Shown: piece by piece, positions 1-64,000 of the stretch | Position numbering within the stretch: position 1 is the first letter of the stretch | Layout: each line of letters opens with the position of its first letter | IMG/VR virus record: IMGVR_UViG_3300037255_000025 | Coordinates: 105,749-169,748 of that record | Source: a virus | Lineage: Duplodnaviria; Caudoviricetes | Length of the DNA stretch: 64,000 bases | Strand: one strand, 5' to 3' | Program-made: the position numbers and the translations under genes | Notes under the pieces: generated by a model | What the model saw: the letters and a program-made list of their open reading frames with translations, nothing else | What the model was told of the DNA's origin: nothing | Database searches by the model: none

Positions 1-858
1 ATGGCCGGCAAGGCCGCGCTGGGGTTCGCCCGGACGCTGCGTCGGATCCTGCGGGAGCGACGTCCGGGTTACCTGGCGGTTGCGGTCGACAACGCGCTGC
101 CGACGTTCCGCCACGACCTGTTCCGGCAGCACTCGGCCATGTTGGGCGCCGAGGACTACAAGGCCGACCGGGTCAAGCGGATCAAGCCCCACGAGCGCGC
201 GGCCGTGTTGGAGCAGATTCGCACGGCCCAGGAGCTGCTCGAAGACGCGTACGGCGTCCGGTGCCTCGCGGCCCGGGGGTACGAGGGGGACGACGTCTTG
301 GCGACGCTGGCCCAGCGCGGGCTCGACGCTGGGCTGAAGGTCGTGGTGGTCGCGTATGACAAGGACATGTTCCAGCTCGTGCAGCAGGACCGCTGTTGGG
401 TCTGGGATGGCGAGGGTCGGGTGTTCGACGCCGCGGCGGTCGAGGCCAAGCTCGGGTGCGCGCCGGACCGCGTGGTCGACTTCATGTCGATCGTGGGCGA
501 CTCGACCGATGGCGTGCGGGGCGTCGTCGGGGCCGGACCGGTCGCGGCGTTGAAGGTCTTGGCGGCGTTCCCAACGCTCGATGCCGCGCTAGAGTCGGCG
601 GAGCGTGGCGACCAGGACCACCCGCTGTGGCAGCAGGATCCGCGGCTCTGGGCCAAGGTGGTGTCGCAGCAGCGTCAAGCGCAGCTTTGCCGCCAGCTTG
701 TGACGCTCGCGCGTGACGTCCCGCTGGCCGTGACGCTCCAGGAGCTGAGCCTGTCGGCCTCGATGGCGGTGGAGCTAGCGCTCCAGGACACGACGGCGTC
801 CGAGGCCGACCCTGTTGACGGTCCCGAGGCGTTCGAGTGGTCGGTGGCGGATGTTTAG
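1..858 (+). CDS. 5'-3' exonuclease / flap endonuclease (Pol I N-terminal-like), possibly 5'-truncated
   Basis: Motifs AVAVD, TFRH, YKADR, GYEGDD, DKDMFQL and GDSTDGVRGVVGAG (helix-hairpin-helix). Confidence 0.9.
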   Translation: MAGKAALGFARTLRRILRERRPGYLAVAVDNALPTFRHDLFRQHSAMLGAEDYKADRVKRIKPHERAAVLEQIRTAQELLEDAYGVRCLAARGYEGDDVLATLAQRGLDAGLKVVVVAYDKDMFQLVQQDRCWVWDGEGRVFDAAAVEAKLGCAPDRVVDFMSIVGDSTDGVRGVVGAGPVAALKVLAAFPTLDAALESAERGDQDHPLWQQDPRLWAKVVSQQRQAQLCRQLVTLARDVPLAVTLQELSLSASMAVELALQDTTASEADPVDGPEAFEWSVADV

Positions 859-884
859 TCGCACCGCGGGGTAAGGTGGACGAA

Positions 885-1688
885 GTGAGCATCCTATCTG
901 ACAGCGCGGTCCTGGTCGCCATGGACCAAAAGCGCATCGTGATCGATCCGTTCGACCGAGCGCGCCTGGGGTCAAACAGCTACGACGTTGCGCTCGGCCC
1001 GCGCCTGCTGGTCTACGAGACCGAGGAGCCGATCCTGCGTCCGGATGGCCGCGTTTTCTTCCCGGGCGCGCCGACCATCCTGGACGTCCGAAAGCAAAAC
1101 CCGACGATGACGGTCGACATCCCGGAGTCCGGGATCGTCCTGCACCCCGGGCAGCTCTACCTGGGCTCGACGATTGAGCGGACCGAGAGCCACGACTTCG
1201 TGCCGGTGCTGTGTGGCAAGAGCAGCCTCGGTCGGTTGGGCCTTTCCGTGCACGTTACCGCAGGATTCGGGGATGTAGGATTCTGCGGGGCATGGACGTT
1301 GGAGCTGATGGTCGTGCGCCCGCTCCGCATCTACGCCGGCATGCCGGTGGCGCAGATCGCCTGGCACACCGTCGAGGGTTTGGTTCTGCGACCGTACGGG
1401 TTCAAGCCGGGGGCGAAGTATGCGAACCAGTCGGCGGACCCGGTGGCGTCGGAGATGTGGCGGAACTTCGACGGCCTGAAGCCTGACGAGTGGCGACCGA
1501 CCCCTAGCCGCGACCTTCCGCCGTTTAAGCTCAAGCCCGACGAGCGATCACAGCGCTGGCGCGACGCCGAGGCCCTGTGTGGTCCAGGCTACTGCCCACC
1601 CGACGCGCTCAAGATCATCGAGGAAGAGCAGGCCGCGTACGACGCCAAGCTGTCCGCAGTAAACCTCGACGGTGTGGGGCGGCCGTGA
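885..1688 (+). CDS. dcd: dCTP deaminase
   Basis: ILSD N-terminus, NSYDV, GKSSLGRLGL.VHVTAGFGDVGF.G.WTLEL, KY.NQ; GTG at 885 follows GGGTAAG motif. Confidence 0.92.
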   Translation: MSILSDSAVLVAMDQKRIVIDPFDRARLGSNSYDVALGPRLLVYETEEPILRPDGRVFFPGAPTILDVRKQNPTMTVDIPESGIVLHPGQLYLGSTIERTESHDFVPVLCGKSSLGRLGLSVHVTAGFGDVGFCGAWTLELMVVRPLRIYAGMPVAQIAWHTVEGLVLRPYGFKPGAKYANQSADPVASEMWRNFDGLKPDEWRPTPSRDLPPFKLKPDERSQRWRDAEALCGPGYCPPDALKIIEEEQAAYDAKLSAVNLDGVGRP

Positions 1689-1933
1689 GCTACGTGGTCC
1701 GGATATCAAGCGGGTATGACCGCTTGGCCTCCTTTTACGTGGCCGACGACGGGAGGATCACGGCGCAATTCGAGGATGCTAAGGAGTACCCGACGGTGGA
1801 GGCGGCCGAGCGAACGACGTTCTGGGTTGCGCGTGTCTGGGTAGGTTATGACGTACGTGTCGTAGACCTTGCGGAAGAACTCCTGACGCGAGAAGCCGCG
1901 CGTCAGGTTGGCGTCGAGGACCCGCTGTGGTGA
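1685..1933 (+). CDS. small paralogue family member (VVxLADExLExEA family)
   Basis: SYVVRI...AKEYPTVEAA...VVDLAEELLTREAAR; GTGA overlap with dcd stop. Confidence 0.75.
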   Translation: MSYVVRISSGYDRLASFYVADDGRITAQFEDAKEYPTVEAAERTTFWVARVWVGYDVRVVDLAEELLTREAARQVGVEDPLW

Positions 1934-2235
1934 GCGGCGCCGCGTGGTTGTTGGTGATGCCGCGACCCCCGGGGGTGAGCCGGCCTGCGCTGATGTGGTA
2001 TGTTGGGGGCGCAACCTGGACGTACGACGCGCTCCGCGCGACCGCGTTCCCGACCGCCGAGGCCGCCAAGGCCCAGGTCGACGCCGCCGCGATGGGGCTC
2101 GGCCCCAAGGTCGCGTTGCGCGTCCGGGCGGTGCTGTTCGCGGAGGTGCTGCGCGAGAACGAGGCGGTGCTGCGGCGTGCGGTGCCTGTCCTGACGGACC
2201 CACGGGGCGGTCCTGGGGGACGGGGCCGTGGTTAG
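1927..2235 (+). CDS. small paralogue family member
   Basis: AWLLVM...WY...ATAFPTAEAA...VLFAEVLRENEA. Confidence 0.7.
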   Translation: MVSGAAWLLVMPRPPGVSRPALMWYVGGATWTYDALRATAFPTAEAAKAQVDAAAMGLGPKVALRVRAVLFAEVLRENEAVLRRAVPVLTDPRGGPGGRGRG

Positions 2236-2487
2236 GCGCCAAGGGCCTTTCGTCGTTCGGGTCGAGACCTGGGAGGAAGACAAGCCCGTGGCCTTCTGCC
2301 GTTGTCACCCGCGTGCTCGCGGCGAGGTCGCCTGACGCGTCACCCGTCGTTGGCCGCGGCGTTCGCGGTCGTTGGCCAAGCAAACGTTCTGGCCACCCGA
2401 TACGCCCGAAAGTACGGGTGGACCCGCACCTCGCGCGTTGTCCCGCTCGCTGATGCCCTGTTGGAGGTTGAGGCGGGCCTTGTCTGA
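2228..2487 (+). pseudogene. frameshifted paralogue family member
   Basis: PFVVRV frame stops at TGA 2333; VVPLADALLEVEAG is in another frame; one extra G (TGG ACG) would restore it. Confidence 0.6.
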
Positions 2488-2752
2488 GTTCTTGATCCGG
2501 TTACACAGAGACGGAGTCTGGCCGTACTACTGGACCCAGTATTACTTGGGTTGGGTGACAGAGCCCTCGCGGGCGACCCCCTACTTGGAGGAGGAAGCGC
2601 GCGAGGAACTCAAGCGCGTGATCCACTACTTGGAGGAGGACGCGCGCGAGGCACTCAAGCGCGTGATCCGTCGGACAAGTCAGCCGAGTCTCGACGTCGT
2701 TCCGTTGTCCGACGCGATGTTGGACCGGGCCGCGCGCTATCCCAACCTCTAG
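2480..2752 (+). CDS. small paralogue family member with internal 45-bp duplication
   Basis: EFLIRL...YYLGWVTEPSRATPY; YLEE.ARE.LKRVI twice; VVPLSDAMLDRAAR. Confidence 0.7.
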   Translation: MSEFLIRLHRDGVWPYYWTQYYLGWVTEPSRATPYLEEEAREELKRVIHYLEEDAREALKRVIRRTSQPSLDVVPLSDAMLDRAARYPNL

Positions 2753-2994
2753 CCCAACGCCTCCTCTTCGAAGTGGCGCAGGCCGTGGAGGGACCTCGGC
2801 GCGCGCAACGCGGCGCTCGGGCGCGAGCGTGCGACCGCCGCCCAGACGGCCTCCGCGGCTTCCTCAGCCGCCGACAGGATCGGCGGCGGGTACTCGAGCG
2901 CGCTCAGGGGGGCCGTGACCCGCGTACGCCTCGCCGGGTACGGGGCCGCGTAGGGGTTGCAGATTTTGGCAGACTGGGGCACAAAGCTCATCAC
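2749..2994 (-). CDS. hypothetical protein, opposite strand inside array
   Basis: 81 aa ORF filling a gap between paralogues. Confidence 0.4.
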   Translation of the reverse strand: MMSFVPQSAKICNPYAAPYPARRTRVTAPLSALEYPPPILSAAEEAAEAVWAAVARSRPSAALRAPRSLHGLRHFEEEALG

Positions 2995-3241
2995 GTTGAC
3001 CTCTTGCTCAGGTTGACCAGGCCCTCGGCGTTACCCGCGCCGGGGGCTTTCGTTCGTCTGAGAAGCTAAAACCGGGCCGGAGTCGCGGCCCTGGTAACTT
3101 AAGGCTTTTCTAGCAATTCTGCACGGCCGGTAGACGCAAAAACGCATCACACGTCCTACAATTGCGCATCGGGGCGATCAACCCCGGGCGTAAGGGCGGC
3201 GCGGGTTCCGAAGCGTCGCCCGCGGGGGTAAGGATCCGGGC

Positions 3242-3490
3242 GTGGGCGAACAGCATGTCGGCGCGTGGATCGTGAAAGTAGTCGGCGGACACGTAGACGT
3301 GTCCGCGGCGTGGGTGGTGCGCATCGGCGCGATGACAGGGGCCAGCCGCGTCACGACCGAGCCCGGGAAGGCGGTGTTCACCACCCGAGCCACGGCGCTC
3401 GACTGGATGAAGGCAAACCACGCGTCCGCGGGGTGCGCGGTTCCGCTGGCTGATGAGCTGCTTGAGTGCGAGGCCCGACGGACGCCATGA
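3242..3490 (+). CDS. small paralogue family member
   Basis: AWIVKV...KAVFTTRATA...AVPLADELLECEARR; GGGTAAG motif upstream. Confidence 0.75.
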   Translation: MGEQHVGAWIVKVVGGHVDVSAAWVVRIGAMTGASRVTTEPGKAVFTTRATALDWMKANHASAGCAVPLADELLECEARRTP

Positions 3491-3750
3491 AGCAAGCGTG
3501 GATCCTGCGGGAGTTGCCTGACGAGCCTGACGTGGCGCTCTCGTCGGTCTGGCGGAGACCTACGCTCTACGTAAGCGTGTACGGTGACGATTGCGCGGTC
3601 TTCGCCCTTTCGGCAGCAAAGGTGTTCCGGTCGGCAGCTTGCGCAGAGCGTCACCGTCGTCGTCTTTTGATGCCCGATCGGTGGACCGTGGTTCCGTTCG
3701 CGGACGCGATGCTCGATTACGAGGCGGCGCGCCATGAGGCGGCCCGATGA
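3487..3750 (+). CDS. small paralogue family member
   Basis: AWILRE...AKVFRSAACA...VVPFADAMLDYEAAR; ATGA overlap. Confidence 0.75.
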   Translation: MKQAWILRELPDEPDVALSSVWRRPTLYVSVYGDDCAVFALSAAKVFRSAACAERHRRRLLMPDRWTVVPFADAMLDYEAARHEAAR

Positions 3751-4010
3751 GCCGCGATGCTGGCTGGGTCCTGAAGTCGCGGATGACGGCGGAGTACTTT
3801 GTGGCTGGGGTTCGGACGGGAGGTACTTGGTACACCGGGGTTCGGACGGGAGGTGCTTGGTACACCGTCGCGCCCTACTGTTCGATGGGCCGCGTGTTCT
3901 GGACGGAAGCCGACGCCCAGGAGGCCCGCGGTCGCCTCGACGACCCGGAGACGTGGATCGTGGTCCCGTTGGCGGATGAACTGCTGGAACAGGAGGCCCG
4001 ACGCCGATGA
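3747..4010 (+). CDS. small paralogue family member with 30-bp tandem duplication
   Basis: GWVLKS...(GVRTGG.WYT)x2...VFWTEADA...VVPLADELLEQEARR. Confidence 0.75.
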   Translation: MSRDAGWVLKSRMTAEYFVAGVRTGGTWYTGVRTGGAWYTVAPYCSMGRVFWTEADAQEARGRLDDPETWIVVPLADELLEQEARRR

Positions 4011-4297
4011 CCTGGGTCTTGGTCTGTAGACGCCCCGGCGCGCAACGCGGCGCGCAACGCGGCGCGCAACGCGGCGCGCAACGCGGCGATACTTATTACG
4101 CCCGGGACCTGCGTTCGCACGGTGAAGACTGGCCATACACGCTCATGCTCGACTTCGCCCAGGAGTTCTCGACCGAGCAAGCCGCGCTCGCGCATCGGAT
4201 AGAGCACCCCAGCGATGATCACGAGCTTGTGGTGGCGGGTCCTTGGATCGTGGTTCCGCTGGCGGATGAGCTGCTGGAACGGGAGGCGCGGCGCTGA
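4007..4297 (+). CDS. small paralogue family member with (GAQR)4 repeat
   Basis: TWVLVC...AQEFSTEQAA...VVPLADELLEREARR; 12-nt repeat GGCGCGCAACGC x4. Confidence 0.75.
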   Translation: MTWVLVCRRPGAQRGAQRGAQRGAQRGDTYYARDLRSHGEDWPYTLMLDFAQEFSTEQAALAHRIEHPSDDHELVVAGPWIVVPLADELLEREARR

Positions 4298-4575
4298 TGA
4301 GCTGGGTCCTGAAGCAGGCGGCGTTCCACGACGGCCGTGTACCTAAGGAGCCCCCCGCGCCGTACTACCTGGGCAGGACTCGCCCCGTGGCTCAGGACTC
4401 CGCGGCGGCGTGGTACACGAGTCCTGGGGACGCGATCGAATTCACGACCGAGCAGGATGCACGGGACTTCGTTCAGGAGCGGGGGATCCTCGGGGAGTGG
4501 CGACCCGTTGATCTCGCGGGTGAACTGCTGGCGCGCGAGGCTGCGGGCCCGAGCGGCAAGCCGGACCGCGGATGA
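4297..4575 (+). CDS. small paralogue family member
   Basis: SWVLKQ...YYL...AIEFTTEQDA...PVDLAGELLAREAA. Confidence 0.75.
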   Translation: MSWVLKQAAFHDGRVPKEPPAPYYLGRTRPVAQDSAAAWYTSPGDAIEFTTEQDARDFVQERGILGEWRPVDLAGELLAREAAGPSGKPDRG

Positions 4576-4582
4576 GGACCCG

Positions 4583-4807
4583 ATGCCCTGGATCCTGAAG
4601 CAGGACAGACCCTGGCCCTGGTACGTGTGGCGCGCGTTCCCAGCGCTCGTCGCCAACGGGGCGTACCACATGACCGATAGCCCCGGGAGGGCGCTCGCGT
4701 TTGACACGTGGGCCGAGGCCGACCGCTTCCGTAGCCCCAGTCTCGACCTCCATTGTGTCAACCAGGCGGACGAGACGCTGTCGTGGGCCGCGGCCCAGCA
4801 CCCGTGA
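4583..4807 (+). CDS. small paralogue family member
   Basis: PWILKQ...ALAFDTWAEA...VNQADETLSWAAA. Confidence 0.7.
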   Translation: MPWILKQDRPWPWYVWRAFPALVANGAYHMTDSPGRALAFDTWAEADRFRSPSLDLHCVNQADETLSWAAAQHP

Positions 4808-5069
4808 AGGCCGCGAAGCCCGTGTGGATCGTGAGATTCGGGTCGCGACGATCGACGATGTGGGCCTGCCTTGCTGGCTTTACTTGTACATGGACGCCAA
4901 CGACGACGTTGAGGCGACGAGCTGGCTTGACCTCGCGACCGAGTTCCCTCGTTCGGGGGAGGCGCGCCGGCTTCTGAAGCGGGGGGGTCTAGGCCCCGTG
5001 GGCTGGGAACCCGTGGACCTCGCGGACGAGATGCCTGAACACGCGTTGGAGCACGAGTCGCGGCGCTGA
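4804..5069 (+). pseudogene. frameshifted paralogue family member
   Basis: VWIVR in one frame, ATEFPRSGEA...PVDLADEMPEHALEHE in another; shift near 4840. Confidence 0.55.
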
Positions 5070-5096
5070 GTCGCGGCGCTGAGTCGCGGCGCTGAG
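5055..5096. repeat. 13-bp tandem repeat (GAGTCGCGGCGCT)x3
   Basis: Seen directly at the end of array A. Confidence 0.85.
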
Positions 5097-5332
5097 CAGA
5101 AACCTGTCTGCGGGGCGTTCGGGCTCAACGGCGTAGGCGCGCTCTAGCGTGCGTCTCCGTGGAGCCTCCTTGGGAACCCGGGCCAGTATATCGCCGGACG
5201 CGCCAGAAGCGTCTCGTGTGGCCGCGACGCCCCCCGGGCGCCCGCTCGGAGCTTCCTCGGAGCTTCCTCGGAGCCTCCTCCCGCGCCCCACGCTTGCGGC
5301 AAGGGCTGCCGCGCCGGTACAATGCCCTCTCC

Positions 5333-6187
5333 ATGCCGAGAAAGTTCCGTCCCCCGGTCGACCCCGCGCTGCGCCAGAAGCGCCCCGCGCTGCCCCGTAC
5401 GCGCGCGCTCTACGATGAGTATGTCGAGCAGTTCCGCCGGGATAGCCGCATCGCCCGGGTCGCCGCCCACTTCGGCGTCACGTGGACGACGGCCCGGATC
5501 GTCTACCACGACGGGTGGGTCGGGATCCCCTGGGCCCGGCCGATCAAGAAGGTCCTGGAGCAGGACGTCTTCGAGGAGGAGAACCGGTCCCGGGAACAAG
5601 CCCGCCGCGACCGCGCCCGGGAGCTAGAGGCCCGGGAAGCCGAGCAGGAAGCGAAGCGCGAGGCCCTGAAAGCCGAGCGACAACGGGCCCAAAACGAAGA
5701 GGCCACGCTGGTCACCAGCACCCGCCGAGGCCTCCAGCAGCTTGCCTCAGTCGTGCTGGCGCTGAGCCCCGCGGCGGCCCAGATGGTCCGGGTCGTGATG
5801 CGCGAGGCGTTCGACGAGACCGTCGGGCCGGACGGCAAGCCCCAGTACACGCCCAAAGCCATCCCGACGATCAAGCCCGACGCCGCGATGAAGTACCTGA
5901 ACGCCATGGCCCAGATGGCGGCCCGCGTGACCGTCGCGGGCGTGGATCTTTCGCACTTTGCCGCCGAACGCCGTGGGCCGGAGCCCACGGTGGGCGCGGT
6001 TGAGATGACGGAGGAGGAGAACGAGGAGGCGTTGCAGCACGCCCGCTCCATCCTGTGGAGCCTCGACGAGGAGGCCCGGCTGAAGCGGGAGGACGCGTAC
6101 CCGCGGCCCGAGGCCCCGGCGGTCGCGCGGGAGGACGCCCCGGACAAGCCCTCGATCGGGCCCCAAAACCCGGGCGAAGTGCACTAA
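5333..6187 (+). CDS. HTH plus coiled-coil protein; candidate terminase small subunit or DNA-binding protein
   Basis: IARVAAHFGVTWTTARIVYHDGW helix-turn-helix pattern followed by helical region; TACAAT upstream. Confidence 0.5.
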   Translation: MPRKFRPPVDPALRQKRPALPRTRALYDEYVEQFRRDSRIARVAAHFGVTWTTARIVYHDGWVGIPWARPIKKVLEQDVFEEENRSREQARRDRARELEAREAEQEAKREALKAERQRAQNEEATLVTSTRRGLQQLASVVLALSPAAAQMVRVVMREAFDETVGPDGKPQYTPKAIPTIKPDAAMKYLNAMAQMAARVTVAGVDLSHFAAERRGPEPTVGAVEMTEEENEEALQHARSILWSLDEEARLKREDAYPRPEAPAVAREDAPDKPSIGPQNPGEVH

Positions 6188-6188
6188 A

Positions 6189-6252
6189 GGTATATACCTT
6201 TGCTTGCGGGTATATACCTTTGCTTGCGGGTATATACCCGAAGGTATATACC
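6189..6252. promoter_or_regulatory. array of four GGTATATACC palindromes
   Basis: Copies at 6189, 6209, 6229 and 6243 in an AT-rich intergenic gap. Confidence 0.75.
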
Positions 6253-6260
6253 CCGGATTC

Positions 6261-6677
6261 ATGGCAGCTAAACAGAAGCGACTGTTGGTTTGGTCGGCGA
6301 GGGCAGAGGCGGCCCTTCGTCGCGCGGAAACGGAGCGGAGGGCCTCCTTGGGTCGGGAGCTTCTCCCGCGCGAGAAGTCTGCAAGCTCCGTTGTGCTCTG
6401 GGCCCTTGAGTCGGTCGGGTCTCCGCGACCTACTATCCGTGAGCGTGTCCGCGAGAAGGTTGTGCAGGCTCATGTGTATCTTGAGGGCGACCCCGTGGGC
6501 GAGCAACACGACGCTGCCGTCGCCATGGCTAGGCTGCGCGAGATCGAGGCGCACCCTGAGCGCCTCGTGAGGGGCGAAGAACTGGGGAAGCTCCTTGATG
6601 GGCTGGCGGAGTTCCCCGAGCCCTTGGTCGAGTACGACGACCCTCGGGTTGCCGCGAAGAAGGCCCGGCGCGGGTAA
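6261..6677 (+). CDS. hypothetical, possible DNA-binding regulator
   Basis: Basic N-terminus; directly follows the palindrome array. Confidence 0.5.
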   Translation: MAAKQKRLLVWSARAEAALRRAETERRASLGRELLPREKSASSVVLWALESVGSPRPTIRERVREKVVQAHVYLEGDPVGEQHDAAVAMARLREIEAHPERLVRGEELGKLLDGLAEFPEPLVEYDDPRVAAKKARRG

Positions 6678-6687
6678 GGACCGGGGC

Positions 6688-7020
6688 GTGCCCTGGATCA
6701 TCAAGCTCACGGAGCTGGCCACGACGCACTGGCCCTCCCCGGGACGGACGGCGTACCTGCGGGCGTGGCCCCAAGGCCCTGTTGGGTGGCGCGCCGTCCA
6801 GATGACGCACATCGTCGCGACCGACGGCGCGGCCGTTTGGGTGCCAGAGCTGAGCCTGGCGAAGGTGTTCGCCACCGAGGAGATCGCGCGCGCCGCGGCG
6901 GACCGATGCCGGTCCAAGATCGGGGAGGCGCGGTTTGTGCGGCTTGAGTTCGCGGACTGGGCGGGGGAACTGTTGGAGCGAGAAGCCGCCCACGCTGGGG
7001 GTAAGGGACCGCGAACGTGA
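6688..7020 (+). CDS. small paralogue family member
   Basis: PWIIKL...AKVFATEEIA...WAGELLEREAA; stop overlaps tnpB start. Confidence 0.75.
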   Translation: MPWIIKLTELATTHWPSPGRTAYLRAWPQGPVGWRAVQMTHIVATDGAAVWVPELSLAKVFATEEIARAAADRCRSKIGEARFVRLEFADWAGELLEREAAHAGGKGPRT

Positions 7021-8240
7021 AGATCCTCCGAGCGTACAAGACCGAGCTGGACCCCACGGTCTCCCAGACCGAGCAGCTCCTACAGCACGCCGGTTGCGCT
7101 CGCTGGGCTTACAACTGGGGTCTCCGAAGGAAGATCGAGTCCTACGAAGCTACGGGCAAGAGTCCGTCCTGGGTGGATCTCAACCGCGAGCTGAACGTGA
7201 TCAAGAAGCTCCCCAAGGAAGCCGGCGGGGTCCCGTGGATGTACGAGTCCTCGAAGTGTGCCCCGCAGGAAGCGCTCCGAAACCTTGATCGAGCCTTTGA
7301 GGGCTTCTTTCGTCGGTGTAAGAGCGGCTCGAAGCGGAAAGGCTTCCCTCGGTTCAAGTCTCGTAAGCGGGGCATCGGTAGCTTCAAGTTCAGCGGAACG
7401 ATTCATGTAGAAGAGCGACGGGTTCAGCTTCCCCGTCTCGGGAAGATCAAGCTCAAGCAACGCGGGTACCTCCCGACCTCGGGGGTGAAGATCCTCTCAG
7501 CTTCGGTCTCGGAGCGAGCGGGGCGGTGGTTCGTTTCGATCCAGGTTGAACAGGGGCTACCGGATCCCGCACCCAAGCCCACGTCGGTTCTCGGGATCGA
7601 CGTTGGGATCAAGAATCTCGGGGTCACCAGCGAAGGCGAGGTCTTCTCCAACCCGAAGGCGCTCCTGGCAGCGCAGAAGCTTCTCCGAGCGCGTCAGAAG
7701 TCTCTCGCGAGAAAGACCAAAGGATCGAACAACAGGAGGAAAACGGCCGCTAGGGTCGCCCGTCTACACGCTAGGATCTCCAATATCCGGAGGGATTCGA
7801 TCCACAAGATGACGACTGCGATCACCAAGCAGGCGTCGGTTCTCGTGATCGAGGATCTCAACGTCCTTGGGATGCTGAGAAACCACTGTCTCGCCCGGTC
7901 TCTGTCGGATGCCTCCCTCGGGGAGATCCGCCGGCAGCTCACCTACAAGAGCAAGTGGCGCGGGGTCGAGCTTCGGGTAGCGGACCGCTTCTATCCAAGC
8001 AGCAAGAGGTGCTCGGGGTGTGGAGCGGTCAAGGTCTCGCTCTCGTTGGCCGAGAGGGTCTACCGATGCGAGCTTTGTGGTCTCGTGATCGATCGAGACC
8101 TGAACGCTGCCCTCAACTTGAAAGATTTGGCCGGGAGTTCCCCGGTGCAAGCCTGTCGCCCTGGAGGCTCTGGTGCTGCTCTTACGAGCGGTACGAAACC
8201 TCTGGTTGGGCAGGAACCGAACCGGGAGGCTTCCTCGTGA
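7017..8240 (+). CDS. tnpB: RNA-guided endonuclease TnpB, copy 1
   Basis: RAYKTEL N-terminus; RuvC GIDVG / IEDL / DRDLNAA; CxxC-CxxC zinc ribbon. Confidence 0.95.
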   Translation: MKILRAYKTELDPTVSQTEQLLQHAGCARWAYNWGLRRKIESYEATGKSPSWVDLNRELNVIKKLPKEAGGVPWMYESSKCAPQEALRNLDRAFEGFFRRCKSGSKRKGFPRFKSRKRGIGSFKFSGTIHVEERRVQLPRLGKIKLKQRGYLPTSGVKILSASVSERAGRWFVSIQVEQGLPDPAPKPTSVLGIDVGIKNLGVTSEGEVFSNPKALLAAQKLLRARQKSLARKTKGSNNRRKTAARVARLHARISNIRRDSIHKMTTAITKQASVLVIEDLNVLGMLRNHCLARSLSDASLGEIRRQLTYKSKWRGVELRVADRFYPSSKRCSGCGAVKVSLSLAERVYRCELCGLVIDRDLNAALNLKDLAGSSPVQACRPGGSGAALTSGTKPLVGQEPNREASS

Positions 8241-8281
8241 AGCAAACCGGCCCGGAGAACGTATTCGGTCCGTTCTTTCAA
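8129..8281 (+). ncRNA. omegaRNA of tnpB copy 1 (scaffold ends GGAGAACG at 8261; guide TATTCGGTCCGTTCTTTCAA)
   Basis: Identity among four loci ends at GGAG(A/G)ACG; covarying hairpins; 5' boundary approximate. Confidence 0.75.
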
Positions 8282-8764
8282 GTCGTCGACTGCGCGGCCG
8301 ATGCCCCGCCGGCCGCGGCGGTCTCGCCCATCGACTTCCTCAACGCCCAGCTCACCCAAGTGACGCAGGAGCTCGACGAGGCGCTGGAGAAGCTCGAACG
8401 GATGCCGTGCGGTCACGCGCGGTTCGAGCAGCACCGAGAGATGCACGCGAGCGCTACGCCGTACTGCACGGTCTGCCGGATCAACCACGACTACCGGGTA
8501 CTCGAAGAAGAGGAAGCGCGTCTCGACCTAGCGCTCGAGAAGACCCAACAGGAACTCGATCGTGTCCGCACCGCGCTGCAAGAGGCCTCCGTGGTTGCGA
8601 CGAAGGCCACCGATAGGCTTCTGGATTCCCTGCCCGGTCGGGTCCTTCGCCCGTTGCGCGAGGCGGTCGATGCGCTGCGCAAGTCCGGCGACATCGAGGG
8701 CGTGATGAACGCTCAGCGCGACATCATCGATGCAGCGCTTGTGCTGTTCCCAGAAGCAACCTAG
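8237..8764 (+). CDS. coiled-coil hypothetical protein
   Basis: GTGA overlap with tnpB stop; CGH...CxxC motif; start uncertain. Confidence 0.55.
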   Translation: MKQTGPENVFGPFFQVVDCAADAPPAAAVSPIDFLNAQLTQVTQELDEALEKLERMPCGHARFEQHREMHASATPYCTVCRINHDYRVLEEEEARLDLALEKTQQELDRVRTALQEASVVATKATDRLLDSLPGRVLRPLREAVDALRKSGDIEGVMNAQRDIIDAALVLFPEAT

Positions 8765-9462
8765 CGATCAGCCCGTTCGGCACGGGCGATCATGTCGTCG
8801 TTCGCCGCCCTGTGGGCTTCCCTGTCGTGGTGATCTTCCGCGTGCGCGTGAGTCGACGCCATCAACGTGTTGCTGGCCTTCTTCCACGCGTCCTTCGCGT
8901 CGGAGTGGGCTTGGGCTGCGTTCTGGTGAAGCTCTTCGAGGGTTTGGTCACCGCGAGTGACCCCCGCGTTAGCCAACTTCGTGGCAGCGTTAGCGGCCGC
9001 CGACGCGGTCTTCGCCGCGTTTTCCTTCGCCGATGTCTTCTGCGCCGCCACGTCTAGGGTCTTCGCGTCGCCTTGGTGCGCGGTCGCGGCCGCTTCGTGC
9101 GCCGTGGCCGCTTTGTCGTGTTGCTCGACGGCGTTCTCGTGGGCGTATGCCATGTCCGGCGTATCTGTCTTCTTCTGCTTCTCATGGTCCGCGGAGGCTT
9201 CCTTGTGGGCCCCCGCAGCCTTCAGGTGCGCGGCAGCCGCATCCTTGTGCGCGGAAGACGTACCCTTGTCCTGGGCCGCGCGCGTCGCGGCCCCAGCTGC
9301 TTGTGACAGTTTCGCCGCGGCCCCCGACTTCCCGCCGAGGTCTTCAGTTCCCGAACCGCGGCGCTCCGCCGCGTTACCCGCGCCGGTAGACGCGAACCGG
9401 CCGTGTTCATCACGCTCGGCCTTCGTCACCAGGAAGCTCAACCGCTTTCGAGTCGTTTCCAT
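8761..9462 (-). CDS. Ala/His-rich helical protein with RDEHGRF motif (putative virion-internal)
   Basis: VTKAERDEHGRF; HxxAAxAH repeats. Confidence 0.65.
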   Translation of the reverse strand: METTRKRLSFLVTKAERDEHGRFASTGAGNAAERRGSGTEDLGGKSGAAAKLSQAAGAATRAAQDKGTSSAHKDAAAAHLKAAGAHKEASADHEKQKKTDTPDMAYAHENAVEQHDKAATAHEAAATAHQGDAKTLDVAAQKTSAKENAAKTASAAANAATKLANAGVTRGDQTLEELHQNAAQAHSDAKDAWKKASNTLMASTHAHAEDHHDREAHRAANDDMIARAERADR

Positions 9463-9490
9463 CGCAGGTACCTTACCTCAAGCGGGTGTT

Positions 9491-10306
9491 TTAACGGAGA
9501 CCGAGCGCTCGGAGCTTCTTTTCCACAGTTGAGCGGGCACGGCCGAGATCCCGGGGCCAGTCGACGACCTTGACGATCTCGAGGCGCTCGAGCGCCGCGT
9601 TGCGCGCGGGAGTCGGCTCGGGCTCGGCCTTCCAAAGACCGTTGACGCCAAGCCGGCTTCGCTCCGCCGTTTGCTCCGGGGGCGCCGCGCTGGGCTCCTG
9701 GCACTTCTTGACCCGGCCGTCCGCGACGTCATCGATTTGCTCCGCCGGCAGGACCTCGTTCCCCGCGTCGGCGTCGACGCCCGCCCGGAGGAACAAACCA
9801 CGGGTCCGCGCCGACCGGGAGGAACTCGACTTGGCCGTGGGTCCCGCCGCGGGGGCCCCGGGTTCAACGATCTCGGCCAGCATCCACAGCGGCTTGTTCA
9901 GTTCGTGCAGGACGTCATCGAGCACGCGGTACGTGTCGGGATCGCGCTCGCCCGCGACGCTCGCGCGCGTGCTGCTGAGCCGCCGCACGACCGTCTGGAG
10001 CATCGTCCGGATCGCCGCCGCGACCGCGATGCCCGTGAGACCCTCGAACGACGGCGTGGGCAAGTCGGTCACGACGGTCTCGGCGACGCCGCCCAGCGCC
10101 CGCACGCGCTCCATCACGGCGTCGGCATGCTCGGTCAGCAGCCCCTCGTAGAGCCGCTCGAGGAACCGATGGAGCGCCAGGAACTGCGGGCCCGTGACGT
10201 TCACGTGCGCGTTGTGCGCCGCCAACCCAAGCGCGTTCAGCTCCGAGGCACGCCGGTTCAGCTCCGCCACGAGAGAAGATCGCTCAACGTCGGGCATCGT
10301 CATCAC
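9491..10306 (-). CDS. dps: Dps/ferritin-like protein with C-terminal extension
   Basis: AHNAHVNVTGPQFLALHRFLE and DAVMERVRALGG Dps signatures. Confidence 0.85.
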   Translation of the reverse strand: MMTMPDVERSSLVAELNRRASELNALGLAAHNAHVNVTGPQFLALHRFLERLYEGLLTEHADAVMERVRALGGVAETVVTDLPTPSFEGLTGIAVAAAIRTMLQTVVRRLSSTRASVAGERDPDTYRVLDDVLHELNKPLWMLAEIVEPGAPAAGPTAKSSSSRSARTRGLFLRAGVDADAGNEVLPAEQIDDVADGRVKKCQEPSAAPPEQTAERSRLGVNGLWKAEPEPTPARNAALERLEIVKVVDWPRDLGRARSTVEKKLRALGLR

Positions 10307-10391
10307 CTTGTACCTCTACCAGCGAGACGCGCGGACCGCGAGTTCTTCGGACCAAGAGCTGCGCGCAGTTGAGAGCCAAAGGCGGAAAGAG

Positions 10392-13300
10392 CTAGACGGG
10401 CGTTCGCCTAGCCAAACCACTGATGCTCCAACCAGTGTACTGGCCCGCCTTGATCTGCGCCCAAATCTCGTCGTCGACCACCCTACAGGCGAGCAACCAA
10501 GTCCCCTTCGCGACCTTACGGCCGTTGATGATCAGGTCACAGGGTGCGATGTAACTTTCTACCGGTCGCAAATGCCCGTTCACGAGGACCTTATGCTGGA
10601 GATCGATGTTCCGGTAGTCCTCCATCCAGCGGTGCGCCGACTTGGCGATCTCATCGGCGTCGTAAGTGTCGAATTGCGCGTCCACCGACGGGGACGGCTT
10701 CAGCACAATTCCAAGGATGTACCGCTGCTCTACTGGAGCCGCGTCGTCGGCTTTCCCGACCTCGACGATCTCGACCTCGCGCTCGTCGGCCTTACGGACG
10801 TGGCGCTCGTTGATGAACCCTGGGTCGCCCGTACCCTCGGCTGCGGGCACGACCGGGATGAACGGCCGCGTCATCGAGTCCGCGGAGTCGCTGGCCTTCT
10901 GGGCGAGACCTTCGAGTGAGCGGTCTGGCGTCGGCGTGTTGCCCTCGGCGGCGCGCAACGCGGCGCGCACGTCAGGACCCGCGGCCTTTTGGGCGAACTT
11001 CCCGTCGTCCTCGCGTGGCTGGTCACCGCCAGACCCCGCGCCCTTGTCGTCCGCCTTTGAGCCGGTTCCGTCGGGCTTCGCCACCGCGACCTTCTCGGCG
11101 TGAGCCTGGCCCGCGTCGAGTTCTCCCTGGAGGTCGGCCCAAGCCTTCGGGTCGTCGATGTCCGAGTGGAGCCGGTCGAGCGCGTCGTGGGTCTTCTCGG
11201 CTGCGGTCTTGTGACCCTCGGCGGCCTCTTGGTGGCGCTCAACGCCCGCCTTGTCGCCCGCCTCGGCGGCCGCGACGGCGGCGCGCGCGTGCTCCGCCGC
11301 GGCTTGCTCGTGGTCCCCGGCGACCTTTGCGGCCGCGGCGGGGTCGGGCTTCGCGGCCTTGTCCCCGTTGAGCTTGTCTCCGCCGGGCTTCTTTCCGTCA
11401 GCGGCGATCTGCCGCGAGGTCGTGCCCGCGCGATCGGAGGCGTGCTGCGAGACGATGTCGAGTGCGTTGGACACGACGTTCAGCGTCGAGTGGAGCAGGC
11501 TCCGGGCATCGGTGATCTGTGCGGCCTCGTGCAGCAGGTCTAGCCCATGGCCCGCGCGGGGTGCGGCTCCGTTGGCCGTGCTACCGCTTCCCGAAGCGCG
11601 CGGGGTCTTACCGCCCGAAGCCGCCCGCGGGGCCCGGTCCTCGCCCGACAGGGGCGCACGGCGGTCGTGTTCGCTCACGCGCGCGCCGGTCGAGCGATGG
11701 TGCTCGTCGACGTGGACCGACGCCTTCGCGACCGCGGCCTCGTTGATGTCGTCGAGGAGCTTGCGCGCGGCAGCCGAGCACGACGCCTTCACGTCCGCCG
11801 GCAGGTTTGACTGCGGGATCCGCGCGAGCGCGTTGCGCACGTGGGCCGCGTCGGGCTTGCCGTCCGGACCCCGGACCGGGAAGTGCCGGAGCGTCTTGGG
11901 CGTCGTCTTGCCGTCGACCTTCTCGCCGCCGGACTCGACGTGGAGGAACGCGGAGTCCGGAAGGTCGTTTACCTCGGCAGAACTCCACTCGGCTTTGCGA
12001 ACCTCGGCGAGGTCGAGCGCCGCCGCCACTGAGTCCTCAAACGCGTCCGCCAGGAGCGCCTTCGTGACCTCGGCGGGTTCGAGACCCAACAGGGCCTTCA
12101 CCATCTGCACCGACGTGGTCTGGATGCACTTCAAAGTCGCCGAGGGCTCGTGTTCTTCGAAGGCTGCCGCCGCCTTGTCGGCGTCCTCGAAGCCAAAGAG
12201 GATTGCGTACTCGGAAAACTGGCTGTCGGCTTTCTGGTGTACGGCCCATTGGGCGCGAGTATCGTTCGCCTTCGGCCCGAGGAAGACGTCCAGGCCCGTC
12301 CCGACATCCCCCGCGATCCCGGGGATGAATCCGTAGTCGAACTTGTAGACCAAGTCGCCCAATTCACTCTTCTGAACGAACCCCGCGGGGCGGTCGACGT
12401 GGACCGGGACGCCTTGGTAGTCGACCTTCTTGATGACGGGACCGCGGGGTGCGCGTCCCGTCGGAAGTGGCTGGCCGGGGGCGTCGTAGCCCTCGGTGTG
12501 CCCCTCCTCGCCGACGACCTTCTGCGATACCGCGTAGCCCACGGGGGTGTCGCGCCGGACCGTGTAGCCCGCGCCGGGCTCGGCTCCGCCGACGCGCTCG
12601 TCAGGACCGGGAACCTGCGGGCTGTTCTTCGCCGCGGGCTCGATGCCGTCGTCCTCATCCGACGGGAGCTTCGCTCCCTTACCGGGCGCGGGAGGCCGCG
12701 GCTTTCCCGGAGCCTTCGGGGTCCTGGCCGCAACGCCGCTCTTCGGCGGCCCCGCCGTGGTGTCCGCGGGGTCCTCCCCAGGCGGGGCCTTGCCGTCGGG
12801 ACCCGTCTGGTCCTCGCCCTGTCCGGCGAAGTCGCCCAGGCCCGCGCCTTCGGCGGAGTCCGTCGGCGCAACGCCACTCGTCAGGTCGTCCCAGTCCTTG
12901 TCGGTCATGGACGCCAACGCGTCCTGGATGCCGGCGAGGATCGTGTTGGTGAACAGCTCGGTCCCGTCGTCATCGCCGAGGTCGGCCTTGAACGTGACGC
13001 CGATGGCACGCTGGGCCGCGTGCTTCGCCAAGTGCTCGACCGTGTGTTCGGCCGCGTGAGCCGCCAGGTGGTGCGCCAGGGCCTCGGCAAAGTGCGGGAC
13101 GGCGTGCTCGATCGCGGACCCAACGGCGTGTCCGACGCCGGGCAACGCGGCACCAACGGCGGCGAACGCGAGCTTGACCGCGACCTTGAGCGCGACGGTC
13201 CGCATCGCGGCCTTCTGCTCTGGCGTGACTTCTTTGCCCGTAACGGCGCTCTTGAGCCCCTGAGCCGCGGTCTTGACCAATCCGACCTCGTGCATGACCG

Positions 13301-13883
13301 CGCCCTTGAGCGCCTGGGGCGCGCCCTTGATCTTCTCGACCGCGGACGCCAGCGCGCCCTTGACCCCGGCGGCGAGCTTCGCCGCGCCCCCGGCGGCGCG
13401 CCACGCCGCGACCTCGGCCTTGTTCGGCTGGGTCAACGGGGTCGCGCGCGGGTCGGGTGAACCGTTCGGCTTGGCGCCCGCGGGACCCGCGTCGGGCTTG
13501 TCCCCAGCCGGCTTGGCGCCCGCGGCCCGACCCTTAGGCTCCTTCGCGGGGTTCACGTCGGTGTACTGGTTGTGATGCGCCTTGCTGACGTCCCAGTCCT
13601 TCAGCAGGCGCGTGAACTTGTCCTCGTGCGCCTGGTCCGGGACCAGCATTCCACCCGAGGCCAAGTCGCTCTCGCCCACCGGACCCCCGGCGAGCTTGTG
13701 GAGCGACTGGACCGCCGACTTGGCCGCGCGGGCGAGCCGGTCCTGGGCAGCGCTTTGCGCCATCGCGATCTCGGCCGCGAGGTCACCCCGCAGGCTCCGC
13801 ACGACCTGGCCCGCCCGGGCCGACAGCGCCGCGGGCGTGATCTCGGATTCCTCACGCGGCGTGAGCTTCGTCGGCAGGGGCAT
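10392..13883 (-). CDS. multidomain head protein: PPase-like domain, LPDSAF domain and C-terminal XkdF-type prohead protease
   Basis: DYGFIPG..GLDVFLGP; NDLPDSAF..HVRNALAR; VDAQFD..IDLQH..VESYIAP..KGTWLL..TGWSISG. Confidence 0.8.
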   Translation of the reverse strand: MPLPTKLTPREESEITPAALSARAGQVVRSLRGDLAAEIAMAQSAAQDRLARAAKSAVQSLHKLAGGPVGESDLASGGMLVPDQAHEDKFTRLLKDWDVSKAHHNQYTDVNPAKEPKGRAAGAKPAGDKPDAGPAGAKPNGSPDPRATPLTQPNKAEVAAWRAAGGAAKLAAGVKGALASAVEKIKGAPQALKGAVMHEVGLVKTAAQGLKSAVTGKEVTPEQKAAMRTVALKVAVKLAFAAVGAALPGVGHAVGSAIEHAVPHFAEALAHHLAAHAAEHTVEHLAKHAAQRAIGVTFKADLGDDDGTELFTNTILAGIQDALASMTDKDWDDLTSGVAPTDSAEGAGLGDFAGQGEDQTGPDGKAPPGEDPADTTAGPPKSGVAARTPKAPGKPRPPAPGKGAKLPSDEDDGIEPAAKNSPQVPGPDERVGGAEPGAGYTVRRDTPVGYAVSQKVVGEEGHTEGYDAPGQPLPTGRAPRGPVIKKVDYQGVPVHVDRPAGFVQKSELGDLVYKFDYGFIPGIAGDVGTGLDVFLGPKANDTRAQWAVHQKADSQFSEYAILFGFEDADKAAAAFEEHEPSATLKCIQTTSVQMVKALLGLEPAEVTKALLADAFEDSVAAALDLAEVRKAEWSSAEVNDLPDSAFLHVESGGEKVDGKTTPKTLRHFPVRGPDGKPDAAHVRNALARIPQSNLPADVKASCSAAARKLLDDINEAAVAKASVHVDEHHRSTGARVSEHDRRAPLSGEDRAPRAASGGKTPRASGSGSTANGAAPRAGHGLDLLHEAAQITDARSLLHSTLNVVSNALDIVSQHASDRAGTTSRQIAADGKKPGGDKLNGDKAAKPDPAAAAKVAGDHEQAAAEHARAAVAAAEAGDKAGVERHQEAAEGHKTAAEKTHDALDRLHSDIDDPKAWADLQGELDAGQAHAEKVAVAKPDGTGSKADDKGAGSGGDQPREDDGKFAQKAAGPDVRAALRAAEGNTPTPDRSLEGLAQKASDSADSMTRPFIPVVPAAEGTGDPGFINERHVRKADEREVEIVEVGKADDAAPVEQRYILGIVLKPSPSVDAQFDTYDADEIAKSAHRWMEDYRNIDLQHKVLVNGHLRPVESYIAPCDLIINGRKVAKGTWLLACRVVDDEIWAQIKAGQYTGWSISGLARRTPV

Positions 13884-13967
13884 GGTGGGGCGAAGCCTAC
13901 ATCGGAAGACGCCGCGGCGTCACCTCACCCGCGCTAAGGCGGCGCCGACCGGGTAAGATGCTTCGCG

Positions 13968-14165
13968 ATGCCCTACCGCCTGACGATCGACCTTTCCGAC
14001 GCCTACGCGGCGAAGCTCCGGGCGCTCGCGGAGACCCGGAAGCGGTCCCCCGAACAGTGCATCCTGGACTTCCTCGCGGCCTGTCAGCCCGGCGGGTCGG
14101 GTTGGCGTAACCCCGCGGACGACCACCACGAACGGGCAGACGAACCTGAAGGTGAAAAACCGTGA
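13968..14165 (+). CDS. ribbon-helix-helix (CopG-like) protein
   Basis: RLTIDLSD..AKLRALA...RSPEQ. Confidence 0.6.
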   Translation: MPYRLTIDLSDAYAAKLRALAETRKRSPEQCILDFLAACQPGGSGWRNPADDHHERADEPEGEKP

Positions 14166-14386
14166 CCCCGACGGCGTCTCAGCAGCGCGTGCTCGAGTGT
14201 CTACGGGCGACGCCGGGTTGGCTGAGCCGCATGGCGATCGTCCGCGCGACAGGCTTGGGCCGCGAAGTTGCGGCGGAGGCGCTACACGCCCTACGACGCG
14301 CTGGCCTCGTGGAGCGGACGTTCGAGGACAGTGGGATCTGGCGATGGGTGCAAACGAGCACCCCCGGGGGTAAGGGGCCCGTATGA
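14162..14386 (+). CDS. winged-helix DNA-binding protein
   Basis: IVRATGLGREVAAEALHALRRAGLVER..WRW. Confidence 0.65.
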   Translation: MTPTASQQRVLECLRATPGWLSRMAIVRATGLGREVAAEALHALRRAGLVERTFEDSGIWRWVQTSTPGGKGPV

Positions 14387-14622
14387 AGCCCGCCGAAGTA
14401 ACGATGCCCGCCCCCGCCCGCATGACCAAGATGCTGAACGACGCCGCCTACGACGTGGAGCTGGTGGTGCGACGCCGCGCCGAGTCCACTGCGGACCCTG
14501 ACGCGCTCACGATGCCGTTCGAGATCCCGATCGGCGCCGATGAGCAGCGCAAGATCCAGGGCCTCATCGCCGCGAGCCAAGAGGGCGACGAGGGCCCAAA
14601 GTTCGGACCGCCCGCGGAGTAG
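14383..14622 (+). CDS. hypothetical protein
   Basis: Coupled ORF with GGGTAAG motif upstream. Confidence 0.55.
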   Translation: MKPAEVTMPAPARMTKMLNDAAYDVELVVRRRAESTADPDALTMPFEIPIGADEQRKIQGLIAASQEGDEGPKFGPPAE

Positions 14623-15255
14623 CTACTCCGACGAGAACTTTCCGTGGTCGTCGCGGTGGACGCCCGGGCCAGTCTTCGGCCTAGGGTTCCCACTCGTCGT
14701 TGCCATGTTTTTGAGGCCCTCGGCCACCGCTCGGGACAACGCAACCCCGCGTGCGCCGCCGTACTGAGCGCGGAACGCCTTCGCGGCCTCGGCGGCGCGC
14801 TTTCCCGCTTCCATGTCGATGACGCGCTTGGCCTGGTTCCGTAGGGCCTTCCAGTCGATCGTTACACCGGAGGCTTTGGCGTACGCGGTCCACTGCCGCG
14901 TCGTCTTGTCCTGCTTGGCGCTGTTACAGGACAAGCAGCAAGTCAGCATGTTCTTCGCGTCGGACCCGGCACCATCAAGGTTGCGCGCCAGGATGTGGTC
15001 GATCGTGAGCCCCACGCCCTGCCCAGTCGGGTCCTTCGTGTGGCAGTAGGCGCACGAGTGCCCATCGCGGGCGTACACGGCGTGGCGCGTGGGCTCATAA
15101 ATCTTCACCGTTTTGGCGCTCTTGCGGAGGAACGCGAGGGCTTTGCGGGTCGCGCGGACCGCCTTCATCTCGTGACCCGGCGGCGCCACGGCGTTCTCCG
15201 GCTGCGAGACCTCCTGGAGCTTCGCGGGCTCGGTACCTAGAAGGAAGTGGCGCAC
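14623..15255 (-). CDS. HNH endonuclease with C-terminal RDDHGKF motif
   Basis: RDGHSCAYC...TIDHI...NMLTCCLSCNSAK. Confidence 0.85.
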   Translation of the reverse strand: MRHFLLGTEPAKLQEVSQPENAVAPPGHEMKAVRATRKALAFLRKSAKTVKIYEPTRHAVYARDGHSCAYCHTKDPTGQGVGLTIDHILARNLDGAGSDAKNMLTCCLSCNSAKQDKTTRQWTAYAKASGVTIDWKALRNQAKRVIDMEAGKRAAEAAKAFRAQYGGARGVALSRAVAEGLKNMATTSGNPRPKTGPGVHRDDHGKFSSE

Positions 15256-15267
15256 GGTCCGAGAGCG

Positions 15268-16176
15268 TCAGGCCGGGACGTAGCTGACGCGGACCTGGAC
15301 GGGGTTCTCGCCCAGCATCGCGACCTTGCCGTCGAAGATGTACGGGACGCTGTAGAATGTGTCCTGGTAGCAGTACACGACCGAGTCGACGTAAACCTCG
15401 CGGGGCCACGGTCCCTCGCCGCACATGTTCCCGGTCTCGGGCTTCGGCGGGTACCGGAGGTTGAGCGCGGCGCGGATCGCTCGCTCGACGGTGTCGAACG
15501 AGGGCCCGACGGCCTTGGCGACGCCGCGCATGTCGAGCGCCTGGTCTTGCTTGGTGACCTCGCGGACCGGGACCACGCCACCCTCGACCTTCCCGCGGTC
15601 GGTCGGCTCGGGCTCCTTGGTCTGCGCCCGGACGTCGTCGCCCGTGCTTCCCTTCTGAGCCTTGGCCTTCTCGGATTCTTCCTCCTTGGCGATCTTCGCG
15701 GCCTTCTCGATGGCATCGTCGCGGCGCGAAGGGTGGCCCTTGAACGCCGCCGCGAGGTCCTGGGGCCACGCCTTCGCAGAGGCTTCGAGCGCGGCCTTGG
15801 CCGCCATCTCGACCTCGGTCGAGTCCCCGCCGTCGTCGTCTTTCTTGGCGGGCGCGGGCGGCGCCTTCATCTTGCCCACGAGGTCGAGCGCGGCCTTGGC
15901 GGCGGCCGAGAGCTTGAGCGGGGTCTGCTCGCCCTGGATGTTGGCGGAGGCGTTGGGCTTGACCTCGTTGGCGTCCGCGGCGGTCGACGAGTCGTGCGTC
16001 GTGGCCCAGGGCATCTCGGTCTTGGCCACCGGGATCAGTTCGTCGCCCCGCCGGTGCGTGAGGTCCTGTGCCGCCTTCGCGACGGAGCTGTACGTGGCGG
16101 TCACCGGGGCAGGCGCGACGCGCTCCCGGAGCCTACGCGCCTTCGCTTCTGCCGCGACGTCTTCGATGATGGCCAT
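15268..16176 (-). CDS. putative head morphogenesis/scaffold-like protein
   Basis: Ala/Lys-rich with several VxKA motifs; first gene of the head-associated operon. Confidence 0.5.
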   Translation of the reverse strand: MAIIEDVAAEAKARRLRERVAPAPVTATYSSVAKAAQDLTHRRGDELIPVAKTEMPWATTHDSSTAADANEVKPNASANIQGEQTPLKLSAAAKAALDLVGKMKAPPAPAKKDDDGGDSTEVEMAAKAALEASAKAWPQDLAAAFKGHPSRRDDAIEKAAKIAKEEESEKAKAQKGSTGDDVRAQTKEPEPTDRGKVEGGVVPVREVTKQDQALDMRGVAKAVGPSFDTVERAIRAALNLRYPPKPETGNMCGEGPWPREVYVDSVVYCYQDTFYSVPYIFDGKVAMLGENPVQVRVSYVPA

Positions 16177-16262
16177 GTCGGGCAGCCTACACGCGCCCGC
16201 CTAGGTGTTCAACGTCGTGCTGTCCCGGCGCGCCCGGGCGAGGTAGGCTGCCCGACATGGCC
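16171..16262. promoter_or_regulatory. divergent promoters within a perfect 20-bp inverted repeat (GTAGGCTGCCCGACATGGCC)
   Basis: Arms 16171-16190 and 16243-16262 each contain TAGGCT-N7-ATG of the divergent genes. Confidence 0.8.
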
Positions 16263-16691
16263 GACGACCCGTACCGTTACGCCGCCCCCACAGGGAACAC
16301 ACCAAAGAAGGACGGCGCCACGGCGTGGTCGGTCGCCGGGCCCCACGGCGAGGCCTGGATGCGGAGCCTGTCCCCGATCGACGCCACGAACTTCAACGCG
16401 ACCGGCGCGATCAACACGGTCCCGACGGGCTACTCGACCTATCCCAGCGCCCCCGGGATCGACCTCGTGGCGCTGAGCAAAGCGCGCAAGAGCGACTCAA
16501 ATGGCGATGGCACCGGTGTGGGGCGCCGCGCCTCGGGGTTCCTCGCGGCCGACAGCACGGGCGGGACCGTCGTGTTTACGACAGGATCGGGCCAGGTTGA
16601 GACCTGGGTCGTGCCGGCGGGCGGTGGGGCCTCGGTCGAGATGACGCACCTCGCCGCATACAGTGGCACGAACCTGATCGTGTTCTGGTGA
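16257..16691 (+). CDS. hypothetical virion-associated protein
   Basis: Beta-rich ORF heading a fibre operon. Confidence 0.55.
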   Translation: MADDPYRYAAPTGNTPKKDGATAWSVAGPHGEAWMRSLSPIDATNFNATGAINTVPTGYSTYPSAPGIDLVALSKARKSDSNGDGTGVGRRASGFLAADSTGGTVVFTTGSGQVETWVVPAGGGASVEMTHLAAYSGTNLIVFW

Positions 16692-17995
16692 GCGCCGCGA
16701 TGAACCGGCCAACGAAGCTCGCGCGAGGACTCGCGATCCTCGCGCTGGGCCTCACGATCGGTGCGTGCGGTCAGTGTGGCCCCGCACCGACGCGCGTGGC
16801 GTCGACGTCGGAGACCAGCACGAGCGCCGGCAAGCTCGTCGTCCCGGAGGTGCAGTTCCCGGTGAACGGTCGGAGCCCGTGGCAACCCGGCGGTGTGGAG
16901 GGTCCCGGGGGGCCGTCCATCATCGCCTCCGCCAACTTCACCGCGCTGGCGACGAGCGGAGGGGTGTTCACCGTGCCCCCGTCGTGGCTGTCGATCTCGT
17001 GCGCGACGACGGGCCGAACGGTCCAAACGAGCGCCTCGACGATCGTGTCGGGAATCGGCGCGAACGCCTGGCGAGCCCGTAACGTCGGTAGCGGGCTTGG
17101 TCTATCCGTCGAGTCGAACCGTACCAATTTCGCCACATATGGAGCGTCCGGGACCTCGGGGTGGTCCACAAACGGGGCCACGATCACGGCAGCATCCGGG
17201 CCAGACGGAACGGCGAATGCTGCCGTCACCGTCGCGTGGACCGCAGGCACGTCCGTCGCGGGATACGCCGGCGGAGGAGCCTCCAGCAATGCCGTCTCGT
17301 TTTGGGAGCGCGACTTGGGCGGGTCTCAGACCATCGGCTTTTTCGACATCCAAACAGGCTCACCGACGATGGTGCTCAATACCGCGCCGACATGGGCTCG
17401 GTACTCGACCTCTGCGTGGGCTGCTATCAGTCCACAAGGGCTGGGTTGGGGCTCGTGGTCGGGAGCGCCAAATCCAAACGGTTCTGGGACTGTGTGGGGA
17501 TCGCAAATCGAGACAGGGCTATATCCGTCGAGCGTGATCCCAACGAACGGGTCTGAGGACATCCGCGCCGCTGACACGCTGAGCACGACGACCGCGATCG
17601 CGCCGTCTGGGCGGCTCAACATGACCGAGGTCGTCGCGCCCAACTTCGCGAGCGGCGAGCAGGGTGTTGACTCGCCGATCCTTTGGTGGAGCTCGACGAA
17701 TCAGATATACCTCCAGCAGAGCACCGGCAAGGTCGTCGTCGATGTCGGTGGCTCGCCGGTCCTCACGAGCGCGGCGCTCACGTGGTCGCGCGAGCAGGCG
17801 ATTACCGTTGCCGTTCACCTCACGCCCTCCGGCGCGCTCTCCCTCACCGTGAGTGGAGCGACGACGGGCAACGGCACCGTCAACACCACCGGCGTCGGCA
17901 CCTTCAGCACGGGCGCGACCTCCTATCTGCTCGGTACGTCGAGCGGCGCGCAAGAATGCGCAGACCTCCGCAGCGTGAGCTTCGCGGCGCCATGA
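16688..17995 (+). CDS. fibre/spike-like lectin-fold protein with N-terminal lipoprotein-like signal
   Basis: GLSVESNRTN and YPSSVIPT..RAAD patterns seen in phage spike/fibre proteins; LGLTIGAC. Confidence 0.6.
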   Translation: MSAAMNRPTKLARGLAILALGLTIGACGQCGPAPTRVASTSETSTSAGKLVVPEVQFPVNGRSPWQPGGVEGPGGPSIIASANFTALATSGGVFTVPPSWLSISCATTGRTVQTSASTIVSGIGANAWRARNVGSGLGLSVESNRTNFATYGASGTSGWSTNGATITAASGPDGTANAAVTVAWTAGTSVAGYAGGGASSNAVSFWERDLGGSQTIGFFDIQTGSPTMVLNTAPTWARYSTSAWAAISPQGLGWGSWSGAPNPNGSGTVWGSQIETGLYPSSVIPTNGSEDIRAADTLSTTTAIAPSGRLNMTEVVAPNFASGEQGVDSPILWWSSTNQIYLQQSTGKVVVDVGGSPVLTSAALTWSREQAITVAVHLTPSGALSLTVSGATTGNGTVNTTGVGTFSTGATSYLLGTSSGAQECADLRSVSFAAP

Positions 17996-19629
17996 TCATC
18001 GACCGATACCCGAAGCTTTCCGCCGCGCTCATGGTGGTCCTCTCGGTTACGTTGGCCGTATCCATCACGCAGCTCCTCGGACTTCTCGGGCTCGACGCCC
18101 GCGCCCCCGCGTACGCGCCTATTGCGCACCCCGTAACGGCACGCGTAACGACGTACAGCGACGCCACGGTGGTCGACACGGTCCTGGGGCCGCTGGACGG
18201 CGGGTTCCGCACCGGTGACCTCGCGACGCTGGCTCGCGGGTCGACCGGGCTGTCTGCGTCTACGGTGTTCGCGACCGGGGCCATGACCGCAGGAGACGGC
18301 GCGGGAGGAACGTTTATCTGGGCCCCCTCGGCTCCCACGGCCGACGACGGCTGCACCGTGATCGTGCCAATCGACAGCTCTGGACACCCGTCGCCTGGTG
18401 CGTGGGTCCGCCAGTGGTCCGGTCCGATCGACGTGCGCTGGTGTGGCGCAAGTAGCTTCGGATCCGCCGCCGCAAACACCGTCGCGATCAACAACGCCTA
18501 CAAGCTCGCCGTGGCGCGACAGAGCGCATACCTCGGCCAGTCCGCGGTGCTCCTCAGCGGCTCGTTTCGCATCTCCGGGACGATCCTGGTAGGGGCACCG
18601 GGTGGCGGTTACACCTCGGTCAGCACGATCGGGGAGGGCAATTTCGCGAGCGGGCTGCAATGGGATCCGTCTGACGAGGCACTCGACGCCGGTGTGGGCG
18701 ACGCGGGCACCGATGCCGGCGTCGACGGGTTGCCGGTCGCGCAGAACATCGCCGTGCTGTATTGGAACAATATCGGCGCGACGATGCGAAATGTTACGAT
18801 CCAGTATGTCGGCGCGACACCCGCGACAAATTCTGTAGGGCTAGCGTTGTCTGGCCCGACCGCGTCGATGGATTCGAACCAAGACACCTTCGACACAGTG
18901 ACCGTGTACGGCTTCGCTACCGACGTGGCCGTTGGTGGCGTCAACACTGCGGTGGCGGGCCAAGACTGTGCGGCTCAGATCGCCTTCAACGATACCTATC
19001 TCGAGGGCGCGACCTATGCCGGAATCCAAGGCGGCGGGGACGGTAACTCTCTGGAGATCAGCTTCAAAAATGGCGGATTGGCCGGAAACTACATTGGGGC
19101 TGCCCTGGGAACAGCGGGGGGTTGGTCATTCGAAGGCGGCGGCAGCAGTGGCAACACCTTCGCCACCTTCGTTTTCCTAAGCGAGTGGCAAGGTCCGTTC
19201 AGCTTGCGAGACTGGCGCTTTGAGATGGCAGCCGGCGAGATCGCGATGAGCGGCGCGACGCAAGCCACCGTTGACGGCTGCACATTCCAGATGACCGCCG
19301 CGCCGACTGGATACAACGTGCCGATCTCGCTGTCTGGATATACGGCTGCCAAGATCACAATCCGCAACTGCGCCTTCGCCAATAACTTCGGATCCGACTA
19401 CCCCGAAATCGCGGCCCCGTCGAACACCACAGGGTCGGTTAGCGCGATCGAGTTCGTCAACAATCGACTCGATAACCCTGCTTCTGTGCCGTTCTTTTTG
19501 TACCCAGGTGGCGCATCCAACGGGATGCGCTACTCGATGTGGGGAAACTACCTCGACGGCGGGAATCAGGGGCTGCACATCGGCACGATCGTCGACGGCG
19601 GAATGGTCGACTCGGTGTCGTCACCGTAG
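17992..19629 (+). CDS. tailspike-like beta-helix protein (pectate lyase-like) with hydrophobic N-terminus
   Basis: GDGAGGTF.W..DDG..IVP..G.WVRQ..IDVRWCGA tailspike N-domain followed by beta-helix-like repeats. Confidence 0.7.
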   Translation: MIIDRYPKLSAALMVVLSVTLAVSITQLLGLLGLDARAPAYAPIAHPVTARVTTYSDATVVDTVLGPLDGGFRTGDLATLARGSTGLSASTVFATGAMTAGDGAGGTFIWAPSAPTADDGCTVIVPIDSSGHPSPGAWVRQWSGPIDVRWCGASSFGSAAANTVAINNAYKLAVARQSAYLGQSAVLLSGSFRISGTILVGAPGGGYTSVSTIGEGNFASGLQWDPSDEALDAGVGDAGTDAGVDGLPVAQNIAVLYWNNIGATMRNVTIQYVGATPATNSVGLALSGPTASMDSNQDTFDTVTVYGFATDVAVGGVNTAVAGQDCAAQIAFNDTYLEGATYAGIQGGGDGNSLEISFKNGGLAGNYIGAALGTAGGWSFEGGGSSGNTFATFVFLSEWQGPFSLRDWRFEMAAGEIAMSGATQATVDGCTFQMTAAPTGYNVPISLSGYTAAKITIRNCAFANNFGSDYPEIAAPSNTTGSVSAIEFVNNRLDNPASVPFFLYPGGASNGMRYSMWGNYLDGGNQGLHIGTIVDGGMVDSVSSP

Positions 19630-20913
19630 CTAGCCGCGGGGCTTGGGCCGCTCGAGGACCAGTTCCGAGCCGGTCGCGCTCAACGTCCCACCGCACCCGT
19701 GGCACTTCACCGACTTGGTCGAGCGCATCGACGTCGGGTGTTCAAAGTCCCGCACGGCGGGCGTCGGGTTGGTCCGCGAGGGCTCGCCGACGGGCGCGCA
19801 GCTCGTCGTCACGCCGGACTCCTCGAGCCCCCAGTCGTCCGCCAGTACCATGATGGGCTTGCGGCACCCCGGGCAGCAGACGACGTAGCTGAAAGCCTTG
19901 CCCTTGTGGGCCCAGCGGCGTGCATCACCAGGCAGCATCTTCTGGGCACACCCCCACGGAGGGTACGGGCGGATCAGGGCTCGGACGACCGGTTCGAGCG
20001 GGCTCAGTTTCACCGTCGACCCGAGCGCGCTGCGCGATAGATATCGACGGCGGCGTCCGTAGGGTCCGCGTCAAACCAACCGAGGTTTTCTTGGTCCGAA
20101 AACAGGACCCCGCGATACCCCTTGGGCGACGCCCGGACCGTGTCACCGATCCCGACCGCTTCAGTGTGGTACACGACCGCGATGCCTCGCGCGTCCAAGG
20201 CAGCCCACGTGTTGGAACCCCGCCAAGGTTTCGCCGGACCCCACGTCGCGCCAGGTAGGCGGGGGGCCGTCACGGCTCCACCATGAGCCGTGCGACCGTT
20301 GCGGTCAGTTCAGCCACACGACCGAGCGCGCTGTGTAGCTCCACCCGCAGACGCAGCGCCTCTTCCTCCCAGGTTTCGACCCGACCGACACGGCCGTCCT
20401 CGAACGTGACCGAGGTCGCGCGGCCCCCGCGGTCGACATCACTGATCGGGTAGGTCTCGCGCGGCTGCTTGCGGCCGAAGCCTTGGCGTGGCGGGCGTTC
20501 GAGCCTGACCTGCGCCGAGGCCGACACGTACTCGGGCAGGGTCGCTAGACCGCCCTCGTGCCAAACGGGAACGTCGTGGTGCCGACCCATCAGCGCGTCT
20601 TCTTTGCGGGCTTCGGCTTCGCCGGCCGCACCGGAACCTGGAGGAAGTCTTTCACTTCCTTTCGGGTTGCCGCCAACCGCGCGAGCTGTAGCGCTTCGCC
20701 GAACCCTCGTGCGTACCCCGCGGCCTCCTCGAGCGTTGCGCCCCCGAAAAACACAGCATCGGGCGAGACTCCCAGGACCACGAGGTGTTCGGACGGACCG
20801 TACACGAAGAGGTGGTCGTAGCCGCGTTCGTTCGTCTTCGGTCCGTCGAGGTAGGGCGAAACCTTCACCCGGTTCAGAAGGCTGTTGAGCGTGTCGTAGT
20901 CGCGTGTGTTCAT
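19630..20913 (-). other. four coupled hypothetical ORFs (20590-20913, 20270-20590, 20010-20273, 19630-20013)
   Basis: Overlapping start/stop codons; GGGTAAG motif before the first. Confidence 0.6.
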
Positions 20914-20944
20914 ACGCGGGCCCCTTACCCGCCGCGGCGCGCGT

Positions 20945-22915
20945 TCATTCGCCCGAGGGCGTCACCCACTCAAGTAGCTTGGCCACCGAGACCTGGACCT
21001 TCGTGATGTTGTGGCGCTTGAAGTAGGCCGCGAGCGCGTCATCACCGCCTGGCTCGGCCGCGGCTCCACCGGAGCCCACTGAATTGGGGAGCGGCGCGCC
21101 CGCGGGGGCTGTCTTGGGTTCCTGGTCGTCGCCGGGCTTGCTCGCCCCCGGCGGGGGTCCGCCCGGAGGGGCCGAACCGTCGCCGCCAGGCTCTCCCGGT
21201 GCCCCCGGAGCGCCGCCCGCGGGGGGTGTGGCCGCGCCTCCGTCGAGGCCCATGATGCCCTGGAGCACGAGAGGAAATGGCGCGTCGGCCCAAGGGGTGT
21301 CCAGCTTCTTGAACTCCTTGTTGAGCGCTTCGCTCGCGGCGGCCCGGACCTCGTTGGTCGTCAGGCCCCCGGCGGTCGCCAACTGGGTCACGAGCGTAAC
21401 CAACTGCGTCGGGTCCGAGGCGGGCGCGGAGTTGGTCTTGAACGTCCAGTACCGGATGCCCATGTCGGCCAACACGCGGCGGTTCATCACGTGGTCGAAC
21501 TGTTCCCGGAGCGGCTCGAAGACCTGCTGCTCCGCGAACTGGAGCACCGCCTGGGCCTGGGCCCGGTTGACCTCCTGCGATACGCCGCGGAGCAGCTCAG
21601 GCAGCCGGAACTGGCTGCCGATCTTGCTCGTCCCGTTCTTCTCGTACTCCTGGAACAGGGCATCCTTGAGCTGGGCCTCCGTGAGGGGTCGCAGCTCCAC
21701 CTTGACGCGCGACGCGCTCGACATCGCCTGGGCCGGGTTGGACTCGGCCTCGATCAGCAGGACCGAATGGAAGTTGGCGCGGCCCTGGATGGTCTCCTTG
21801 AGATGGTTCTTGATGAGGTCCACGGCCCCCGCCTTGAGCGAGCCGCCGCTCACGAGGATGGCCATCGGCGGGATGCACTTCTGGTCGAAGTAGCTGAAGT
21901 TGATTTCCTCGGACGCGCGCAGCCCCAACACGTTCATCGTCGCCCCGACCCAGCGCGGGATCCCGTACGGTCCGATGGGGCTGAAGACCGACCACCACAG
22001 GATCTCTGTGGCCTCGACCGCTAGCTCGCCCTCCTTGTCCTTCAACTCCTCGGGCGACGCATAAAAGTTGCCCGTCTTGGCCGACAAGATGCGGGTGTCG
22101 CCGAACTCCTTGAAGTACACGGCGATCAACCCGTTCACCAACTGCACGAACGTCCTGAAGCGCCGCGGGACCGGTACGGTCGTGTACTTCAACGGGCTCA
22201 TCTTCTGGGGCGTGTCGACCAGCACGTGCTCGATGTGGATCGGACGCAGCCGCATCGTCACGGCGTCGATGCGCTCGAATTGCTGGATCTGGCGGTTGCC
22301 GTTCCGGATGACCTCCCAGTAGGCGTTGCCCGTCGTTTCCAGCTCCAGCCGGGTCTGCATCCTCATCTCAACGAACGAGGTCGTGGGGTTGCAGTAGGCG
22401 AAGAACCGCTCCAGCGCGAACTTCTCGCGTTTCATCTCCGCCCGCATGGTCTCAATCGTGGCCGTGACGTGGTCGTCGTCGACCGGGTCGACGCTGTGGT
22501 CGTAGATGCGCTGCATCAACAGCGCGTCCCGGACCAGATCGCTGGCGTCGGACTTGTCGAGGTCGATGACGGGAACGAGCGTGAACCCGTAGCCGTCGAT
22601 GTTGGCTGCGTACGCATCGACGCAAGGACGGAGCGCCGAGCTGTTCTCCCACGTCCGCACCGTCGCCCACGGGTCGTACCGGGGGATGAGCGCACCAGCT
22701 CCTAGGAACCAGTTCGCCTCGGATTCGACAGAAGGCCTGTTATTTCCAGCGGAAACCACCTCGGTACCGCTGACCGAGATGACGATCGCCTTCTCGACAG
22801 GGTCGCCGTTTTGATGGGTCGCTACAACACTTGAAGGCTGATTTTCCGAGGCCGACTTAACGACCTCTTGGTACTCGCCGGTGAGGGAACGGAGAAGGTC
22901 AGGTTCGATAGCCAT
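20945..22915 (-). CDS. portal protein
   Basis: LETTGNAYWEVIRN, YGIPRW, N.SYF...PPMAILVSGG, FRLP.LLRG..NRA pattern. Confidence 0.85.
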   Translation of the reverse strand: MAIEPDLLRSLTGEYQEVVKSASENQPSSVVATHQNGDPVEKAIVISVSGTEVVSAGNNRPSVESEANWFLGAGALIPRYDPWATVRTWENSSALRPCVDAYAANIDGYGFTLVPVIDLDKSDASDLVRDALLMQRIYDHSVDPVDDDHVTATIETMRAEMKREKFALERFFAYCNPTTSFVEMRMQTRLELETTGNAYWEVIRNGNRQIQQFERIDAVTMRLRPIHIEHVLVDTPQKMSPLKYTTVPVPRRFRTFVQLVNGLIAVYFKEFGDTRILSAKTGNFYASPEELKDKEGELAVEATEILWWSVFSPIGPYGIPRWVGATMNVLGLRASEEINFSYFDQKCIPPMAILVSGGSLKAGAVDLIKNHLKETIQGRANFHSVLLIEAESNPAQAMSSASRVKVELRPLTEAQLKDALFQEYEKNGTSKIGSQFRLPELLRGVSQEVNRAQAQAVLQFAEQQVFEPLREQFDHVMNRRVLADMGIRYWTFKTNSAPASDPTQLVTLVTQLATAGGLTTNEVRAAASEALNKEFKKLDTPWADAPFPLVLQGIMGLDGGAATPPAGGAPGAPGEPGGDGSAPPGGPPPGASKPGDDQEPKTAPAGAPLPNSVGSGGAAAEPGGDDALAAYFKRHNITKVQVSVAKLLEWVTPSGE

Positions 22916-22941
22916 CGCGGACCCAGCCTACCACGCGATGG

Positions 22942-23807
22942 CTACTGCTCGTCGACGTCGATCCAGCCCGGACCTCGGCGAGAGCTAGCCGCAGCGCTCA
23001 TGCGGGCACGAGTCTCTTCCGGTACTCCGAAAACGCCGCGGTTGTGGGCGGGTCGCCCCTTTGCGGTAGCGCTAATCTTTTCTCTCGATTCCGCCGACCA
23101 CACACGTGTCCTGTTTCGCGCCGCGAGCGCGGCGCTGAAAGCTGGTCCCATCTTCTTACCAAGTTGGGCCGCTCCGATCTTCGCGCGTTGTTCGGCCGGG
23201 AGCGTCTTTCCTAGGTGTGACGCGCGCATCTTCGCCCTCGTCTCGTCGGTCGGGTGGCTCATCAGCTCGCGATGACGCGCGAGCTGCTCCGGCGTCCGCT
23301 TCTTTCCTCGGTTCGCGTCGCCGATCTTCTTCGGGCCGCTGGGTCCTCGAAGCGCTTCTTCTGCACCACGCTTCTCGCGAGAAGTGACGCCGCGTAGCCC
23401 TCGGGGTCCATTAGGCGCCGCCTCGCGTGTCCGTCGCGGATCGCCTTCTTCGCCTCCTCGGATAGAGCCCCGCCTGCTCCGCCGAACCGGCGGTTGAAGC
23501 CCTTCGGATCCATCGCGTCTAGCTCACGGATCCAGAAGGTCTCGGCCTCGTTGAGTTCACGCTGGGTCACGCCCTCCACGACCTCAAGGATCGTCTCCCG
23601 GAAGGCCCCACGGCCAACCTGTCGCAGGTAGAGGTCGAAGGGCGCGACCCTGCCGATGAGGTGGCCGCGCATGCGCGTCTCGAAGTCCCGCGCCTGGCCG
23701 ACGTAGTGCCGACCCGTCGTGACCTCGGTCAGGAGGTAGATGACGGCGCGGGTGACGATCCTCGCCTCATGGGCAATCGTCCTGGCGCTCTTCTTGGCTG
23801 CTGCCAT
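22942..23807 (-). pseudogene. GIY-YIG homing endonuclease with NUMOD3 repeats, split by a frameshift near 23330
   Basis: VIYLL..HYVGQ..R.R.H; KKIGDANRGKKRTPEQ lies upstream in the frame of ORF 22942-23262. Confidence 0.8.
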
Positions 23808-23830
23808 ACGCGCGCGGGCTCCCTACCCGA

Positions 23831-24544
23831 TCAAGCCCACGCCCTCACGCGCTCGTACTCGCGGAAGACCAGCGGGTACTGGCCACCGCCGAGGAGCTTC
23901 GCCTGGCGGGCCGCCTTGTCGCTCGGTCGTGTCATGTGGCCCCTGACGGCTTCGTAGCCGTGAAGGCACGCGAGCGCGGCCTTGAACGATATCGCGGCCG
24001 TATCCTGGTTGTCCTGACCGGGGGCCTCGAACAGCGCGAGGATCGCGGCCCGGCGCGTGACGGCGTACGCCGGGTGTTGGCGCGCGTCCTCGGACAGCAC
24101 CGCGTCGACCTCGGCCCGCAGGCGCTCGCGCGACGTACGGGAGTCTGTCGGTTTGGCCGCTTCGGGCTCGGGCACCACGTGCTCGTCGCGGACCAGCGGC
24201 CATCCAGCGACAGTGCTCGCGGGATAAGGAAGCTCCGTCGTGAGACCAGCCAACGTCCTGCCCACCAACGTTACCTCTTCGTACGCGCGGACGCGGTGGA
24301 CCAGAACACTCGGAAGGACGCCCAGACCCGGCGGAGGGATCCGGACCTCGCCCAACATGACACGACCGTTCCGGGTTTCGATGCCGATGCAAGACCAATC
24401 ACGCCCGTGCAACAGCATCTGTGTGATGCCCCACAACGACGTCTTGAACGAAACGCGATCCCCTGGACCCACCCCGTCAACGGTGTACTGCTCAGAGTCC
24501 TTCCCCCAAATCTGCCCAACCTCGACCCTGCTCGGCTTCGTCAT
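23831..24544 (-). CDS. hypothetical protein
   Basis: GGAGG RBS and GGGTAAG upstream of ATG 24544. Confidence 0.6.
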   Translation of the reverse strand: MTKPSRVEVGQIWGKDSEQYTVDGVGPGDRVSFKTSLWGITQMLLHGRDWSCIGIETRNGRVMLGEVRIPPPGLGVLPSVLVHRVRAYEEVTLVGRTLAGLTTELPYPASTVAGWPLVRDEHVVPEPEAAKPTDSRTSRERLRAEVDAVLSEDARQHPAYAVTRRAAILALFEAPGQDNQDTAAISFKAALACLHGYEAVRGHMTRPSDKAARQAKLLGGGQYPLVFREYERVRAWA

Positions 24545-24581
24545 CGTCGCACCTCCAGCGGCCCCCCTTACCCTGACGCCC

Positions 24582-24620
24582 AAAAGAAAGGGCCACCGAG
24601 GCGAAACCCTCGGTGGCCCT
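24582..24620 (-). terminator. Rho-independent terminator
   Basis: AGGGCCACCGAGG-GTTTCG-CCTCGGTGGCCCT followed by TTCTTTT. Confidence 0.85.
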
Positions 24621-24641
24621 GATGCCTGGTCGCGAACGAGG

Positions 24642-24989
24642 TCAGCTCGCGGGTGCAGCCGGGGCGGGCGTGACCGGAGCCGCCGGAGCCGCGGGGGCTT
24701 GAGCGGGCGTGTTGGCCGTGATCGCAGCACCCAGCGCGGCCGCGCTGGTGTTGAGCTGCGTGACCAGCGAGGCGAGCGCCGCGGGGTCGGTCCCGGCGGC
24801 GGCGATCTGGGCCGCGAGGCCCTGGATGAGCGTGATCGCGCTCTGCTCGACCGTGACGGATGCGGCGACTTGAGCTTCGAGGGCGGTGAGGTCTGCCATG
24901 GTGTCTTCTCCTTGATTGAGGAGCAGCCGTAGCAGCTCCAGGACGGCGTCCAGCTTGGCCTCGATACGGTCGAGCTGCGACTTGTTCAC
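24642..24989 (-). CDS. Ala-rich helical phage protein (alternative start 24900)
   Basis: MADLTALEAQVAASVTVEQSAITLIQGL; followed by a terminator. Confidence 0.65.
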   Translation of the reverse strand: MNKSQLDRIEAKLDAVLELLRLLLNQGEDTMADLTALEAQVAASVTVEQSAITLIQGLAAQIAAAGTDPAALASLVTQLNTSAAALGAAITANTPAQAPAAPAAPVTPAPAAPAS

Positions 24990-25067
24990 CCGGGGTGAAG
25001 TAACGCACCGAGCGGGGCGCCGCAAGCGAACCCGGCGCCACGGGGGGTAAGGAGCCCGGCGGAGGTC

Positions 25068-26423
25068 GTGATGATCGAGATCAGCGGACACAGCGACGAC
25101 GTCGTGTGCATCGGGGGCGACGTGAACGATGAGGTAGCGCCGGGGGCGATCCTGTTGGTCGGGACCAAGCAGGCGGGCGTCGAGGTCAAGATGCAGTACC
25201 TGTCGACCGGCGTTTGGGCCGCGCGGGTGAGCCAGGTCGACGACGGCGCACCGATCCCGTGGCCTGTGTCGATCTGCGAGTCCGAGCCGACGGGGCTCAA
25301 GGACAACCGGACGCCGCCCTACACCGTGGTGGTCCGGATCGACTGCCCGCCCGGGACCCCGGTCTACCGAGGTTCTCTACGGCTCGGAGTCGCGAAGAAG
25401 AAGAGGGGTACGTGATGCGCAAAGAGAACGAACCGTCGGACGGAAACCACGGGCCCGGGTGCGCCGCGACGATCGTCGCGGGCCTCGTCGTGTGGGCCTT
25501 CCTGTTCGGCGTCACGTGGGACGGGCGCCACTACGACGTCTCGTGTACGTGCCGCCGCGGCGTCGTGGTCAACCAGAAGGCCGCGCCGTGAAGAACGTCA
25601 CCTCATTGGTCGCCTCCCAACTCGTCTTCGACCGGGCGAAACCAGAGCACAACCAAGACCACCCGCGGGCGCTCTTGGTTGTGCCCTCGCTCGTATCCAC
25701 GAGCGAGATGTGCGCGGCGGTGATGCTGGATCTGACGCGCCAGCACCCCGCGCTGGGGATTCGCCGGGCCGCGTCGGGGTCTCACTTGACAGTCGAGAGG
25801 GGCAGCACGTCGCCGCTCCTGGAAGTGCGGCACGTTCGAGACGACCTCGTAGGAAACCGATTGGACGTCGTGTTCGTCTGGGTCGAGGTGCGAGGCCTCA
25901 AGGAGGACCCGTCGTTGCTCGACCCCTGGTGGCGTCAGGTCGTCATGGGCCGGCTCGTCGCAGGCTACCGTGTCGTGCGATTCGGTGATTCGTGGGGTGT
26001 ACTAAAGGAGCGGGCGTGTTGGCCGTGAAGTCCGCCGCGTGGGGCCCTGGTCCCTGGGACGATGAGCCCGACAGACTCGAGTGGGTGCATGCGGGCCTTC
26101 CTTGTGTCATCCGGCGCAACCGGACCATGGGTGTGCTCCTGGGTTACGTCGGGATCCCCACGGGGCATCGCGTGGCCTCGATGATGTTGGGCGCGTCGGA
26201 AGACCTTCGGGTCCACGACGGCGTCACGTTCCACCAGCACGGCTCGGTCGAGCTAGAGCTTGACCCCGATCTCTACTGGGTCGGATTCGACTGTGGCCAT
26301 GCGGGCGACCTCTCGCCGTTACTCGGTCTATCCAGGTCCGGGTACGGGGTGTACCGCGACATCACGTACGTCCGCAGCGAGACCGAGCACCTCGCGGACC
26401 AGTTGGCCGCGCTCGACCGTTAG
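25068..26423 (+). other. four coupled hypothetical ORFs (25068-25415, 25412-25591, 25588-26028, ~26025-26423)
   Basis: Coupled stops/starts; the last has GYVGIP..VHDG.TF..W.GFDCGH motif. Confidence 0.6.
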
Positions 26424-26791
26424 TCCGCCACCGTCTGGTCTGCGAGCGTCGGGTAGACCTCGACGCTGTAGCCCGCGACGCCGCGCGAGGAAGTCGGGAA
26501 CGTCTCGACCAAACCTCCCGGGTACGTCACGAGCCACACGGCGTCATAGACCCCGGGGTACTGTGTATCCGCCGCCTCGAACGAGACCGTGACCTGGTTG
26601 CCGTTGGTGCTGAACGGGCTGTTCGCGAGCGCGACCGCGGCGGGCGTAACCGAGTGCCGGGTCTGCCGATGCACCATGTTGAAGACGCACGTCGTGCCGC
26701 CCGGGATGATGACGTCGCTGCCGTCCTGGTTCTTCAACAGCACGACGAGGGGACGACCCGTGTCGCCGGAGCGGATGGTGAACTCAGCCAT
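26420..26791 (-). CDS. BppU-N-like virion protein
   Basis: FTIRSGDT...DT..PG.Y.A.W.VTYPGG..ETFPT. Confidence 0.65.
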   Translation of the reverse strand: MAEFTIRSGDTGRPLVVLLKNQDGSDVIIPGGTTCVFNMVHRQTRHSVTPAAVALANSPFSTNGNQVTVSFEAADTQYPGVYDAVWLVTYPGGLVETFPTSSRGVAGYSVEVYPTLADQTVAD

Positions 26792-26805
26792 CCACCCACG
26801 CTAGC

Positions 26806-28029
26806 TCAGCTAGACCGCCGCCACACGCGTCGAGCGGTACCGCCGAGCGTCTTCACCTGGCGCGCGGGCTCGTTCGAGGACCAGACCCGCTTCGCCGCGC
26901 CGCCGAACGTCTTCACCCGACGCTCGGGCGGGCTGCTGGACCACACGTGCCGAGCGGCACCGCCGAGCGTCTCGACGGCGCGGACCGGGATCGGGACCGG
27001 CGGCGAGTACGGGATGTCGCCCGAGAGGTTCGCAACCGCGGCCGCTACGCCGGAGAGGTACCCCGCGCCCGCGAGCGCGGCGGAGACCTCTGCGTCGGCA
27101 TACGCCAGCCCAGAGAGCGCCCCCGCGCCCGCGACGCTCGCGTTCGTCGACGTACCCAGCGACACGGCGCCCGAGACCTGACGGATCACGGTGGGAAGAG
27201 CCGTTTGGTTCGCGACCAGAGAAGCCGTGCCCGCTATAGCGGCGATCCCAACGATGCTGGCGGCCGAACCAGCCGCCAGCGTGGCCGCGCCCGACACGGC
27301 CGGCGTGATGGCCGACACCGCGGACAACGTTGCGGTCCCCGTGACGCTCGGCACCGCTGTCGTGCTCGTCGTCAACGCCACGGTCCCGGCGACGAGGGCG
27401 GACCCGGCCAACGAGCCCGCGACGGCGCCCGTAACGCCCGCGGACCCCGTGAGACCATCGGACGCGGACCCGGTCGCGGTCGCGCTCGCGCCCAAGGACG
27501 CAGCCCCGAAGATCCCCAGGGTCGCCAAAGACGTCGCTGAACTTGGCGCCGTTCCCGAGACCGCGCCGGCCCCGCGTGCGGTAGCCGACGCAGACGACGT
27601 CGTCGCGATCGAGCCCGCGAGTGCGCCGCTTCCACCCAGCGTCCCAGAAGACGAGCAGGACTCCGCCGCGGTACCCGACAAAGAGCCAACGCCGCCCAGG
27701 ACCGCTACAACCGACGTCGCAACCGACGCAGCACCCCCAAGCGCCCCCGCGCCGCGTGTCACGCCGGTAACGAACGCAGAGGCCGCAGCGGCCCCCGACA
27801 CCGTCGAGGTCGCGGTGCTCGCCGCAGCCGCGGACGCAGCGCCCCCTAGTCCACCAACGCCAAACAGCGCCCCCGCGCTCACGGTCGCGGCTACGACGGT
27901 GCCCGTGAGCGTGACGGAGTCGAACGCGGTGGTCTTGTCGAACCAACTCGACTCCGCGGTTGCGGCCGTCGGGTCGAACCACCCGGCGCCGGTCTGGGTC
28001 TGGCCGAACCACCCGGCGCCCGCAGTCAT
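26806..28029 (-). CDS. Gly/Ala/Ser-rich virion protein with three C-terminal V.T.GG.A..VW repeats
   Basis: Composition and repeats; lies in structural cluster. Confidence 0.6.
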   Translation of the reverse strand: MTAGAGWFGQTQTGAGWFDPTAATAESSWFDKTTAFDSVTLTGTVVAATVSAGALFGVGGLGGAASAAAASTATSTVSGAAAASAFVTGVTRGAGALGGAASVATSVVAVLGGVGSLSGTAAESCSSSGTLGGSGALAGSIATTSSASATARGAGAVSGTAPSSATSLATLGIFGAASLGASATATGSASDGLTGSAGVTGAVAGSLAGSALVAGTVALTTSTTAVPSVTGTATLSAVSAITPAVSGAATLAAGSAASIVGIAAIAGTASLVANQTALPTVIRQVSGAVSLGTSTNASVAGAGALSGLAYADAEVSAALAGAGYLSGVAAAVANLSGDIPYSPPVPIPVRAVETLGGAARHVWSSSPPERRVKTFGGAAKRVWSSNEPARQVKTLGGTARRVWRRSS

Positions 28030-28030
28030 G

Positions 28031-29518
28031 TCAGATCCAATAACCCTTGACCGTCACGCCGACCGTGATGGCACCCGTGCTCGTCACGACGCCGAGGTTG
28101 CGCGCCACGATCGCGATGTGCTCGCTAGGGTTCGCCACCACCGGCGACTGCGTGAGGTCGAGGTCGATCGGGACCGACGAACCCAGCACACCCACGGCGG
28201 CCGTTGTCGCGTAGGTGTCGATGCCGATGAAAATCTTCCTCGGCGCCTTGGTCGTGCCGGTCGCAAAGGATGCGCTCTCGCCCGTCGCCAGTGAGGTTGC
28301 GGTGTGACCGACGGCGAGCTGATACAGGAACGCCACCGGACCGCCCGCCAGGATGACCGAGACGCATCCTTGAATCTGCACGCCGGTGATGACGAACTTC
28401 CGCGGGACCTGAGAAACACCGCCCGCCGGAACCGTATAGTCGAACAGCAGTCCGTCGTTGTTCACCGCGTAGGTCGGAAGGATTGCCGCGATGCCCCCCA
28501 GCCCCGTGACGTTCGCGGTCGTGTTGTTCAACACGGCCGCAGTAGGGCCCGAGCCCGCAGCGGAGTTGGGAAGGTTTGCCGTCGAACCGACGGTGCCGCC
28601 CTCCTGTCCCTGGTAGCCCATCAGGCCCGCCAGCCCGGCGAGATGGCTAGACGACAGGCCCGTCTGGAGGTCGGTCTGCTGAACGTGAATTCCGAACACC
28701 TTGAGCTGCGCTTGCGTGCCCGAAACGACGCCGCTGTTGCGCTGCTGCACGGTCACGGGCAGGGCACACGTCGACGAGGGCGCGCCGTTGCCCGCGGGGG
28801 TCGGGATGCTACCCACGAGCGTGTAGGGGCCGGTCCCCGACGTCGAGATCCAGAACTCCGTGACGAAGTCGGCAACGACGATACGGAGGTGGTAGGTGGT
28901 GCCGGCCGCCAGCGCAGCGCTGGCGACGGGGCCGATCGGGGTCTCGTTACCGTTGAAGTTGACGATTCCGTACGTCCCGGCGCTGGTGATGCGGAAGTAA
29001 AACCCGTCGACCGGTGTCGTCGTGGCGGTGGGTAGAAACGCGCCGATCTCGATGATCTGTCCGGCCTCGACCGGGGACACCCCCGCGATGTTGACCACGA
29101 ACCCCAGCACCAACTGGGCGCCGCCCTGCTGCTTGAAGTAAGGCCACGAACTCACCGCACAGCCCGTCGAGGTCGTGGCGGTCGAGTTGGCGTTCAGGAG
29201 CAGCGACCCGCCGGACTCCGTGACGGTCATGGTGGTGAAGAGGCACCTCCATTGGCCCGTCGCCTGGGCCGTGCCATTGAAGTCCCAATCCAGGAGGGGC
29301 GTGGGCGAGCCGACCTGCGCCCGGTTGTCCACGGAGGACACGATCGGGCGCATGCTGCGCGTGCCCGTGATGCTGCCGTGGTCGTTCTCGCACGCCAAAG
29401 CCGCGAACCCGGCCTGCGCTTGGACGAGCGGCGTCGTAACGTTCAGGTTGTAGTTCGCGTCGACGTTGGCTTGGCCCGTCGTGCTGGAACCGCCTGTGAT
29501 GACCGAGGGAAGAGGCAT
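28031..29518 (-). CDS. virion structural protein (lectin-like)
   Basis: Thr/Gly-rich beta-type sequence in structural cluster. Confidence 0.55.
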   Translation of the reverse strand: MPLPSVITGGSSTTGQANVDANYNLNVTTPLVQAQAGFAALACENDHGSITGTRSMRPIVSSVDNRAQVGSPTPLLDWDFNGTAQATGQWRCLFTTMTVTESGGSLLLNANSTATTSTGCAVSSWPYFKQQGGAQLVLGFVVNIAGVSPVEAGQIIEIGAFLPTATTTPVDGFYFRITSAGTYGIVNFNGNETPIGPVASAALAAGTTYHLRIVVADFVTEFWISTSGTGPYTLVGSIPTPAGNGAPSSTCALPVTVQQRNSGVVSGTQAQLKVFGIHVQQTDLQTGLSSSHLAGLAGLMGYQGQEGGTVGSTANLPNSAAGSGPTAAVLNNTTANVTGLGGIAAILPTYAVNNDGLLFDYTVPAGGVSQVPRKFVITGVQIQGCVSVILAGGPVAFLYQLAVGHTATSLATGESASFATGTTKAPRKIFIGIDTYATTAAVGVLGSSVPIDLDLTQSPVVANPSEHIAIVARNLGVVTSTGAITVGVTVKGYWI

Positions 29519-29531
29519 GATCGTTTCCTTA

Positions 29532-30245
29532 CTACGTCCAGATCCAGCGGACGGTGAACGAACCAGAGAACGCGTCCACCGCGGTCGCGTCGATGTTGAA
29601 CCCGACCCCGGCCGTTGGGACGCTGCATGTGAACGCGATGAAAAGGGCCGCGTATTGATGGTCAGCGGCGGTGTAGCTGCTCGACGTGTCCTCCATGAGG
29701 AACGCCTGGCACGTCGACGTCGACAGGATCGTTGTCTGCCCCGTCACCGCGACCGTCGCGGTGTTAGACCCGGGGGCTGCGCCGAAGTTGATCGTCGCCG
29801 TGCCGGTGTTCCCCGCGTTCGTTCCGTTGGTGCCGTTCGTCCCCGCAGTTCCCTGAAGACCTTGGACGCCGCGGGTGTTACCGTTCGAGTCCACGACGTA
29901 GAAGCCGATTGACTCGGCGTCGTAGAACAGCGTGTAGCCCGCTTGGAGCGGGACGCTGATGAGCGGGATCACCACCGACCCGTCGGTCTGCTCAACCGTA
30001 ACCTGGCACGTCACGGACGCGTCCGTGTTGCGGAAGGCCATGAAGCGGCAGTTGCGCTCGGCCCCACTCGCGGGGCTCCCGACGATCGTCGTCGTCCCGG
30101 CCCCGGCGATGATCTGGTTCGGCGGCGACCCGGGCTGGTATGTGCCGTTCGAAAGTGCGTCGACGTAGTCCGCCTTGACCGCGATGGCCTGGGCCCCGCC
30201 GGTGATGAGCGTGATCAAGCTGGAAGTGTTGGACAGCAAGATCAT
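29532..30245 (-). CDS. virion protein with short collagen-like segment
   Basis: GVQGLQGTAGTNGTNGTN. Confidence 0.55.
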   Translation of the reverse strand: MILLSNTSSLITLITGGAQAIAVKADYVDALSNGTYQPGSPPNQIIAGAGTTTIVGSPASGAERNCRFMAFRNTDASVTCQVTVEQTDGSVVIPLISVPLQAGYTLFYDAESIGFYVVDSNGNTRGVQGLQGTAGTNGTNGTNAGNTGTATINFGAAPGSNTATVAVTGQTTILSTSTCQAFLMEDTSSSYTAADHQYAALFIAFTCSVPTAGVGFNIDATAVDAFSGSFTVRWIWT

Positions 30246-30625
30246 GGGCTGGGCGAAGGCTACAGCCAGCGGCGCCGCGGGTCTACTGGCCGAGACCACT
30301 ACTCCACGAAGGGGCCGCTGAGCGTGTCAACGCGGCGGACTTGGATCGGAAGCGGCGGATATCGCCCGAAAGAGACGCGCCGCCGCGACGCCCGAAAGGT
30401 ACCCGGCCCCCGAAAGCAGCGCGTAGGCCTGCGCCGAGGCTTCGACGGCCCCGGACAGGGTAAGGGTCGCGGCCGTGATAAGCGCGTCGAAGGCCGTGCT
30501 CATCACCGTCACGGTCGGCGTACCGACCGTGACGATCTGGAGCAGTTCGTTCGTCGCGTTGAGGGTCAGGTTCGCCAAGTGCCGCAGCCCTCGTTTCGCA
30601 GCTAACTACGCGGTATTGGTCAGGA

Positions 30626-31771
30626 TCACGTGAGAGACGCGGTCAAGGCCGAGATGGCGAAACTTGGCGTGATGCCGTTGGACACGGCGAGCGACGACGT
30701 CAGCGCCCCGAAGCCGTAGACGACCCCGGCGCCGCTCGTGAGCGAGCCGAAGGCGAAGTAGGTCTCGGTCTCGGACCCGCCGGTGGCGGCCGGGAACGTG
30801 ATCGCCGCAGCGTTGACGGCGTTGATCGGGTTGTTGCCCGAGATGGTCCAACCGCCCGAAGACCGCGCGACCGCGACGCGGGCGTAGCTCGTGTACCCGG
30901 CCTCGCTGGTCGTCTGTGAACCGGTCTGCCCCGGGTTCGCCGTGTGGAGGCTGATGTAGAAGCTGCCCGCGCTCGAGCTGCCCTGGATGACCGGCGCCTG
31001 GGCGAAATTGGTGTTCTGGAACACCAGGTCCCACATCGAGGTCTCGCCCGAGTTGCTCCAGGAGAACGACTGGCCGCCGAGCAGCCTCGCGATGTCCTCC
31101 ATCGCCTCCTTGGCCGTGCCCCAGACCTTGCCAGCGAACTCGCGCAGCGGCTCGAACGGGTCGACCGCCGCGATCGACGCACAACCGTTGAGATCGATCG
31201 CGAGCCCGGAGCACTCGCGGTCGAGCGCCTCCCGCGCGAGACCGCCGCCAGTGGGCGGAGCGCCACCCCCGCGGACTGCGCGCTGAGACGCCCTCTCCGC
31301 GAGGTGCTGCTTGAGGAGGCTGTCGATGCCTTGGCACGCCGAATCGACCAACACGTCCGTCGCGGCCCACAGGTCTTTGCCGTGTTGCTTCTGGACGAAG
31401 TGGATCGCGTCCTTGTGGTCGTCGGCGCGGCCCGTCCGGGCCCGCTCAGACGCAATCATGACCTCGGGCGTCAGTTGGCCGAAGAGCGACGCCACCCGGG
31501 TGGCGTGGTCCTGGTCTTTCGCGTTGCACTCCCGTTGGGCCAGCGCGGCGTCGTGGACCCGGTAGCCGTCCGCGTCCTCCACGATGCCTTCGAGGTTGAA
31601 CACGCGGCTCGGCGGTGGCATCGGCAGCGGCGTCGGGTTCTGGGCGTGGATGAGGCTGTGGACCTCGGTGCGCGTGCCCTGGAGGGCCTCGGCCGGCTTG
31701 CGCCCGGCCGCGAGGTGCTCGGCGTAGATGCGCGTGACGTCGTCGGCCGTGACGGTGTGGACGAGGGCCAT
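30626..31771 (-). CDS. virion protein with C-terminal phage tail-type domain
   Basis: YISLHTANPG..SE..YTSYARVAV..N.AAITFPAATGG pattern. Confidence 0.65.
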   Translation of the reverse strand: MALVHTVTADDVTRIYAEHLAAGRKPAEALQGTRTEVHSLIHAQNPTPLPMPPPSRVFNLEGIVEDADGYRVHDAALAQRECNAKDQDHATRVASLFGQLTPEVMIASERARTGRADDHKDAIHFVQKQHGKDLWAATDVLVDSACQGIDSLLKQHLAERASQRAVRGGGAPPTGGGLAREALDRECSGLAIDLNGCASIAAVDPFEPLREFAGKVWGTAKEAMEDIARLLGGQSFSWSNSGETSMWDLVFQNTNFAQAPVIQGSSSAGSFYISLHTANPGQTGSQTTSEAGYTSYARVAVARSSGGWTISGNNPINAVNAAAITFPAATGGSETETYFAFGSLTSGAGVVYGFGALTSSLAVSNGITPSFAISALTASLT

Positions 31772-31830
31772 GGGCGCCAGGCTAGCACTTCGACGCCGTC
31801 GCCGGGAAGCTGCGAAGAGGGCGGGCCCCG

Positions 31831-32322
31831 CTACCGTCTTGAACGTGGCGGAGCTTCACCCGACGATGGTACCAGGGCCGCGGGCATCAGGGAAACCTGC
31901 TCCAGTTCAGCGCTCGCGCCGAGCATGTCGAAGATGTCCGACTGAAAGAACCGGTATTCTCCGCCGCGGTATGGCCCCAGAAGCAGCGCCGAGGCCTCGA
32001 GCGAGTCGCGTAGACCGGGGTCTCGACCAACCGTCGCCAGAACATCGGCGAGCATCGGAAGATAAAACGGCGCGAAAACCTCACAAGCAACCGCGTAAGC
32101 CCAAAACGGGACCCAGACGTCTGATCGAGACGTCCCGTGGCCACGGACGACAACACGGCCGCCCGCGGCCTTTACAACCTCGCGTACAACCCCTTCCCGG
32201 TGAACGTGACTTCGCTCGAGCAACCAGAGCCCCGCGGTCTGGGCGTCAGACCCCTCTCGACTCCTCATCCCAACCCCAGGATCCGGCGAACATCTCGGTT
32301 TTCGACGTCGAACGTTAGGCAC
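31831..32322 (-). CDS. hypothetical protein
   Basis: ORF filling gap; start uncertain. Confidence 0.4.
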   Translation of the reverse strand: MPNVRRRKPRCSPDPGVGMRSREGSDAQTAGLWLLERSHVHREGVVREVVKAAGGRVVVRGHGTSRSDVWVPFWAYAVACEVFAPFYLPMLADVLATVGRDPGLRDSLEASALLLGPYRGGEYRFFQSDIFDMLGASAELEQVSLMPAALVPSSGEAPPRSRR

Positions 32323-32461
32323 GTTCGACCAAGGAAGAATGTCAAGCCGCGAAACCGCTCCCGCGCGACCTGTAGCGCCGCTTCGTCCTGGTCCAGGCCG
32401 GTCGTCTTCACGTCCGGATCCTTACCCTGGACACGGGCGATTCAGCCGAACACGCGGTCGC

Positions 32462-33142
32462 TCACGTCGAGGGCTCCGCGGGAACGCTCAGACAGACCCA
32501 AGAGGGCAGCGCCTTGAAGCGCGAGACGTCGCAGGGCTGCGCGATGCCCGGGACTGAGCCCTTGCTGGTGTACTGCCAGGCCAAGACGTTCCCCGCCGGA
32601 TCATCCCAAGCGCCCCACGGCGCGCACGGCGGTGGGTCCGACTGCGTGTACGACGGGACCCACAGCGGGTACTGCTTCAGCTCCGGGTGAGCCCCGAGGC
32701 CCATCGGGGTCGCAACCCACGCGGCCGTGTAGATGAGCGGCACGACATCGAGCGCGGTCGACACCGCGTCGAGGAAGTCCAGGAGCGTGTCGAGCGTCGG
32801 GATGCGTCCCGCGGCACCGACGGAGCGCTCCACGTCCACCATCGGGCAGAGCGTATGGCCACAGCCGTCAATGGTCGCGAGGAAGTGGGCCGCTTGGTCC
32901 CGACCCGCGCTGAAGGGGGAAAGAAAGTGATAGGCCGAGAGGGGCAAACCTGCCGCGACGACGCCCGCGGCATTCCTTGCGAACGTCTCGACGGTCGAGC
33001 CCGCGCCGGTCGCGCCTTCAGAGGCTTTTACCGCCACCCCGGCGACCTTCGGGTACAGCGAGCCCGCGACTCGGGCCCAGTCTGGAAGACCCTGCGAGGG
33101 CCCGATGTCCAACAGCGTGTAGGGTGCGTCCGGTGTCGCCAT
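32462..33142 (-). CDS. GH25 muramidase endolysin
   Basis: VKASEG, AYHF, DVE, LIYT, LWVPSY, WQYTSKG.VPGI..CD. Confidence 0.9.
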   Translation of the reverse strand: MATPDAPYTLLDIGPSQGLPDWARVAGSLYPKVAGVAVKASEGATGAGSTVETFARNAAGVVAAGLPLSAYHFLSPFSAGRDQAAHFLATIDGCGHTLCPMVDVERSVGAAGRIPTLDTLLDFLDAVSTALDVVPLIYTAAWVATPMGLGAHPELKQYPLWVPSYTQSDPPPCAPWGAWDDPAGNVLAWQYTSKGSVPGIAQPCDVSRFKALPSWVCLSVPAEPST

Positions 33143-33152
33143 GCCGGCGATA

Positions 33153-33748
33153 CTACACGCGCCGCAACGCAGGCATCAACCAAGCGGGCGGGTCGTCGCC
33201 CGCGGTCTGAACCAGCTCGAACGACACGCCGGCCTCCGAGCGGGTCACGAGCGCGCGCATGCCCCGGCCGCACGAGCCGCAGACGGCGCCCCGCTCGTAC
33301 GCGGTCTCGGGGTCCGTGATTGCGTGCACGATGAAGTCCGGCTCGGCGCAGAACGGACAAGGCACGTGCACCTGGGCCTCGAAGCCGAACCCGCTGATGG
33401 TCGAGTTCCGGTGGAACTTCTCCTCGTACGCGGCAAACTCTGGGCTTTTCTCTGTCGTCACTCGTCCTCCTGGTTTGTGGCGTCCTGGTCGACCACGATC
33501 TGCGTGACCCTGCGCTCCGCCGCCGACTGGACGATCTCTTGAACGAGGTCCGCGATGGGCCGGTCGTAGTCCTCAGGCGAGAGGAACCACGTAGCCCAGT
33601 AGTCGCCAGGGTCTCGGTAACCGCCGAGGCACACCTGGAGCGCTGGGTTCCCCTCGTTGTCGATGACCATGAGCGCATGGCGCTCGCGCAGGACCTTCCG
33701 CGGGAAGGCCTCCTCGAGCTTCTGTAGGAACAGGAGAGCGTTGCGCAT
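33153..33748 (-). other. two coupled hypothetical ORFs (33458-33748; 33153-33461 with CxxC pairs)
   Basis: GGGTAAG motif upstream; GTGA overlap. Confidence 0.6.
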
Positions 33749-34146
33749 ATCGGCCCCTTACCCCCCGCGGCGCCGTCTTTAGAGCGCAGGGGGCCGGTCC
33801 ACGGTCCGCGCCAGCTCAAAGTCGGCGTGGGCCATGAACAACTTGAACCCGTCGTGCTCATGGAACTTCGCCACTGACGCCACGACCACGTGCGGGCTTG
33901 ACCACCGGCGAAACAAACGCGCGTAGCTCAGCGCGACATCGCTCATGTCACGCAGCACCTTGCCCCACTCGACGTCTTGGGCCGCTTGGGCCCGGCCCCG
34001 CAGCCGGTCAGCGTAGTCGGTCGCGAGGCCCACGTGGGACCGCCACTGGCCCGTCGAGGCCCGGGGGGTCTTCTCGGGCTCCTCGGCCTTGTCGACACGG
34101 TCGTCCAGCTTGCTCACCCGGGCAACGATAGCAGAAGACGCCCCGG

Positions 34147-34458
34147 CTAGCCCCGCGCCTTCGCGTCGGGCGTCTCCGCGGTCGTGGTCGGTGCCGAGGG
34201 CATCGTGGTCGGGGAAGACCGGTCCGAGTCGGCTGGCGTGCCCCAGGACAGCGCCCCGCGCAGCCGTTGCACCAACAACGGGTGCTGCTCCAAGTCCTCG
34301 ATGACCGCGAGCGCTATGCCGACGGGCACGTACGAGAGCTTCGCGGGCACGACAGGGCGCGGGACAACGTGCCGGTACACCGCCCATACCCCGCGCACGA
34401 ACGCGTACCCCAGCCCGACCACCGCGAACGCCGTCTGGAGGTACTCGGGTGCCGACAT
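34147..34458 (-). CDS. small membrane protein (holin candidate)
   Basis: One N-terminal hydrophobic helix near the endolysin. Confidence 0.4.
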   Translation of the reverse strand: MSAPEYLQTAFAVVGLGYAFVRGVWAVYRHVVPRPVVPAKLSYVPVGIALAVIEDLEQHPLLVQRLRGALSWGTPADSDRSSPTTMPSAPTTTAETPDAKARG

Positions 34459-34527
34459 CCTTGCTAGAGCATCACCCGAACCCGGCGCTACGTCGAGAGC
34501 CGATACGCCACACTGCGGTCATCCCGC

Positions 34528-35235
34528 TCACGAGGTCGTTGGAATCGGTGGTGGCGGGCCGTAGTCCCGGCGGGTCCGGGACGCGAGCGCGGGGAACCGC
34601 GCGCACTGAAGCTCGACCGCGTCGACCCAACCCGACCCGTCGAGGCGCGCGAGCCACCGAGGCACGAAGTCGTAGAAGCACTGGCTGTAATCTTGCTCGT
34701 CGAAAGCGTGGCGTCCGCCCGGGGTCTGATCCGGTTGGCCGTTGGGCTCGACGAACCCGAAGTTGCACGCGCCGTCCGCGCCCTGCTCCGACATCATAGG
34801 GTCGACGTACCAACATTTCATTGCGCCGCGGCCCCACTCGCCCGGAGCGTATCCCGCGACCTCGGCGTCGCGCAGGTCCTCGGCGCGCTCGAGGAACGCG
34901 AGCGTCCCCATGGCGTACGCGTCGGCCGCGGTCACGACCAGCTCTACTGGCTTTTGCTTCTTGGGCGCGGCCTTCCACACGGCCTGCGCCCACGCGACCG
35001 TCATCGAGGCCCACCCCTGCGCGCGGCAGAGCCGGACCTGCTCGCGGTAGCTACACGGCACCCGCATGACCCGGCCGCCCGCCTGGGGGAACGGCATCCT
35101 GAGGGCGTCGGTGGGCACGACCAACAGGACCCCGTCGGGCTCGTACGGGACCGTCACCCACGAGATCGGCTCCGCGACGCCGGCCGCGACCGCCGCGGCG
35201 AGCCCCCAGGAAGCCGGCGCGTTCGGGTTCCCCAT
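34528..35235 (-). CDS. hypothetical protein, possible cell-wall enzyme
   Basis: Q...GRH...DYSQ C-terminal motif; lysis neighbourhood. Confidence 0.45.
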   Translation of the reverse strand: MGNPNAPASWGLAAAVAAGVAEPISWVTVPYEPDGVLLVVPTDALRMPFPQAGGRVMRVPCSYREQVRLCRAQGWASMTVAWAQAVWKAAPKKQKPVELVVTAADAYAMGTLAFLERAEDLRDAEVAGYAPGEWGRGAMKCWYVDPMMSEQGADGACNFGFVEPNGQPDQTPGGRHAFDEQDYSQCFYDFVPRWLARLDGSGWVDAVELQCARFPALASRTRRDYGPPPPIPTTS

Positions 35236-36638
35236 CACGGAAACACCGGGAAGTTTCCCAACGTCGTCGCCGTGCAGTTGCACAGCGCGGTGTATGCGGC
35301 GCGACGCGGACAGCTTGGCCCGTGTCTCAGCATCTCCTCGGCCAGCGCGCGCGAGAGCGCAACCGGGTCAGGTCGGGTCTCGCCCACCCAGACGTACGAA
35401 CTACAGTAGCAGGGTCGCATGTTGCACTTGCAGCAGAAACCGTCGTAGCTGATGTCGCTCACGGACCTAGACTACCACGGGCCAGCCCGTCACGACTTCG
35501 GGTCGGTCGCGTCGCCGTGGGCTAGCACGACACCGCCGCCCAGCAGCGAGAACAGCATCTGGACATCTGCGAGCGTCAGCGTTAGTTGTCGGTTGGGCGG
35601 TGTTCCCTGGCGCGCGACCTCCAAGAGGTAGTCCGGGGCCTCGACGACAACGCTTCCGTCGCCGTTCACGGAAGCCGATAGCGCGGGGTTCGGGAGCTGG
35701 TGCATCAGACGGCTTTCGCGGCCGACACGAGGCCGACGCCGCCCGTAACGGCGCCGAGGATGGTCGCGACCGGGCCGAGGATCTTGGCAGCGAGCGCGAG
35801 CCACGCCTCGAAGCGCTCGAGCCCCGTCGGAACGTGCCCCGCCGCGGCCTCCTTCCACCCCTCGAGCTGAAGCTGAACCTCGCCCAGCGTCGAGACCCGG
35901 ACGTCCTCCGCGGACTGCCCCGTGAGGCCCGCGAACGCGATCACACCCTGCTCGACCTCCTCCGGCGTCATCGGCTCCGCGTCGAACGGCGTCAAGGTGG
36001 TCACTTCGATCGATCCTCGCCGGCTTGCGGCAAGACGACTGTCGTCACGACAGGCCCTTGCGCGACCCCGGGCGTGCACGGCGCGGGTAGGTCCTGGCCG
36101 CCGTCGACGCCGTTGCGTCGCAGGATGCCCTGAACCTCGGCGCGGGCAGGTCGCAGGTCGGCGCGGGCCCGGGCAACCCAGGGTGCTCCGGCGTCGCCCG
36201 GTACCTGGCCGAGGTCACACACCGCGGCGTCGATGAGCCGGCGGCTCGTGTCGAGCCCCGTGGTGTCTTGGGCGGCCAAGCCGTAGCAGCCAGCATCCAC
36301 GACGCCGATCATGAACACCGCAGCGAACGCGAGACGGGACCCGGACTTCATCGCCACAGCCTACCAGGCACCACCGCGCCCCGCTAGCCCGCGGCGTCGC
36401 CCGAGACCGCCGCGAGATTGGCCAGGGCCGCCGCGGTCGCGGTCTGGGCCGCGGTGTAGCGCGCCTGGTCGTTCACGAGCTGCGCGGCTTGGGCCGCCGC
36501 CTGAGCGGTTACGAACGCGACCCGGTCGGCCGACGCCGCGACGTTCTGCTGCGCGACCGTAACGGCTTGGCCCGCCTGGGCCTCTGCCGTGAGGGCCGCC
36601 TGGTACTGCACCATCGCGGCGACGACTGCCTGGCTCAT
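35235..36638 (-). other. cluster of small ORFs (36384-36638, 36001-36351, 35705-36004, 35490-35705, 35235-35462), some membrane-associated
   Basis: Coupled ORFs with hydrophobic segments; TAGNCT motifs upstream of two. Confidence 0.55.
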
Positions 36639-36698
36639 ACACGACAAGGTACTGCACGCCCCGGCGGAACGGCAACCGCCCCGGGTAAGAGCCCTTAT

Positions 36699-37214
36699 AT
36701 GACGCAGCCGAAGAACCCCGCGAAGGCTTACCAGGTCTTGTGGGAGAATAGCTTCATTGGTCCGTTCTACCGGGGACGGCGGCGCACGCTGCTAGACCAA
36801 GGAGACTTCGTCGATGTTGATCTGCGCCCAGACCCCGCACCCCTGCTGAGCGAACTGTGCCGCCGGTTTCCGCAGACAACGCCATCGATCGTCAACAGCA
36901 GCGCTGCCGACCCGATCCTTATCGTGTTTGAGCCGCGGGACCTACCGGTCCGCCGAGCGGCGAACCGTCTCCGCAAACCCCTGCGCGATCTAAACGACGC
37001 CGGACACTACACGTCGTTCTTTGCGCTGGTCACGCGCGACCCCGCCGACACCCTGCTGCTCCAGGGTGCCTGGCTTCTCGACTCGCAGCTCTACTGGACC
37101 AACGAGGTTTCGAGCCCCGCGCGCCGCAGCTCCCGTGTACCCGGCTGGGACGGCGTCAAGCCCATCCTCGATCGCCTCACGGCCGCGGGTCGCGTCTTGC
37201 TCCGCTGCGACTAG
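36699..37214 (+). CDS. hypothetical protein
   Basis: GAAC-N12-GGGTAAG upstream of ATG 36699. Confidence 0.55.
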   Translation: MTQPKNPAKAYQVLWENSFIGPFYRGRRRTLLDQGDFVDVDLRPDPAPLLSELCRRFPQTTPSIVNSSAADPILIVFEPRDLPVRRAANRLRKPLRDLNDAGHYTSFFALVTRDPADTLLLQGAWLLDSQLYWTNEVSSPARRSSRVPGWDGVKPILDRLTAAGRVLLRCD

Positions 37215-37221
37215 TCGTTCG

Positions 37222-40035
37222 TTAGTCGGGCGAGATCACGCGCGCTCCGACGGAGCCCGCCTGGATCGCGTGTTGAATCGCGCACTGGCGCGCGAAGCAC
37301 ATCGCGGCGATGCGGTCGGGTGTGTGGGCCGCGGGGTCGTAGCTGAACAGGTTCGACAGCCACTCGCTGGTCTCGCGGTCGCGCTGCTTGCCGTCGTGAC
37401 CCGTGGGGATGATCCACTTCTTGTTCATCATCTCGACCGCCACGGCCTCGACGACGAATTCGAGTGACGGGTTGACGCCCGAGCCGGTCCGGTAGGGCAC
37501 GACCGTGATGGCGCTGCGTCGGCTTAGCATGTCCAACATGCCCAACTGCGCCCCGACGGACTCGACCATGACGATCGACCCGAAGCGCTCGGCCGCGCTC
37601 TCGACCTTCGCGATCGTGTCGGGGCTGGTCCACCGGCCCGCCTCGACCTCGAGCACCCGCCGGTCCCCGTTGGGCATGACCGCGATCGTGAAGATGCATG
37701 ATAGGTCCGCCGCCGCCTTCTTGGAGAACGCCAAGTCCACGCCCGTGTAGATCCCGATGCGGTCCAGCGGACCCTCGGCGTGGTCCCCGAGGAGCCGCGC
37801 CGACTCAGCGGCAAGCTGCTGGTCGGCCCAGTCAGGGTGTCGCTCGAGCAGCTCATCGAACAGGTCCCCGGCCGAGTGACACGGGCGCAACCCCTCACCG
37901 CGCGCGCAACAAGCGTCCACCCACTCGCGCTTGAACCGCAAGCTCTCGTCGTCGCGCGCCTGGCACAACAGGGCCCGCGCGAACTCGAACGGCCCCATGT
38001 CCATGCGCTTCTGCTCGATGCGCTTCGGGGTCCACCGCTCGGGCCAGGCGACGACGCCCTGCTCGTCGTAAACCGGGAACCGGTACAACGCGAAACCCGG
38101 CTTCTTGGAAAGCCGGTGAACGAGGTCGTCCGGGTGCCAAGCGTTACTGAGTACAACCACGCGGGCCGAGCCCGTGAGCCGGCCCATCAGGGTCGCCTGC
38201 ACCCAGTTCCATAGGTGGTCGCGCGGGGTCTGGGTCCGGGTGTTCTCCGAATCCAACACGTCGTCCAGGATCAGGTCGTCGATGCGGGCGCCGTGGATGT
38301 TGCCGAAGATGCCCGTGGCCTGGACGCTCGGGTCCTTCGCGAACACGGTCCGCTCGACCGTGAGCTGGTGCAGGTTGAACGGCATCCGGACGTCCTTGGA
38401 CCGGACGAGGTTCGGGAAGACCTCGTGTAGCTCGTCGGACTGCTGAATGTACTGCCCGATGCTCCGGACGATCTTCTGGGCGAGCTGGCTCGTCTTGGTG
38501 ACGATGACGACGCGGCGGTTGGGGTTGCGCCCCAGGTTCCACAGCGTCCGACCCACGGACATCTGCACGGTGTTGTGCGTGACGATGTAGTCGCGGCCCG
38601 CAACGTACGTGCAGTCCGGCGAGGCCTCCGGGTCTACCGCGATGCAGCGCATCGGCACCGTGTCGACCCGGTCGATCGCTACAACGCACCGATACGTCAC
38701 GCGCGCGCCCCGCGCCGAGACCTCGCCGGTCTCGTGCATCGCTCGCTTCCGCGGAGACCAAAAGACGGGGTCGTGACTCGTGAAGCACACGCGCCAATTG
38801 GGCCCCATGTCCTGCCCGTTGAGCGTCGCCCGCTCCGTCGCGATGGTCGCCTTGATCCCGAGAGACCGCGCTAGCTCCAACACCGAGACGGCCAAGCGCT
38901 GCGTCGTGCTCGAGAATTCTACCCGTGCGCCTGCCGCCGACCCGTCGGTGTCGAGTAGTCCCGCGAGCAAGTCGCGCCGCTGCTCGACGGACCCGATGAG
39001 GTAGTCGGCCGGAACGTGCTTGTCCTCGAGCACGCCAACCTGCCGAAGCTTGTCCCGAAGACCCAACGCCCTAACGCCGCGCCGCCCGCCGCCGATCGTC
39101 ACCGTTACCGCGTTCGAACCCCTCTTGTCGTACGGCCAAACGCTCACCGGCGGGAGCCCCAGAAGCTCGTGACACCGGTCGGCCACCGCGCGGTCCTCAC
39201 CGTTGAACGTGACCGTAGCCTTGCCGACGGACCCGTTCCCAAGCCAGACCCCCAACACGTAAGGCGGCACCAGGTACGCGCGCGCCGGGTATTCCACCGG
39301 CGCCGTCAGCGGGATCCTCCAGTTGTAGAGGTCGTACCGCGACCCGTCGGCGCGTTTAGCCCCAGACCGCCGCGTCAAGCCCGCGTCGATCATTTCCTGC
39401 GTTGTCACGACGCGCCAACCGTCCTCCGAGAGTTCAGCTCGACTCGCGGCTTTGCGACGTGCCGCGCTCGCGGCCAAGCCATCGAGGAAAGCCTGCGACG
39501 GCGGCCGCTTCAGCTTACTCGGATCAGTGCGACGAGGTCGCTGTACCCGGCCGGTCTTTTCCGACGAGAGCCGGCCGACATCCGCCAAGTTGCGTGCGAC
39601 CCAGCGGTGCTCGTCCGACGCCACGATCGAGGCCCCGTCGTCAAACGTGAGCCGGTAGGTGACGTGGTCTAGCTCGACGGGGCCCGCCCACGTCACGCGA
39701 CACGCGCGGCCGTTGCGCCCGAAGACGACGTCGCCCGCAGCGAGGTCCCCCATGGTCCGCCAACCACCCGGCGTCGGGACCGGCGTGTCGACCGCGAGGT
39801 GCTTCCCGCTCTCAATCGCCGCAAGTATGAGTAATCGTTCATGTTTATCGAGAAGACCATGCCACGCGACGTGCTGCGGCGCGTTCGTGATGCGCTTGCC
39901 CGTCGACTCGTCGCGCAAGACGAACTGGTTGAACGCGACCGCGTTCGTCCGGGCCCGGACCGCAAGATTGCGCAGGACCTGATGGCCGACCGCGCTGTCG
40001 CGCGCGACCACGTGTTCTTCGGGCCAGTCAGCCAC
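37222..40035 (-). CDS. terL: terminase large subunit containing an intein
   Basis: Walker A ESGK|T, Walker B LILDDVLD, NAWHPDDL, nuclease GVDLA; GGAGG before GTG 40035. Confidence 0.9.
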   Translation of the reverse strand: MADWPEEHVVARDSAVGHQVLRNLAVRARTNAVAFNQFVLRDESTGKRITNAPQHVAWHGLLDKHERLLILAAIESGKHLAVDTPVPTPGGWRTMGDLAAGDVVFGRNGRACRVTWAGPVELDHVTYRLTFDDGASIVASDEHRWVARNLADVGRLSSEKTGRVQRPRRTDPSKLKRPPSQAFLDGLAASAARRKAASRAELSEDGWRVVTTQEMIDAGLTRRSGAKRADGSRYDLYNWRIPLTAPVEYPARAYLVPPYVLGVWLGNGSVGKATVTFNGEDRAVADRCHELLGLPPVSVWPYDKRGSNAVTVTIGGGRRGVRALGLRDKLRQVGVLEDKHVPADYLIGSVEQRRDLLAGLLDTDGSAAGARVEFSSTTQRLAVSVLELARSLGIKATIATERATLNGQDMGPNWRVCFTSHDPVFWSPRKRAMHETGEVSARGARVTYRCVVAIDRVDTVPMRCIAVDPEASPDCTYVAGRDYIVTHNTVQMSVGRTLWNLGRNPNRRVVIVTKTSQLAQKIVRSIGQYIQQSDELHEVFPNLVRSKDVRMPFNLHQLTVERTVFAKDPSVQATGIFGNIHGARIDDLILDDVLDSENTRTQTPRDHLWNWVQATLMGRLTGSARVVVLSNAWHPDDLVHRLSKKPGFALYRFPVYDEQGVVAWPERWTPKRIEQKRMDMGPFEFARALLCQARDDESLRFKREWVDACCARGEGLRPCHSAGDLFDELLERHPDWADQQLAAESARLLGDHAEGPLDRIGIYTGVDLAFSKKAAADLSCIFTIAVMPNGDRRVLEVEAGRWTSPDTIAKVESAAERFGSIVMVESVGAQLGMLDMLSRRSAITVVPYRTGSGVNPSLEFVVEAVAVEMMNKKWIIPTGHDGKQRDRETSEWLSNLFSYDPAAHTPDRIAAMCFARQCAIQHAIQAGSVGARVISPD
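38572..39801 (-). mobile_element. class-3 intein (410 aa) with LAGLIDADG homing endonuclease domain
   Basis: HLAVDTPVPTPGGW start; HRW, MRCI, VTHN|T; LGVWLGNG and LLAGLLDTDG blocks. Confidence 0.9.
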
Positions 40036-40867
40036 GGAGCCTCCGCAGGACCTCGGCGGCGGCCCACCAAGCAAGCACACCGCCCACGCGGCCCCCGCCG
40101 GTCGCGACCACGATACCGGGCGACGCCTCTCGCACGGTGGGCTCGGGCAGGACAGGGCGCATCCCCCAGATTGAACCACGATCCTCAAGCGTGCCCACAG
40201 CTTCTTGGAGCGGACCCAACGCCCGCACGCGCATTTTCTCTGTGTAGTCGTGCGCGCGCGATGGATCGCGCTCCAAAGTCTCGCCAAGCCGCACGACACC
40301 CAACCCCCACGAACGCGCCGCGTAGGCAAAGTACGACGTCACCGGGACCAGCATCGTCCGTGCGGGCGTTCGCTCCGCCTTGAACAAGAGACCGCGCCCG
40401 CCGAGCGCCTCGACGCCCACGAGGGCAAGCCCGCTTGCGTTCAGAATCTGGTCCGTCCAGACGCCCGCGGCGAGCACAACAAGCCCGCCCTCGACAACGT
40501 CGCCCCCCTGGAGGTGTACGCGGCCGCGCTCGACGCGCGTGACCTTCCCCGCAGCCCGCTCTGCGTAGAGCGCCAAAACGTCCTCGGGCCAGAACGTCGC
40601 CCAGTCCAACCGTGCCTTGCGTCCGACGACATCGGCACCGTCGAAGTCAAAAACAGCCCCGTGTTGCCGTCCGAGCGACTCGGCTGCGCGCGCTCGCTCG
40701 GCCCAAAGGCCCTTGTACCAAGAGCGCGCGTAATAGCCGCTCGCCGCTCGTGAGGCCGCGCTGGGCTCCGCCGAGTCGATCAAGGTAACAGACGCGCCTG
40801 CGTCGGCCGCGACCCGCGCGATAGCGGTCCCCCAGAAGCCGCCGCCCACCACGACGAGGTCCTTCAA
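40028..40867 (-). CDS. FAD-dependent oxidoreductase (DAO/glycine-oxidase-like)
   Basis: VVVGGGFWG dinucleotide fold, ASRAASG, VLAAGVW, WGMRP. Confidence 0.85.
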   Translation of the reverse strand: MKDLVVVGGGFWGTAIARVAADAGASVTLIDSAEPSAASRAASGYYARSWYKGLWAERARAAESLGRQHGAVFDFDGADVVGRKARLDWATFWPEDVLALYAERAAGKVTRVERGRVHLQGGDVVEGGLVVLAAGVWTDQILNASGLALVGVEALGGRGLLFKAERTPARTMLVPVTSYFAYAARSWGLGVVRLGETLERDPSRAHDYTEKMRVRALGPLQEAVGTLEDRGSIWGMRPVLPEPTVREASPGIVVATGGGRVGGVLAWWAAAEVLRRLRG

Positions 40868-41757
40868 AGCCCCACCAGCCTTCCGGTGTCCCGATAGACC
40901 GACTTCAGCACGGGCCGGACGCCAGACCAGCCCATCGCCTCGCCGCGGTAACGGGCGGGGAACGAAGCGGCGCGCGCAGCCCACCATACGGGGCCCAGGT
41001 TGTCGCGTACCAGCGTCTCTTGCTGTTCGTCGATGTCCTTGCCCAGGTAGTAATTCCCGCGGCACAGGCTGTTGTAATCGCACAACGCGGTCTCAAGCTG
41101 ATCGAGCGCGTTGAGCCCCGCGCCGCCGTCTTGGGCGCGCTTGAGCAAGTCGTGCTGGCGCTGCGGGTCGCAGCACTCCTGCCAGGTCATGCCCGTGAGC
41201 CGCACCATCCCGGGGATCGGCCCCGCGGTCTCGCCCAACTTTGAGCCGATGTCGGGCGCCGTGATGGGCAGCCCGTGAACCGACTTCAACAAGTCGGCCC
41301 ACTTGTAGCTCGCCCAAGGTCCCGCGTTCGGTACCGCCTCCAGCGCCGTCCGGACCTTCACCCAGCCCTCTTCCGGCGAGCCGCCCCGGGCGAGACCCGA
41401 GACCCAACCGTCGAGCGTCGCGGTGCCCACGGCTTCGAGTACCCCGTTGAGGAACGCCGCGGCTTTGGCTCGGCCAGCGTCGCCCCGGACGCCTCGACGC
41501 TCGATGCCGGTGGGCAACACCGGAAGCCGCGCAGGATCTATGGGCTCCGGAACGGGGTACACGAGCCCGACTTTTGCGGCGCTTCCGAGCGAGTACCAGG
41601 CCAAGTACAGGAGCGTCCGCCAAAGGCGGTCGGACTCCGGAAGATGCTGGTAGACGCGCGCCAACACGGGGTACGTCGGGTCCAGGTCACCCGACTCGAC
41701 CTGCCCGCGGGAGAACCGGCAAAAGTCTCGGAACGAGTCGCGCCCGTGCAGCGTCAT
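40864..41757 (-). CDS. amino acid:DNA transferase (aGPT-pyrophosphorylase clade-2-like)
   Basis: DLDPTY, GPWASYKWADL HhH-like, LETALCDY, YY.GKDIDE. Confidence 0.8.
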   Translation of the reverse strand: MTLHGRDSFRDFCRFSRGQVESGDLDPTYPVLARVYQHLPESDRLWRTLLYLAWYSLGSAAKVGLVYPVPEPIDPARLPVLPTGIERRGVRGDAGRAKAAAFLNGVLEAVGTATLDGWVSGLARGGSPEEGWVKVRTALEAVPNAGPWASYKWADLLKSVHGLPITAPDIGSKLGETAGPIPGMVRLTGMTWQECCDPQRQHDLLKRAQDGGAGLNALDQLETALCDYNSLCRGNYYLGKDIDEQQETLVRDNLGPVWWAARAASFPARYRGEAMGWSGVRPVLKSVYRDTGRLVGL

Positions 41758-42194
41758 GGGAACAGGTAGCAGCACAGGGCTCGGCGCTGATCGCTCTTGG
41801 CTCGCGCGCGCCCCATCAAGACGCCCCCGAGGCTGACGTAGAACGCGTTGCTCGCTAGGTTGGTGGCGTCGGTCTTGAGTTCAAGAGGTCGAGGCATAGA
41901 ACCCACCAAGGCACGCGCGAACCCTTGACGCCGCGCCGCGGGCAGGACTCCAATCTCGCCCAGGACCGCGACGCCGTCGCGCGCCCGGACTCTGTAATGG
42001 GCGAACGCCGCACCCTCGACACCCACCCAGTGCTCGCGTGCGACCTTGTGGGGCGTCGACGTGCGCGCTTTCTGATAAACGTACCAGGCGCGCGCCCCCA
42101 CGACGAACCAGGACCCGATGTCCGCCTCGACCGAGGTCCAGACACGCTTGAGCCACTCGGTGTCGGTGGGCTCGAGCCCACGAACAACCGTCAC
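41754..42194 (-). CDS. GNAT acetyltransferase
   Basis: EIGVLPAARRQGFARALV; N..SNAFY.SLG. Confidence 0.85.
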   Translation of the reverse strand: MTVVRGLEPTDTEWLKRVWTSVEADIGSWFVVGARAWYVYQKARTSTPHKVAREHWVGVEGAAFAHYRVRARDGVAVLGEIGVLPAARRQGFARALVGSMPRPLELKTDATNLASNAFYVSLGGVLMGRARAKSDQRRALCCYLFP

Positions 42195-43144
42195 GCGTCA
42201 GACTCCTCTGGCTCAACAACCTGGGGCTCGTCCTCCTCGTCCTCTTCGAGCGGCCCGCCGAGGGCCCCACGGAGGTTCTTCGCGCGCTCCCGCTCCTCCG
42301 CAGGGCTCAGGCAATCGAGCATGCCAGTGCGGAAGTAGAAAACTACCGAAATCCGCTCGTGGCCCCCGTGGTCTGGGTCGCCCGCGGGGCCGACGGCGCC
42401 GTGTATGGGCGTGTTGCCGTGGACCTCGTGCGGGTCGAACGCGATGACGTCACGGTCCTGGAGATCCACCGCGACGCCGAAGCGCGGGAATACCAATTCG
42501 CCCCCGCGATAGCTACCCTGACGCAAGACGCTGATGATGCCGAACCCCTCGGGTAGGTCGCCTGCGTCGCGATGGCAACCGCCAGCGAAGGTGTTGTTGA
42601 CCGTGAGGGTCGTGAAGGGCGTGCCGGGGACCACGTACGCCGGGTGCGTCTTGGCGGCCGCCACCATTTGAGCCGCGTACCGGTCCGGCGCGACCGACTC
42701 GAACACCCGCGCGACCTGCTGGACGTATGGAAAGCACGCGGCCCACTCTTCCGGCCGCTCCATCGAGGCCGCGCAGGCCCGACAGTACGGGATGCGCGCG
42801 TAGCGGTCCGACGAGCCTACGACGGCCGACGCTACAGGTTGACCACCAATGTTCGTGCGAGAAAGCTGGCCCGACGCCAAGACACGCTTGTTGCGACCAG
42901 AGGCGCCGAAGTGCCCACGGTTGTTGGTCTTGCGGTTGCGAAGCCAGTGAAGGAACGGGTAAGCGGCGTCCGCGGCCTCGCGGTTCACGGCGGCGCGCCG
43001 GAGCGTCAACAGGCGCTCGCCTGACGGCTTGTAGACCGTGCAGTCGCCCTCGGCCTTCAGGACGATGTCCTGGGGCAGCATCCGGCGCCCCAGCATGGCC
43101 TCAACCTCTGCTGCGGGCCGCTGCCCTCTGAGCTGTACGATCAC
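42191..43144 (-). CDS. TET/JBP-family 2OG-Fe(II) dioxygenase
   Basis: TPFTTLTVN, HRD.GD (HxD), HEVHGNTP, RISVVFYFR. Confidence 0.88.
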   Translation of the reverse strand: MIVQLRGQRPAAEVEAMLGRRMLPQDIVLKAEGDCTVYKPSGERLLTLRRAAVNREAADAAYPFLHWLRNRKTNNRGHFGASGRNKRVLASGQLSRTNIGGQPVASAVVGSSDRYARIPYCRACAASMERPEEWAACFPYVQQVARVFESVAPDRYAAQMVAAAKTHPAYVVPGTPFTTLTVNNTFAGGCHRDAGDLPEGFGIISVLRQGSYRGGELVFPRFGVAVDLQDRDVIAFDPHEVHGNTPIHGAVGPAGDPDHGGHERISVVFYFRTGMLDCLSPAEERERAKNLRGALGGPLEEDEEDEPQVVEPEESDA

Positions 43145-43884
43145 GCTTCCCCGGGGAGCCCCGCGACAGCCTGCGCAACCGCGGCCAACACGGCCTCCGT
43201 GACGTTCGGCGTACCCCAGGCGGCGTTGAGCCGCTGGCATTCCGCCAAGAACTTCGGCTGCGTCGTCGAATCCAGGTAGAGCTGCACCATGCGAGTCTGC
43301 GCCACCCCCGCGTCAGGCGTGTCGCTACCCTGGTGGAGGTTCTGCCTCGGCTCGTCTTGCTCGCCCAGCGCAGGGTTTTCACCGTCACCGACGGTCGACA
43401 CCTCCATGGGCGCGACCGCCAGCATCTTCATCAGCTCCTCCTCACCGAAGCCGAGGTCGATCGCGCTCAGGGCCTCGCCCCCTTGGTCAAGGCCGCGCAG
43501 CAAGTCCTCCAGCTTCGTCGGGTCCCACTGGCCACGCTTCTGGTTCATCTTGACCGTGAGCTTCTTGGCCTCGGCCTCGGTCAAGCCGTTCAGGAAGACC
43601 ATCGGACCGGACTTCAGCCCCAACTCGGTCGCGGCAGCCCAACGGTGCTCCCCGTCTACAATCAGGTCACGCTTCGCCCCGGTCTCGTCCGTCCCCCAGA
43701 CAAGCAGCGCCTGGGACGCGAGCCAGCCGTCCTCGAGCAGGCCGTGCTTCAGGCTCTCGGCCTGGGCGGGCGTCATGACGTTCGGATTGTACCCGTTGGG
43801 CTTGACGCTCTTGAGGGGTCGCATCACGACCTCGCCCACGACCCGGGCCTTCTTCTCCACCGCGGGCTCTTGCTCGACGCTCAT
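43141..43884 (-). CDS. ParB/Srx N-terminal domain protein
   Basis: PNGYNPN, IVDGEHRW, N..RG. Confidence 0.85.
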   Translation of the reverse strand: MSVEQEPAVEKKARVVGEVVMRPLKSVKPNGYNPNVMTPAQAESLKHGLLEDGWLASQALLVWGTDETGAKRDLIVDGEHRWAAATELGLKSGPMVFLNGLTEAEAKKLTVKMNQKRGQWDPTKLEDLLRGLDQGGEALSAIDLGFGEEELMKMLAVAPMEVSTVGDGENPALGEQDEPRQNLHQGSDTPDAGVAQTRMVQLYLDSTTQPKFLAECQRLNAAWGTPNVTEAVLAAVAQAVAGLPGEA

Positions 43885-43899
43885 GCCCGCACTGTCTCA

Positions 43900-44009
43900 G
43901 AGACGTCTCAAACTTGCAACGTTCTCCGGGGGGTTCAGCAAGCTGATACCCGGTTCGGTTCCTGCCCAACCAGAGGTTTCGTACCACGCTTACGCGCAGC
44001 ACCAGAGCC
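43900..44009 (-). ncRNA. orphan omegaRNA-like element without tnpB (guide TTGCAAGTTTGAGACGTCTC)
   Basis: 90-nt homology (43920-44009) to tnpB 3' ends, with compensatory stem changes, ending GGAGAACG. Confidence 0.75.
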
Positions 44010-44181
44010 GCCCCGGTACCGCCGCCCTGGCTTCCGCCTCTGTATTGAATACCCAGGCGAACTCAACCAACGGCGTGAACGAACGCGCGGCCGTGAGATC
44101 GCTGTTGCGTAGGTAGTAGTAGTACCCTGGCTTCTGTTCCGGACGACCTAGTTCACCCGCTCTGTATCGGACGACCCACAC
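43990..44181 (-). pseudogene. paralogue family member truncated by the omegaRNA element
   Basis: VWVVRY...YYYYL...AWVFNTEAEA, then runs into the omegaRNA; lacks the VVxLAD tail. Confidence 0.6.
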
Positions 44182-44189
44182 GGGGGCGG

Positions 44190-44945
44190 CTACTTGGAGC
44201 AGAGCGCGGGCGAGAACAACTTCCCCGGCCACTGCACGGCGAAGCCCGCTCGGGCGTCTCGGACACGCGCCTCGGCCGCGACGATGTCGTCGCCCGCTTC
44301 CTTGACCTCGTAGAGGTTGACGACGCCGAAGCGCGCGCCGTTCGCCCGGATGTGCGCGAGCCGGGCCTGCTGATACCGGAGGTTCGCGAGGGCGTCGCAA
44401 GTCGCACGCGCGTCGTTCGCGATATGCTCGGCCGTCCTTCGGACCATGCAAGCCCGGTCGGGTCGGCACGCCCGCTCCTCCACCAGGAGCTTCTCGTAAG
44501 CGTTGAGCGCCATCGAGAGCTTCACGTCGTCCGGCGGGGCCTCGTCGCACGTGTCCTTGAACGCGCTCCTCGCCAGGGTGAACCGCTCACGCGCGTCCGC
44601 TAGATCCCGCTCGCGCGACTCGATGTCGCCGAAGAACGGGTCGATGCGCGTGACGATCTCGACCGACGCCAGCTTGGCCTCAAGCGCCTTTCGGGCCTTC
44701 AGGCACTGCATCGCCTGCTGCCCGTCCGCCACGCCCTTGGCCGCCATCGCGAGGGCCTGCTGGTTGCGCGCGGCCTGTTCGTCACGCATCCGCTGGAAGT
44801 TGGCCTCCCGGGCCTGCGCCCGGGCCTCGGGACTCGGGCCGGTTGTGTGCGGTGCGGGGTTGCGCTGCCCAACCGTGATACCGCCGAAGTCGCAACCTGC
44901 GCACGCGAGCAAAACGAAGAAGAGACCTAGCTGTAGCGGTTTCAT
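44190..44945 (-). CDS. lipoprotein
   Basis: MKPLQLGLFFVLLACAGC signal/lipobox. Confidence 0.7.
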   Translation of the reverse strand: MKPLQLGLFFVLLACAGCDFGGITVGQRNPAPHTTGPSPEARAQAREANFQRMRDEQAARNQQALAMAAKGVADGQQAMQCLKARKALEAKLASVEIVTRIDPFFGDIESRERDLADARERFTLARSAFKDTCDEAPPDDVKLSMALNAYEKLLVEERACRPDRACMVRRTAEHIANDARATCDALANLRYQQARLAHIRANGARFGVVNLYEVKEAGDDIVAAEARVRDARAGFAVQWPGKLFSPALCSK

Positions 44946-45409
44946 CAGACGGTTCCTTTGTTGGTCGTGACCTTGCGGCGCTGCTGCACCGGGCGCACGG
45001 GTTTCGGGTAAGTCATTGACGAGCCGTCCGCGAACCTATCGCGAGCCGTCTTTGACGGGGTCTGCGAGGGTCGCGCCCAGGAGAACGCCTGGAACAGCAC
45101 GGACCAGACGTCGTGGTAAACGTCGGCTCGTGCGTGCCCTTGCTTCGAAGCGACTGCGTTCTTGAAGTTGTCGTACTTGAGCCCCTCGAGCAGGAACCGC
45201 CCGACGAAGGCCGCGAGCGCGTCCCGCTTGACGACGACCCGGAACGGGTAGTCAGTCACGGCCGACGTCAGGACCTTCGAGGTTTCGAGCCCCGCGCGCC
45301 GCAACGCCAGGAGGTCCTCCCGGACGCGGGACCGGACCAACAGCTCATCCGCCGCCGCGGGCTGCTTGGAGACGACAGAGAAGACACCAATGGGCAAAAA
45401 AATCCACAC
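44945..45409 (-). CDS. conserved-looking phage hypothetical protein
   Basis: WIF...FSVV..LLVRSR..DL..TDYPFR..Y.NFK. Confidence 0.6.
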   Translation of the reverse strand: MWIFLPIGVFSVVSKQPAAADELLVRSRVREDLLALRRAGLETSKVLTSAVTDYPFRVVVKRDALAAFVGRFLLEGLKYDNFKNAVASKQGHARADVYHDVWSVLFQAFSWARPSQTPSKTARDRFADGSSMTYPKPVRPVQQRRKVTTNKGTV

Positions 45410-45507
45410 GACGATGCTCAACCTTTCACGTAGCCCCTGGTGCCTCCCAATCAGCCGCGCGAGCCACCCCAGCGTGAACGCCATCCGCGGTGAGAGGCGC
45501 GGCCATG

Positions 45508-46712
45508 TCAGGCGTACCCCGCGTACCGATCCTCGCGGTCGCTGTCCCCGTCGCACTCGCGGCACAGGCCCACCTCCGGCGCCTCGGAGGCCGTCTCGCG
45601 CGTGCCATCGACGAGCACGAATCCGCGCGTGACGGCCTTGCGGCGGGGGTGCCGCACGCAATGTCTACGGTCCGCCTTGCCGCGCGCGGCCTCGCTCTCC
45701 GTGACGCGGATCACGAGAACACCTTGCCGTCTACGACGTAGACGGCCTCCGGCTCGACGCCGGGCGGCGCCGCCCCGTCCGGGACGTAGACCCAGACATC
45801 AATGGCTGGGTCTAGATACGCGAGGACCAGGCCCGTTCCGTGGATCTCGTTGAGGGATGCCTCGACGAGATCCTGACTTGGATCTCCCGCCAGGACGGCG
45901 GCGTCCTCGCCTCTCATGACGATTCCGCAGGAATCGCCGATGGCCTCCTCCCGGAGGCGCTGATCTGCTGCGGAGCGCGGCTCCGCGTCGTGGGACGCGA
46001 CCCACGCGAGCGCTTGGCGGTTCGTCACGATGTCACCTCCGTGAGAGCAGCGAGAGCCGCTCTCTTGTCTTTTCTCGTAGTCCCCACGTGTTCCCACATG
46101 CCGGAGCCCTCCACTCCGTCGTCGTGGGACAACCGACGGACCCAGCCGTCCATGCGCTCCGTGAGCGGCTGCCCGAGCCGGCGCGCGCGCTCCTCACGAG
46201 GCAGCGAGAGCCACGCCGCGAGCAGCGCCGTGCGAAGCACCCGGCCCTCCCCAGGGGGGCCAGCGTACCGCTCGCTGAGGTAGCAGCGAGGGTCACCGCA
46301 GTCGCCGCGGTCGATGCCGCAGGCCATGCATTCGTTGCTCTTCGCGATGCACGCGCTATGCGCGGGCATCCCATCGACGGTGGTGTCCGGGTCGATCATG
46401 ATCTTATTCGCTTCCTTCTGCGCCTCGGCGCAGCACAACCGGCTGGGGCGAAACGACGGACCCGCGCTAGTCGCGCGCGAAGCTATGGAGGTCGCCGAGG
46501 CGGACAACGATCTTGCGCCCGTCCGCGGTCGTGACGTCGACCAGCGTATCGGGCGACTGGGCGTGGAAGGCGAAAACGTCCGACATCTCGACCTCGACCT
46601 CGGTGTGACCCGCGAGGCTCGTCGCGCCCGCGGCGTCGGTGACGACCTCGCCCCCAAGGAAGCAGCAGTGGATCGAGGTCTCGGTCACCAGGTTCGTCGT
46701 CTCGTTGCTCAT
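45508..46712 (-). other. small hypothetical ORFs (46467-46712, 46025-46399, 45711-46028, 45508-45714)
   Basis: Mostly coupled ORFs downstream of a sigma70-like promoter. Confidence 0.55.
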
Positions 46713-46763
46713 GTCTAGAACTATAAGACGAGTTAGGCAGAGCGCAAGTGTTAGAAGAGAATT
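46713..46763 (-). promoter_or_regulatory. sigma70-like promoter, copy 1 (TTGCGC-N16-TATAGT-N7-ATG)
   Basis: Conserved with 59871-59921, including upstream AATTCTCTTCTAACAC. Confidence 0.8.
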
Positions 46764-46778
46764 AAGTTCAGGGGACGT

Positions 46779-47291
46779 CTATCTGGGTTCCCTCCCACAC
46801 GGCCGCCAGACGACGACGACGCTCGCGAAAAACCCGCTGGCTCGGTACGGCCCCCCGGTCAGGAAGCGAACGCGGCCCCGGATGTACCGGACCTCGGCGT
46901 GACCGATCACGTCCTCGTGCCACCACGCCAGGTCCGTCGATGCAGGCAGCAGGCCGACGACGAGCGCGCCGCGCGCAGCCTCGTTGCGAGCCTTCCTCGT
47001 CCAGGCGTAGACCTCGCGCCCGTAGGGCGGATTCATGAAGACCCTCTCTCCCGACCAACTCGCCGAGAGCCCGTCCGACGCCTCGTCGAAGTAGCGCGGA
47101 CACTTCGCCGTCTGGGTGGTCGCGCAGGGGTCGAGCGTGAAGGCGAACTCCGCGTGAAGCGGGTCGAAGACCTCCGGCGGCGTCTCCCAATGCCGGCCAT
47201 TTCCGTTGTACCGCCCATTGTTTTTCGCGCGCGCTCCGCCGAGTACCGCGGGGTTGTCGGTCGCGGCGATAGTTCTGCGGTTCGCACTCAT
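46779..47291 (-). CDS. phage N6-adenine DNA methyltransferase (Dam-like)
   Basis: WETPPEVF, FTLDPCA, FMNPPYG, LLPASTD..WW. Confidence 0.88.
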   Translation of the reverse strand: MSANRRTIAATDNPAVLGGARAKNNGRYNGNGRHWETPPEVFDPLHAEFAFTLDPCATTQTAKCPRYFDEASDGLSASWSGERVFMNPPYGREVYAWTRKARNEAARGALVVGLLPASTDLAWWHEDVIGHAEVRYIRGRVRFLTGGPYRASGFFASVVVVWRPCGREPR

Positions 47292-47728
47292 CAGGGGACG
47301 TACTTCCCGGCCGCTCGGCGGCGCAGGACCAGCTCGCCGAACGCGTGCTCGAAGTCCTGCCAGTGCTCGGCGTTGCGCTCGTGGAGCGCGATGAGGTCGC
47401 GCTCGCTGACGTAGGAACCGTCGTCCATCGCGGTGTCCATCCACGCCATCGCGCCCGGGATGTCCTCCTCGGGCGGGTACGGCTTCGGCTCCGGCGGCGA
47501 CAAGCGCGGGGGCTCACGCACGGTCGCACCCACGAAGCCCGGGACATCCATGGTCTTGGGCCCCGTCGCGTGCTGCGTGTACTGCTTGAACCAGAGTCCG
47601 CGCCGGGAGCGCGTCAGCGGGTCGTCCGCGCCCTCGTCCAGCTCGATCTCCTTGTGGAACAGCTCGCCCGCCGCCTTGGCGAGCGACGCGTCCGTGTAGC
47701 CCAGGATCGTCAGCTCTGCGTAGTACAT
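47291..47728 (-). CDS. hypothetical protein
   Basis: GGAGG and GGGTAAG upstream; coupled to the methyltransferase. Confidence 0.6.
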   Translation of the reverse strand: MYYAELTILGYTDASLAKAAGELFHKEIELDEGADDPLTRSRRGLWFKQYTQHATGPKTMDVPGFVGATVREPPRLSPPEPKPYPPEEDIPGAMAWMDTAMDDGSYVSERDLIALHERNAEHWQDFEHAFGELVLRRRAAGKYVP

Positions 47729-47768
47729 CTTGAGGCCTCCGCCGGTCCCTTACCCCCCGCGGGCCCCG

Positions 47769-50700
47769 TTAGTCGAAGTTGATGCCGCCTGCCTTCATCG
47801 CCTTGAACAGGCTCTCGCGGTCTTGGTACCCGTAGGTCTTACCCTTGTACTGGACATCGTGGTCCTCCTTGGGCAGCACCAGGCCGTTGTTGTGTCCCGG
47901 CCCCGCGATCATCTCGCGCTCGTGCTTGTAGGTTGAGGAGAACGTGCCGTCGTCCAGGACCTGGTCGAAGGCGGTGTGGTCGATCGGGCACTTCCACCGG
48001 AGCAACACACCATTATGGCCGGCGAAGAAGTCCTTGGAGTGCTTCTCTCCCATCGACCAGCTCGCCAGCTCCGCGTGTTTCTTGATCGTGACGGTGCTGA
48101 CGGTGTCGTCCTTCCAAGCCTTGGCCATCTCGATGGCGGTCTCGGGCTCGTACTGCATGCCCCGCGTGAGGTCGAAATGCGTTGGGGCCTGGGCGTCCTT
48201 CACGCCCACATGCTCCAGCATCGCCTTCCACCGCGCCGCCCGCGTCTCGACCGCCGCCGCCATCGTGGCCTTGGTGTTCGGCAAGACCGGCTGCCGAGGC
48301 GCGCCCTTCTCGGTCACGTCCGCGAACGCGGCGTAAACACGTCCGTGGGCACCGCCGTCGGAGTGGCCCTGCGCGGTCCACTCCTTAACGATGCTCTTGA
48401 TCGCGTCGTGGGTCGCGCTTGAGAGCCCGACCCCCTTGTTGACCGCGGCGATGGCTTTGTTTTGCTTCGTGGAGCTGACCGGTAGCTCGGCGAGCGCCGC
48501 GGCAACCTTGTCGTGGGCACCGCCGTCGATCGCGTTCTTCAGGCTCAAGACCTTCTCGGGCGGCGCGACCGGCTTGGGCTTCGACGCCTCGTACGCGTCG
48601 CTCGCCTCCTTCAAGAGGCGCCCGCGGGTCTCCAGCATCTCGACCACCTTGGCGTGGTCCTTGGGCGCGAGGTCCGGGATGCGGTCCTGGACGTACTTGG
48701 TCCAGCCGCCCGGCGCGGCCGCGAGCTTCGTGATGCGCTCGACCTGTTGCCGGAAGCCCGGGGCCTCGAACGCGTTCTTGACGCCCGCGGCCTCGAGCAC
48801 CTTCGCGTACTGGGGCGCGACGGACTTGTCGAAGCTGCTCGTCAGCTCTCCGACCTCGAGCTTCCCGGGCTTGTCACCGCCCTGGGCCTTGAACAGCAAC
48901 ACGCCGCCGTTGTCGACGCGCGCGATCGAGCCGTCCGGGAGCTTGAGGACGTTGTCGCCGCTATACCCGATGACGTCCCGGTTCGCCAAGAAGACGTCGG
49001 CGGCGAACCCCTGGGCGACCTCGCGCGCGTCGCCCTTCGATGGCGACAGCCCCAGCGGCAAGCCCCCCGGGAGGATCGTCGACGCGTACAGCGTCTTGCC
49101 CTCGTGCTGGAAGACTTGGCTCTCCGGCGCCTTCACGCCCAGGTCGTTATAAAGCTGGTTGGCGAGGTGCTCGACGTGGGCCTGCGACGGGTTCGCATAC
49201 TCCTTGATGTAGCGCTGGACGCCGTCGGTCCCGAGCCAGAAGCCGCTCTTGCCCAGGGCGTTGCTCCCGGCGGCGCCGCCGGTCTTGGTACCCAGGACGG
49301 TCGTGCCGACGCTCTTGACGGGCGGGGCGTAGTCCCGGCTGAGCAGATCGGGCTGCTTCGCCAGCTTGGGCCCCAGCTCCGCGAGGATCTTCTTGTCGCG
49401 GTCCATGTTGAGAAGCCCCGCGGCGTCCTTCAGCGTCGTGAGCTTGACCGCTTGGGTCTCGGCCATGCCGCCGGGCGGCGCCTTCAGGCCGTCCCGAGGG
49501 TCACCGCCGACCCGCTGGGCGATGTAGTAGCGGGTCGTGCTGACGCTGCCCTTGTAGTCGCCCATGAGGCCGACGATCCGCACCTTCAGCCCGCTCTCCT
49601 CGTGGACCTCCTTGAGCGCGTTCTGCTGCGGCGTCAGGCTCTCGCCTGCGTCCATCTTGCCCTTGGGCCATGTGTTCTGCGCACCACCGAAGTGGCCCTT
49701 GGGCTCGTAGATCCACATGCGCCCGTCAGGCTCCATGACGATGCAGCCGGTCGAGATGTGCGACCCGGTCGGCATCGGTCCCTCGCCGACCTCAACGTCC
49801 TGGGTGTGCTTCCAGAAGCCCCCCGCCTCGGAGTTCAACGGCACGCCGTTCAGCGTCGTCGGCGCTGGCGGTCCGAGAGCGATGCCATCCGCGGAGACGC
49901 CCTTGTCCCCCCAGGCGCACAGTGCCTTCGGGTCCCCCAACGGGTTCGGGGGCTCCGGGGGCGACACCACGGGATCGGGCGGCGCCGGGGCTGCGACCTT
50001 CGCCGCATCGGCCTCGGCCCGGAGCGCCGCCTTGATGGCGGCCCCGTTGGCCTCGTTGTGCGCGTTGGCGGCGTTCACCAAGGCGTCGACGCCCGCGAGC
50101 CCGTGCTTGCCGTTCGTGGCGGACTCGGTCTTGATCGCGTTGACCAGCGCCTCGCGCGCGGTCTCGTGCGCGTCGGCGGCGGCCCGGTAGACCTCCGGGG
50201 TCTTCTCCAACTCCGCCTTGGCGGACAGTCTGTTGGCGTCGCGGCTGGCGTTGATCGCCGCGACCATCGCGACCTCATGGGCCGCGTGTTCCGGCTTGAT
50301 GTCGCCCGCGCCCTTGACCAGGTAGTTCTTGCCCGCCCGGGCGTGAAAGTCCTTGGCCCGCTGGGCCGCGGCCGCGGTCATCTCGAGCTTCTTGAGCGCC
50401 TTGGCGTGCTGCTCCGGGGGCAGCGTCTTGAGCGTGGCGTCGATCTTCTTCAGCAGCGCCTCGTGGGCCGCGGCCGTGATGACCTTGCCGGCGACGACCT
50501 TGCCCAGCGCTTCGGCGTTCTGCGCGGCCTTCTTGGCCCCGGCGATGAACTTGCCGTGCTCGTCGCGGATGACCGTAGATTCGTCGAAGTCGCCCGCCTT
50601 CTCGACCGCGAAGCTCAGCTGCACCGGGGCCCACGCGGCGCGCAACGCGGCCTTGGTAACCTCGGGGTCAAGCGGGGGTGCGTTCGGTACGGGTGCGCCA

Positions 50701-51077
50701 AGTACACCGCGAGCGCGCGCCAGCGCCTTGAACAACCGGTCACCGGACGCCTCCGGGGGCGCCGCCTCGTGGACCGACCTGGACGCCGTGTTGTGCGCCG
50801 CGGTCTTCTCGAAGCGAGCCCCGACGAGCGCCCACGCAGCAGCCCCCCGCGCGTTCTCGGCTACGCCGGGCCCGTCGTCCGGTTTAGCCTCGGCGGGTGC
50901 CTGCTGGGCCTTCGCGACCGTTTGGAACGCCTGCGTGACCGCGGCCCACACGGTGTCGCTCAGGGCCTTCTCGACCACCGCGCGGGCCGCCGGGTCCGCC
51001 GCGCTCAACGCCTCCTTGGCCTGTGCCAACGCGGCGGCGATCTTGGTCTGGGCTTCGCTGGCGTCCATCTCGCGCAC
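47769..51077 (-). CDS. multidomain protein: Nudix hydrolase, PI3/4K-HipA-like kinase and probable ADP-ribosyltransferase
   Basis: PKGKMDAGESLTPQQNALKEVHEESGL; EHLANQLY..LANRD..DN..VDNGG; LTRG..ASWS..HEREM (R-S-E). Confidence 0.75.
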   Translation of the reverse strand: MREMDASEAQTKIAAALAQAKEALSAADPAARAVVEKALSDTVWAAVTQAFQTVAKAQQAPAEAKPDDGPGVAENARGAAAWALVGARFEKTAAHNTASRSVHEAAPPEASGDRLFKALARARGVLGAPVPNAPPLDPEVTKAALRAAWAPVQLSFAVEKAGDFDESTVIRDEHGKFIAGAKKAAQNAEALGKVVAGKVITAAAHEALLKKIDATLKTLPPEQHAKALKKLEMTAAAAQRAKDFHARAGKNYLVKGAGDIKPEHAAHEVAMVAAINASRDANRLSAKAELEKTPEVYRAAADAHETAREALVNAIKTESATNGKHGLAGVDALVNAANAHNEANGAAIKAALRAEADAAKVAAPAPPDPVVSPPEPPNPLGDPKALCAWGDKGVSADGIALGPPAPTTLNGVPLNSEAGGFWKHTQDVEVGEGPMPTGSHISTGCIVMEPDGRMWIYEPKGHFGGAQNTWPKGKMDAGESLTPQQNALKEVHEESGLKVRIVGLMGDYKGSVSTTRYYIAQRVGGDPRDGLKAPPGGMAETQAVKLTTLKDAAGLLNMDRDKKILAELGPKLAKQPDLLSRDYAPPVKSVGTTVLGTKTGGAAGSNALGKSGFWLGTDGVQRYIKEYANPSQAHVEHLANQLYNDLGVKAPESQVFQHEGKTLYASTILPGGLPLGLSPSKGDAREVAQGFAADVFLANRDVIGYSGDNVLKLPDGSIARVDNGGVLLFKAQGGDKPGKLEVGELTSSFDKSVAPQYAKVLEAAGVKNAFEAPGFRQQVERITKLAAAPGGWTKYVQDRIPDLAPKDHAKVVEMLETRGRLLKEASDAYEASKPKPVAPPEKVLSLKNAIDGGAHDKVAAALAELPVSSTKQNKAIAAVNKGVGLSSATHDAIKSIVKEWTAQGHSDGGAHGRVYAAFADVTEKGAPRQPVLPNTKATMAAAVETRAARWKAMLEHVGVKDAQAPTHFDLTRGMQYEPETAIEMAKAWKDDTVSTVTIKKHAELASWSMGEKHSKDFFAGHNGVLLRWKCPIDHTAFDQVLDDGTFSSTYKHEREMIAGPGHNNGLVLPKEDHDVQYKGKTYGYQDRESLFKAMKAGGINFD

Positions 51078-51090
51078 CGTACCACGATCG

Positions 51091-51378
51091 CTAACGACCT
51101 CGGGGGCGACCGCCCTTCCGACCGATCGCGCTCAGCTCCGCCGCGGACAGGTTCCGGGCCCGAGCCTCGCCGCCCCGTCGACCTAGCGCCCTCATGTGCT
51201 CCCGCGCGCTCTCCGCCAAGCAAGCCATCAGTTCGTTGGGCGTCACGGAATGCCGAACCATGCGCCGTACCGCCTCCACGGCACACGTTCGCGCCTCTTC
51301 CTCGGGCGTTGTGTTGTGTGATGCCCGCGCGATAAGTGCTTGGATCTGCGAGAGAATCTTTGGATCTGTCGGGCTCAT
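51091..51378 (-). CDS. DUF2786-like helical domain plus KGG-type repeat
   Basis: KIL..I.ALIARA....PEEEA; GRRGG..IGRKGG. Confidence 0.55.
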   Translation of the reverse strand: MSPTDPKILSQIQALIARASHNTTPEEEARTCAVEAVRRMVRHSVTPNELMACLAESAREHMRALGRRGGEARARNLSAAELSAIGRKGGRPRGR

Positions 51379-51505
51379 GAGGTCGCGATAACCTAGCGGC
51401 TAGGTTTCACAACGTGATCGCCGATGTAGCCCAGGGGGTTCTCCGCCGTCATGGGCGCAACCCCTCCGGGGGAGCTTTCGATAAGCTCCGCGACCTCATC
51501 GTCGG

Positions 51506-52108
51506 TCATGTGGTTGGGTTGGGCTGGGCCGTGTCGAGGAACCCGATCAGCTCCGACAGCAGGTCCTGAACCGGCTGGGAGGCGTCGAACTGGTGCCCAA
51601 GATTCGGCCCAGTGCCCCAAGCCTCCGCAAACCGGCGGGACTTCGTCGCGCGGCCCAGCATCCAGTTGGGGTTCTGGTTCGAGCCCCGGGCGGCGCGCCT
51701 CTCCGCCAACAACGGCTCAGGCGCGACCAGGTGCGCGACCGCGAGCGTGGCCCCGGGGCCCGGTCGACATTGGCCCGCTACGGAGCTGCGGTCGAAGAAC
51801 CGCGCGACCTTCTCGAGGCTAAACCGGTCACCGTCGAAGACGGTCAACGGGCAGCCGTGGAGCGCCGGGTCCGCGGCCCATGAGTCCAGCGAGGCCTCGA
51901 CGCCGTTGTACGGGACCGTGTCGGCGCCGTCGAACGTTCCGCCCGTGTAGTGTCCCGCCGCGACCATAGCGCCCGGCACGACGGTCCACTTGGGCTTGGG
52001 CGTGCCATAGCGAAGTTGACCGGAGTCGAGCCAATCGAGCAGCGCCCGAACCAACGTCGTCTTGCCGCACCCCGGCGCACCAACGACCCATAGAATGGTG
52101 GGCGTCAC
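51506..52108 (-). CDS. P-loop kinase, 5-hydroxymethyluracil DNA kinase-like
   Basis: GAPGCGKTT, GHY.GGTFDGAD, FDGDRF, RR.ARGS.QN..W..GR.TK. Confidence 0.75.
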   Translation of the reverse strand: MTPTILWVVGAPGCGKTTLVRALLDWLDSGQLRYGTPKPKWTVVPGAMVAAGHYTGGTFDGADTVPYNGVEASLDSWAADPALHGCPLTVFDGDRFSLEKVARFFDRSSVAGQCRPGPGATLAVAHLVAPEPLLAERRAARGSNQNPNWMLGRATKSRRFAEAWGTGPNLGHQFDASQPVQDLLSELIGFLDTAQPNPTT

Positions 52109-52338
52109 GACCACGACCGCGACCGCGACCACAACCCCGACCCCGACCGCGACCCCGACCCCGACCACGACCACGACCACGACCTCGACCACGACCGCGA
52201 CCGCGACCCCGACCGCAACCGCGACCCCGACCTCGACCCCGACCACGACCCCGACCGCGACCTCGACCGCGACCCCGACCACGACCCCGACCGCGACCTC
52301 GACGACTCGAAGCCTGCTCGCATGACCGCCGCGTTCAC
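52105..52338 (-). CDS. Ser-Arg/Gly/Trp dipeptide repeat protein
   Basis: SRSGSWSG repeats encoded by 6-nt repeats; coupled to both neighbours. Confidence 0.65.
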   Translation of the reverse strand: MNAAVMRAGFESSRSRSGSWSGSRSRSRSGSWSGSRSGSRLRSGSRSRSWSRSWSWSWSGSGSRSGSGLWSRSRSWS

Positions 52339-52685
52339 TTCGTCACCTTGGGCAATTCATGCAGCCACGGGAATGCGTCGCAGATAGCTCCACGCCCGAC
52401 GACGAACCAACTCGGAGCCCGCTCGAACTCGTTGAGCTTACCGCTTGTCAGCATCTCCGAGAAGCGACCCGTGTCGGCCACCCACCCGCCGTCCTCCAGC
52501 GAGATCCAGTCACGGCCAACCGCCTTCACCCGTCCAATGTCGATCATCGTCACGGTGCGGATGAGTACTGCGTCCCCAGGGCCGAACGGAAACGGAGGCG
52601 CCTTCTCCGCCGACGCAGCCTTCAGCACCGGCATCATCGCCTGAATCTCGCGCAACTGCTTCACCGTCAAATCGTCGATGTTCAT
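52335..52685 (-). CDS. small beta-barrel (Sm-like) hypothetical protein
   Basis: VLIRTVT...GRV..V....L.D..W.ADTGRF; start may be 52739. Confidence 0.6.
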   Translation of the reverse strand: MNIDDLTVKQLREIQAMMPVLKAASAEKAPPFPFGPGDAVLIRTVTMIDIGRVKAVGRDWISLEDGGWVADTGRFSEMLTSGKLNEFERAPSWFVVGRGAICDAFPWLHELPKVTK

Positions 52686-52749
52686 GTCGTTTCCTTTTCG
52701 TTGTCTAGCCCGGACAAGCCTCCGGACGCCGGTTCCCATGTCAGCTCCC

Positions 52750-53931
52750 TTACCCCGAGCCCGACGGCTCACCCTGGGTCCTCAGGACCGTCGGCTCGTA
52801 CCCGACCTCGGCAGCGTACGCGGTCGCCGCCTTGCGGCCCGCGACCTGCCCGTCGCGGTAGCCGCGTTGGTACGCCTCGGTGTCGGCGCCGCGCTCCACC
52901 CTCATCGCGCGCCTCCCGGCACCGTCCTGGAACCCGCGGCAGTACAGTTGGTACAGCTCCGCCGGTCGCCAGGCTCGCGGCGCGGCGTCAGTCAGCCCTT
53001 GGGCCAGTCGACGCGTCACGCGCTCGCCCCGGCGTCGGGATCGACAGCCTTGTGGCCGCACACGCGGCACGTGAGGGTCATGCCTGGGCCGTGCTGAACG
53101 CCACACGCCGGGCAGTCGTGGAACCCGTACCGGAGCAACCTCCGCTGCCGCTCCTCGTTCGCGATCCGCATCCTTTCGATCCACGCCGGAGAGCCCCAAT
53201 CCTCCTCGTACACCCAACCGGGCGGACGCTTCCAGCCCGGGTTGCGCTTCGGGTCCGCCGTCATCGGACGTCCTCCGCGGCGAGTTCTTGGGCGAAGTAG
53301 TCCACGCTCGGTTCGGCGCGGACCTCGAAGCGCTGCTCCGGCGATCCCTCGCGGTCCTCCGCGACCATCACCACGTAGGTCGCGCCGCGCGCGAGGTCGT
53401 AGTCGCCGCGTTGGTCGTAGTTCTGGCCCCACTGTCGGGCCGCGGCCTCAGCGCTGACGGCTCGGATTGTCCCTGCACCGTCGCGGCCGCCGCCCAGCTC
53501 CGGACACCACACGATCCACGCCGTCACCGTCATTTGTCCACCTTCTTCGTCAGCTCAGCCTCGGCCAACATACGCGCGGCCGCGAAGCCCGTGGTCTCGT
53601 ACTCGACGCCGTCGAGCCGCACGAACTCTTCGGCCGCACTGGCGCCTTCGTGCTCAGCCCGTGAATAGAGGCTGAACGGGTACCACGACACCGTCCGGTA
53701 CGTGAACGACACGGTCCGACCGGGCTTATCGTAGCAGTACAGCGTAACCGACGCGCGTTGGGGTACCGCGTCGAACCGTTCCCACAGCGTCGGGCGGCCC
53801 GGCTCGTGCTCCGACCAGACCCAGATGACGCCGTCACACTGTCGGTCGCTTTGCACCCGGGTCGGGCAGAACTTCGTCCCCGCGACCTCGACGGAGAAGT
53901 TGTACCTCACGTACAGCAACGAGGGCGCCAC
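52750..53931 (-). other. hypothetical ORFs (53530-53931, 53261-53533 and two smaller downstream)
   Basis: Coupled ORFs downstream of tnpB copy 2. Confidence 0.55.
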
Positions 53932-54078
53932 GCGCTACCCCTTACGTTCTCCGGGGCCGGTTTGCTTCACGAGGAAGCCTCCCGGTTCGGTTCCTGCCCA
54001 ACCAGAGGTTTCGTACCGCTCGTAAGAGCAGCACCAGAGCCTCCAGGGCGACAGGCTTGCACCGGGGAACTCCCGGCC
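53925..54078 (-). ncRNA. omegaRNA of tnpB copy 2 (scaffold ends 53945; guide TAAGGGGTAGCGCGTGGCGC)
   Basis: Shared 3' boundary with the other copies. Confidence 0.75.
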
Positions 54079-55190
54079 AAATCCTTCAAGTTGATAGCAG
54101 CGTTGAGATCCCGATCGATCACGAGACCACAACGCTCGCATCGGTAGACCCTCTCGCTCAACGAGAGCGAGGTCTTCACCGCCCCACACCCAGAACACCT
54201 CTTGCTGCTTGGGTAGAAGCGGTCCGCGGTCCTTAGCTCGACCCCACGCCACTGACTCTTGTAGGTGAGCTGTCGGTGGATCTCCCCGAGGGAGGCGTCC
54301 GACAGAGACCGGGCAAGACAGTGGTTTCTCAACATCCCGGCGACGTTGAGGTCTTCGATCACGATTACTGACGCCTGCTTGGTGATCGCAGTCGTCATCT
54401 TGTGGATCGAATCCCTCCGGATATTGGAGATCCTAGCGTGCAACCTCGCGACCTTCTGGGTCGCTTTCCTCCTGTTGTTGGACCCCTTCTGTTTCCTCGC
54501 GACCGCTTGTTGTCTCGCTCGGAGAAGCTTTTGAGCCGCCTGGAGAGCTTTTGGGTTCCTAAAGACCTCCCCCTCGCTGGTGACCGCCAAGCTCTTGATC
54601 CCAACGTCGACCCCGAGGACCGACGTGGGCTTGGGTGCGGGATCCGGTAGCTCTTGCTCCACCTGGATCGAGACGTACCAACGTCCCGCCTTCTCGGAGA
54701 CCGAAGCTGAGAGGATCTTCACCCCCGAGGTCGGGAGGTACCCGCGTTGCTTGAGCTTGATCTTCCCTAGCCTTGGGAGCTGAACGAGACGCTCCGAGAC
54801 CTTGATCCCCTCGCTGAACTTGAAGCTACCGATGCCCCGCTTACGAGACTTGAACCGAGGGAAGCCTTTCCGCTTCGAGCCGCTCTTACACCGACGAAAG
54901 AAGCCCTCAAAGGCTCGATCAAGGTTTCGGAGCGCTTCCTGCGGGGCACACTTCGAGGACTCGTACATCCACGGGACCCCGCCGGCTTCCTTGGGGAGCT
55001 TCTTGATCACGTTCAGCTCACGGTTGAGACCCACCCAGGACGGACTCTTGCCCGTAGCTTCGTAGGACTCGATCTTCCTTCGGAGACCCCAGTTGTAAGC
55101 CCAACGAGCGCAACCCGCATGCTGTAGGAGCTGCTCGGTTTGCTTCACCGTAGGATCCAGCTCGGTCTTGTATGCTCGAAGGATCTTCAC
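53967..55190 (-). CDS. tnpB: RNA-guided endonuclease TnpB, copy 2
   Basis: 407 aa, highly similar to copy 1; RuvC D/E/D intact. Confidence 0.95.
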   Translation of the reverse strand: MKILRAYKTELDPTVKQTEQLLQHAGCARWAYNWGLRRKIESYEATGKSPSWVGLNRELNVIKKLPKEAGGVPWMYESSKCAPQEALRNLDRAFEGFFRRCKSGSKRKGFPRFKSRKRGIGSFKFSEGIKVSERLVQLPRLGKIKLKQRGYLPTSGVKILSASVSEKAGRWYVSIQVEQELPDPAPKPTSVLGVDVGIKSLAVTSEGEVFRNPKALQAAQKLLRARQQAVARKQKGSNNRRKATQKVARLHARISNIRRDSIHKMTTAITKQASVIVIEDLNVAGMLRNHCLARSLSDASLGEIHRQLTYKSQWRGVELRTADRFYPSSKRCSGCGAVKTSLSLSERVYRCERCGLVIDRDLNAAINLKDLAGSSPVQACRPGGSGAALTSGTKPLVGQEPNREASS

Positions 55191-55999
55191 AAGAGCTTTC
55201 GACCCTTACCCGGCGCGGCGGACTTTCGGGCCCGCAGGACCTTCACCAGGTGCCAGATCCAACCGTCCGGGACCGCGACGCCCCAAAGCCGCTGGGACAC
55301 GCGGCTCAACAGGCGGTTGTACTCCGTCGTTACATCTACGTACTCCGTCGTTACATCTACACCGCCAGCCGTGCCGCTAACCTCGACGGCCCCGTACCCC
55401 GCCAGTTCCTTCACCACCTCGGCCCAAACCCACGCGGCGTCCGCGTCCCGCGACAACACCAGGCCACCCCCGACCGGCGCATGTTTGTGGCCTGTGTAGT
55501 CCACGTTTCCCAACCGTTGACTTCGTCGGCTCGTCGCGACCGACACCGAGGGCATCGTTAGGCGGATCGAGTGCGGTCTCTCTCGCCACGGGCACCAATG
55601 AGCATGAATCCCCCCAGGAAAGCGGGGATTAGGTCCAACCACGCCGCAGTTGCACACGCGCTGCTCCGCCTCAAGCATCCGATGGGCCTCGGCGGCCCGT
55701 AGGTCCGGCAGCAACGCGCACCAGACCCGACGCACGACCTTCCGGACGTCAAGACCCGCCCGGGTCCATAGGGTCTCCTTGCGGGCGGCTTCCTCGGCGC
55801 GCGTCGACTTGGCCCGGAGCTTTTGCTTGGCCGCCGTCTGGACCCGGGCACGCTCGCGCGCAGGGCACACGAGGCGAACCAGCCGGTGGTCCTGGGCCTT
55901 GGTGCTACACGGCAAGCAGTACGCGCGGGCATCGTCCGCGCGAGGGCGTTCGGGCGCGAGCTTCCCCACGCGGCACCGGGGACAGACCCAGCGCTTCAC
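55187..55999 (-). CDS. Zn-finger hypothetical protein with a 21-bp tandem duplication
   Basis: CPRC..CLPC; VDVTTEY twice; stop overlaps tnpB start. Confidence 0.6.
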   Translation of the reverse strand: MKRWVCPRCRVGKLAPERPRADDARAYCLPCSTKAQDHRLVRLVCPARERARVQTAAKQKLRAKSTRAEEAARKETLWTRAGLDVRKVVRRVWCALLPDLRAAEAHRMLEAEQRVCNCGVVGPNPRFPGGIHAHWCPWRERPHSIRLTMPSVSVATSRRSQRLGNVDYTGHKHAPVGGGLVLSRDADAAWVWAEVVKELAGYGAVEVSGTAGGVDVTTEYVDVTTEYNRLLSRVSQRLWGVAVPDGWIWHLVKVLRARKSAAPGKGRKLL

Positions 56000-56170
56000 T
56001 CGAGCGGCTCCCCGGCGAGCGCGAGGCGGCGGAACCGCGCTCGCAGCACAACCGGCAGGACCGTCTTGTTGAAGGTTCCGAAGCTGCCCGAACGGTCCTC
56101 GTGCAAGACGCGCCAGGCATAGTACTCGGGCGACATCCAGTTCCTCGTGTTCGCCTTCATGGTCGCGACG

Positions 56171-57036
56171 CCTCTTCTTCCCTCTTGGGCGGCTTCTTCG
56201 GGCGCTACCGCGGTGTGGGCCGCGATCCCGAGAACCGAATTGAACGCCGTCAGCGGAGCCGCTCCAGGTAGGTCGCGCACGCCGCGTCGGTCGGAAAGAC
56301 CTTCTGAAACTCGGGGAGCGACGTGGGGAAGCCTCGGGGGTCCATCAGGTCGCCTGCGCGTCGAGCCAGGCCGGCTGGCCATACCCGCCCGCCCGGCCCT
56401 CGACGTATCCGTGGATGGCCGCCTCTAGTGCTAGTTCTCGGTCGCGGTCGGATTCGAGCGCTGAGAGGTCGACGTCGAAGTGGGCATCCAGGATGCTCGC
56501 GAGGTCCCGTTCGAGTTCACTGGCGGGCGCGTCCACCGCTACGTTCCCGGCCCGCTCGTCTTCGCGTCGGGCCGAGTCTCCCGCGTCCCACCACGCGCGC
56601 TGGTCGATCACGACGGCACCCGCGTGTAGACGACGCCCTCGTGGTCCGTGAACGTCGCTGCCTGCGCGGGCGCCACGATGGGTCCGGGAGCCTCGCACAC
56701 CTCGCAGACCGACGCCTCGCAGAGGCCGACACTGCCCTCCGACGCCTCGGATACGGCGCGCTGCGCGTTCGTGGCACCGCGGACACTCACCACGCGAACC
56801 GTCGTCAGCGCGGCGATCTGCTCGGCCGCCATACCCTTCCGGTCCGCCTTCGATACGGTCTCCCACTCCGGGGTGACCTGCGCCGCCACGAACTCCGGCT
56901 CGTCCCACGCCTGCGCCTCGTAGGGGCTGCCCGGCCGCAGGTAGAGAACCGCGCCCACCGTGTACCGCCCGCTCAGTTCGAGCGTGTTCACTTTCATGAG
57001 TCTTCCTCTTCTTCCCTCTTGGGCGGCTTCTTCGGG
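56171..57036 (-). repeat. 32-bp direct repeat pair (56171-56202 and 57005-57036)
   Basis: Identical CCCGAAGAAGCCGCCCAAGAGGGAAGAAGAGG upstream of ATGs 56160 and 56997. Confidence 0.85.
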
Positions 57037-59870
57037 AGTGACCGCGGGTCGTACCCGTGGGTGCTCGACGGCGGCGGGGCCTCGGGCAGCGGCGGCAGCG
57101 CCTCGAGCCCCAGGATGTTCAGCAGGGCCTGGCGCTGCTTCGGGGTCAGCACCGAGAATGACCCGCCGACGCTCAGACCCCGCAACAGGTCCTTCGTAAA
57201 GTAGAAGACCTGGGCTGAAGACGATGCGGGTCGCGAGCCGTCCTGGGGCACCCCCGCGTTGCGCGCCGCGATGGCTCTCTTGGTCATGTTCTTCCGGGCC
57301 AAGCGGTTCGCCGCCGCCGCCAGCGCGAAGTCCCGGTCATGCTCTGGATTGCCCCGGCGCTCGTGGATCGCGATCGTCGCGTGACCCCCGCCGTGGTTGC
57401 TCTTCTGTACGAGGCGGCTCATCCGCCCGCACCCCGACGCGCCCTTGCAGACAGCGTCACGAGTAGCCGTCGAACGACCTCGGGCAAGTCGTGGTCCGAG
57501 GCTTTGGCAAAGCTGCACAGCGCCGTCAGGCCAATCAGGGCCAAGTCCTGCTGCCCCGTGGCGCCCGTGATGTGGTGCAGCCGGGCGAGGAAGTCCGCGA
57601 CGGCCTCGCGCGTCTGGGCCCCCATGGCGGCGTCCGGCTCGCGCGCGCCTTCGGGTGTATTCGAGGTAGGCATCGTCCCCTCCTAGCTGTCGAAGTAGAA
57701 GAGCAGCCGCAAGTCCTGGGGCCCGACGCCCTCCCGGGTCGCGGTGGCGTTCAGCGCCGGGAGGTGCTGCGTGACGAACTCGGGAACATGCTCCGCGTAG
57801 GGTACGTCCCGCGTGACCGTGACGTAGGCCCCGTGGTACCGCGGGTCTTGCCGGATGCTCTCGCGGAGCAATAGCTGCGCAGCTTCTCCGGTCGCGCTGG
57901 CAAGCATCGCATCGGCGTCAGCCTTCGAAACCTCGGACCCAACGGGGTAGGCCCAGATGTCATGTCGCTGACGACACGCTAAGTAGTCGGGCAACGCCAC
58001 CCGGCCCTCGACCGGGATCGTCTGCTGCCAGTCGAACGCGTTCAGCTCCGACAGCAACAGCCAATGGCCCGAGTGGTCCTCTTGCTCGTCCTTCAGGTCG
58101 GGACACCGGTCCTCGGGCCAGCCGCGCAGACCCGTCTCGCCCGACGGCACCGGGTACTCGACGACCGTGCGGTACTCGCCCCGCCGGACGCCGGCCAGGA
58201 TACCGAACAGCGCGTAGTTCCGGTCGATGTGCCACGCGGCCATGTAGCGATTATGGTCGCGTCGGTCCACTTCCGTCTCGCCCGGGTTCTTCTCTCCGTA
58301 GGCTTCATCCGCCCACCCGCTGAACCCCGGCTCGCCTCGGCGCGACGGTACCAACGCCCAGGCGCCGTCGACGCGCTTCTCGACCCAACAGTGAATGTCA
58401 CAGCCCATGGCGGTTCTCCTGCGGGGCCGCGTCCCAGTCCGCGCCCCAGTAACGGCGGATGTAGTGCTCGTCGGTCAACTCGACCGCGCCCCGACACCCG
58501 CACGGGGGTCGCCCGACCCAGGGGCGGTCTTGAAGCCAACGCTGGACGAAGCCACAGGGGCAAGTCATCGCGGTCACGCGGTCCCGGTCACAGTCCTGCG
58601 CGTGGACGTGCGGATCGGCCCGACGCTTCTCCGGCGTGTCGTGCGTGTAGGTCTCCAATGCTAGCAGGACGGCCTCGATCCGCGGCGCGTCTCGGTCGAC
58701 CATCACGACGCCTCCGAGAGCGCGTGCTGCGCCCAGAACGCGACGGACTCCGCCATCTCCCGGCCGACGAGCGCCACGAGCGCCAGGTCCCAAGGCTCGC
58801 GCGGCGCCAACGGGCCGCCGTACGCCGTGTACAGGACGCACGGCTCGTCGCCGAAGGGGCCCGCGATGACGGTGATGATTCGGACATCGCGCGACGAACG
58901 CGAGCAAACGCGCGAAGGACCCTCGCGGCCGTTCCGGACGACCTGACGACATTCGGCGTCCGGGACCGGTTCGTCGCCCATCGCGGGTCCGTGGAGAGCA
59001 CACGGCAACGCCGGAAGCTCGGGCGGGATCGCGACCGTCTCGGCGAAGAACCGCGTCCGGTCGCCGAACCGCTCGAGCAACCAGGCGATGTGCTGGTCGT
59101 TCAGGTGGTGGTCGACGTGGCTTTCTGCTGCGAGTTTCATCGTTCCTCCTAGGTGTTGAATAGCTACTCGGACGCGCCGACGTTCACGAGCGCGCCCGCC
59201 TCGTCGAAGACGAAGCTGGACACGAAACCCGTGTAGCCAGCGCGGGGCTCTTTTTGATCTCCCTCAATGACGACGGACCGAAAACCGCGCCATTTGGAAC
59301 GGTCTTCGATCGGGACGCCCCTGCCCTCCAGGACCTCAAACTCGATACCCGCGCGGCCCAACATCGCCTTCAACGCTTCGAAATCGGACATGGTCATCTC
59401 CTAGTTCTCGAGCCAAAGCAACGCGCGTCGGGCCCGCTCGACCGCCTGGACCTCCGTGGGCTCGACGCCCTCGACGGCCTGGCCCGCGCGTAGCGCGCCC
59501 ACGACCTTGTCGACCAGCAACAGCGCGGTCTTGGCGTCCGGATCGCGCGCCGGGTCGAACTGGCCGATCGTCGGGAACCGCGGCGCGCCTTGGGACGTGG
59601 TGCGGCAGTGGTGGCGGTACACCTTGCTGCCCGGCTTCACGAAGCCGCCCGGGGCGCGCGCCAGATCCAGGCCGATTCAGTCGGGCCGACCCCGTGCTCG
59701 CGCGGCCCGAAGTAGACGATACGCGCCTTGCCCGACGCGATGATCGCCAGGACGCGCTCTTGGATCCGGTCCGCCGGGACCCGGACGGCGCGGCGCGGGT
59801 GGTGCCCGGCTCCGCTCCGGAGCCCGGGGTAGGTCACGAACAGCGTCACGGTCTCGGTCGCGTTGCTCAT
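56345..59870 (-). other. run of hypothetical ORFs (incl. 59637-59870, 59401-59640, 59164-59397, 58703-59140, 58398-58703, 57683-58408 MGCDIH-type, 57419-57673, 56608-56997)
   Basis: Co-oriented, mostly coupled; downstream of a sigma70-like promoter. Confidence 0.6.
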
Positions 59871-59921
59871 GAGTAAAACTATAAGACGTCTGTACCGAAG
59901 CGCAAGTGTTAGAAGAGAATT
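59871..59921 (-). promoter_or_regulatory. sigma70-like promoter, copy 2
   Basis: AATTCTCTTCTAACAC-TTGCGC-N16-TATAGT-N7-ATG. Confidence 0.8.
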
Positions 59922-62900
59922 ATCTTCCGCCAAGCCTCAGCATCACGCTCGAGTACGGGATCTCGACACCGTCGACCGTAACGGTGCCCCACCGGGACGC
60001 CCCCGCCGCCCGCTCGAGCAGCACGTCGGCCTCGTGGGCCGGCGTCAACTCCCCGGCACAGGCCACGTGCTCAGCGCAGCAAGCCAGCGCGGCCTCCTCG
60101 GTCTCGAACCGGGTCGCGTCCATGAAGAGGCCCCCGTGGGCCACGACGCAGCCCGACCCGCGGAAGTGCCGCAGGAAGGCGCCGCCACGCACCCAGGGCC
60201 GGGCGCACCTCAAGACCCAGAACATCAGCACCCCCTGCGCTTCCTCGCCGTGGCTCGGTCCTGGTGCGCGATTTCACGCTCCAGCATCTCCTCGGCCTGG
60301 TCAACGACGTACAGATCAGGCATACCGCTCGACGCCGCAAACGCCTCCGCGGCCTCAAGGGTGTCGAACGTCAGACACCCTTGCTCCCGCGAAACGAGGG
60401 AGAAGATCATCGGACCCCCGACCCAATCGGTCCTAACCGCCAGGTAACAGACGTCGTTGTGGCGCCGGGCTTTGACGAGGAAGCTCACGTGAGCCCCAGC
60501 GCCTTACGGACCCTGAGCAGGTACGACAACGTAATCGTCGCGCTATCCAACCGGGTACGCGCGACCTCCCGATCCAGCATCCGCGCGGACTCCCCCCGGC
60601 GCCACGCTTTCTTTCGGCTGCGGCTGCTCAAGAGTTCACCAAGCGCCAGCCGATATTGTCGGCGAAGGTGAGCGTGCTGCCGACCGGAAGATGTGCTGCC
60701 GTCCGGTGGATACTGCGGTTGTGGCGCACCGCGACGTCGGCCTCGCCCGGGCCCAAGTTGACGATGCTGACGGCCCCCGGCGGCTCGTGAACCAACGGGG
60801 TCCAGCCCACGCCCGCGACGCCAGGCCAACCCGGTCGCGCGCCCGCCGGGCCTCTTGCGCCGTCGAGAACACGTCAGCTTGGTCTGGGTGGTGCGTGATC
60901 ATGACCTGGCGCTTGGGCCCCAGCCAAAAGTACCGGGTTCGAAACGCCCGGTCTGGCGGGAAACGCAAGACCCACGGCATCAGGAGCACCTGACGACCAG
61001 CAACGGAAAAGCCTCATTTTCCAGCAGCAACGCCGCCAGGTCCAGAACCTCGACGGTCCCGTACGGCGCCGTGGTGTCGTGTCTTTGCATAAACGCCGTC
61101 GCGTCTTGCTCGGTACGGAAGACGACGGCATCCGACAGCGCGCCCCACCACAAGACGTCTCTTCTCTTCGGCGTCACGACGAAGTCCCCGGGGGCGGTGT
61201 GAACGACGAGGTAGCGCCAGGGGCGATCCTGGTGGTCGGGACCGAGGGCTCTACGCAGGACGAACGGCACGACCGCTACCTTACCTCCGAGAGCCAAGCT
61301 TCGGTCGCCAACATGGCGTCCGCCAGTGCGATCGGGACACAGCGGCTTAGACCCCCCAACCGAGGCGCCGCCCGACGCCAGGCCGCAAGCGCCGCAAGCG
61401 CCTCGCCCTCAGTCAGGAATCCCATCGCGGCTGCCGGGTATTCCGTGACGTTGAGCCAAGGCTCCTCGAGCGGCGTTCTCTTGTAGAACCAACGAACGTA
61501 CTCAGGCTGCCACGAGTCCTGGCGACCGGCGGGCTCGAGCAAGAGGAGCCAAGTCATCGCCTGGCCCTCGCCGCCAAGGCCTGCCGCTCCAACGCGTGTT
61601 CCAGCATCTCGCCTGCAAGGTCCACGACCTTCCACCGGTGGCCGCGAAGCGCGACCAACGTGGGCGCCGAGGCCTCGGCTTCTTCCCGGGTATCGTACAC
61701 GCGGGCCGACGTTGGCCGAGCGCACCACGTCCCAAGCGGACCGAGGTACGGCGCGTAGCTTGGTGTTCGCTTGATAACCCACACGGTCAGGACCCCGCGG
61801 CGCGTGCCGCGTTTCGCGCAGCGTAGTCGAGCATCGCCCCGGCCTGGTCCACAACGTCCAAGTCGAGCCCCGGACGCCACGGGCAAGACTCGATGTAGTG
61901 GCAAGCCTGATCCGCCGTCTCGAACACGTCAGCCCCACCGGGCGGCCCCCAACCGAACGACACCCGGGGGGCCGTCGTGTAGTAGTAGTCGTGACGGGCG
62001 CTCCCCACGCTGATGAGGATACGGCGGCGGATGATGAACATCAGGTCTCCCCCGCGGCCCAGCCCAACATGGCGTCAGCCAAGCGAACAACGAACAGGCG
62101 CCGACCTTCCTTGTTGTGGCGCTTCACGTAGTCCCCCGCGGCCTCGGCGGTCTCAAACGTCAGGGCATTGCCCGGTGACCCCCAGGGGCTCATGGCCGCC
62201 GTCCAGTAGTCGTGGCGCACGGCTCCCATGAGGTCAGTGACCCGAATTTGGCGGCAAATGACCCAACTCATCCCGCCTCGCGCGCCAGCAGTTCGTCCGC
62301 GAGGTCCACGATCTCCAACGGGCCCGAGATCCGCAATCGTTTGATGAACACCCACGCGGCCGCTACATCCTCGAACACCTTCGCGTCGGACGCCCGCGGC
62401 GTGACGAACCACGACAGCTCCCCCGACGCGACGAGTTGGTCATCCACGACGTAGCTGTATCCCTGACGATACAGGGGTCGCTCAGTGTCGCGCGGCGTAC
62501 GCTTGATGCAGTACGGCACGATCAAGCTCCCCCACGCTCGGCTTCTCGTTCCAAGAGCACCGCCGCGAGGTCCACGACTTCGTAGAGGTCGAGGCCGATT
62601 GTGCGCGCGGTCCACCGCGCCTGGGCCTCGGTCTCAAACCGCTCGGCGAACAAGGGGAGCGGCACCAGACCGGTTTTGTCCCACGTGTTGGGTCGGACGT
62701 AACCCCAACCCTGGTTTGTCCAGCCCCGCAGTTGCACACGTAGGATGAACATCACCGGGCCGCCTTCCGCGCTTCTCGCTCCAACAGGTACTCCGCGAGG
62801 TCGCACACCTCGACGGTCGAGATCGTGCGGTTCGCAATCTGCCACGATCGACAGTAAGCCCGCGCCGCCGCCTCGCTCGCGAACTCCGTGGCGTCAGAGA

Positions 62901-62994
62901 CCCAGTGGGACCAGTCTGCAACGGCGCGTTCGCCCCGCAGGTACAGCGGGAAGGGTGACTGGCCTTGCGACGGCATTCGTACGATCCAAGTCAC
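59920..62994 (-). other. array B: 11 tandem paralogues (62752-62994, 62522-62752, 62268-62519, 62041-62271, 61787-62041, 61554-61784, 61276-61557, 60980-61270, 60636-60980, 60225-60488, 59920-60225)
   Basis: Each has a W/F-V/I-hydrophobic N-strand and A..F.T..EA; most end VVDLA..LLE.EA; coupled or abutting start/stop codons. Confidence 0.8.
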
Positions 62995-63140
62995 GACGGT
63001 CCCTTACGTCCTCCGGGGCCGGTTTGCTTCACGAGGAAGCCTCCCGGTTCGGTTCCTGCCCAACCAGAGGTTTCGCGATCCTCTTACGAGAACCGCCAGA
63101 GCCTCCAGGGCGACAGGCTGACACCGGGGAACTCCCGGCC
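62987..63140 (-). ncRNA. omegaRNA of tnpB copy 3 (scaffold ends 63007; guide TAAGGGACCGTCGTGACTTG)
   Basis: Shared 3' boundary; distinct but base-pair-preserving hairpin. Confidence 0.75.
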
Positions 63141-64000
63141 AAATCTTTCAAGTTGATAGCAGCGTTGAGATCCCGATCGATCACGAGACCACAACGCTCG
63201 CATCGGTAGACCCTCTCGCTCAACGAGAGCGAGGTCTTCACCGCCCCACACCCAGAACACCTCTTGCTGCTTGGGTAGAAGCGGTCCGCGGTCCTTAGCT
63301 CGACCCCACGCCACTGACTCTTGTAGGTGAGCTGTCGGTGGATCTCCCCGAGGGAGGCGTCCGACAGAGACCGGGCAAGACAGTGGTTTCTCAACATCCC
63401 GGCGACGTTGAGGTCTTCGATCACGATTACTGACGCCTGCTTGGTGATCGCAGTCGTCATCTTGTGGATCGAATCCCTCCGGATATTGGAGATCCTAGCG
63501 TGCAACCTCGCGACCTTCTGGGTCGCTTTCCTCCTGTTGTTGGACCCCTTCTGTTTCCTCGCGACCGCTTGTTGTCTCGCTCGGAGAAGCTTTTGAGCCG
63601 CCTGGAGAGCTTTTGGGTTCCTAAAGACCTCCCCCTCGCTGGTGACCGCCAAGCTCTTGATCCCAACGTCGACCCCGAGGACCGACGTGGGCTTGGGTGC
63701 GGGATCCGGTAGCTCTTGCTCCACCTGGATCGAGACGTACCAACGTCCCGCCTTCTCGGAGACCGAAGCTGAGAGGATCTTCACCCCCGAGGTCGGGAGG
63801 TACCCGCGTTGCTTGAGCTTGATCTTCCCTAGCCTTGGGAGCTGAACGAGACGCTCCGAGACCTTGATCCCCTCGCTGAACTTGAAGCTACCGATGCCCC
63901 GCTTACGAGACTTGAACCGAGGGAAGCCTTTCCGCTTCGAGCCGCTCTTACACCGACGAAAGAAGCCCTCAAAGGCTCGATCAAGGTTTCGGAGCGCTTC
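63029..64000 (-). CDS. tnpB: RNA-guided endonuclease TnpB, copy 3 (5' end outside window)
   Basis: Near-identical to copy 2; RuvC D/E/D intact. Confidence 0.95.
   Translation of the reverse strand, partial: EALRNLDRAFEGFFRRCKSGSKRKGFPRFKSRKRGIGSFKFSEGIKVSERLVQLPRLGKIKLKQRGYLPTSGVKILSASVSEKAGRWYVSIQVEQELPDPAPKPTSVLGVDVGIKSLAVTSEGEVFRNPKALQAAQKLLRARQQAVARKQKGSNNRRKATQKVARLHARISNIRRDSIHKMTTAITKQASVIVIEDLNVAGMLRNHCLARSLSDASLGEIHRQLTYKSQWRGVELRTADRFYPSSKRCSGCGAVKTSLSLSERVYRCERCGLVIDRDLNAAINLKDLAGSSPVSACRPGGSGGSRKRIAKPLVGQEPNREASS

Follow-up and report, generated by a model that had tools for sequence, protein, structure and literature searches.

About a tenth of the genes in this uncultured 170-kb phage belong to a single unannotated family of roughly 80-residue proteins—few phages are known to devote such a share of their genes to one small-protein family. 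A family HMM, seeded with 11 clear members and run over each of the window's 933 stop-to-stop segments (the window being the whole 64,000-nt stretch of DNA analysed here), returned 23 segments at E<0.002 in a first pass and 24 in a second: 12 at 1685-7020, 11 at 59920-62994, and one at 43990-44181 (Table 1), precisely the copies and positions of the original prediction. Scanning the 169,748-bp genome added four members outside the window, scattered singly, for a total of 28. The members are stand-alone, soluble, single-domain proteins of about 75-110 residues; a double-length member lies at g77956-78465 of this genome, and others occur in a distant 72%-GC phage. The family is new to Pfam, PHROGs, and NCBIfam, and has a confidently predicted fold without a solved counterpart. 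Our tentative reading is that it forms a repertoire of scaffolded host-protein binders, expressed early or in the middle of infection.

Three of the 24 window copies are defective. All 12 open reading frames in the first group match the HMM, but A3 is only a C-terminal fragment; all 11 in the last group match as well, but B9 has no tail in any frame; and the lone member belongs to the family but has been truncated after residue 63 by the right-end remnant of a TnpB element.

Table 1. Family copies, interspersed genes, and TnpB sequences in the window.
Feature	Position	Strand	Evidence
A1, member, 82 aa	1685..1933	+	HMM; start overlaps stop of dCTP-deaminase-like gene (GTGA)
A2, divergent member, 101 aa, degenerate tail (AVLFAEVLRENEA)	1930..2235	+	HMM pass 2; 98% identical orthologue in L090
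A3, only the C-terminal part present (helix 1 to tail), probable remnant	2302..2487	+	HMM match restricted to profile positions 44-92
A4, member; in-frame 45-nt x2 tandem duplication at 2581-2669	2480..2752	+	HMM; orthologue P0008 without duplication
Opposite-strand ORF, 81 aa, conserved, within locus, non-family	2749..2994	-	91% identical counterparts in L090 and L005; GC3 0.90
A5, first gene of sub-operon; GTAAGG 8 nt upstream of start	3242..3490	+	HMM
A6, member; ATGA overlap with A5	3487..3750	+	HMM, junction
A7, member; in-frame 30-nt x2 duplication at 3807-3867	3747..4010	+	HMM; orthologue P0009 without duplication
A8, member; 12-nt x4.4 repeat (GAQR units) in strand 1-2 loop; structure model 1	4007..4297	+	HMM
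A9, member; TGATG overlap with A8	4297..4575	+	HMM, junction
A10, member, divergent tail	4583..4807	+	HMM
A11, member, divergent N-terminus	4824..5069	+	HMM
Non-family gene in locus, 284 aa (start set by orthologue)	5333..6187	+	99% identical to L090 284-aa gene over residues 59-342 of long ORF; no Pfam, PHROG, or family match
Non-family gene in locus, 109 aa by orthologue	6348..6677	+	Orthologue comparison; no Pfam or PHROG match
A12, member, 110 aa; stop overlaps B1 start in relatives	6688..7020	+	HMM, relatives
TnpB element copy 1, at ancestral A12/B1 junction; left inversion boundary	7017..8263	+	Pfam OrfB_IS605, Cas12f1-like_TNB; junction sequences
TnpB right-end remnant abutting lone member	43949..44012	-	blastn, 90.6% identity to copy 1 right end
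Lone member, truncated after 63 residues, tail missing	43990..44181	-	HMM; tblastn with intact orthologue P0052
B11, member, long C-terminal extension	59920..60225	-	HMM
B10, member	60225..60488	-	HMM; 100% identical orthologue in L090
B9, defective; tail lost in every frame, reading frame continues to 114 codons	60636..60980	-	tblastn with P0013 (intact orthologue in a relative): residues 1-59 only
B8, member; GTAAGG 8 nt upstream of start	60980..61270	-	HMM
B7, member	61276..61557	-	HMM
B6, member	61554..61784	-	HMM
B5, member	61787..62041	-	HMM
B4, member; 100% identical protein in two relatives	62041..62271	-	Comparison with relatives
B3, member	62268..62519	-	HMM
B2, member	62522..62752	-	HMM
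B1, member, 80 aa; structure model 2; ancestrally directly after A12	62752..62994	-	HMM, relatives
TnpB element copy 3, runs past window and contig end; right inversion boundary	63005..64000	-	Copy map, junction sequences

The two large groups, originally described as separate arrays, are halves of one locus: a related 130-kb contig is colinear and has the last array-A gene overlapping the first array-B gene. In this phage the A12/B1 junction is interrupted by a TnpB element, and the roughly 56 kb lying between two TnpB copies has been inverted. The locus directly follows 5'-3' exonuclease and dCTP-deaminase-like genes, with further small unknown genes beyond it and the same layout in relatives; it is part of a phage accessory region, and in the ancestral gene order it comes after replication and nucleotide-metabolism genes, well away from head genes such as those for the portal and protease. 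A polyprotein combining InPase and XkdF-protease is encoded at 10392-13883. Fifteen of the 21 gene junctions fall within -8 to +16 nt, mostly as ATGA, GTGA, or TGATG overlaps, which agrees with the claim that most of the genes are translationally coupled. Judged from sequence, the genes are grouped in a few predicted polycistronic units, each led by GTAAGG and coupled within the unit.

Each of the shared motifs named in the original prediction (N-terminal strand, Tyr/Trp strand, A..F.T..EA, and C-terminal tail) was confirmed in the alignments, where they read as an N-terminal W-[VIL]-[VIL]-[KR], a Tyr strand, a Trp strand, A..F.T...A, and the tail V-D-L-A-x-E-L-L-x-x-E-A. The Tyr of the Tyr strand is conserved in 52 of 56 sequences, and in the A..F.T...A motif the first Ala, the Phe, and the second Ala are conserved in 53, 51, and 58 of 59; conserved Trp, Tyr, and Trp residues (W3, Y18, W28) lie on three strands, and 85% of members have a basic residue (K/R6). 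Identity between paralogs is only 17-44% and indels cluster in four connecting segments, which bears out the proposal of a constant scaffold with highly divergent loops. The four connectors and the exposed positions differ completely among paralogs, so each copy has its own surface; the branches between copies are very long (median 0.76 changes per site), and the tails of distant copies are connected by DNA tracts of about 36 nt that are 89% identical. The proteins begin 2-3 residues ahead of the conserved Trp, with no shared N-terminal leader before strand 1, and end in variable extensions of 2-25 residues after the tail. Isoelectric points range from 4.5 to 12.0 (median 5.8) and net charges from -9 to +15.

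A comparison of predicted structures, suggested when the family was first noted, gave one shared fold: AlphaFold2 models of A8 (pLDDT 81.6) and B1 (59-sequence alignment; pLDDT 89.8, pTM 0.77), which have much of their alignment in common and are not independent, have the same order of elements, strand-strand-strand-helix-strand-helix. Placing the motifs on these models, strand 1 would be W-[VIL]-[VIL]-[KR], strand 2 would bear the Tyr, and Trp-Thr..Pro would surround strand 3; A..F.T would start and cap helix 1, V-V-D would form strand 4, and L-A-x-E-L-L-x-x-E-A would form helix 2. The tail is the last strand and helix in both models, with a block pLDDT of 89-97 (>90 in the B1 monomer model). 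Its most conserved positions—V64, A67, L71, L66, L70, and A75—are all hydrophobic or small, and the V/A/L/L/A residues are spaced along one helix face, from which we infer that the L/A/L/L/A face of helix 2 packs against the domain. At the positions between these residues (68, 69, 72, and 74) only 46-61% of members have an acidic residue, and outside the tail Y18, A35, F38, and A44 are conserved as well as its best positions or better. We read the tail as a probable part of the scaffold rather than a detachable docking peptide, so that the constant docking tail originally proposed is not supported. It is retained in two phage lineages that are otherwise only about 25-35% identical, and in several junctions its terminal Glu-Ala codons (GAGGC) double as the Shine-Dalgarno sequence of the next gene.

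The original prediction did not recognise the family, and had counted a match to a characterised domain of mundane function as evidence against its proposal. When 59 aligned members were scanned singly against Pfam-A, PHROG, and NCBIfam, no family was matched by more than one member (best E 0.003), and the PDB gave no counterpart by sequence or by fold. The top VIA-align row for both models, a 70-residue chain of PDB 8G9S from a study of type I-C CRISPR-Cas3 inhibition, is at noise level: one model gives Z 5.0 with 65 aligned (rmsd 3.6), the other Z 4.7 with 57 aligned (rmsd 3.2), and both scores lie within 1 of unrelated rows and under the 7-8 that the tool gives as noise. NDUFS4 (PF04800) and DUF2849 (PF11011) have a local motif likeness to the family, W..P...F.T.E.A followed by a strand, but no match to either was significant. 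We rejected NDUFS4/ETC_C1_NDUFA4, which matched one of 59 members at E 0.09 and whose PDB chains gave E 0.14-0.41 over about 30 residues. DUF2849, for which we know of no function, gave no Pfam match at E limits of 0.1 and 1, and no DUF2849 sequences were found in four genomes; its support comes from clusters among the Atlas look-alikes (score 0.82-0.85, TM 0.43-0.50). An RRM or ferredoxin-like fold would need RNP aromatic motifs on strands 1 and 3 and the order strand-helix-strand-strand-helix-strand instead of the predicted one, and RRM and qRRM chains reached only Z 2.5-3.2. DNA mimics with Ocr/ArdA-like charge were also set aside, the isoelectric points not being strongly acidic throughout. 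Targets of a diversity-generating retroelement, which would come with a reverse transcriptase and a template/variable repeat pair, were rejected too: PF00078 finds no reverse transcriptase in the 169,748-bp genome while control genomes respond, and the variation between copies consists of indels and whole-sequence divergence.

The predicted fold does recur in small uncharacterised phage proteins in BFVD, including A0A6G6XWY5, S5MDG1 of Sinorhizobium phage phiM12, R9ZZQ6 of Cellulophaga phage phi18:3, and proteins of 'Siphoviridae sp. ct6d71'. These are 60-90 aa long, like the family, with TM 0.55-0.78 and rmsd 2.3-3.0 over 62-82 alignment columns, but the Foldseek E values, no better than 7e-3, are weak, the sequences agree at only 11-19% of residues, and they have no known function; some of their phages have several copies, but arrays of more than 20 are not known there. 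The strand-strand-strand-helix core also recurs as 2-7 repeats in long proteins (P0004, P0024, and others; mostly 3-7 in the longer ones), which the family profile matches with E down to 1.5e-14 across the W..Y..W..A..F.T..A core. Repeat proteins differ from the family in that their units are fused in one polypeptide and most are without the helix 2 tail: matches stop near profile position 55-65, and the tail is usually missing or cut down. Some of the shortest matches, for instance that to the LPXTG surface protein P0045, may reflect only a common strand and F.T.E.A helix motif. In the giant phage proteins P0006, P0018, P0020, and P0043 the core repeats are found together with 2H/Acb1-like phosphoesterase and InPase domains, which have been assigned to phage 'polyvalent' conflict proteins, with 2H and InPase predicted to be virion-packaged (PMC5512222). 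By guilt by association, the family may be tied to polyvalent proteins, through its core module only.

Close relatives carry different copy sets, a point on which the original prediction had suggested a comparison of related genomes: this phage has 23 copies and L090 has 16, L004 has lost A12 through most of B2, and L005 has one extra A9-like copy. Comparable arrays exist in the distant 72%-GC phage, where a 12-kb contig encodes about 17 copies and a 6-kb contig about nine. Tandem duplication and deletion of copies, their decay, and in-frame duplications within loops all contribute to the turnover of the repertoire, which in this phage was further reshaped by the TnpB insertion and the inversion. 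Orthologue dN/dS is mostly 0.2-1.2, which suggests weak purifying selection; dN is about double in the N-terminal strand and loop part (0.140, vs 0.066 in the C-terminal part). Neighbouring non-family accessory genes have dN/dS of 0.4-0.6 and the family is no higher, so no family-specific diversifying selection is demonstrated. The three broken copies fit weak or relaxed selection, and some orthologues of B4, B5, and B10 match at 100% identity between phages that have different genes next to them.

Several of these observations lead us to the binder reading: a large, real family with one shared fold, conserved at hydrophobic or small scaffold positions and taking its indels in the connectors; the lack of a match to any known enzyme or structural family, with the fold recurring in many uncharacterised small phage proteins (TM up to 0.78); coupled genes placed after the exonuclease and dCTP-deaminase-like genes; copy content that varies among close relatives, and similar arrays in a distant phage; weakly purifying selection with a faster N-terminal strand and loop part; and the core module's link to conflict-protein domains. 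The candidate binders would act stoichiometrically from early to mid infection, inhibiting different host proteins (defence or housekeeping factors, for example) or serving as adaptors for them. A bolder version, which we consider doubtful, is that the locus is a phage-encoded germline 'binder library' on one minimal scaffold. Gene birth and death, together with slippage duplications that keep the frame, would diversify its connecting loops, with each paralog neutralising a different host defence or takeover target, and related phages tuning host range by cassette swap, deletion, or expansion.

Host binding is not the only use to which such a scaffold could be put. The paralogs could instead associate with each other as a hetero-oligomer or chain—an unfused repeat protein joined by the tail helix of each subunit fitting onto a conserved surface of its neighbour, for example the W/Y/W residues of the sheet. 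Coupling would give near-equimolar synthesis, and fused forms with 2-7 cores exist, including the double-length members here and in the distant phage; it is the stand-alone proteins that typically have the complete helix 2 tail, and the three strand aromatics are conserved. We nevertheless find this rather unlikely, as the B1 monomer model seats the tail with high confidence, suggesting that it packs on its own domain, while freely varying copy sets are awkward for a defined assembly and four members are scattered singly. Quite unlikely, too, is the original model, in which the tail ties every paralog to one common phage or host hub and the variable body picks cargo or targets. The tail is the longest contiguous conserved stretch, with a moderately conserved acidic face, and has persisted across two divergent lineages; yet it is predicted within the fold, its strongest conservation lies on the hydrophobic or small helix face and does not exceed that of the four positions outside it, the terminal E-A conservation partly coincides with the downstream ribosome-binding site, and variable extensions follow it.

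Packaging in or decoration of the capsid, with delivery alongside the DNA as for T4 internal proteins or polyvalent-protein domains, would suit a core module found in giant proteins with InPase and 2H domains that are predicted to be virion-packaged (PMC5512222), a phage that encodes its own InPase and XkdF-protease polyprotein, and a weak fold likeness to a neck chain of phage 812 (Z 4.5 over 57 residues, rmsd 2.9). That Z is within the tool's noise range, however, the ancestral locus is distant from head genes, and no cleavable targeting peptide is evident, which makes virion cargo improbable. Much the same holds for binding of RNA, ssDNA, or a nucleotide signal, RRM-like or sponge-like, by an assumed aromatic and basic sheet face (W3, K/R6, Y18, W28) that the loops only tune: the aromatics on three adjacent strands, the common basic residue, weak fold matches that resemble the architecture of RRM, qRRM, and SPOR (Z 2.5-3.4), and fusion of the core to cyclic-nucleotide or RNA-end phosphoesterase (2H) domains would fit, but the order of elements is unlike RRM, isoelectric points vary widely about a median of 5.8, every fold score is below the tool's noise level, and one ligand class leaves 28 paralogs unexplained. 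Very improbable, finally, is a largely neutral, decaying expansion in which the array has grown by unequal crossing-over between the conserved tail-coding segments and the majority of copies are functionless or nearly so. Three defective copies, dN/dS often of 0.5-1.2, the 89%-identical tail tracts between distant copies, and the varying copy number of relatives are as it would predict; against it, intact frames, start-stop coupling, and every scaffold residue survive in most copies although pairwise identity is below 35% and branches are very long, identical B4, B5, and B10 orthologues persist among different neighbours, and a second, distant lineage retains arrays.

If the copies are target-specific binders, they would supply dozens of candidates for new proteins of counter-defence or host takeover, offer binder engineering a small natural scaffold, and provide a clear case of repertoire evolution through tandem duplication, loop slippage, deletion, and insertion-element rearrangement; the full binder library, if true, would be a new class of modular counter-defence repertoire as well as a new natural binder scaffold. 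The locus is also a sequence-resolved example of TnpB elements reshaping a phage genome, by insertion at a gene junction and then a 56-kb inversion.

Two known systems invite comparison with this putative binder repertoire. The T4-type internal-protein (IP) locus encodes a polymorphic set of small proteins with a common short capsid-targeting sequence, and one of them, IPI*, blocks a host restriction enzyme. Both loci are tandem sets of small proteins that combine a constant short segment with divergent bodies and vary among related phages; however, the T4 segment is an N-terminal signal, cleaved by the prohead protease, on non-homologous bodies, whereas here the whole domain is homologous and the constant stretch is C-terminal and structured. 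Anti-CRISPR and anti-defence clusters likewise consist of small, unannotated, fast-turnover proteins in accessory operons, but they usually bring together unrelated families and an HTH regulator, whereas here one family supplies all 28 copies.

A large and hitherto unannotated family of paralogous small proteins, sharing a confidently predicted small domain, is carried by this phage genome (169,748 bp, 67.5% G+C, rated complete by CheckV; the window is the record's final 64 kb). A hidden Markov model (HMM) built from 11 obvious members was searched against the 933 stop-to-stop segments (at least 40 codons, six frames) of the window, matching 23 segments at E<0.002 in the first pass and 24 in the second—12 in array A (1685-7020, members A1 to A12), 11 in the second array (59920-62994, members B1 to B11), and a lone member at 43990-44181 on the reverse strand. 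The count of 24 in the original prediction therefore stands, but three copies are defective: A3 is a C-terminal half only; in B9 no frame encodes the tail any longer, the B9 orthologue P0013 being intact; and the lone member ends after 63 residues, exactly where a remnant of a TnpB right end starts, its orthologue P0052 having a normal tail. On the whole genome, the same HMM adds four members (genome coordinates 7221-7481, 18697-19008, 70278-70532, and 77956-78465), the last of double length.

Every motif that had been read from the sequence is present in the family alignments. The proteins begin 2-3 residues upstream of W-[VIL]-[VIL]-[KR]; a Tyr is kept in 52 of 56 aligned sequences, with W-T..P coming after it; the A..F.T...A motif has its Ala in 53, its Phe in 51, and its second Ala in 58 of 59; and the tail consensus is V-D-L-A-x-E-L-L-x-x-E-A. 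The loops between these motifs are divergent, as had been described, with paralog pairwise identities of 17-44% and indels that cluster in four connecting segments. Translational coupling is equally apparent—15 of 21 junctions lie within -8 to +16 nt, mainly as ATGA, GTGA, or TGATG overlaps. Five heads of coupled runs (A5, A12, B1, B8, and B10) have GTAAGG 7-13 nt upstream of the start, a spacing that would suit a TAAGG-type ribosome-binding site; the hexamer is enriched in the window (26 copies vs 11.6 expected), and no shuffle reached 26. Coordinates of the recognised genes and features are collected in the table.

Features recognised in the window, with window coordinates where available
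Feature	Position	Strand	Remark
Portal
InPase + C-terminal XkdF-type prohead protease protein	10392-13883	-	1163 aa
ORF with LAGLIDADG/homing-endonuclease domains	37222-40329	-	1035 aa
Giant protein containing NUDIX
ParB-like gene
5'-3' exonuclease
dCTP-deaminase-like gene
TnpB genes, IS605 OrfB-type			several
TnpB copy 1	7017-8263	+	inversion boundary
TnpB copy 3	63005-64000	-	inversion boundary
TnpB right-end remnant	43949-44012		64 nt, 90.6% identical to copy 1
In-frame tandem duplication in A4	2581-2669		45 nt x2
In-frame tandem duplication in A7	3807-3867		30 nt x2
In-frame tandem duplication in A8	4036-4088		12 nt x4.4
GTAAGG copies (examples)	3228, 6674, 60502, 61279, 63002
Junctions with Glu-Ala codons doubling as ribosome-binding site	before A4, A6, A8, A9, B4

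Among the surrounding genes, the portal is only ~30% identical at best to those of cultured phages. The predicted architecture of the InPase and prohead protease protein, which adjoins head genes, is polyvalent-protein-like, and the LAGLIDADG/homing-endonuclease domains of the 1035-aa ORF suggest an intein or an inserted endonuclease. Within the locus, a likely genuine gene lies on the opposite strand (2749-2994, -), an ORF of 81 codons with a GC3 of 0.90 and 91% conservation in two relatives.

The family matched nothing named: no Pfam-A, PHROG, or NCBIfam family was matched by more than one of 59 members, and no PDB fold was matched at the thresholds used. A sequence profile search of the PDB gave NDUFS4 matches only, all sub-threshold (E 0.14-0.41 over ~30 residues), and Foldseek against the PDB gave no match at E<=0.001 for the model of A8 or of B1. 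In an exhaustive VIA-align search, the whole-model count of chains at Z>=5 was zero for A8 and B1 alike; after re-alignment, the highest-scoring row reached 5.0. That top row is a 70-residue chain of 8G9S, an entry from a study of type I-C CRISPR-Cas3 inhibition; its scores against A8 (Z 5.0, rmsd 3.6, 65 aligned) and B1 (Z 4.7, rmsd 3.2, 57 aligned) fall within the tool's stated noise range, and Tic22, a phage 812 neck chain, and topoisomerase fragments all lie at most 1 Z unit from it. A full-text literature search for 8G9S returned unrelated papers only, and broader literature searches yielded no description of such an array. Among predicted viral structures, the fold is common to many uncharacterised phage proteins of 60-90 residues (TM 0.55-0.78, best E 7e-3), several of which stem from one phage. 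Look-alikes in the Atlas are viral clusters without a name; DUF2849 recurs as a weak lead only.

The AlphaFold2 models of A8 (21-sequence alignment; pLDDT 81.6, pTM 0.73) and B1 (59-sequence alignment; pLDDT 89.8, pTM 0.77) agree in element order and point to a fold common to the members, although they are not independent tests because their alignments overlap. In B1, strands are predicted at residues 3-7, 17-20, 27-29, and 62-65 and helices at 41-54 and 66-79, the fourth strand lying between the two helices. A DNA-mimic role was considered and rejected, as the charge spread is unfit (pI 4.5-12).

The original prediction treated the tail as a constant docking element under a diversified binding surface, as in anti-defence or host-takeover adaptors with one partner. 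The constant docking tail is not supported: in the models the tail is the final strand and helix of the predicted fold (block pLDDT 89-97). Its best-conserved columns—V64 (51/59), A67 (53/59), L71 (53/59), L66, L70, and A75—are hydrophobic or small and spaced i, i+1, i+4, i+5, i+9, that is, on one helix face, with D65 (or Pro) at the expected helix-cap position; at the intervening sites, no more than 46-61% of members have an acidic residue. From this spacing and the model confidence, we infer that the conserved face is buried. Moreover, Y18, A35, F38, and A44, all outside the tail, match or exceed its conservation. A second, mundane contributor to tail conservation would be the ribosome-binding site, as in several junctions the terminal Glu-Ala codons (GAGGC) form a GAGG/GGAGG site 4-13 nt before the next start. 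We read the tail as scaffold, not as a free docking peptide.

Arrays A and B are one locus, since a 130-kb ENA contig of a related phage, L090, is colinear with the window across both halves. Its positions 5963-12126 match window 1-7011, and the next stretch, 12098-19938, matches the opposite strand of the window from 63025 down to 51419, skipping a TnpB copy at ~53943-55190. The order in L090, on one strand and without TnpB, is exonuclease, dCTP deaminase-like gene, A1, A2, the conserved reverse-strand ORF, A5, A6, A7, two A8-like copies, an A11-like copy, a 284-aa gene, a 109-aa gene, A12, B1, B3, B4, B5, an uncalled B6-like frame, B10, B11, and further small genes. In the window, the 284-aa gene is flanked by short perfect or near-perfect tandem repeats at 5055-5096 (13 nt x3.2), 5245-5280 (11 nt x3.3), and 6189-6238 (20 nt x2.5), the first of which enters the A11 3' end.

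At the A12/B1 junction of L090 (12090-12160) the sequence is GGGGGTAAGGGACCGTCGTGACTTGG, and the stop of A12 overlaps the start of B1. The two halves of this site are separated in the window: the left one lies directly against the left end of TnpB copy 1 (7017), and the right one, GTAAGGGACCGTCGTGACTTGG, against the right end of TnpB copy 3 (63005), which is inverted; the ~56 kb between them (7017-63005), bounded by two inverted TnpB elements, is inverted relative to L090. The simplest history would begin with a TnpB insertion at A12/B1; a second copy in inverted orientation would then have recombined with it and flipped the ~56 kb. A mis-join at the TnpB repeats may mimic a real inversion; however, the TnpB copies are only 87-91% identical. 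The ancestral adjacency is also supported by the relative L004, where a single deletion starts a little before A12 and ends inside B2, a span it could cover only with A12, B1, and B2 as neighbours. The contig starts (genome 1-463) and ends (window 63005-64000) within TnpB copies, and its first and last ~190 nt align with a 10-nt offset and two mismatches, so the record, though classed as linear, is probably a circular or permuted assembly broken at a TnpB repeat. The closest cellular TnpB relatives (L010-L089; 50-57% identity) are mostly from Chloroflexota MAGs (Anaerolineales, Chloroflexia, and Ktedonobacteria), a weak hint at the host.

Comparison of array content across related genomes shows that copies turn over between relatives, for example L090 and L004. 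Protein identity between orthologues of the window and its JGI relative is highest for B4 (100%) and lowest for A6 (54%), and dN/dS is 0-1.2. When 12 pairs are pooled, dN is 0.140 and dS 0.211 (ratio 0.67) for the N-terminal strand and loop part, against 0.066 and 0.136 (ratio 0.49) for the C-terminal part. Since neighbouring non-family genes have a similar dN/dS (0.4-0.6), fast evolution is a feature of the whole region, not of the family alone, and family-specific positive selection is rejected. The tandem duplications in A4, A7, and A8 are absent from their orthologues in related phages. The family tree is star-like (median terminal branch 0.76 changes per site), with support confined to orthologue pairs and one local clade, A5-A8 (94/90), which argues for old paralogs with some local tandem duplication. 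A diversity-generating retroelement is rejected, as the genome has no reverse transcriptase.

We have one ancestral locus of translationally coupled members, adjoining replication and nucleotide-metabolism genes and disrupted by TnpB. The copies may form a binder repertoire directed at different host proteins and active from early to mid infection; to this preferred reading we give somewhat less than even weight. Several rivals, each less probable, may hold instead: self-association of the paralogs through the tail, a common docking partner, a role as virion cargo, a conserved ligand or nucleic-acid site, and neutral decay. The tail's predicted place in the scaffold speaks against the first two, and the locus's replication and nucleotide-metabolism neighbours against virion cargo; the defective members speak for neutral decay.

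Searched with the family profile, 1.84 billion cluster representatives gave 71 proteins at E<=0.001. The full-length small matches form three groups: the phage's own proteins, those of close relatives (JGI 3300079119 contigs L004 and L005, L090, and the NCBI assembly contig L091), and those of a phage with 72% GC that is more distant and has short contigs crowded with the family (~17 members on the 12 kb of one, ~9 on the 6 kb of another), including double-length members. A homologue search with the family alignment gave eight proteins, all the phage's own or from relatives already known; A9 searched singly against viral contigs found no relative; and two degenerate tail-DNA patterns run over IMG/VR gave 0 and 7 stretches, none of the seven a family member by HMM.

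The remaining profile matches are long proteins that repeat just the strand-strand-strand-helix core (profile ~3-60), 2-7 times; where the repeat matches are very short, as in the LPXTG protein P0045, the common F.T.E.A motif alone may account for them. Multi-repeat proteins from the same core also occur at L093:7561-8670 and L094:8001-10427, both of which follow HTH_3-type regulator genes; L094 forms an operon whose other genes are without known function, and L093 also has DUF2786/DUF7168 and a faint GIY-YIG match. Term searches of PMC5512222, a paper on phage 'polyvalent' conflict proteins, returned no mention of the repeat module. Four of the long repeat proteins carry a 2H phosphoesterase domain, and P0006 among them also scores as Acb1-like and has an InPase domain—2H and InPase domains being among those assigned to the polyvalent proteins (PMC5512222). 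The L093 and L094 regions look like the early regions of other mobile elements.

Follow-up and report, generated by a model that had tools for sequence, protein, structure and literature searches.

Here, we describe an intact TnpB gene with its guide RNA (omegaRNA) at positions 7017 to 8262 of a 64,000-nucleotide stretch of viral DNA, one of three full copies in the genome of a tailed phage. The stretch, hereafter called the window, is the last 64 kb of the IMG/VR record IMGVR_UViG_3300037255_000025 (169,748 bp; G+C content, 67.5%), a metagenome assembly whose contig end falls within tnpB copy 3; positions called genome coordinates refer to the whole record. The contig ends overlap by 210 nt (208 of 210 identical) inside that copy, which makes a circular or circularly permuted genome probable. 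Genes for a portal, an XkdF-type protease, and fibers confirmed a tailed phage. The replicon that hosts the cassettes is a lytic-type, uncultured phage of 170 kb. Copy 1 stands between up1, a small gene of a paralogous family, and the truncated gene down1, and copies 2 and 3 lie on the opposite strand (Table 1).

Table 1. Positions of the three TnpB cassettes, their neighboring genes, and related sites in the window
Feature	Position in window	Strand	Remarks
Gene up1	6802..7020	+	72 aa; small paralog family ending ELLxREA
GGGT by left end of copy 1 (candidate TAM, or crossover core GT)	6999..7002	+	Empty allele in L193 reads GGGT there
Left end of copy 1, type A, 14 nt	7003..7016	+	Last 8 nt common to the mini-element (genome ~12539)
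tnpB copy 1	7017..8240	+	407 aa; GTG start; RuvC D/E/D and zinc ribbon intact
omegaRNA scaffold and right end, copy 1	8130..8262 (scaffold start approximate)	+	Ends in ACGT; 1-nt deletion relative to copies 2 and 3
Truncated gene down1	8237..8764	+	GTG start in right end overlaps tnpB stop
Predicted guide, copy 1 (16 nt)	8263..8278	+	16/16 with empty allele L030 from 6069, preceded by GGGT
Empty site in the phage	13946..13967	+	GGGT-AAGATG here versus ACGT-AAGATG in L030 (12293-12345)
Right-end relic, type II	43919..44009	-	3' half of omegaRNA scaffold only
Predicted guide, copy 2	53928..53943	-	15/16 with L032, adjoining GGGT
Copy 2 (type B left end of 17 nt, tnpB at 53967-55190, right end)	53944..55207	-	Clean 1264-bp insertion
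Predicted guide, copy 3	62990..63005	-	16/16 with empty allele in L193, adjoining GGGT
Copy 3, 3' part	63006..64000	-	Rest at genome 1-462; 92-nt left end reaches genome ~537-540

The TnpB of copy 1 carried the Pfam domains HTH_OrfB_IS605, OrfB_IS605, and Cas12f1-like_TNB and aligned over residues 5 to 370 to the structures of ISDra2 TnpB (PDB 8H1J and 8EXA; E value, 9e-64). In this alignment, the RuvC Asp/Glu/Asp residues and both CxxC pairs were kept in all three copies, which bears out an earlier reading of this DNA, made from its letters alone (the sequence-only reading), that the catalytic triad and the zinc ribbon are intact. Because the catalytic D, E, and D are present in every copy, a domesticated TnpB of the TldR type (an RNA-guided repressor) was ruled out. 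IS607_TnpB (NF038280; 320 to 325 bits, below the curated NCBIfam cutoff of 350) was the best or second-best model and ranked slightly higher than IS200_TnpB (305 to 313 bits, below the curated NCBIfam cutoff of 425). Values of dN/dS were 0.17 for copy 1 versus copy 2 and 0.21 for copy 1 versus copy 3 (dS, ~0.33); ratios of about 0.2 between copies so diverged indicate that the proteins have been under purifying selection and kept functional over a long divergence. The start codons of copies 1 and 2 do overlap the stop of the gene upstream, as previously noted, in the form GTGA. The same four bases overlap the tnpA stop in relatives, so the overlap is inherited and built into the element and gives no evidence of adaptation to the phage.

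In an alignment of 40 sequences over the last 175 nt, compensatory changes were found at 22 of the 24 predicted pairs of the consensus structure, which marks it as a genuine omegaRNA scaffold, followed by a putative guide derived from the flank. A search of Rfam at the gathering threshold returned no family within the window. The right end of copy 1 was fixed by its homology to a contig of a related phage (L030), beginning at 8261. The element had been thought to end at 8253; it runs to 8262, with an ACGT terminus common to all copies, and the repeat finder had halted at 8253 because copy 1 is without one C (a 1-nt indel). Phage copies terminate in GAACGT, versus GAACGG in 37 relatives (45 to 73% amino acid identity; viral contigs and genomes), and an exact scan of IMG/VR with the right-end terminus gave no match.

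Neither Y1_Tnp nor Resolvase matched within the window, in line with the earlier statement that it holds no transposase. The wider statement that TnpA is missing held only in part: the whole 170-kb record has no cognate one, but two Y1 TnpA genes scored above the Pfam cutoff (genome 19597 to 19959 and 35626 to 35988). These two form IS605 elements of their own, with hairpin ends and a TTGAT-like terminus, and their partner TnpBs are 30 to 36% identical to the family of copies 1 to 3; as unrelated elements with the wrong family association, they were ruled out as the cognate transposase. A different enzyme accompanies the relatives. Directly upstream of tnpB in L013, the closest viral relative (73% amino acid identity), and in L015 lies a frame of ~200 aa with a MerR-like N terminus and the serine-recombinase motif YARVSSxxQ, and the stop of this recombinase overlaps the tnpB start. 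Of the 13 closest metagenomic relatives, 9 have a serine recombinase immediately ahead of tnpB, as do 37 of 80 overall. The phage genome gave no PF00239 (Resolvase) match and no recombinase motif in any frame. Since a serine recombinase is found upstream in relatives and none in the phage, the copies are tnpA-less derivatives of an IS607-type element. Membership in IS200/IS605 (Y1) was rejected, as the Y1 TnpAs here belong to other elements and one lies nearby in 1 of the 80 genomic relatives. Thus, a cognate TnpA combined with a conserved left-end structure was not found in this genome, and the TnpAs that were found are of the wrong kind.

The left ends are short and of two types. Comparison of copies 1 and 2 upheld the observation that similarity starts at the GTG and that only GGGTAAGGG is common upstream of it; the conclusion that no conserved left end exists did not hold. 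Each type of left end occurs at two loci, one at copy 1 and the mini-element described below (8 nt before the GTG) and the other at copies 2 and 3 (12 to 16 nt), and none was seen at first because copies 1 and 2 represent one of each type. From GGGT to the GTG, copies 1, 2, and 3 have 14, 17, and 92 nt, respectively; an exact scan of IMG/VR with the long left end of copy 3 gave no match. The first 9 nt of the copy 1 left end equal the first 9 nt of the target in the empty allele in L193, and the left end weakly resembles both the left-end promoter region of relatives and the 3' end of their tnpA. No subterminal hairpins were evident at the ends of this TnpB family, and there was no target duplication.

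Relatives without the cassette (88 to 98% nucleotide identity) were reached through orthologs of the flanking genes. Empty alleles in related phages, which the sequence-only reading had named as a check, were found in four filled/empty pairs, and at four of four sites the empty allele reads GGGT directly before the insertion point, where the right end of the element reads ACGT. In a JGI contig (L032), the genes flanking copy 2 are adjacent, with a 7-nt ambiguity at the junction (GTAAGGG); a search of IMG/VR with the 270-aa gene that precedes copy 2 gave no relatives. In L030, an NCBI contig, gene down1 is intact, and homology to the window runs from 8261, the end of copy 1. In a Logan contig (L193), up1 is directly followed by down3, and the sequence of this empty site had been predicted before it was retrieved. 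At the remaining site, the window is empty and L030 bears a solo right-end fragment. Within its own genome, each predicted guide matched the self site only, preceded by ACGT. The final T of GGGT may be either a base of the motif or the first base of the guide, as both are compatible with the data.

The insertion point divides a six-base motif, GTAAGG, between GT and AAGG, in such a way that left end and flank re-form GTAAGG before tnpB, and right end and flank re-form it for the next gene. GTAAGG was not overrepresented in itself; at 38 of its 61 sites, position -17 is an A, which is often part of an AAC lying 14 nt upstream, and many sites lie 6 to 8 nt before a start codon, while others have a separate GGAGG further downstream. 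From this arrangement, GTAAGG looks like a bipartite, promoter-like gene-start signal. To read GGGTAAGGG as a plain ribosome-binding site is insufficient, given the upstream A or AAC at a fixed distance and the separate GGAGG at some sites. In copies 2 and 3, the right end has AAC exactly 14 nt ahead of its final GT, but none of the 37 relatives does, which suggests that the ends have become adapted to the phage. Type II right ends carry GAAC at the position matching the AAC of copies 2 and 3.

The flanks of copies 1 and 3 are exchanged relative to the related contigs. Positions 1 to 6069 of L030 align at 95.6% to the other strand of genome 6572 to 537, an alignment that stops at the copy 3 left end, and from 6067, L030 corresponds to the window starting at 8261, next to copy 1. 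Gene down1 is accordingly in two pieces, with its first 22 codons beside the left end of copy 3 and the remainder after the copy 1 right end; in L193, up1 (to the left of copy 1) is the neighbor of down3 (to the right of copy 3). These swapped flanks indicate that two older insertions, in inverted orientation, recombined reciprocally to give copies 1 and 3. Judged from the flanking sequences, one ancestral insertion is placed inside down1 and the other between up1 and down3, and the apparent recombination inverted ~55 kb relative to the relatives, split down1, and divided the small-paralog array into two inverted parts. A candidate arrangement in which copy 1 splits a single gene, "up1-down1," was rejected, as up1 is a complete paralog, followed by down3 in L193.

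The last three codons of up1 were altered by the insertion, changing its tail from GKGPS-stop in the empty allele to GKGPRT-stop. In down1, eight element-encoded codons replace 22 original ones, and the ortholog P0002 (189 aa) has a different N terminus. The deletion of one C in the copy 1 right end places the GTG at 8237 in frame with truncated down1, and the gene caller took this GTG as the down1 start (P0001). The corresponding short frame of copies 2 and 3, read from the GTG that overlaps tnpB's stop codon, closes exactly at the point where the interrupted gene upstream formerly ended, directly ahead of the following start codon.

Several relics accompany the full copies. In a mini-element (genome ~12425 to 12539), ~110 nt from the start of tnpB are fused to the final ~30 nt of a right end, a complete solo omegaRNA with a second right-end variant lies at genome 85123 to 85296, and there is a short relic near genome 8321, with three short right-end remnants in all. 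So many decayed copies indicate that the elements are often lost. Between the full copies, the longest identical stretches measure 208 nt for copies 1 and 2 (tnpB nt 172 to 379), 748 nt for copies 2 and 3 (tnpB nt 359 to 1106), and 86 bases for copies 1 and 3; as read from the alignment, such blocks are the mark of either gene conversion or mixing in the assembly. In view of the 748 bases identical in copies 2 and 3 and the contig end in copy 3, assembly could account in part for the mosaic pattern and the isomer chosen; the two isomers around copies 1 and 3 may occur side by side in the population.

TnpB is known to cut empty donor sites and in this way to retain the transposon at its site. 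We consider it probable that the phage cassettes are transposase-less, IS607-derived TnpB/omegaRNA units that persist in, and pass between, related phages through RNA-guided cutting of empty alleles. The element is made up of tnpB, a left end of very few bases, and a right end that encodes the guide RNA, and it sits immediately 3' of GGGT; the 16 nt past its right end would be the guide. A phage transcript would yield both TnpB, by translation, and, by cutting, the omegaRNA loaded into it. A co-infecting related phage with an empty allele (GGGT plus a match to the guide) would have that allele cut, and repair of the break from the occupied genome would copy the cassette (homing), or the rival would merely be put at a disadvantage; the phage's own site would be spared by its ACGT in place of GGGT. 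Landing in the gene-start motif would do little harm, with ends and flanks rebuilding GTAAGG and the short frame restoring the upstream stop.

The sequence-only reading had taken these genes for free-standing, RNA-guided homing or competition endonucleases adopted by the phage. Its functional part is consistent with the intact proteins, the lack of a cognate transposase, and the empty alleles that match the guides as predicted. "Free-standing" does not describe these elements, which are discrete, derive from IS607, and have a precise right end, a short left end, and a fixed motif at the insertion point, and "adopted" finds no support in copies that act selfishly, decaying to relics and leaving one gene split and a large inversion.

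Homing accounts for spread to the same site in other phages and not for the at least seven sites reached without a transposase. Insertion at that many distinct GGGT sites, beyond what homing alone would give, would be explained if the copies were decaying leftovers of ordinary IS607 transposition by a complete element in an ancestor, a host, or a co-infecting phage; they would now be immobile, and the filled/empty differences would reflect old insertions and losses, not homing. Most close relatives are indeed complete IS607 elements, and the relics are numerous (mini-element, solo omegaRNA, and three short right-end remnants). We regard this account as credible though unlikely, because three diverged copies show purifying selection (dN/dS, ~0.2), the catalytic residues and the covarying omegaRNA have been retained, and the guides still match the empty alleles of relatives (16/16, 16/16, and 15/16); the loss of tnpA in every copy would, moreover, call for repeated deletion or gene conversion. 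An assembly origin for part of the picture was also weighed: switching of the assembler between near-identical tnpB copies might have produced the chimeric copy 1 flanks and, with them, the inversion and the split gene, the real genome being collinear with its relatives. The record is metagenome assembled and ends inside copy 3 (208/210 overlap), and copies 1 and 2 agree without a mismatch over 208 nt, as copies 2 and 3 do over 748 nt; yet between copies 1 and 3 no run of identical bases is longer than 86, the 1-nt deletion of copy 1 exactly restores the frame of the truncated gene, which is hard to explain if the junction is false, and the flanks of copy 2 agree with an independent empty allele. 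Both isomers may also be present together in the population, and a false junction thus seems improbable.

Movement in trans by the two Y1 TnpAs of the genome, with the cassettes as non-autonomous elements of IS200/IS605 type, would draw on the presence of these Y1_Tnp genes above the Pfam cutoff and on the best solved-structure match, ISDra2, which is an IS605 member. It is very improbable, as both TnpAs sit in their own IS605 units with TnpB partners that are 30 to 36% identical, hairpin ends, and a TTGAT-like terminus, the family goes with serine recombinases (37/80) versus Y1 (1/80), and the junction motif is G rich (GGGT), with no subterminal hairpins evident. RNA-guided cutting of empty alleles remains our preferred reading. 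An extended form of it, in which the cassettes are a transposase-free gene drive tuned to the phage lineage, with ends that act as a portable gene-start signal, movement to other gene starts by short-homology repair after cutting, and recombining copies that flip large genome segments into isomers, is speculative and on balance doubtful. The portable signal in that form would comprise a -35-like AAC box, the GT of the -10-like GTAAGG, and a restart codon. If the ends are portable in this sense, cassettes could sit inside operons without polar damage, and if the gene drive holds, RNA-guided nucleases would shape phage genome architecture and competition between phages without a transposase.

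What makes the case useful is that armed transposase-less cassettes, matching empty alleles, decayed copies, an inversion, and a split gene repaired by an element end are set in one phage group. The defined natural substrates make RNA-guided nucleases as homing or competition genes of phages directly testable, and the nuclease is compact, with an unusual G-rich candidate motif, GGGT. TnpB genes in phages have been reported without a mechanism in the literature, a TnpA-independent, TnpB-dependent drive has been described for plasmids in the laboratory only (PMC11870625), and a drive by TnpB in phages has been given as a theoretical possibility only (PMC13565253).

Among known systems, IS607-family TnpBs share the protein architecture of the phage cassettes and a guide RNA overlapping the 3' end of tnpB. 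In the IS607 element CboIStron, the TAM is TGGG, the right end is TCGG, discrimination occurs at -3, and the ends have no hairpins (10.1101/2023.11.20.567912). The motif next to the left end is G rich in both (TGGG in CboIStron and, as candidate TAM, GGGT in the phage), the right end mimics the motif with a C at -3 in both (TCGG and ACGT), and neither IS607 nor the phage cassettes have hairpin ends or a target duplication. Relatives of IS607 type have tnpA directly upstream, its stop overlapping the tnpB start, whereas the phage cassettes are without a serine recombinase. Unlike CboIStron, the phage cassettes have a left end cut to 14 to 92 nt, a crossover or terminal dinucleotide of GT instead of GG, no intron, ends that rebuild a phage gene-start motif, and a phage as replicon. 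ISDra2 TnpB (PDB 8H1J and 8EXA) resembles copy 1 in its aligned RuvC D/E/D and zinc ribbon but belongs to an element with a Y1 transposase, hairpin ends, and a TA-rich TAM, TTGAT. IS1341-type elements (tnpB-only IS200/IS605; PMC13565253) are like the phage cassettes in having TnpB alone and being non-autonomous; they are defined in the Y1 family and keep both structured ends, whereas the phage cassettes are IS607 derived and have almost no left end.

The TnpB plasmid drive (PMC11870625) is alike in that TnpA is not required. Closest in way of life are the homing endonuclease genes of T-even phages (SegF, SegB, and Mob), which likewise place a nuclease gene between conserved phage genes and are patchy among relatives. 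With these genes, and with "non-restorative transposon homing" (PMC13565253), the phage cassettes share the predicted cutting of a co-infecting empty allele and copying into it. Unlike the T-even genes, the phage cassettes would recognize their target by a predicted guide RNA and a 4-nt motif, and self would be told by the presence of the insert.

Beyond the window, the phage genome carries two complete IS605-type elements (loci L006, L007, L011 and L012), each with a Y1 TnpA and its own TnpB in divergent orientation and with ends rich in hairpins, and an additional solo tnpB. Together with the IS607-type family (tnpB/omegaRNA cassettes lacking a serine recombinase), these make four TnpB lineages in a single phage genome.

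Coordinates of TnpB-related and other features (window, 64-kb stretch; genome, whole record)
Feature	Coordinates	Strand	Size
Paralog array, first part	window 1685-7020	+	75-150 aa per gene
Paralog array, second part	window 61500-63000	-	75-150 aa per gene
Pyrophosphatase-like domain/protease fusion	window 10392-13883	-	1163 aa
LAGLIDADG-matching protein	window 37222-40329	-	1035 aa
A+T-rich repeat	window 46699-46769		71 nt
A+T-rich repeat	window 59857-59927		71 nt
ORF with CGACCN repeats	window 51506-52282	-	
CGACCN repeat run	window 52072-52330		
Right-end relic	genome ~8321	-	~20 nt
IS605-type element	genome 19576-21220		
IS605-type element	genome 34484-35988		
Solo tnpB	genome 27541-28716		

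One gene-start motif beyond the window was apparently made from a TnpB right-end relic, in which the terminus ACGT is followed by AAGG and, 8 nt later, by ATG; at least one promoter-like site of the phage may thus have arisen from the remnant of an element. The tnpB-mediated inversion divided an array of small paralogous genes, in this genome, into two inverted parts. The array genes share a conserved C-terminal helix (...LA.ELL.REA) and are translationally coupled via 4-nt overlaps.

Two direct repeats (80% identical), A+T-rich in a genome with 67% G+C elsewhere, both lie at gene starts and could have a regulatory or origin-like role. Within an ORF, CGACCN units make up a long run of imperfect repeats, of 6 nt and 12 nt, that encodes a low-complexity stretch. 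The 1163-aa protein combines an inorganic-pyrophosphatase-like domain with an XkdF-type prohead protease at its C-terminus.

The 1035-aa protein matches LAGLIDADG_3 and Hom_end around residues 440-506, which suggests an intein or inserted homing endonuclease; this would represent a homing element of a second kind in the same phage.

Follow-up and report, generated by a model that had tools for sequence, protein, structure and literature searches.

The window analyzed here is a 64,000-nucleotide stretch (positions 105,749 to 169,748) of the IMG/VR record IMGVR_UViG_3300037255_000025 (Caudoviricetes), an uncultured soil phage with a high-GC genome of 169,748 bp. The gene set consists of 180 genes called by a GC3 heuristic, and the protein genes listed in this and the next paragraph, with their domains and motifs, lie on the minus strand. 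At 8761 to 9462, a 233-aa His/Ala-rich helical protein is encoded for which no Pfam or PHROG family and no homolog were found. It is followed by a gene for a Dps/ferritin-like protein (9491 to 10306; PF00210 Ferritin, E = 9.9e-18, 64.9 bits with a cut-off of 24.5, aa 14 to 148) with a 120-aa tail that harbors LWKA and, 22 residues from its end, WPRDL (about 9545 to 9559). A 1163-aa polyvalent protein, identified by Pfam and PHROG matches, spans 10392 to 13883 and ends in a head protease. It also contains an InPase domain of the polyvalent-protein type (aa 486 to 596, 12096 to 12428; PF18823, 39.2 bits, cut-off 26.8), which has homologs in the closest relatives, L054 and L055, and a DUF6582-like LPDSAF domain (aa 632 to 721, 11721 to 11990) preceded by VRK-A-EWSS. 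The corresponding header, K-A-x-W-[ST][ST]-A..LPDSAF, is common to L055, L070, L071, L078, L082, L094, and L096.

Furthermore, an HNH endonuclease (14623 to 15255; Pfam HNH) was identified that carries an added C-terminal tail of ~80 aa ending in HRDDHGKFSSE; its seven non-self homologs (118 to 156 aa) are all without this tail. The 302-aa protein at 15268 to 16176 has no Pfam or PHROG family, and the Atlas gave leads only. Its C-terminal domain (aa ~213 to 301), with GVAK-AVGPSF ahead of it, has a homologous counterpart among the modules of the L054/L055 polyvalent protein, and WPQDL is found at about 15754 to 15768. The portal gene (20945 to 22915; Pfam Phage_portal) lies 7 kb from the polyvalent-protein gene on the same strand. 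A second polyvalent protein of 1102 aa (47769 to 51077) comprises a NUDIX domain assigned by Pfam (49422 to 49760), a kinase-like module (48558 to 49301), and an ART-like end (47772 to 48230), and its homologs carry PF03496, PF01129, and PF04233. The header AVEK-AGDFDESTVI-RDEHGKF is retained in its orthologs P0159 (93%) and P0160 (56%). An earlier note on this DNA had proposed Dps, HNH, PPase-like, Nudix, kinase, and ART activities, of which the first four were confirmed by Pfam; the kinase-like and ART-like labels were drawn solely from residues of catalytic type that are invariant among 16 aligned sequences. His/Ala helical stretches, which the same note had seen in three proteins, are strong in the 233-aa protein and at aa 233 to 309 of the 1163-aa protein and weak in the 1102-aa protein.

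Several of these proteins share the heptad R[DE][DE]xG[RK]F/W/Y (R[DE][DE].G[RK][FWY]). Scanning the entire 169,748-bp genome in six frames yielded exactly four matches, all in the four proteins in which the earlier note had placed them, compared with an expectation of 0.002 + 0.028 (~0.03) from composition shuffles of the 180 called genes. The copies are ERDEHGRF in the 233-aa protein (aa 16 to 23, DNA 9394 to 9414), PREDDGKF (heptad REDDGKF) in the 1163-aa protein (aa ~956 to 963, DNA 10995 to 11015), HRDDHGKF in the HNH protein, four residues from the stop (DNA 14635 to 14655), and IRDEHGKF in the 1102-aa protein (aa 170 to 177, DNA 50547 to 50567). Since their codons differ, the heptads are conserved at the protein level and do not stem from a recent DNA repeat; the heptad common to the four proteins is genuine and under selection. 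Its sites vary and include N-termini, positions between domains, and C-termini (the HNH protein and L054), which fits a docking peptide that is independent of position. The copy in the 1163-aa protein lies in a Gly-rich linker ~90 aa before the protease domain, in a region that is disordered in an AlphaFold2 model (pLDDT about 37 to 43).

The Dps-like protein is without the RD heptad. Here, a second motif, WPxD[LM], appears to link the protein to the scaffold C-termini, which share WPxDL. In the head set, i.e., nine proteins of 4,689 aa in which we added the scaffold and the capsid protein to seven named in the earlier note, WP.D[LM] was observed three times with 0.022 expected.

The protease domain (Peptidase_S78_2; aa 1052 to 1160 of the 1163-aa protein, 10404 to 10730) is of the XkdF type as the earlier note had suggested, with 94.3 bits in Pfam (cut-off 24), 99.3 bits on the genome, and a PHROG match to head maturation protease at 8.2e-35. 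An Asp, a His, and a Ser that are invariant in 32 sequences are present here (fragment residues 144, 173, and 229) and are the putative catalytic residues. Foldseek on the protease model returned nothing at an E value of ≤0.001. The best fold match in VIA-align was T4 gp21, with a Z score of 7.2 that falls in a range also given for models without true relatives (root mean square deviation 3.3 Å, 100 aa), followed by the weaker matches of the varicella-zoster protease (Z 4.5) and the HCMV protease (Z 3.4). The protease domain is preceded by HVRK-ADE and EVGK-ADD.

Such hydrophobic-x-Lys sites (h-x-K) are a recurrent feature of the head proteins, and all eight named in the earlier note are present. 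The pattern [VILMF].K[AS] occurs 38 times in the head set, compared with 14.1 expected by whole-protein shuffling and 14.7 ± 3.6 by shuffling in 15-residue blocks (2.6-fold; 0 of 500 shuffles reached 38), a count to be read with the caveat that seven of the nine proteins had been chosen in that note for carrying these motifs. The scaffold is an independent case and by itself has nine sites with 1.5 expected. There was no enrichment in the 171 other genes (54 observed, 56.4 expected), and ten control patterns made by permutation or substitution (e.g., with the order reversed or K replaced by R or E) were all at expectation. The predicted enrichment beyond amino acid composition was borne out. 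In relatives, hhxKAD is kept 10 to 15 residues into the capsid protein (~50 of them), FLVxK closes a conserved N-terminal motif of the scaffold in at least 17 loci, at least 70% of 32 sequences retain the K just before the protease domain, and portal N-termini have a conserved hhKAxhhG. The last of these is matched here by VEKA-IVISVSG (aa 40) of the portal, which also has VVKS at aa 18. Within the 1163-aa protein, six of nine h-x-K sites lie within ~20 aa of a domain edge. Such conservation at the N-terminal ends of the capsid protein, portal, scaffold, and protease domain is what a head-protease site would be expected to show, and h-x-K is probably the cut site of the XkdF protease.

Phage-type polyvalent proteins have been predicted to be packaged, processed by a peptidase, and injected, and they unite unrelated enzymatic domains (among them InPase, NUDIX, ART, kinase, and MuF/portal fusions) in single polypeptides whose genes accompany head genes, as described by Iyer, Burroughs, Anand, de Souza, and Aravind (2017; PMC5512222). 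The two large proteins of the window are of this kind by domain content, in agreement with the multi-enzyme, head-associated proteins postulated earlier. At least two disparate activities are combined in each (InPase and XkdF protease in one; NUDIX, kinase-like, and ART-like in the other), and PF18823, which scores above its cut-off, is a family defined on polyvalent proteins. The portal gene is near, and in L054 and L055 the orthologous polyvalent genes sit between portal and capsid protein in a single head block with the order portal, MuF-like protein, InPase polyvalent protein, XkdF protease, scaffold, and HK97-type capsid protein; the heptad of these relatives is located in the InPase protein. 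Here, ~110 kb of the record separate the protease gene from the genes for capsid protein and scaffold, and the linkage of these genes is weaker than in the relatives. Another difference concerns processing, for which a zincin-like metallopeptidase is common, though not universal, in the proteins of that article (PMC5512222). No such Pfam family was found at an E value of ≤0.01 in either of our polyvalent proteins, and a fused XkdF-type serine head protease is present instead.

The heptad is not private to this phage and is the core of a widespread module header of ~20 residues, [WFY][DNS][EP]xx[HQ]P-RDxxG[RK][FW], followed by a Gly-rich linker. None of the papers we found gives this motif a name; the terms XkdF, linker, glycine, boundary, interdomain, and signature do not occur in the main text of PMC5512222, and the examined passages with "motif" are not about the RD peptide. 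Polyvalent proteins as a kind were already known (PMC5512222), and what is new here is the extended motif and its spread. The exact RD[DE]HGKF coding pattern occurs in 52 IMG/VR loci, ~24 of them with the pattern in Pro/acid/Gly-rich linkers of head or polyvalent proteins, for instance ~20 residues past an S78 protease domain (L036), after portal/MuF (L009, L017, and L018), between TopoIB and NUDIX (L035), or before ART (L023). A 36-column profile detected 476 cluster representatives at an E value of ≤0.001 among 1.84 billion. The best 150 of these 476 contain 477 motif copies in 2 to 16 matched stretches each, with a median spacing of 253 aa and a Gly fraction directly after the motif of 0.32 versus 0.09 overall; in 31 of the 150, copies lie 8 to 30 aa from the N-end. 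Pfam families were found in 24 of 35 proteins scanned from the best 150, including ART-type domains, Phage_Mu_F (6), Phage_portal, Peptidase_S78_2, DUF2213, InPase, PI3_PI4_kinase, Zeta_toxin, and NUDIX. In L054, the gene is split such that the upstream product carries the motif C-terminally.

A motif that recurs every ~250 aa where modules meet, with as many as 16 occurrences in one protein, could be a processing signal rather than a docking tag, namely, the prime-side recognition element for a peptidase by which polyvalent proteins are divided into modules, as would suit the processing proposed by Iyer et al. (PMC5512222). Modules fused to a portal or MuF anchor, or to a protease domain, would not each require a tag for loading, and this points to processing or to a function at a later stage; several proteins have Lys-Ala just upstream (MAK-AWNEEDHPRD, MTK-AEWDESKHPRD, and VEK-AGDFDES..RDEHGKF). 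Among 451 motif copies in other phages, only 65 have h-x-K[ASG] in the 25 aa upstream, and the joint occurrence of putative cut site and motif is therefore specific to the lineage. Here, only the 233-aa protein has the order of putative cut site and motif at its very N-terminus, with the h-x-K site immediately before the heptad (RLSFLVTK-A-ERDEHGRF). The proteases associated with the motif belong to different families (S78 in L036, XkdF here, and DUF2213 in P0037) and would hardly share one specificity, copies lying close to a protein end (8 to 20 aa from the N-terminus or 4 aa from the C-terminus) would free no useful product, and in the AlphaFold2 model the motif is disordered beside its own protease domain. 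Moreover, in five of five ~40-kb phage genomes the sole motif copy lies in the protein between portal and capsid protein, i.e., the scaffold slot (one being a homolog of the annotated Pam5 scaffolding protein), while a head protease of the S78, XkdF, ClpP, or S49 families was sought and found in none of the five. We therefore consider a processing signal rather unlikely: 2 to 16 copies per protein and occurrence in these small-phage scaffolds favor a docking or tether peptide over a cleavage site.

The motif is near-invariant across phages of 35 to 71% GC that have no sequence relationship in their portals, capsid proteins, or scaffolds, which makes a phage-encoded receptor hard to account for and would suit a universally conserved partner such as host machinery or nucleic acid. 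The modules headed by the motif are mostly enzymes directed at the host (ART, Zeta toxin-like kinase, NUDIX, and InPase), and the motif might thus act after ejection by addressing the released modules to a conserved host target or the incoming DNA. We regard this as distinctly improbable, since the motif also occurs on scaffold proteins, a head protease, and MuF/portal fusions and is acidic overall, unlike known DNA-binding peptides. In tailed-phage assembly, scaffolds exit the procapsid and are not ejected, which also counts against such a role.

For the HNH protein, the earlier note had assumed an ejected effector, but it could be a packaging-associated nuclease. Taken further, it would be a terminase nuclease as in HK97 and no cargo, and its tail motif would tie it to the portal vertex, making the portal the receptor for all motif bearers. 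The Pfam match, the tail appended to an otherwise ordinary HNH of 120 to 150 aa, and the description of MuF-type proteins, often motif bearers, as portal-linked head components (PMC5512222) agree with this. Nevertheless, this extended reading is very unlikely to be correct, given that the gene lies ~22 kb from the large terminase gene (37222 to 40329), not adjacent as for the HK97 gp74 type, and that up to 16 copies per protein exceed the need of 12 portal subunits.

From the motifs, their statistics, conservation, and spread and the domain content, we infer binding, cleavage, packaging, and ejection as follows. The stretch would encode head-associated cargo, namely, two polyvalent proteins, of which one ends in the phage's XkdF-type head-maturation protease, the Dps-like protein, the HNH nuclease, and two proteins of no known fold. 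Through the RD motif, single proteins or each of the modules of a polyprotein would be bound to some part of the procapsid during its assembly, with the portal, the inner face of the capsid protein, or the scaffold core as candidate partners. Hydrophobic-x-Lys followed by Ala, Ser, or Asp would be the site at which the XkdF protease trims the N-termini of capsid protein, portal, and scaffold, frees itself, and separates the modules. To this joint reading of cargo, docking peptide, and cut site we give an even chance, and the cargo system of the earlier note is partly supported.

Parallels exist in several known systems. In HK97, the C-terminal tail of gp4 after the protease domain reportedly brings the enzyme into the prohead (work of Duda, Oh, and Hendrix, 2013), and the RD motif of L036 likewise follows its S78 domain; to our knowledge, this tail has no sequence likeness to the RD motif and has not been reported as a signal on other proteins. 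Encapsulin cargo-loading peptides are short, conserved, and carried on flexible Gly/Pro-rich linkers, and by means of them a variety of enzymes, some ferritin-like, attach to the interior surface of a shell with the HK97 fold. They differ from the docking peptide proposed here in consensus, are usually C-terminal, and belong to nonviral compartments. The capsid targeting sequence of T4 lies at the N-terminus, is removed at L/I-x-E, and does not resemble the RD motif in sequence. According to PMC9024508, this short peptide brings unrelated proteins (IPIII and Alt) into the prohead, a process linked to cleavage by gp21, the head protease that is the best fold match of the XkdF domain; the RD motif, in contrast, is also internal or C-terminal, repeated, and present in phages without a detected protease. 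Similarly, the giant multi-enzyme antirestriction protein DarB of P1 reaches the head by means of a short peptide at its terminus, which can bring in a reporter as well, but this is a single N-terminal signal (first 30 residues) that requires other Dar proteins, and no repeated motif is reported in the section concerned (PMC9024508).

The RD motif is probably a loading or tethering tag. More tentatively, and with some doubt on our part, it may be a portable, near-universal procapsid-loading tag of tailed phages that is read by a conserved feature of the HK97-fold shell or portal, whatever the phage family and whether or not a protease is present, with one copy per module keeping each enzyme tethered in the head after chain cutting. 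If so, every polyvalent enzyme would stay inside the head after the protease cuts the chain.

Searching the whole genome in six frames for R[DE][DE].G[RK][FWY] gave four matches, all in the coding frames of four proteins: a 233-aa protein (8761-9462, minus strand), a 1163-aa protein (10392-13883, minus strand), an HNH protein (14623-15255) and a 1102-aa protein (47769-51077, minus strand). These are exactly the positions at which the earlier note had placed the heptads. About 0.03 matches are expected by chance (residue shuffles of the 180 called genes), and codon choice differs among the four DNA copies. In the 1102-aa protein the motif is present in its long form at the usual spacing (K-AGDFDESTVI-RDEHGKF), and the two orthologues that extend over this region (93% and 56% identity) retain it; it is missing from 13 homologues of greater distance, which have only the kinase-like module in common. 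In the HNH protein the motif lies 4 residues from the C terminus, on a tail missing from its 7 homologues. A homologue search with the 233-aa protein found none.

The earlier note had described these genes as encoding Dps, HNH, PPase-like, Nudix, kinase and ART enzymes. The list stands because Pfam, with PHROGs in agreement, assigned Ferritin-like (Dps; 9491-10306), InPase plus Peptidase_S78_2 (XkdF; 10392-13883), HNH (14623-15255), NUDIX (47769-51077) and Phage_portal (20945-22915), and because invariant residues define the kinase-like and ART-like parts, which are assigned at that level only. In an alignment with 15 homologues, aa 593-840 of the 1102-aa protein show an invariant Gly-rich loop, Lys, Glu-His, D..N.D and R.D.G (kinase-like), and its last 220 residues an invariant Arg, S-x-S-W-S and E-x-E, which we take to be the pattern of Arg-Ser-Glu ADP-ribosyltransferases. 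ADPrib_exo_Tox, ART and Phage_Mu_F domains are found in homologues that share the kinase-like module. The InPase family (PF18823) was defined on polyvalent proteins, multi-enzyme head proteins whose packaging, cutting and injection is an established concept (PMC5512222). The genes examined here very probably encode such head-associated cargo; the locus is of the kind described in PMC5512222 but has a fused XkdF protease where a zincin peptidase had been proposed.

The window represents the last 64 kb of a 169,748-bp IMG/VR virus record with about 68% G+C, and megablast with positions 8700-23000 gave no cultured-phage match. The portal protein is about 30% identical to portals of Rhizobium phage vB_RleS_L338C and of Bacillus, Agrobacterium (phage JP1) and many Streptomyces phages, and portal relatives (28-44% identity) are encoded in 80 loci. 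The two closest, L054 and L055, have the gene order portal, MuF-like, two small genes, InPase polyvalent protein (two ORFs in L054, one 955-aa ORF in L055), XkdF protease, scaffold and HK97-type capsid protein. Using their proteins, we located the scaffold gene at 1352-2653 and the capsid protein gene at 2712-3671 of the whole record; both lie on the plus strand at its start, and about 110 kb separates them from the genes for portal and protease, which in relatives belong to the same block. The MuF-like gene that follows the portal gene in relatives had no counterpart in this genome (tblastn). Between the gene of a 302-aa protein (15268-16176, minus strand) and the portal gene, at 16257-19629, genes occur on both strands, including a 648-aa ORF (17683-19629, plus strand) with coding-like GC3 and no family. 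Repeated TnpB/IS605-type genes are located at 7017-8240 (plus strand), 53967-55190 (minus strand) and 63029-63784 (minus strand), and identical antisense peptides at 54447 and 63509 indicate closely similar copies. One of these genes directly follows the 233-aa gene and may have split up the head module. The large terminase ORF (37222-40329; 1035 aa), whose N-terminal part matches helicase-loader-like and other terminase PHROGs, is possibly a fusion or an inserted element.

Furthermore, we analyzed how far the motif extends beyond this genome. In the 80 portal-relative loci (1.15 Mb, ORFs of at least 100 aa) the strict heptad occurred six times and the reversed pattern never; three occurrences are clear, in the InPase protein of L054 and L055 (GGGDGR[SA]RD[DE]HGRFASK) and in L089, and three are doubtful. 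In this lineage the motif follows the Gly-rich linker; in most others the linker comes after the motif. In relatives, low-complexity stretches rich in His/Gly/Lys or His/Ala directly precede either the RD motif or the protease domain (L054 13561-14952, L055 13846-16713 and L086 5842-6561), comparable to the His/Ala repeats here.

A scan of IMG/VR for DNA encoding RD[DE]HGKF yielded 52 loci: 13 belong to one DUF6267 family, 5 lie in frames below 100 aa, 10 are scattered single cases, and about 24 fall in linkers that are themselves rich in Pro, acidic residues or Gly, mostly as PRDEHGKF. The DUF6267 proteins (about 630 aa; low-GC viral loci L004, L005, L007, L010, L016, L025, L028, L029, L034, L037, L039, L047 and L051) all share YWGRDEHGKFHMF in a globular-looking context, and their heptad is probably unrelated to the linker motif. 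In L036 a linker copy follows an S78 head protease domain at a distance of 20 residues; others lie behind portal/MuF regions (L009, L017, L018), between topoisomerase IB and NUDIX (L035) and before ART (L023); in other cases the motif lies 30-65 residues from the N terminus of 280-370-aa proteins, one of which matches a scaffold PHROG.

A 36-column profile built from 29 linker stretches was searched against 1.84 billion cluster representatives and matched 476 proteins at E<=0.001, 56 of them at 1e-10. The best 150 of the 476 range from 307 to 7,334 aa, with 2-16 matched stretches each, and contain 477 copies by regular expression at a median spacing of 253 residues (IQR 194-364). The consensus of 450 copies reads [AK][ED][WFK][DY][ES]x[DL][HQ]-P-R-D-[ED]-[HD]-G-[RK]-[FW]-[TGA]-x-G-G-G, with two main forms, WDExxHPRD (233 copies) and KYSxDQPRD (143 copies); the glycine fraction in the eight residues after the motif is 0.32 versus 0.09 overall. 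Among the 35 highest-ranking motif proteins under 2,600 aa, Pfam families were found in 24 and none in 11: ART-type domains in 13, Phage_Mu_F in 6, and Phage_portal, DUF2213, InPase, PI3_PI4_kinase, Zeta_toxin, FtsK (two proteins), NUDIX, SprT-like and Peptidase_S78_2 in one or two each, the last at the C-terminal end as in the 1163-aa protein. The motif observation is real and more general than the earlier note knew.

A search for PRD[DE]HGKF in 185,579 genomes of bacteria and archaea gave 21 loci, four of which were judged real (L145, L161, L163, L164); the rest were short or wrong-frame ORFs, plus one RpoB. The latter, an RpoB-like ORF of a Lentisphaeria MAG (L165, 1633-3981), contains AQANAPRDEHGKF, and E. 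coli RpoB presumably has a similar D-E-x-G-x-F stretch at the matching place; this likeness is probably a coincidence. Cultured phages gave no tblastn match to a 44-residue motif stretch, and a seven-copy protein (P0012) matched 14 of them through its ART module only. Against PDB sequences, the profile gave just chance partial matches to actinobacterial cytochrome c (E 0.65-1); the peptide is thus not seen in any solved structure. Literature searches under several spellings did not show the motif among the matches listed; the MuF toxin paper PMC5576092 is without any of six motif-related terms, and the accessible text of PMC5512222 has no fitting passage, while its supplements may show the motif in alignments.

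The motif lies within 30 residues of the N terminus in 31 and within 70 in 76 of the best 150 of 476 matches. Together with its place at the C-terminal end of the HNH protein, at the C-terminal end of the upstream protein created by the gene split in L054, and with the linker on either side, this argues for a putative binding peptide. Five virus records of about 40 kb, four judged complete, were examined over 12-16 kb around the motif. In all five, the motif protein is encoded between portal and capsid protein, with three different portal/capsid family pairs. One of these proteins is homologous to the annotated Pam5 scaffolding protein (Pseudanabaena phage), which is itself without the motif. 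None of the five records matched Peptidase_S78, S78_2, ClpP or S49, and none had a second motif copy under a relaxed pattern; in these phages the motif thus works where no head protease is recognisable and no other protein bears it. We tentatively regard the RD motif as a candidate docking tag. Docking of cargo to motif-bearing scaffolds by like-with-like pairing was rejected, because the scaffold is the sole bearer in the five small phages and this phage's own scaffold lacks the heptad.

Repetition of the motif at every module border, even in portal- or MuF-anchored proteins, would suit a processing signal for cutting of polyvalent proteins; however, the motif occurs in all five small phages without a match to the four protease families and is left disordered beside its own protease in an AlphaFold2 model, and we regard this reading as unlikely. 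The docking reading, in turn, has against it that the peptide is near-invariant across phages with unrelated head proteins, which fits no phage receptor that we can name; that the motif is an address used after ejection seems more improbable still. The earlier note had proposed that tagged polyproteins enter the head, are cut after Lys and are ejected as effectors: its outline is right, and its mechanism is hypothetical.

All eight hydrophobic-x-Lys-[AS] sites that the earlier note had listed as cut sites of the XkdF-type protease exist. In nine head proteins (4,689 aa; the seven it named plus scaffold and capsid protein), [VILMF].K[AS] occurs 38 times versus 14.1 expected, and shuffling within 15-residue blocks (14.7 ± 3.6) reached 38 in 0 of 500 runs. 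The other 171 genes have 54 versus 56.4 expected, and ten other orders or substitutions of the same motif letters were at expectation. The motif is therefore enriched over amino-acid composition in head proteins and not in other genes, and the earlier note's refuting condition, a lack of such enrichment, does not hold. The scaffold, outside the view of the earlier note, has 9 sites versus 1.5 expected.

The cut-site idea is better backed by comparative data than by these statistics alone. Capsid proteins of about 50 relatives start with 8-15 residues followed by h-h-x-K/R-A-D (here SAIEK-ANA). Scaffolds start with EVSLVDRAANxRxFLVxK (here GLVDRAANEETFLVVK-AA), and portal N termini carry hhKAxhhG (here VEK-AIVISVSG). 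This scaffold start occurs at 1352-2653 of the whole record, in L054 (17482-18582) and in at least 17 other loci; the N terminus of the 233-aa protein (RLSFLVTKA) resembles its last part. In at least 70% of 32 sequences, a Lys after a hydrophobic strand stands directly before the protease domain (this phage has two, HVRK-ADE and EVGK-ADD), and in eight loci h-x-K-A-x-W-[ST]-[ST]-A stands in front of a DUF6582-like LPDSAF domain (here VRK-AEWSS). Six of nine sites in the 1163-aa protein are no more than about 20 residues away from a domain edge, and the 1102-aa protein has just one comparably clear site, 11 residues ahead of the motif. From these patterns, h-x-K is probably the cut site of the XkdF-type protease. 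In HK97, the S78 protease reportedly also cleaves the capsid protein behind a Lys; PMC9024508 gives the length of the removed part as about 104 residues. Titles and abstracts in the literature gave no measured cut for any XkdF-type protease. If true, the Lys-specific site would be the first specificity for this family.

To characterize the protease, we compared 32 XkdF domain sequences, in which Asp, His and Ser are invariant. The AlphaFold2 model of aa 925-1163 of the 1163-aa protein has a protease domain at pLDDT 80-95 and a disordered motif region (about 37-43), with no sign of cis docking on the protease. Foldseek of the model against PDB gave nothing at E<=0.001. An independent structure search ranked T4 gp21 first (Z 7.2, rmsd 3.3 A, 100 residues, 20% identity), followed by varicella-zoster protease (Z 4.5) and, lower down, cytomegalovirus protease (Z 3.4). 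These top matches of the predicted fold are capsid-assembly proteases, a coherent pattern, though Z 7 alone is no proof. The XkdF domain of relatives frequently forms the end of a long ORF, with 300-1,258 residues ahead of it; fusions of polyvalent protein and protease are thus common in this lineage.

A second motif, WPxD[LM], occurs three times in the nine head proteins versus 0.022 expected and never in the other 171 genes: in the scaffold (around 2600 of the whole record), in the Dps-like protein 22 residues from its end (9545-9559) and in the middle of the 302-aa protein (15754-15768). It is found near scaffold C termini across the lineage, at the C terminus of the L054/L055 polyvalent protein and at that of proteins of about 300 aa in at least seven loci. 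Loci with the motif include L054, L055, L057, L058, L061, L063, L073, L081, L086 and L088; it lies 17-40 residues from the scaffold C terminus and often reads RD.DGWPxDM in the polyvalent and about 300-aa proteins. Since scaffold C termini are usually the shell-binding part, WPxD[LM] is a better shell-binding candidate for the Dps-like protein than LWKA, which the earlier note had picked out there, and may be the actual signal for shell binding.

Polyvalent proteins are regarded as the earliest weapons that a phage delivers, and to our knowledge the way in which dozens of unrelated enzymes enter the head, are cut and are held there is known just for a few model phages (T4, P1, HK97). A peptide tag for head loading is reportedly known for the HK97 protease. 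Such tags are also known in T4 and P1 (PMC9024508); given these and the known multi-enzyme head proteins, the motif itself is the part not found in print. One conserved peptide at the head of modules in hundreds of polyvalent proteins, which sits on small-phage scaffolds too, provides a testable handle. Its receptor, once found, may explain cargo loading across many phage families, and the RD motif could permit annotation of cargo from sequence alone and loading of chosen proteins into phage heads.

Follow-up and report, generated by a model that had tools for sequence, protein, structure and literature searches.

A ParB- and TET/JBP-containing cassette next to the large terminase gene of an uncultured 170-kb phage, predicted to hypermodify thymine after replication

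Background

Pseudomonas phage PaMx11 makes 5-acetylaminomethyl-dU (5-AcNmdU), a nucleoside with a mass of 299 u, by means of its enzymes gp46, gp47 and gp48 (Lee et al., NAR 2021, PMC8989533). Structures of the enzymes of this pathway have been reported (Wen et al., NAR 2024, PMC11472151). In PaMx11 the starting base, 5-hydroxymethyluracil (5hmU), is supplied before replication by the dUMP hydroxymethylase gp51.

Contigs that carry TET_JBP genes without a hydroxymethylase were also described by Lee et al. (NAR 2021, PMC8989533). More recently, phage thymine dioxygenases that depend on ParB were reported, with links to kinases, amino acid:DNA transferases (AADTs) and terminases (O'Toole et al., PNAS 2026, PMC13229309; preprint 10.1101/2025.08.14.668559). 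One of these enzymes, 5mYOX176, makes 5hmU on double-stranded DNA in a ParB-dependent manner. According to the accounts in Lee 2021 and O'Toole 2026, operons combining TET, aGPT-Pplase and kinase genes were first predicted by Iyer et al. 2013. The idea of a post-replicative, TET-fed pathway is hence already in print (PMC8989533, PMC13229309).

Here we analysed a stretch of 64,000 nucleotides (the window) from an uncultured, high-GC phage with a genome of 169,748 bp, the completeness of which was rated 100% by CheckV. The locus consists of genuine genes. Because pathways of this kind were published between 2021 and 2026, it counts as a good further example rather than as a new system.

Results and discussion

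Gene order and junctions

An earlier note on this DNA had described a thymine hypermodification operon coupled to the terminase gene. All the genes that it named were found at the positions given there, on the minus strand:

43141..43884, minus strand, ParB-like activator, 247 aa
42191..43144, minus strand, TET/JBP-family Fe(II)/2OG dioxygenase, 317 aa, predicted ParB-dependent thymine dioxygenase
41754..42194, minus strand, GNAT acetyltransferase, 146 aa, predicted 5-aminomethyl-dU N-acetyltransferase
40864..41757, minus strand, amino acid:DNA transferase (AADT / clade-2 aGPT-Pplase), 297 aa, predicted glycine:5-phosphomethyl-dU transferase
40028..40867, minus strand, DAO-family FAD enzyme, 279 aa, predicted N-alpha-glycinylthymine lyase/oxidase
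37222..40035, minus strand, large terminase (TerL), 937 aa including a 410-aa LAGLIDADG intein, GTG start
38572..39801, minus strand, the intein, in the Walker A motif of TerL between ...ESGK and T...
51506..52108, minus strand, P-loop kinase of the PF18751 type, 200 aa, predicted 5-hmdU DNA kinase analogue

Read from the sequence, the ParB/TET and TET/GNAT junctions are GTGA overlaps, the GNAT/AADT junction is ATGA and the AADT/FAD junction is TTGA, which agrees with the four 4-nt NTGA overlaps described before. The flavoenzyme gene also overlaps that of TerL as claimed, but over 8 nt (GTGGCTGA) rather than 4, with GGAGG ahead of the GTG start. This start is backed by the closest relative, locus L004, which has the equivalent start residue, GGAGG ahead of it and an overlapped flavoenzyme stop. 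TerL matched phrog_38 at 4e-64 in PHROGs, and its intein gave LAGLIDADG_3 and Hom_end matches. The TerL of L004 is intein-free, with a contiguous GK-T at the intein site, and the exteins of the two proteins are 66% identical.

Promoter and terminator consensus scans over positions 36000-53000 gave matches at chance level only. We saw no copy of the GAAC-N15-TAAGG motif of the phage in the 305 nt that precede ParB, nor a C-terminal tail common to the six enzymes, e.g. a clamp-docking tag.

We propose that the enzymes would appear during DNA packaging because their genes would be co-translated with that of the large terminase. What suggests such a tie between modification and packaging is the position of the cassette and its start/stop overlap with TerL.

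The dioxygenase and the source of 5hmU

The dioxygenase, the single TET in the whole genome, matched Tet_JBP (PF12851) with 81.7 bits in Pfam. The iron triad (H191-x-D193, H242) and the 2OG-binding Arg (R264) are invariant in 27 sequences. Past C278 the protein continues into a conserved LSPxEExxRAK helix (residues 281-294) and an acidic tail. In the variable region around 71-100 indels are frequent and pLDDT is low. In the AF2 model (pLDDT 88.7, pTM 0.84) the top Foldseek match was human TET2 (E 3e-13). The GTG start at 43144 is backed by 26 homologues, in which the N-terminus 'M-x-VQLRS' is conserved; in the database the gene is called from a start 16 codons downstream. Scanning IMG/VR with TET as a single protein yielded no confirmed relative, and an alignment-based scan yielded 550.

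The earlier statement that the window holds neither a dUMP hydroxymethylase nor a C5-methyltransferase (C5-MTase) was borne out and could be extended to the complete genome of 169,748 bp. No match at E<=1 was obtained there for PF00303, the ThyA-type dUMP hydroxymethylase family, in a search whose control matched in 10 of 14 genomes. Likewise, nothing was found at E<=1 for PF00145 (C5-MTases) and PF01555 (N6/N4-methyltransferases), and PaMx11 gp51 reached a best E of 1.7 against the genome in tblastn. The genome does encode ThyX, therefore ordinary dTMP should be made by the phage. With neither a pool-level source of 5hmU nor a source of 5-methylcytosine (5mC), the genome supports the earlier idea that 5hmU is made after replication by the dioxygenase.

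An alternative is that TET acts on 5mC placed by the host or by an unseen methylase, feeding a cytosine-based modification. Such a substrate is suggested by locus L005, in which the order is ParB-C5 MTase-ParB-TET and the TET, 56% identical to ours and in the same sub-clade of a tree from a quick IQ-TREE run, adjoins the C5-MTase. Moreover, phage enzymes of the 5mYOX class also oxidise 5mC in vitro (O'Toole et al., PMC13229309). For these two reasons the base specificity of TET is not readable from its sequence. Yet a genome rated complete is without a C5-MTase, such an enzyme occurs in just one of 86 related loci (a hydroxymethylase in none), and for the kinase, the AADT and the glycinyl-thymine lyase, activity has so far been shown only on thymine-derived bases. 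We consider the 5mC substrate very improbable and take thymine as the substrate in what follows.

The ParB-like protein

The ParB-like protein scored slightly under the Pfam cut-off for ParB_N (24.5 versus 26.3 bits) and clearly in PHROGs (phrog_620 at 2e-18, phrog_498 at 2e-23). [quoted passage not shown] Foldseek placed Noc at the top of the nearest structures, which also included ParB of M. xanthus (7bnr), B. subtilis (6sdk) and C. crescentus (7bm8) as well as KorB. Neither the model nor Foldseek revealed a canonical HTH DNA-binding domain (DBD). Judged from the model, the protein is of the DBD-less type that was shown to activate phage thymine dioxygenases.

ParB could instead serve packaging or partition, e.g. 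as a pac-site or small-terminase-like factor, its adjacency to TET being incidental. The cassette fills the slot just upstream of TerL, the usual place of the small terminase, and no TerS was identified. The CTD also resembles a ribbon-helix-helix fold, although its matches to PDB profiles were sub-threshold (best E 0.07; CopG 0.29, HP0222 0.44; also VapB30). Against such a role, 76 of the 86 related loci have a ParB homologue with TET irrespective of the nearness of TerL, the HTH domain is missing, and cognate ParBs are required for TET activity on double-stranded DNA (O'Toole et al., PMC13229309). A packaging protein placed beside TET by chance is hardly probable, and we regard ParB as the likely activator of the dioxygenase.

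Because its profile matches all remained sub-threshold, the ribbon-helix-helix idea is a lead and not a result. If the CTD formed a DNA-binding ribbon-helix-helix dimer, ParB would do more than help allosterically and might steer the dioxygenase to chosen sequences. Co-translation of the cassette and the terminase would then restrict the mark, a patterned, partial 5-acetylaminomethyl-dU derived wholly from thymine, to DNA bound for packaging. We see this as a long shot. If true, the modification would be a site-selective, packaging-timed mark as opposed to a bulk anti-restriction coat.

The tailoring enzymes

Domain and homologue matches support the proposal that the gene set equals the PaMx11 tailoring set plus TET/JBP and ParB. 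The AADT matched ADDT (PF18724) with 29.8 bits, over the Pfam cut-off of 26.2, and aligned with PaMx11 gp46 at 24% identity (E 4e-9). It is identical to gp46 at 12 of 12 catalytic, metal, glycine-binding and phosphate-pocket residues (gp46 residues from PMC11472151). Among the corresponding pairs are C247 and C226, E243 and E222, W146 and W148, and K150 and K152 (gp46 first); of 40 sequences, all keep C226 and 38 keep E222. The residues with which gp46 contacts glycine, D24, W146 and K150, all have identical counterparts here. Since every residue of the glycine pocket is kept, the donor specificity of the AADT may be readable from its sequence. A subgroup of eight relatives has other residues at exactly these positions.

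The flavoenzyme matched DAO (62.9 bits, Pfam), aligned with PaMx11 gp47 over its full length (26% identity, E 9e-15) and matched the PDB entries 8z2o/8z79, 'Flavin-dependent lyase', at E 3e-14, with 8z2o likewise covered along the full length. It keeps the GxGxxG motif. R242 of gp47, the proposed glycine-carboxylate-binding Arg, corresponds to the invariant R237, and W51 and K268 are kept as W50 and R260. The wedge residue Tyr180 of gp47 is Ala169 here and Gln182 is Thr. Downstream of Ala169 lies an 11-aa insertion, which together with the Ala is common to L004. A tblastn search of the phage collection with the flavoenzyme gave nothing even at E<=1, a miss that, in view of the clear direct match to gp47, is probably due to filtering or composition.

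The GNAT matched Acetyltransf_1 with 23.8 bits (Pfam cut-off 20.7) and carries an R-R-Q-G-F-A motif of the acetyl-CoA type. Its match to PaMx11 gp48 was weak (29% over 82 aa, E 1e-3); its predicted assignment to the gp48-type 5-NmdU N-acetyltransferases derives from the recurrent context, GNAT genes being part of such cassettes in 12 loci.

The kinase gene, which shares the strand of the tight cassette, stands apart from it at a distance of 7.6 kb upstream, and the layout of L004 is the same (kinase...NUDIX...ParB). It scored 26.2 bits on Ploopntkinase3 (PF18751), slightly under the cut-off of 27, and is 26% identical to Phelemich gp5 (E 1e-5), which itself scores 246 bits on this family. With PaMx11 gp49 the P-loop alone aligned (E 0.018); gp49 matches AAA_33, Zeta and PF18748. 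The gene noted earlier as resembling 5hmU-DNA kinases is indeed a P-loop kinase, but of a family that differs from the biochemically proven 5-HMUDKs (M6 gp54 / PaMx11 gp49 type). We treat it as a functional 5-HMUDK analogue because a PF18751 kinase is present in 43 of the 44 AADT-containing loci among the 86. This near one-to-one pairing argues that PF18751 kinases may be the 5hmU-DNA kinases of TET-fed cassettes.

An FAD enzyme occurs in 20 of the 86 loci; the full set, and the trio of AADT, FAD enzyme and GNAT, were each counted in 12. Relatives otherwise shuffle their tailoring sets freely, with GATase and LMW phosphatase genes occurring as well. A DNA-level search of the phage collection returned short patches of TerL and AADT only, in mycobacteriophages.

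The same pathway logic might lead to another end product, through a non-glycine donor or different tailoring by the flavoenzyme or the GNAT. This shuffling, the marginal GNAT match and the Ala and insertion at the flavoenzyme wedge would fit such an outcome, as would the AADT, which is as distant from the PhiW-14 putrescine transferase as from gp46. On the other hand, the glycine contacts of gp46 are retained here and differ in the eight-member subgroup, the proposed carboxylate-binding Arg of gp47 is invariant and the trio recurs. We judge a different product unlikely, though deserving of weight; the final product is probably 5-acetylaminomethyl-dU.

Proposed pathway

Most likely, the enzymes of the cassette oxidise thymine once the DNA has been synthesised and convert it to an acetylaminomethyl base. 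The scheme starts from gene identities, junctions, residue conservation, the genome-wide lack of other 5hmU or 5mC sources and the recurrence of the gene set, all seen directly, and takes each chemical step from the published biochemistry of homologues. The kinase substrate, the final product and the timing and extent of modification we infer.

The genome would be replicated with ordinary thymine, using the phage's own ThyX. The ParB-like protein would then activate the dioxygenase on double-stranded DNA, and some of the thymines would be hydroxylated at their methyl group to give 5hmU, the hydroxyl of which would be phosphorylated by the P-loop kinase. Cys226 of the AADT would attack C6, expel the phosphate and allow the addition of glycine, giving N-alpha-glycinylthymine. 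Oxidation of the glycine N-C-alpha bond by the flavoenzyme would release glyoxylate and leave 5-aminomethyl-dU, and acetylation of the amine by the GNAT would yield 5-acetylaminomethyl-dU. That the hypermodified thymine is made in this way, wholly post-replicatively and with this end product, we regard as likely.

Comparison with known systems

With the gp46-gp49 pathway of PaMx11 the locus shares an AADT whose catalytic and glycine-pocket residues are identical, a full-length flavin-dependent lyase homologue, a GNAT and the predicted order of reactions. It differs in its kinase, which is from another P-loop family, in the wedge Tyr180 of gp47, which is not kept, and in having no counterpart of gp51, TET and ParB presumably acting on finished DNA instead. 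The ThyA-family dUMP hydroxymethylase of pre-replicative 5hmU phages (SPO1, M6 and PaMx11 type) is likewise absent. The source of 5hmU is apparently a thymine dioxygenase and not a hydroxymethylase acting on the nucleotide pool, ordinary dTMP being made with ThyX.

The class described by O'Toole et al. (5mYOX clade C1, e.g. 5mYOX176/ParB176) has in common with the locus a TET/JBP gene beside a ParB with NBD and CTD and no DBD, a variable insert in TET and a C-terminal extension past the last Cys that both subclasses of the enzymes conserve, which is C278 here and C280 in 5mYOX176. Also common are the lack of a C5-MTase and links to P-loop kinases, AADTs, GNATs and often terminases. This likeness is one of described features rather than of sequence placement. 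In contrast to that class, the locus has the complete PaMx11-type tailoring set and a kinase gene 7.6 kb away. The trypanosomatid JBP1/JBP2 proteins of base J synthesis also hydroxylate thymine in DNA post-replicatively by a TET/JBP dioxygenase, the hydroxyl then being decorated. They act independently of ParB, the making of base J involves glucosylation but neither phosphorylation nor amination, and the sequence relation is remote.

The cassette of this 170-kb phage leaves the published picture unchanged and adds a clean, complete natural case in which the full PaMx11-type chemistry is apparently fed by a ParB-activated thymine dioxygenase. Similar cassettes stand at the left end of the genomes of cultured actinophages, namely Mycobacterium phages Phelemich, Reprobate and Acadian, Rhodococcus phage Tonitrus, and Gordonia and Microbacterium phages. 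They run ParB-TET-AADT-(oxidoreductase)-PF18751 kinase-TerL, with overlaps that, as here, measure 4 nt and, at the entry to TerL, 8 nt. The kinase family is the same and the AADTs are 35-40% identical to ours, whereas the TETs are far more distant (28-35% over the core) and the genomes measure 53-72 kb as compared to 170 kb. In Phelemich no GNAT was seen and the kinase lies inside the cassette, unlike here. RefSeq names such as 'queuine tRNA-ribosyltransferase', 'terminase small subunit' and 'adenylate kinase' hide the system in these phages. Phelemich, Reprobate, Acadian, Tonitrus and several of the Gordonia and Microbacterium phages are easily grown, and the virion DNA of these carriers of the same cassette lends itself to direct analysis.

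Results and discussion

Cassette genes and their junctions

The virus record of 169,748 bp has a CheckV completeness of 100%, and the window covers its final 64 kb. The window DNA has a GC content of ~68%, and codon-position GC identified the minus strand as the one carrying the real genes of the cassette region. The relevant genes are the following:

51506-52108, minus strand: P-loop kinase (PF18751 26.2 bits, cut-off 27)
43141-43884, minus strand: ParB-like protein (Pfam ParB_N 24.5 bits, slightly below the cut-off; PHROG ParB families to 2e-23)
42191-43144, minus strand: TET/JBP dioxygenase, TET (81.7 bits)
41754-42194, minus strand: GNAT, between TET and AADT
40864-41757, minus strand: amino acid:DNA transferase, AADT (PF18724 29.8 bits, exceeding the cut-off)
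40028-40867, minus strand: DAO-family flavoenzyme (62.9 bits)
37222-40035, minus strand: large terminase, TerL, bearing an intein

The genes from ParB to the flavoenzyme are tightly packed head-to-tail. An earlier note had described these five genes as joined by 4-nt overlaps, the last one overlapping TerL, and had placed a kinase-like gene upstream; all three observations were borne out. The junctions from ParB to the flavoenzyme read GTGA, GTGA, ATGA and TTGA in the sequence, and the flavoenzyme stop lies within GTGGCTGA, whose GTG, with GGAGG ahead, is the TerL start. The TET start at the GTG at 43144 yields the N-terminus M-x-VQLRS, as in 26 TET homologues; the database gene call begins 16 codons downstream of it. 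In L004, the locus of the closest relative, TerL starts at the equivalent residue, behind GGAGG and overlapping the flavoenzyme stop. Hence, homologue N-termini and the L004 TerL start support the GTG start of TET and the window TerL start.

Directly upstream of the kinase start, GGTCGN-type hexamer repeats (52105-52338, minus strand) encode a Val/Gly-rich ORF of 77 aa, the TGA of which overlaps the kinase GTG (GTGA); this ORF may be a genuine small gene, or else a leader of low complexity. The interval between kinase and cassette encodes a protein of 1102 aa (47769-51077, minus strand), with a NUDIX domain at its centre, which has a 1357-aa counterpart at the same location in L004 and is adjoined by a DUF2786-like small gene (51091-51378).

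The TerL intein is of the LAGLIDADG type, comprises 410 aa (38572-39801, minus strand) and interrupts Walker A after ...ESGK and ahead of T.... In L004 TerL, to which the window exteins are 66% identical, this site is unbroken (GK-T). The TerL genes of the related TET loci L005 and L030 (913-928 aa) probably carry inteins too. The window intein has neither Cys nor Ser as its first residue, and a Cys lies close to its C-terminal block; these features suggest that it may be of class-3 type.

Predicted source of 5hmU

In the window, the earlier note had seen neither a dUMP hydroxymethylase nor a C5 cytosine methyltransferase, and had proposed searching the remaining genome. We ran that search and both were absent from the complete record. 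Profile searches, with positive controls in 10-14 reference genomes, found no gene of the thymidylate-synthase family, which includes the dUMP/dCMP hydroxymethylases, anywhere in the record; C5 cytosine and N6/N4 methyltransferase genes were likewise absent from it, and a tblastn search of the genome with gp51, the dUMP hydroxymethylase of phage PaMx11, found nothing. The genome has a single TET copy. ThyX is encoded slightly upstream of the window; therefore, the phage makes ordinary dTMP. By gene content, the genome has no visible way to synthesize 5hmdUTP or 5mC.

The ThyX (Thy1) domain (49.6 bits) resides in an ORF of 561 aa, far longer than typical ThyX proteins, at genome positions 101973-103658, ~2.1-3.8 kb ahead of the window (L008:1135-2820 on a stretch of the same genome). 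A second weak Thy1 match follows downstream in the same frame.

Predicted tailoring enzymes

In PaMx11, the kinase gp49, the glycine:DNA transferase gp46, the flavin-dependent lyase gp47 and the acetyltransferase gp48 convert 5hmU in DNA to 5-acetylaminomethyl-dU, the nucleoside of which is given as 299 u (PMC8989533). We retrieved this region and compared its proteins directly with those of the window. The flavoenzyme aligns with gp47 from end to end (26% identity, E 9e-15), and its closest solved structures are 8z2o and 8z79, both 'Flavin-dependent lyase' entries. The AADT is 24% identical to gp46 (E 4e-9), the similarity of the GNAT to gp48 is weak (E 1e-3), and the kinase has the P-loop alone in common with gp49. 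The kinase is assigned by context, and the GNAT by generic GNAT identity plus context.

Positions named in the structural paper (PMC11472151) were mapped through family alignments. In the AADT, 12/12 catalytic, metal-binding, glycine-binding and phosphate-pocket residues of gp46 are identical, among them the nucleophile Cys (C226), kept in 40/40 sequences, and the Trp, Lys and Asp that contact glycine; the glycine-contact positions differ in 8 relatives. The flavoenzyme retains the base-cage Trp and Lys/Arg, and the Arg proposed as the binding site for the carboxylate of glycine is invariant. One functional residue differs from gp47, the DNA-wedge Tyr180, which is Tyr in 15/17 homologues and Ala here and in L004. 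This Ala is followed by an 11-residue aromatic insertion, SYFAYAARSWG (within residues ~169-190), common only to these two; together they may provide a different base-flipping mode.

ParB and TET

In the AF2 model of ParB (pLDDT 86.5), a ParB nucleotide-binding domain is followed by three short helices, and a disordered acidic linker then leads to a small C-terminal domain. The closest structures to this model are Noc, the ParB proteins of M. xanthus, B. subtilis and C. crescentus, and KorB. The TET model (pLDDT 88.7, pTM 0.84) has human TET2 as its nearest structure; an insert at residues ~71-100 is poorly conserved, and the last conserved Cys, C278, is followed by a conserved helix and an acidic tail.

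ParB residues 193-247 (43144-43308, minus strand) form a strand - helix - G-T-x loop - helix unit conserved in 37 homologues, and this C-terminal domain looks like a ribbon-helix-helix (RHH) module. A PDB profile search with it gave sub-threshold matches only, several of RHH type (CopG family, HP0222, VapB30). In published work, the ParB C-terminal domain is described as a dimerisation domain, with no obvious DNA-binding domain reported. A second protein with a ParB_N domain (28.2 bits) is encoded far from the cassette on the opposite strand (genome ~73790-74752, plus strand; L091:791-1753, another stretch of this genome).

Related loci

The protein collection contains at least 300 homologues of the TET, and IMG/VR contains 550. 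We scanned 86 loci, comprising the 80 best IMG/VR loci, 3 assembly loci, 2 cultured phages and the genome that includes the window, using iterated profiles seeded with window, PaMx11 and Phelemich proteins.

Genes at the 86 loci (absences are weak evidence because many contigs are short)
ParB: 76/86
PF18751-type kinase: 52/86
AADT: 44/86, 43 of these also with kinase
TerL within 10 kb: 32/86
Flavoenzyme (FAD): 20/86
GNAT: 17/86
Full set ParB+TET+AADT+FAD+GNAT+kinase: 12/86
C5 cytosine methyltransferase: 1/86
Hydroxymethylase: 0/86

Gene order varies among the full-set loci, with several arrangements. In a quick TET tree, window and L004 are sisters (TETs 75% identical), and the AADT+FAD module is dispersed, supported branches forcing at least 7 changes, which indicates modular exchange. 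At two further TET loci, a glutamine amidotransferase or low-molecular-weight phosphatase-like gene occupies the tailoring slot of ParB-TET cassettes (L046:9012-9656 and L030:8129-8539), which points to different end products.

Base specificity

L005:7472-10909, on an NCBI metagenome assembly contig, has the order ParB - C5 cytosine methyltransferase - ParB - TET, with no AADT near the TET. This TET is 56% identical to that of the window and falls in the same sub-clade; it may be a ParB-type dioxygenase acting on 5mC, or on both bases. Given this locus, and since published enzymes of this class also oxidise 5mC, thymine specificity in the window rests on gene content, not on TET sequence. Oxidation of thymine in DNA by the dioxygenase followed by tailoring, as the earlier note proposed, is supported as an interpretation by gene content, the absent 5hmU and 5mC sources and the conserved gp46 residues. 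The tie of the cassette to packaging is positional only.

Comparison with known systems

That reading matches the literature, where it is already described. Lee et al. 2021 reported metavirome contigs lacking a hydroxymethylase and carrying TET_JBP beside thymidine-hypermodification genes, from which they inferred thymine oxidation in DNA (PMC8989533). O'Toole et al. (preprint 2025, PNAS 2026) used PF12851 to collect thymine dioxygenases from IMG/VR and divided them into a ParB-dependent and a ParB-independent subclass; 5hmU formation was ParB-dependent in vivo and, in vitro, on dsDNA, with an NTR preference, which they report for 5mYOX176. Linked genes encoded P-loop kinases, AADTs, GATases, GNATs and, in 19% of contigs, terminases (PMC13229309). 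In their ParB-dependent subclass, ParB has a nucleotide-binding and a C-terminal domain without a DNA-binding domain, and TET carries a variable insert and continues past C280 into an extended C-terminus (PMC13229309); the window ParB and TET show these features.

TET/JBP and PF18751 kinase genes also occur at the left genome end in KF416341 (L002), NC_023701, NC_008195, PP978825 (L003) and ~100 further records of the phage collection. Many actinophage records name these genes 'queuine tRNA-ribosyltransferase', 'oxidoreductase', 'adenylate kinase' or 'terminase small subunit', names that conceal a probable thymine-modification cassette.

Cultured actinophages share the cassette layout of the window. 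Phelemich genes 1-6 encode ParB-like, TET, AADT, oxidoreductase, PF18751 kinase (246 bits) and TerL; overlaps of 4 nt occur between the genes, and one of 8 nt leads into TerL. The layout is similar in Tonitrus, Gordonia and Microbacterium phages and many cluster-B mycobacteriophages. Specific to the window are a predicted full PaMx11-type tailoring set behind the ParB-TET pair, a kinase lying apart from the cassette, 7.6 kb upstream, an arrangement also present in L004, and the direct start/stop overlap of the cassette with an intein-bearing TerL.
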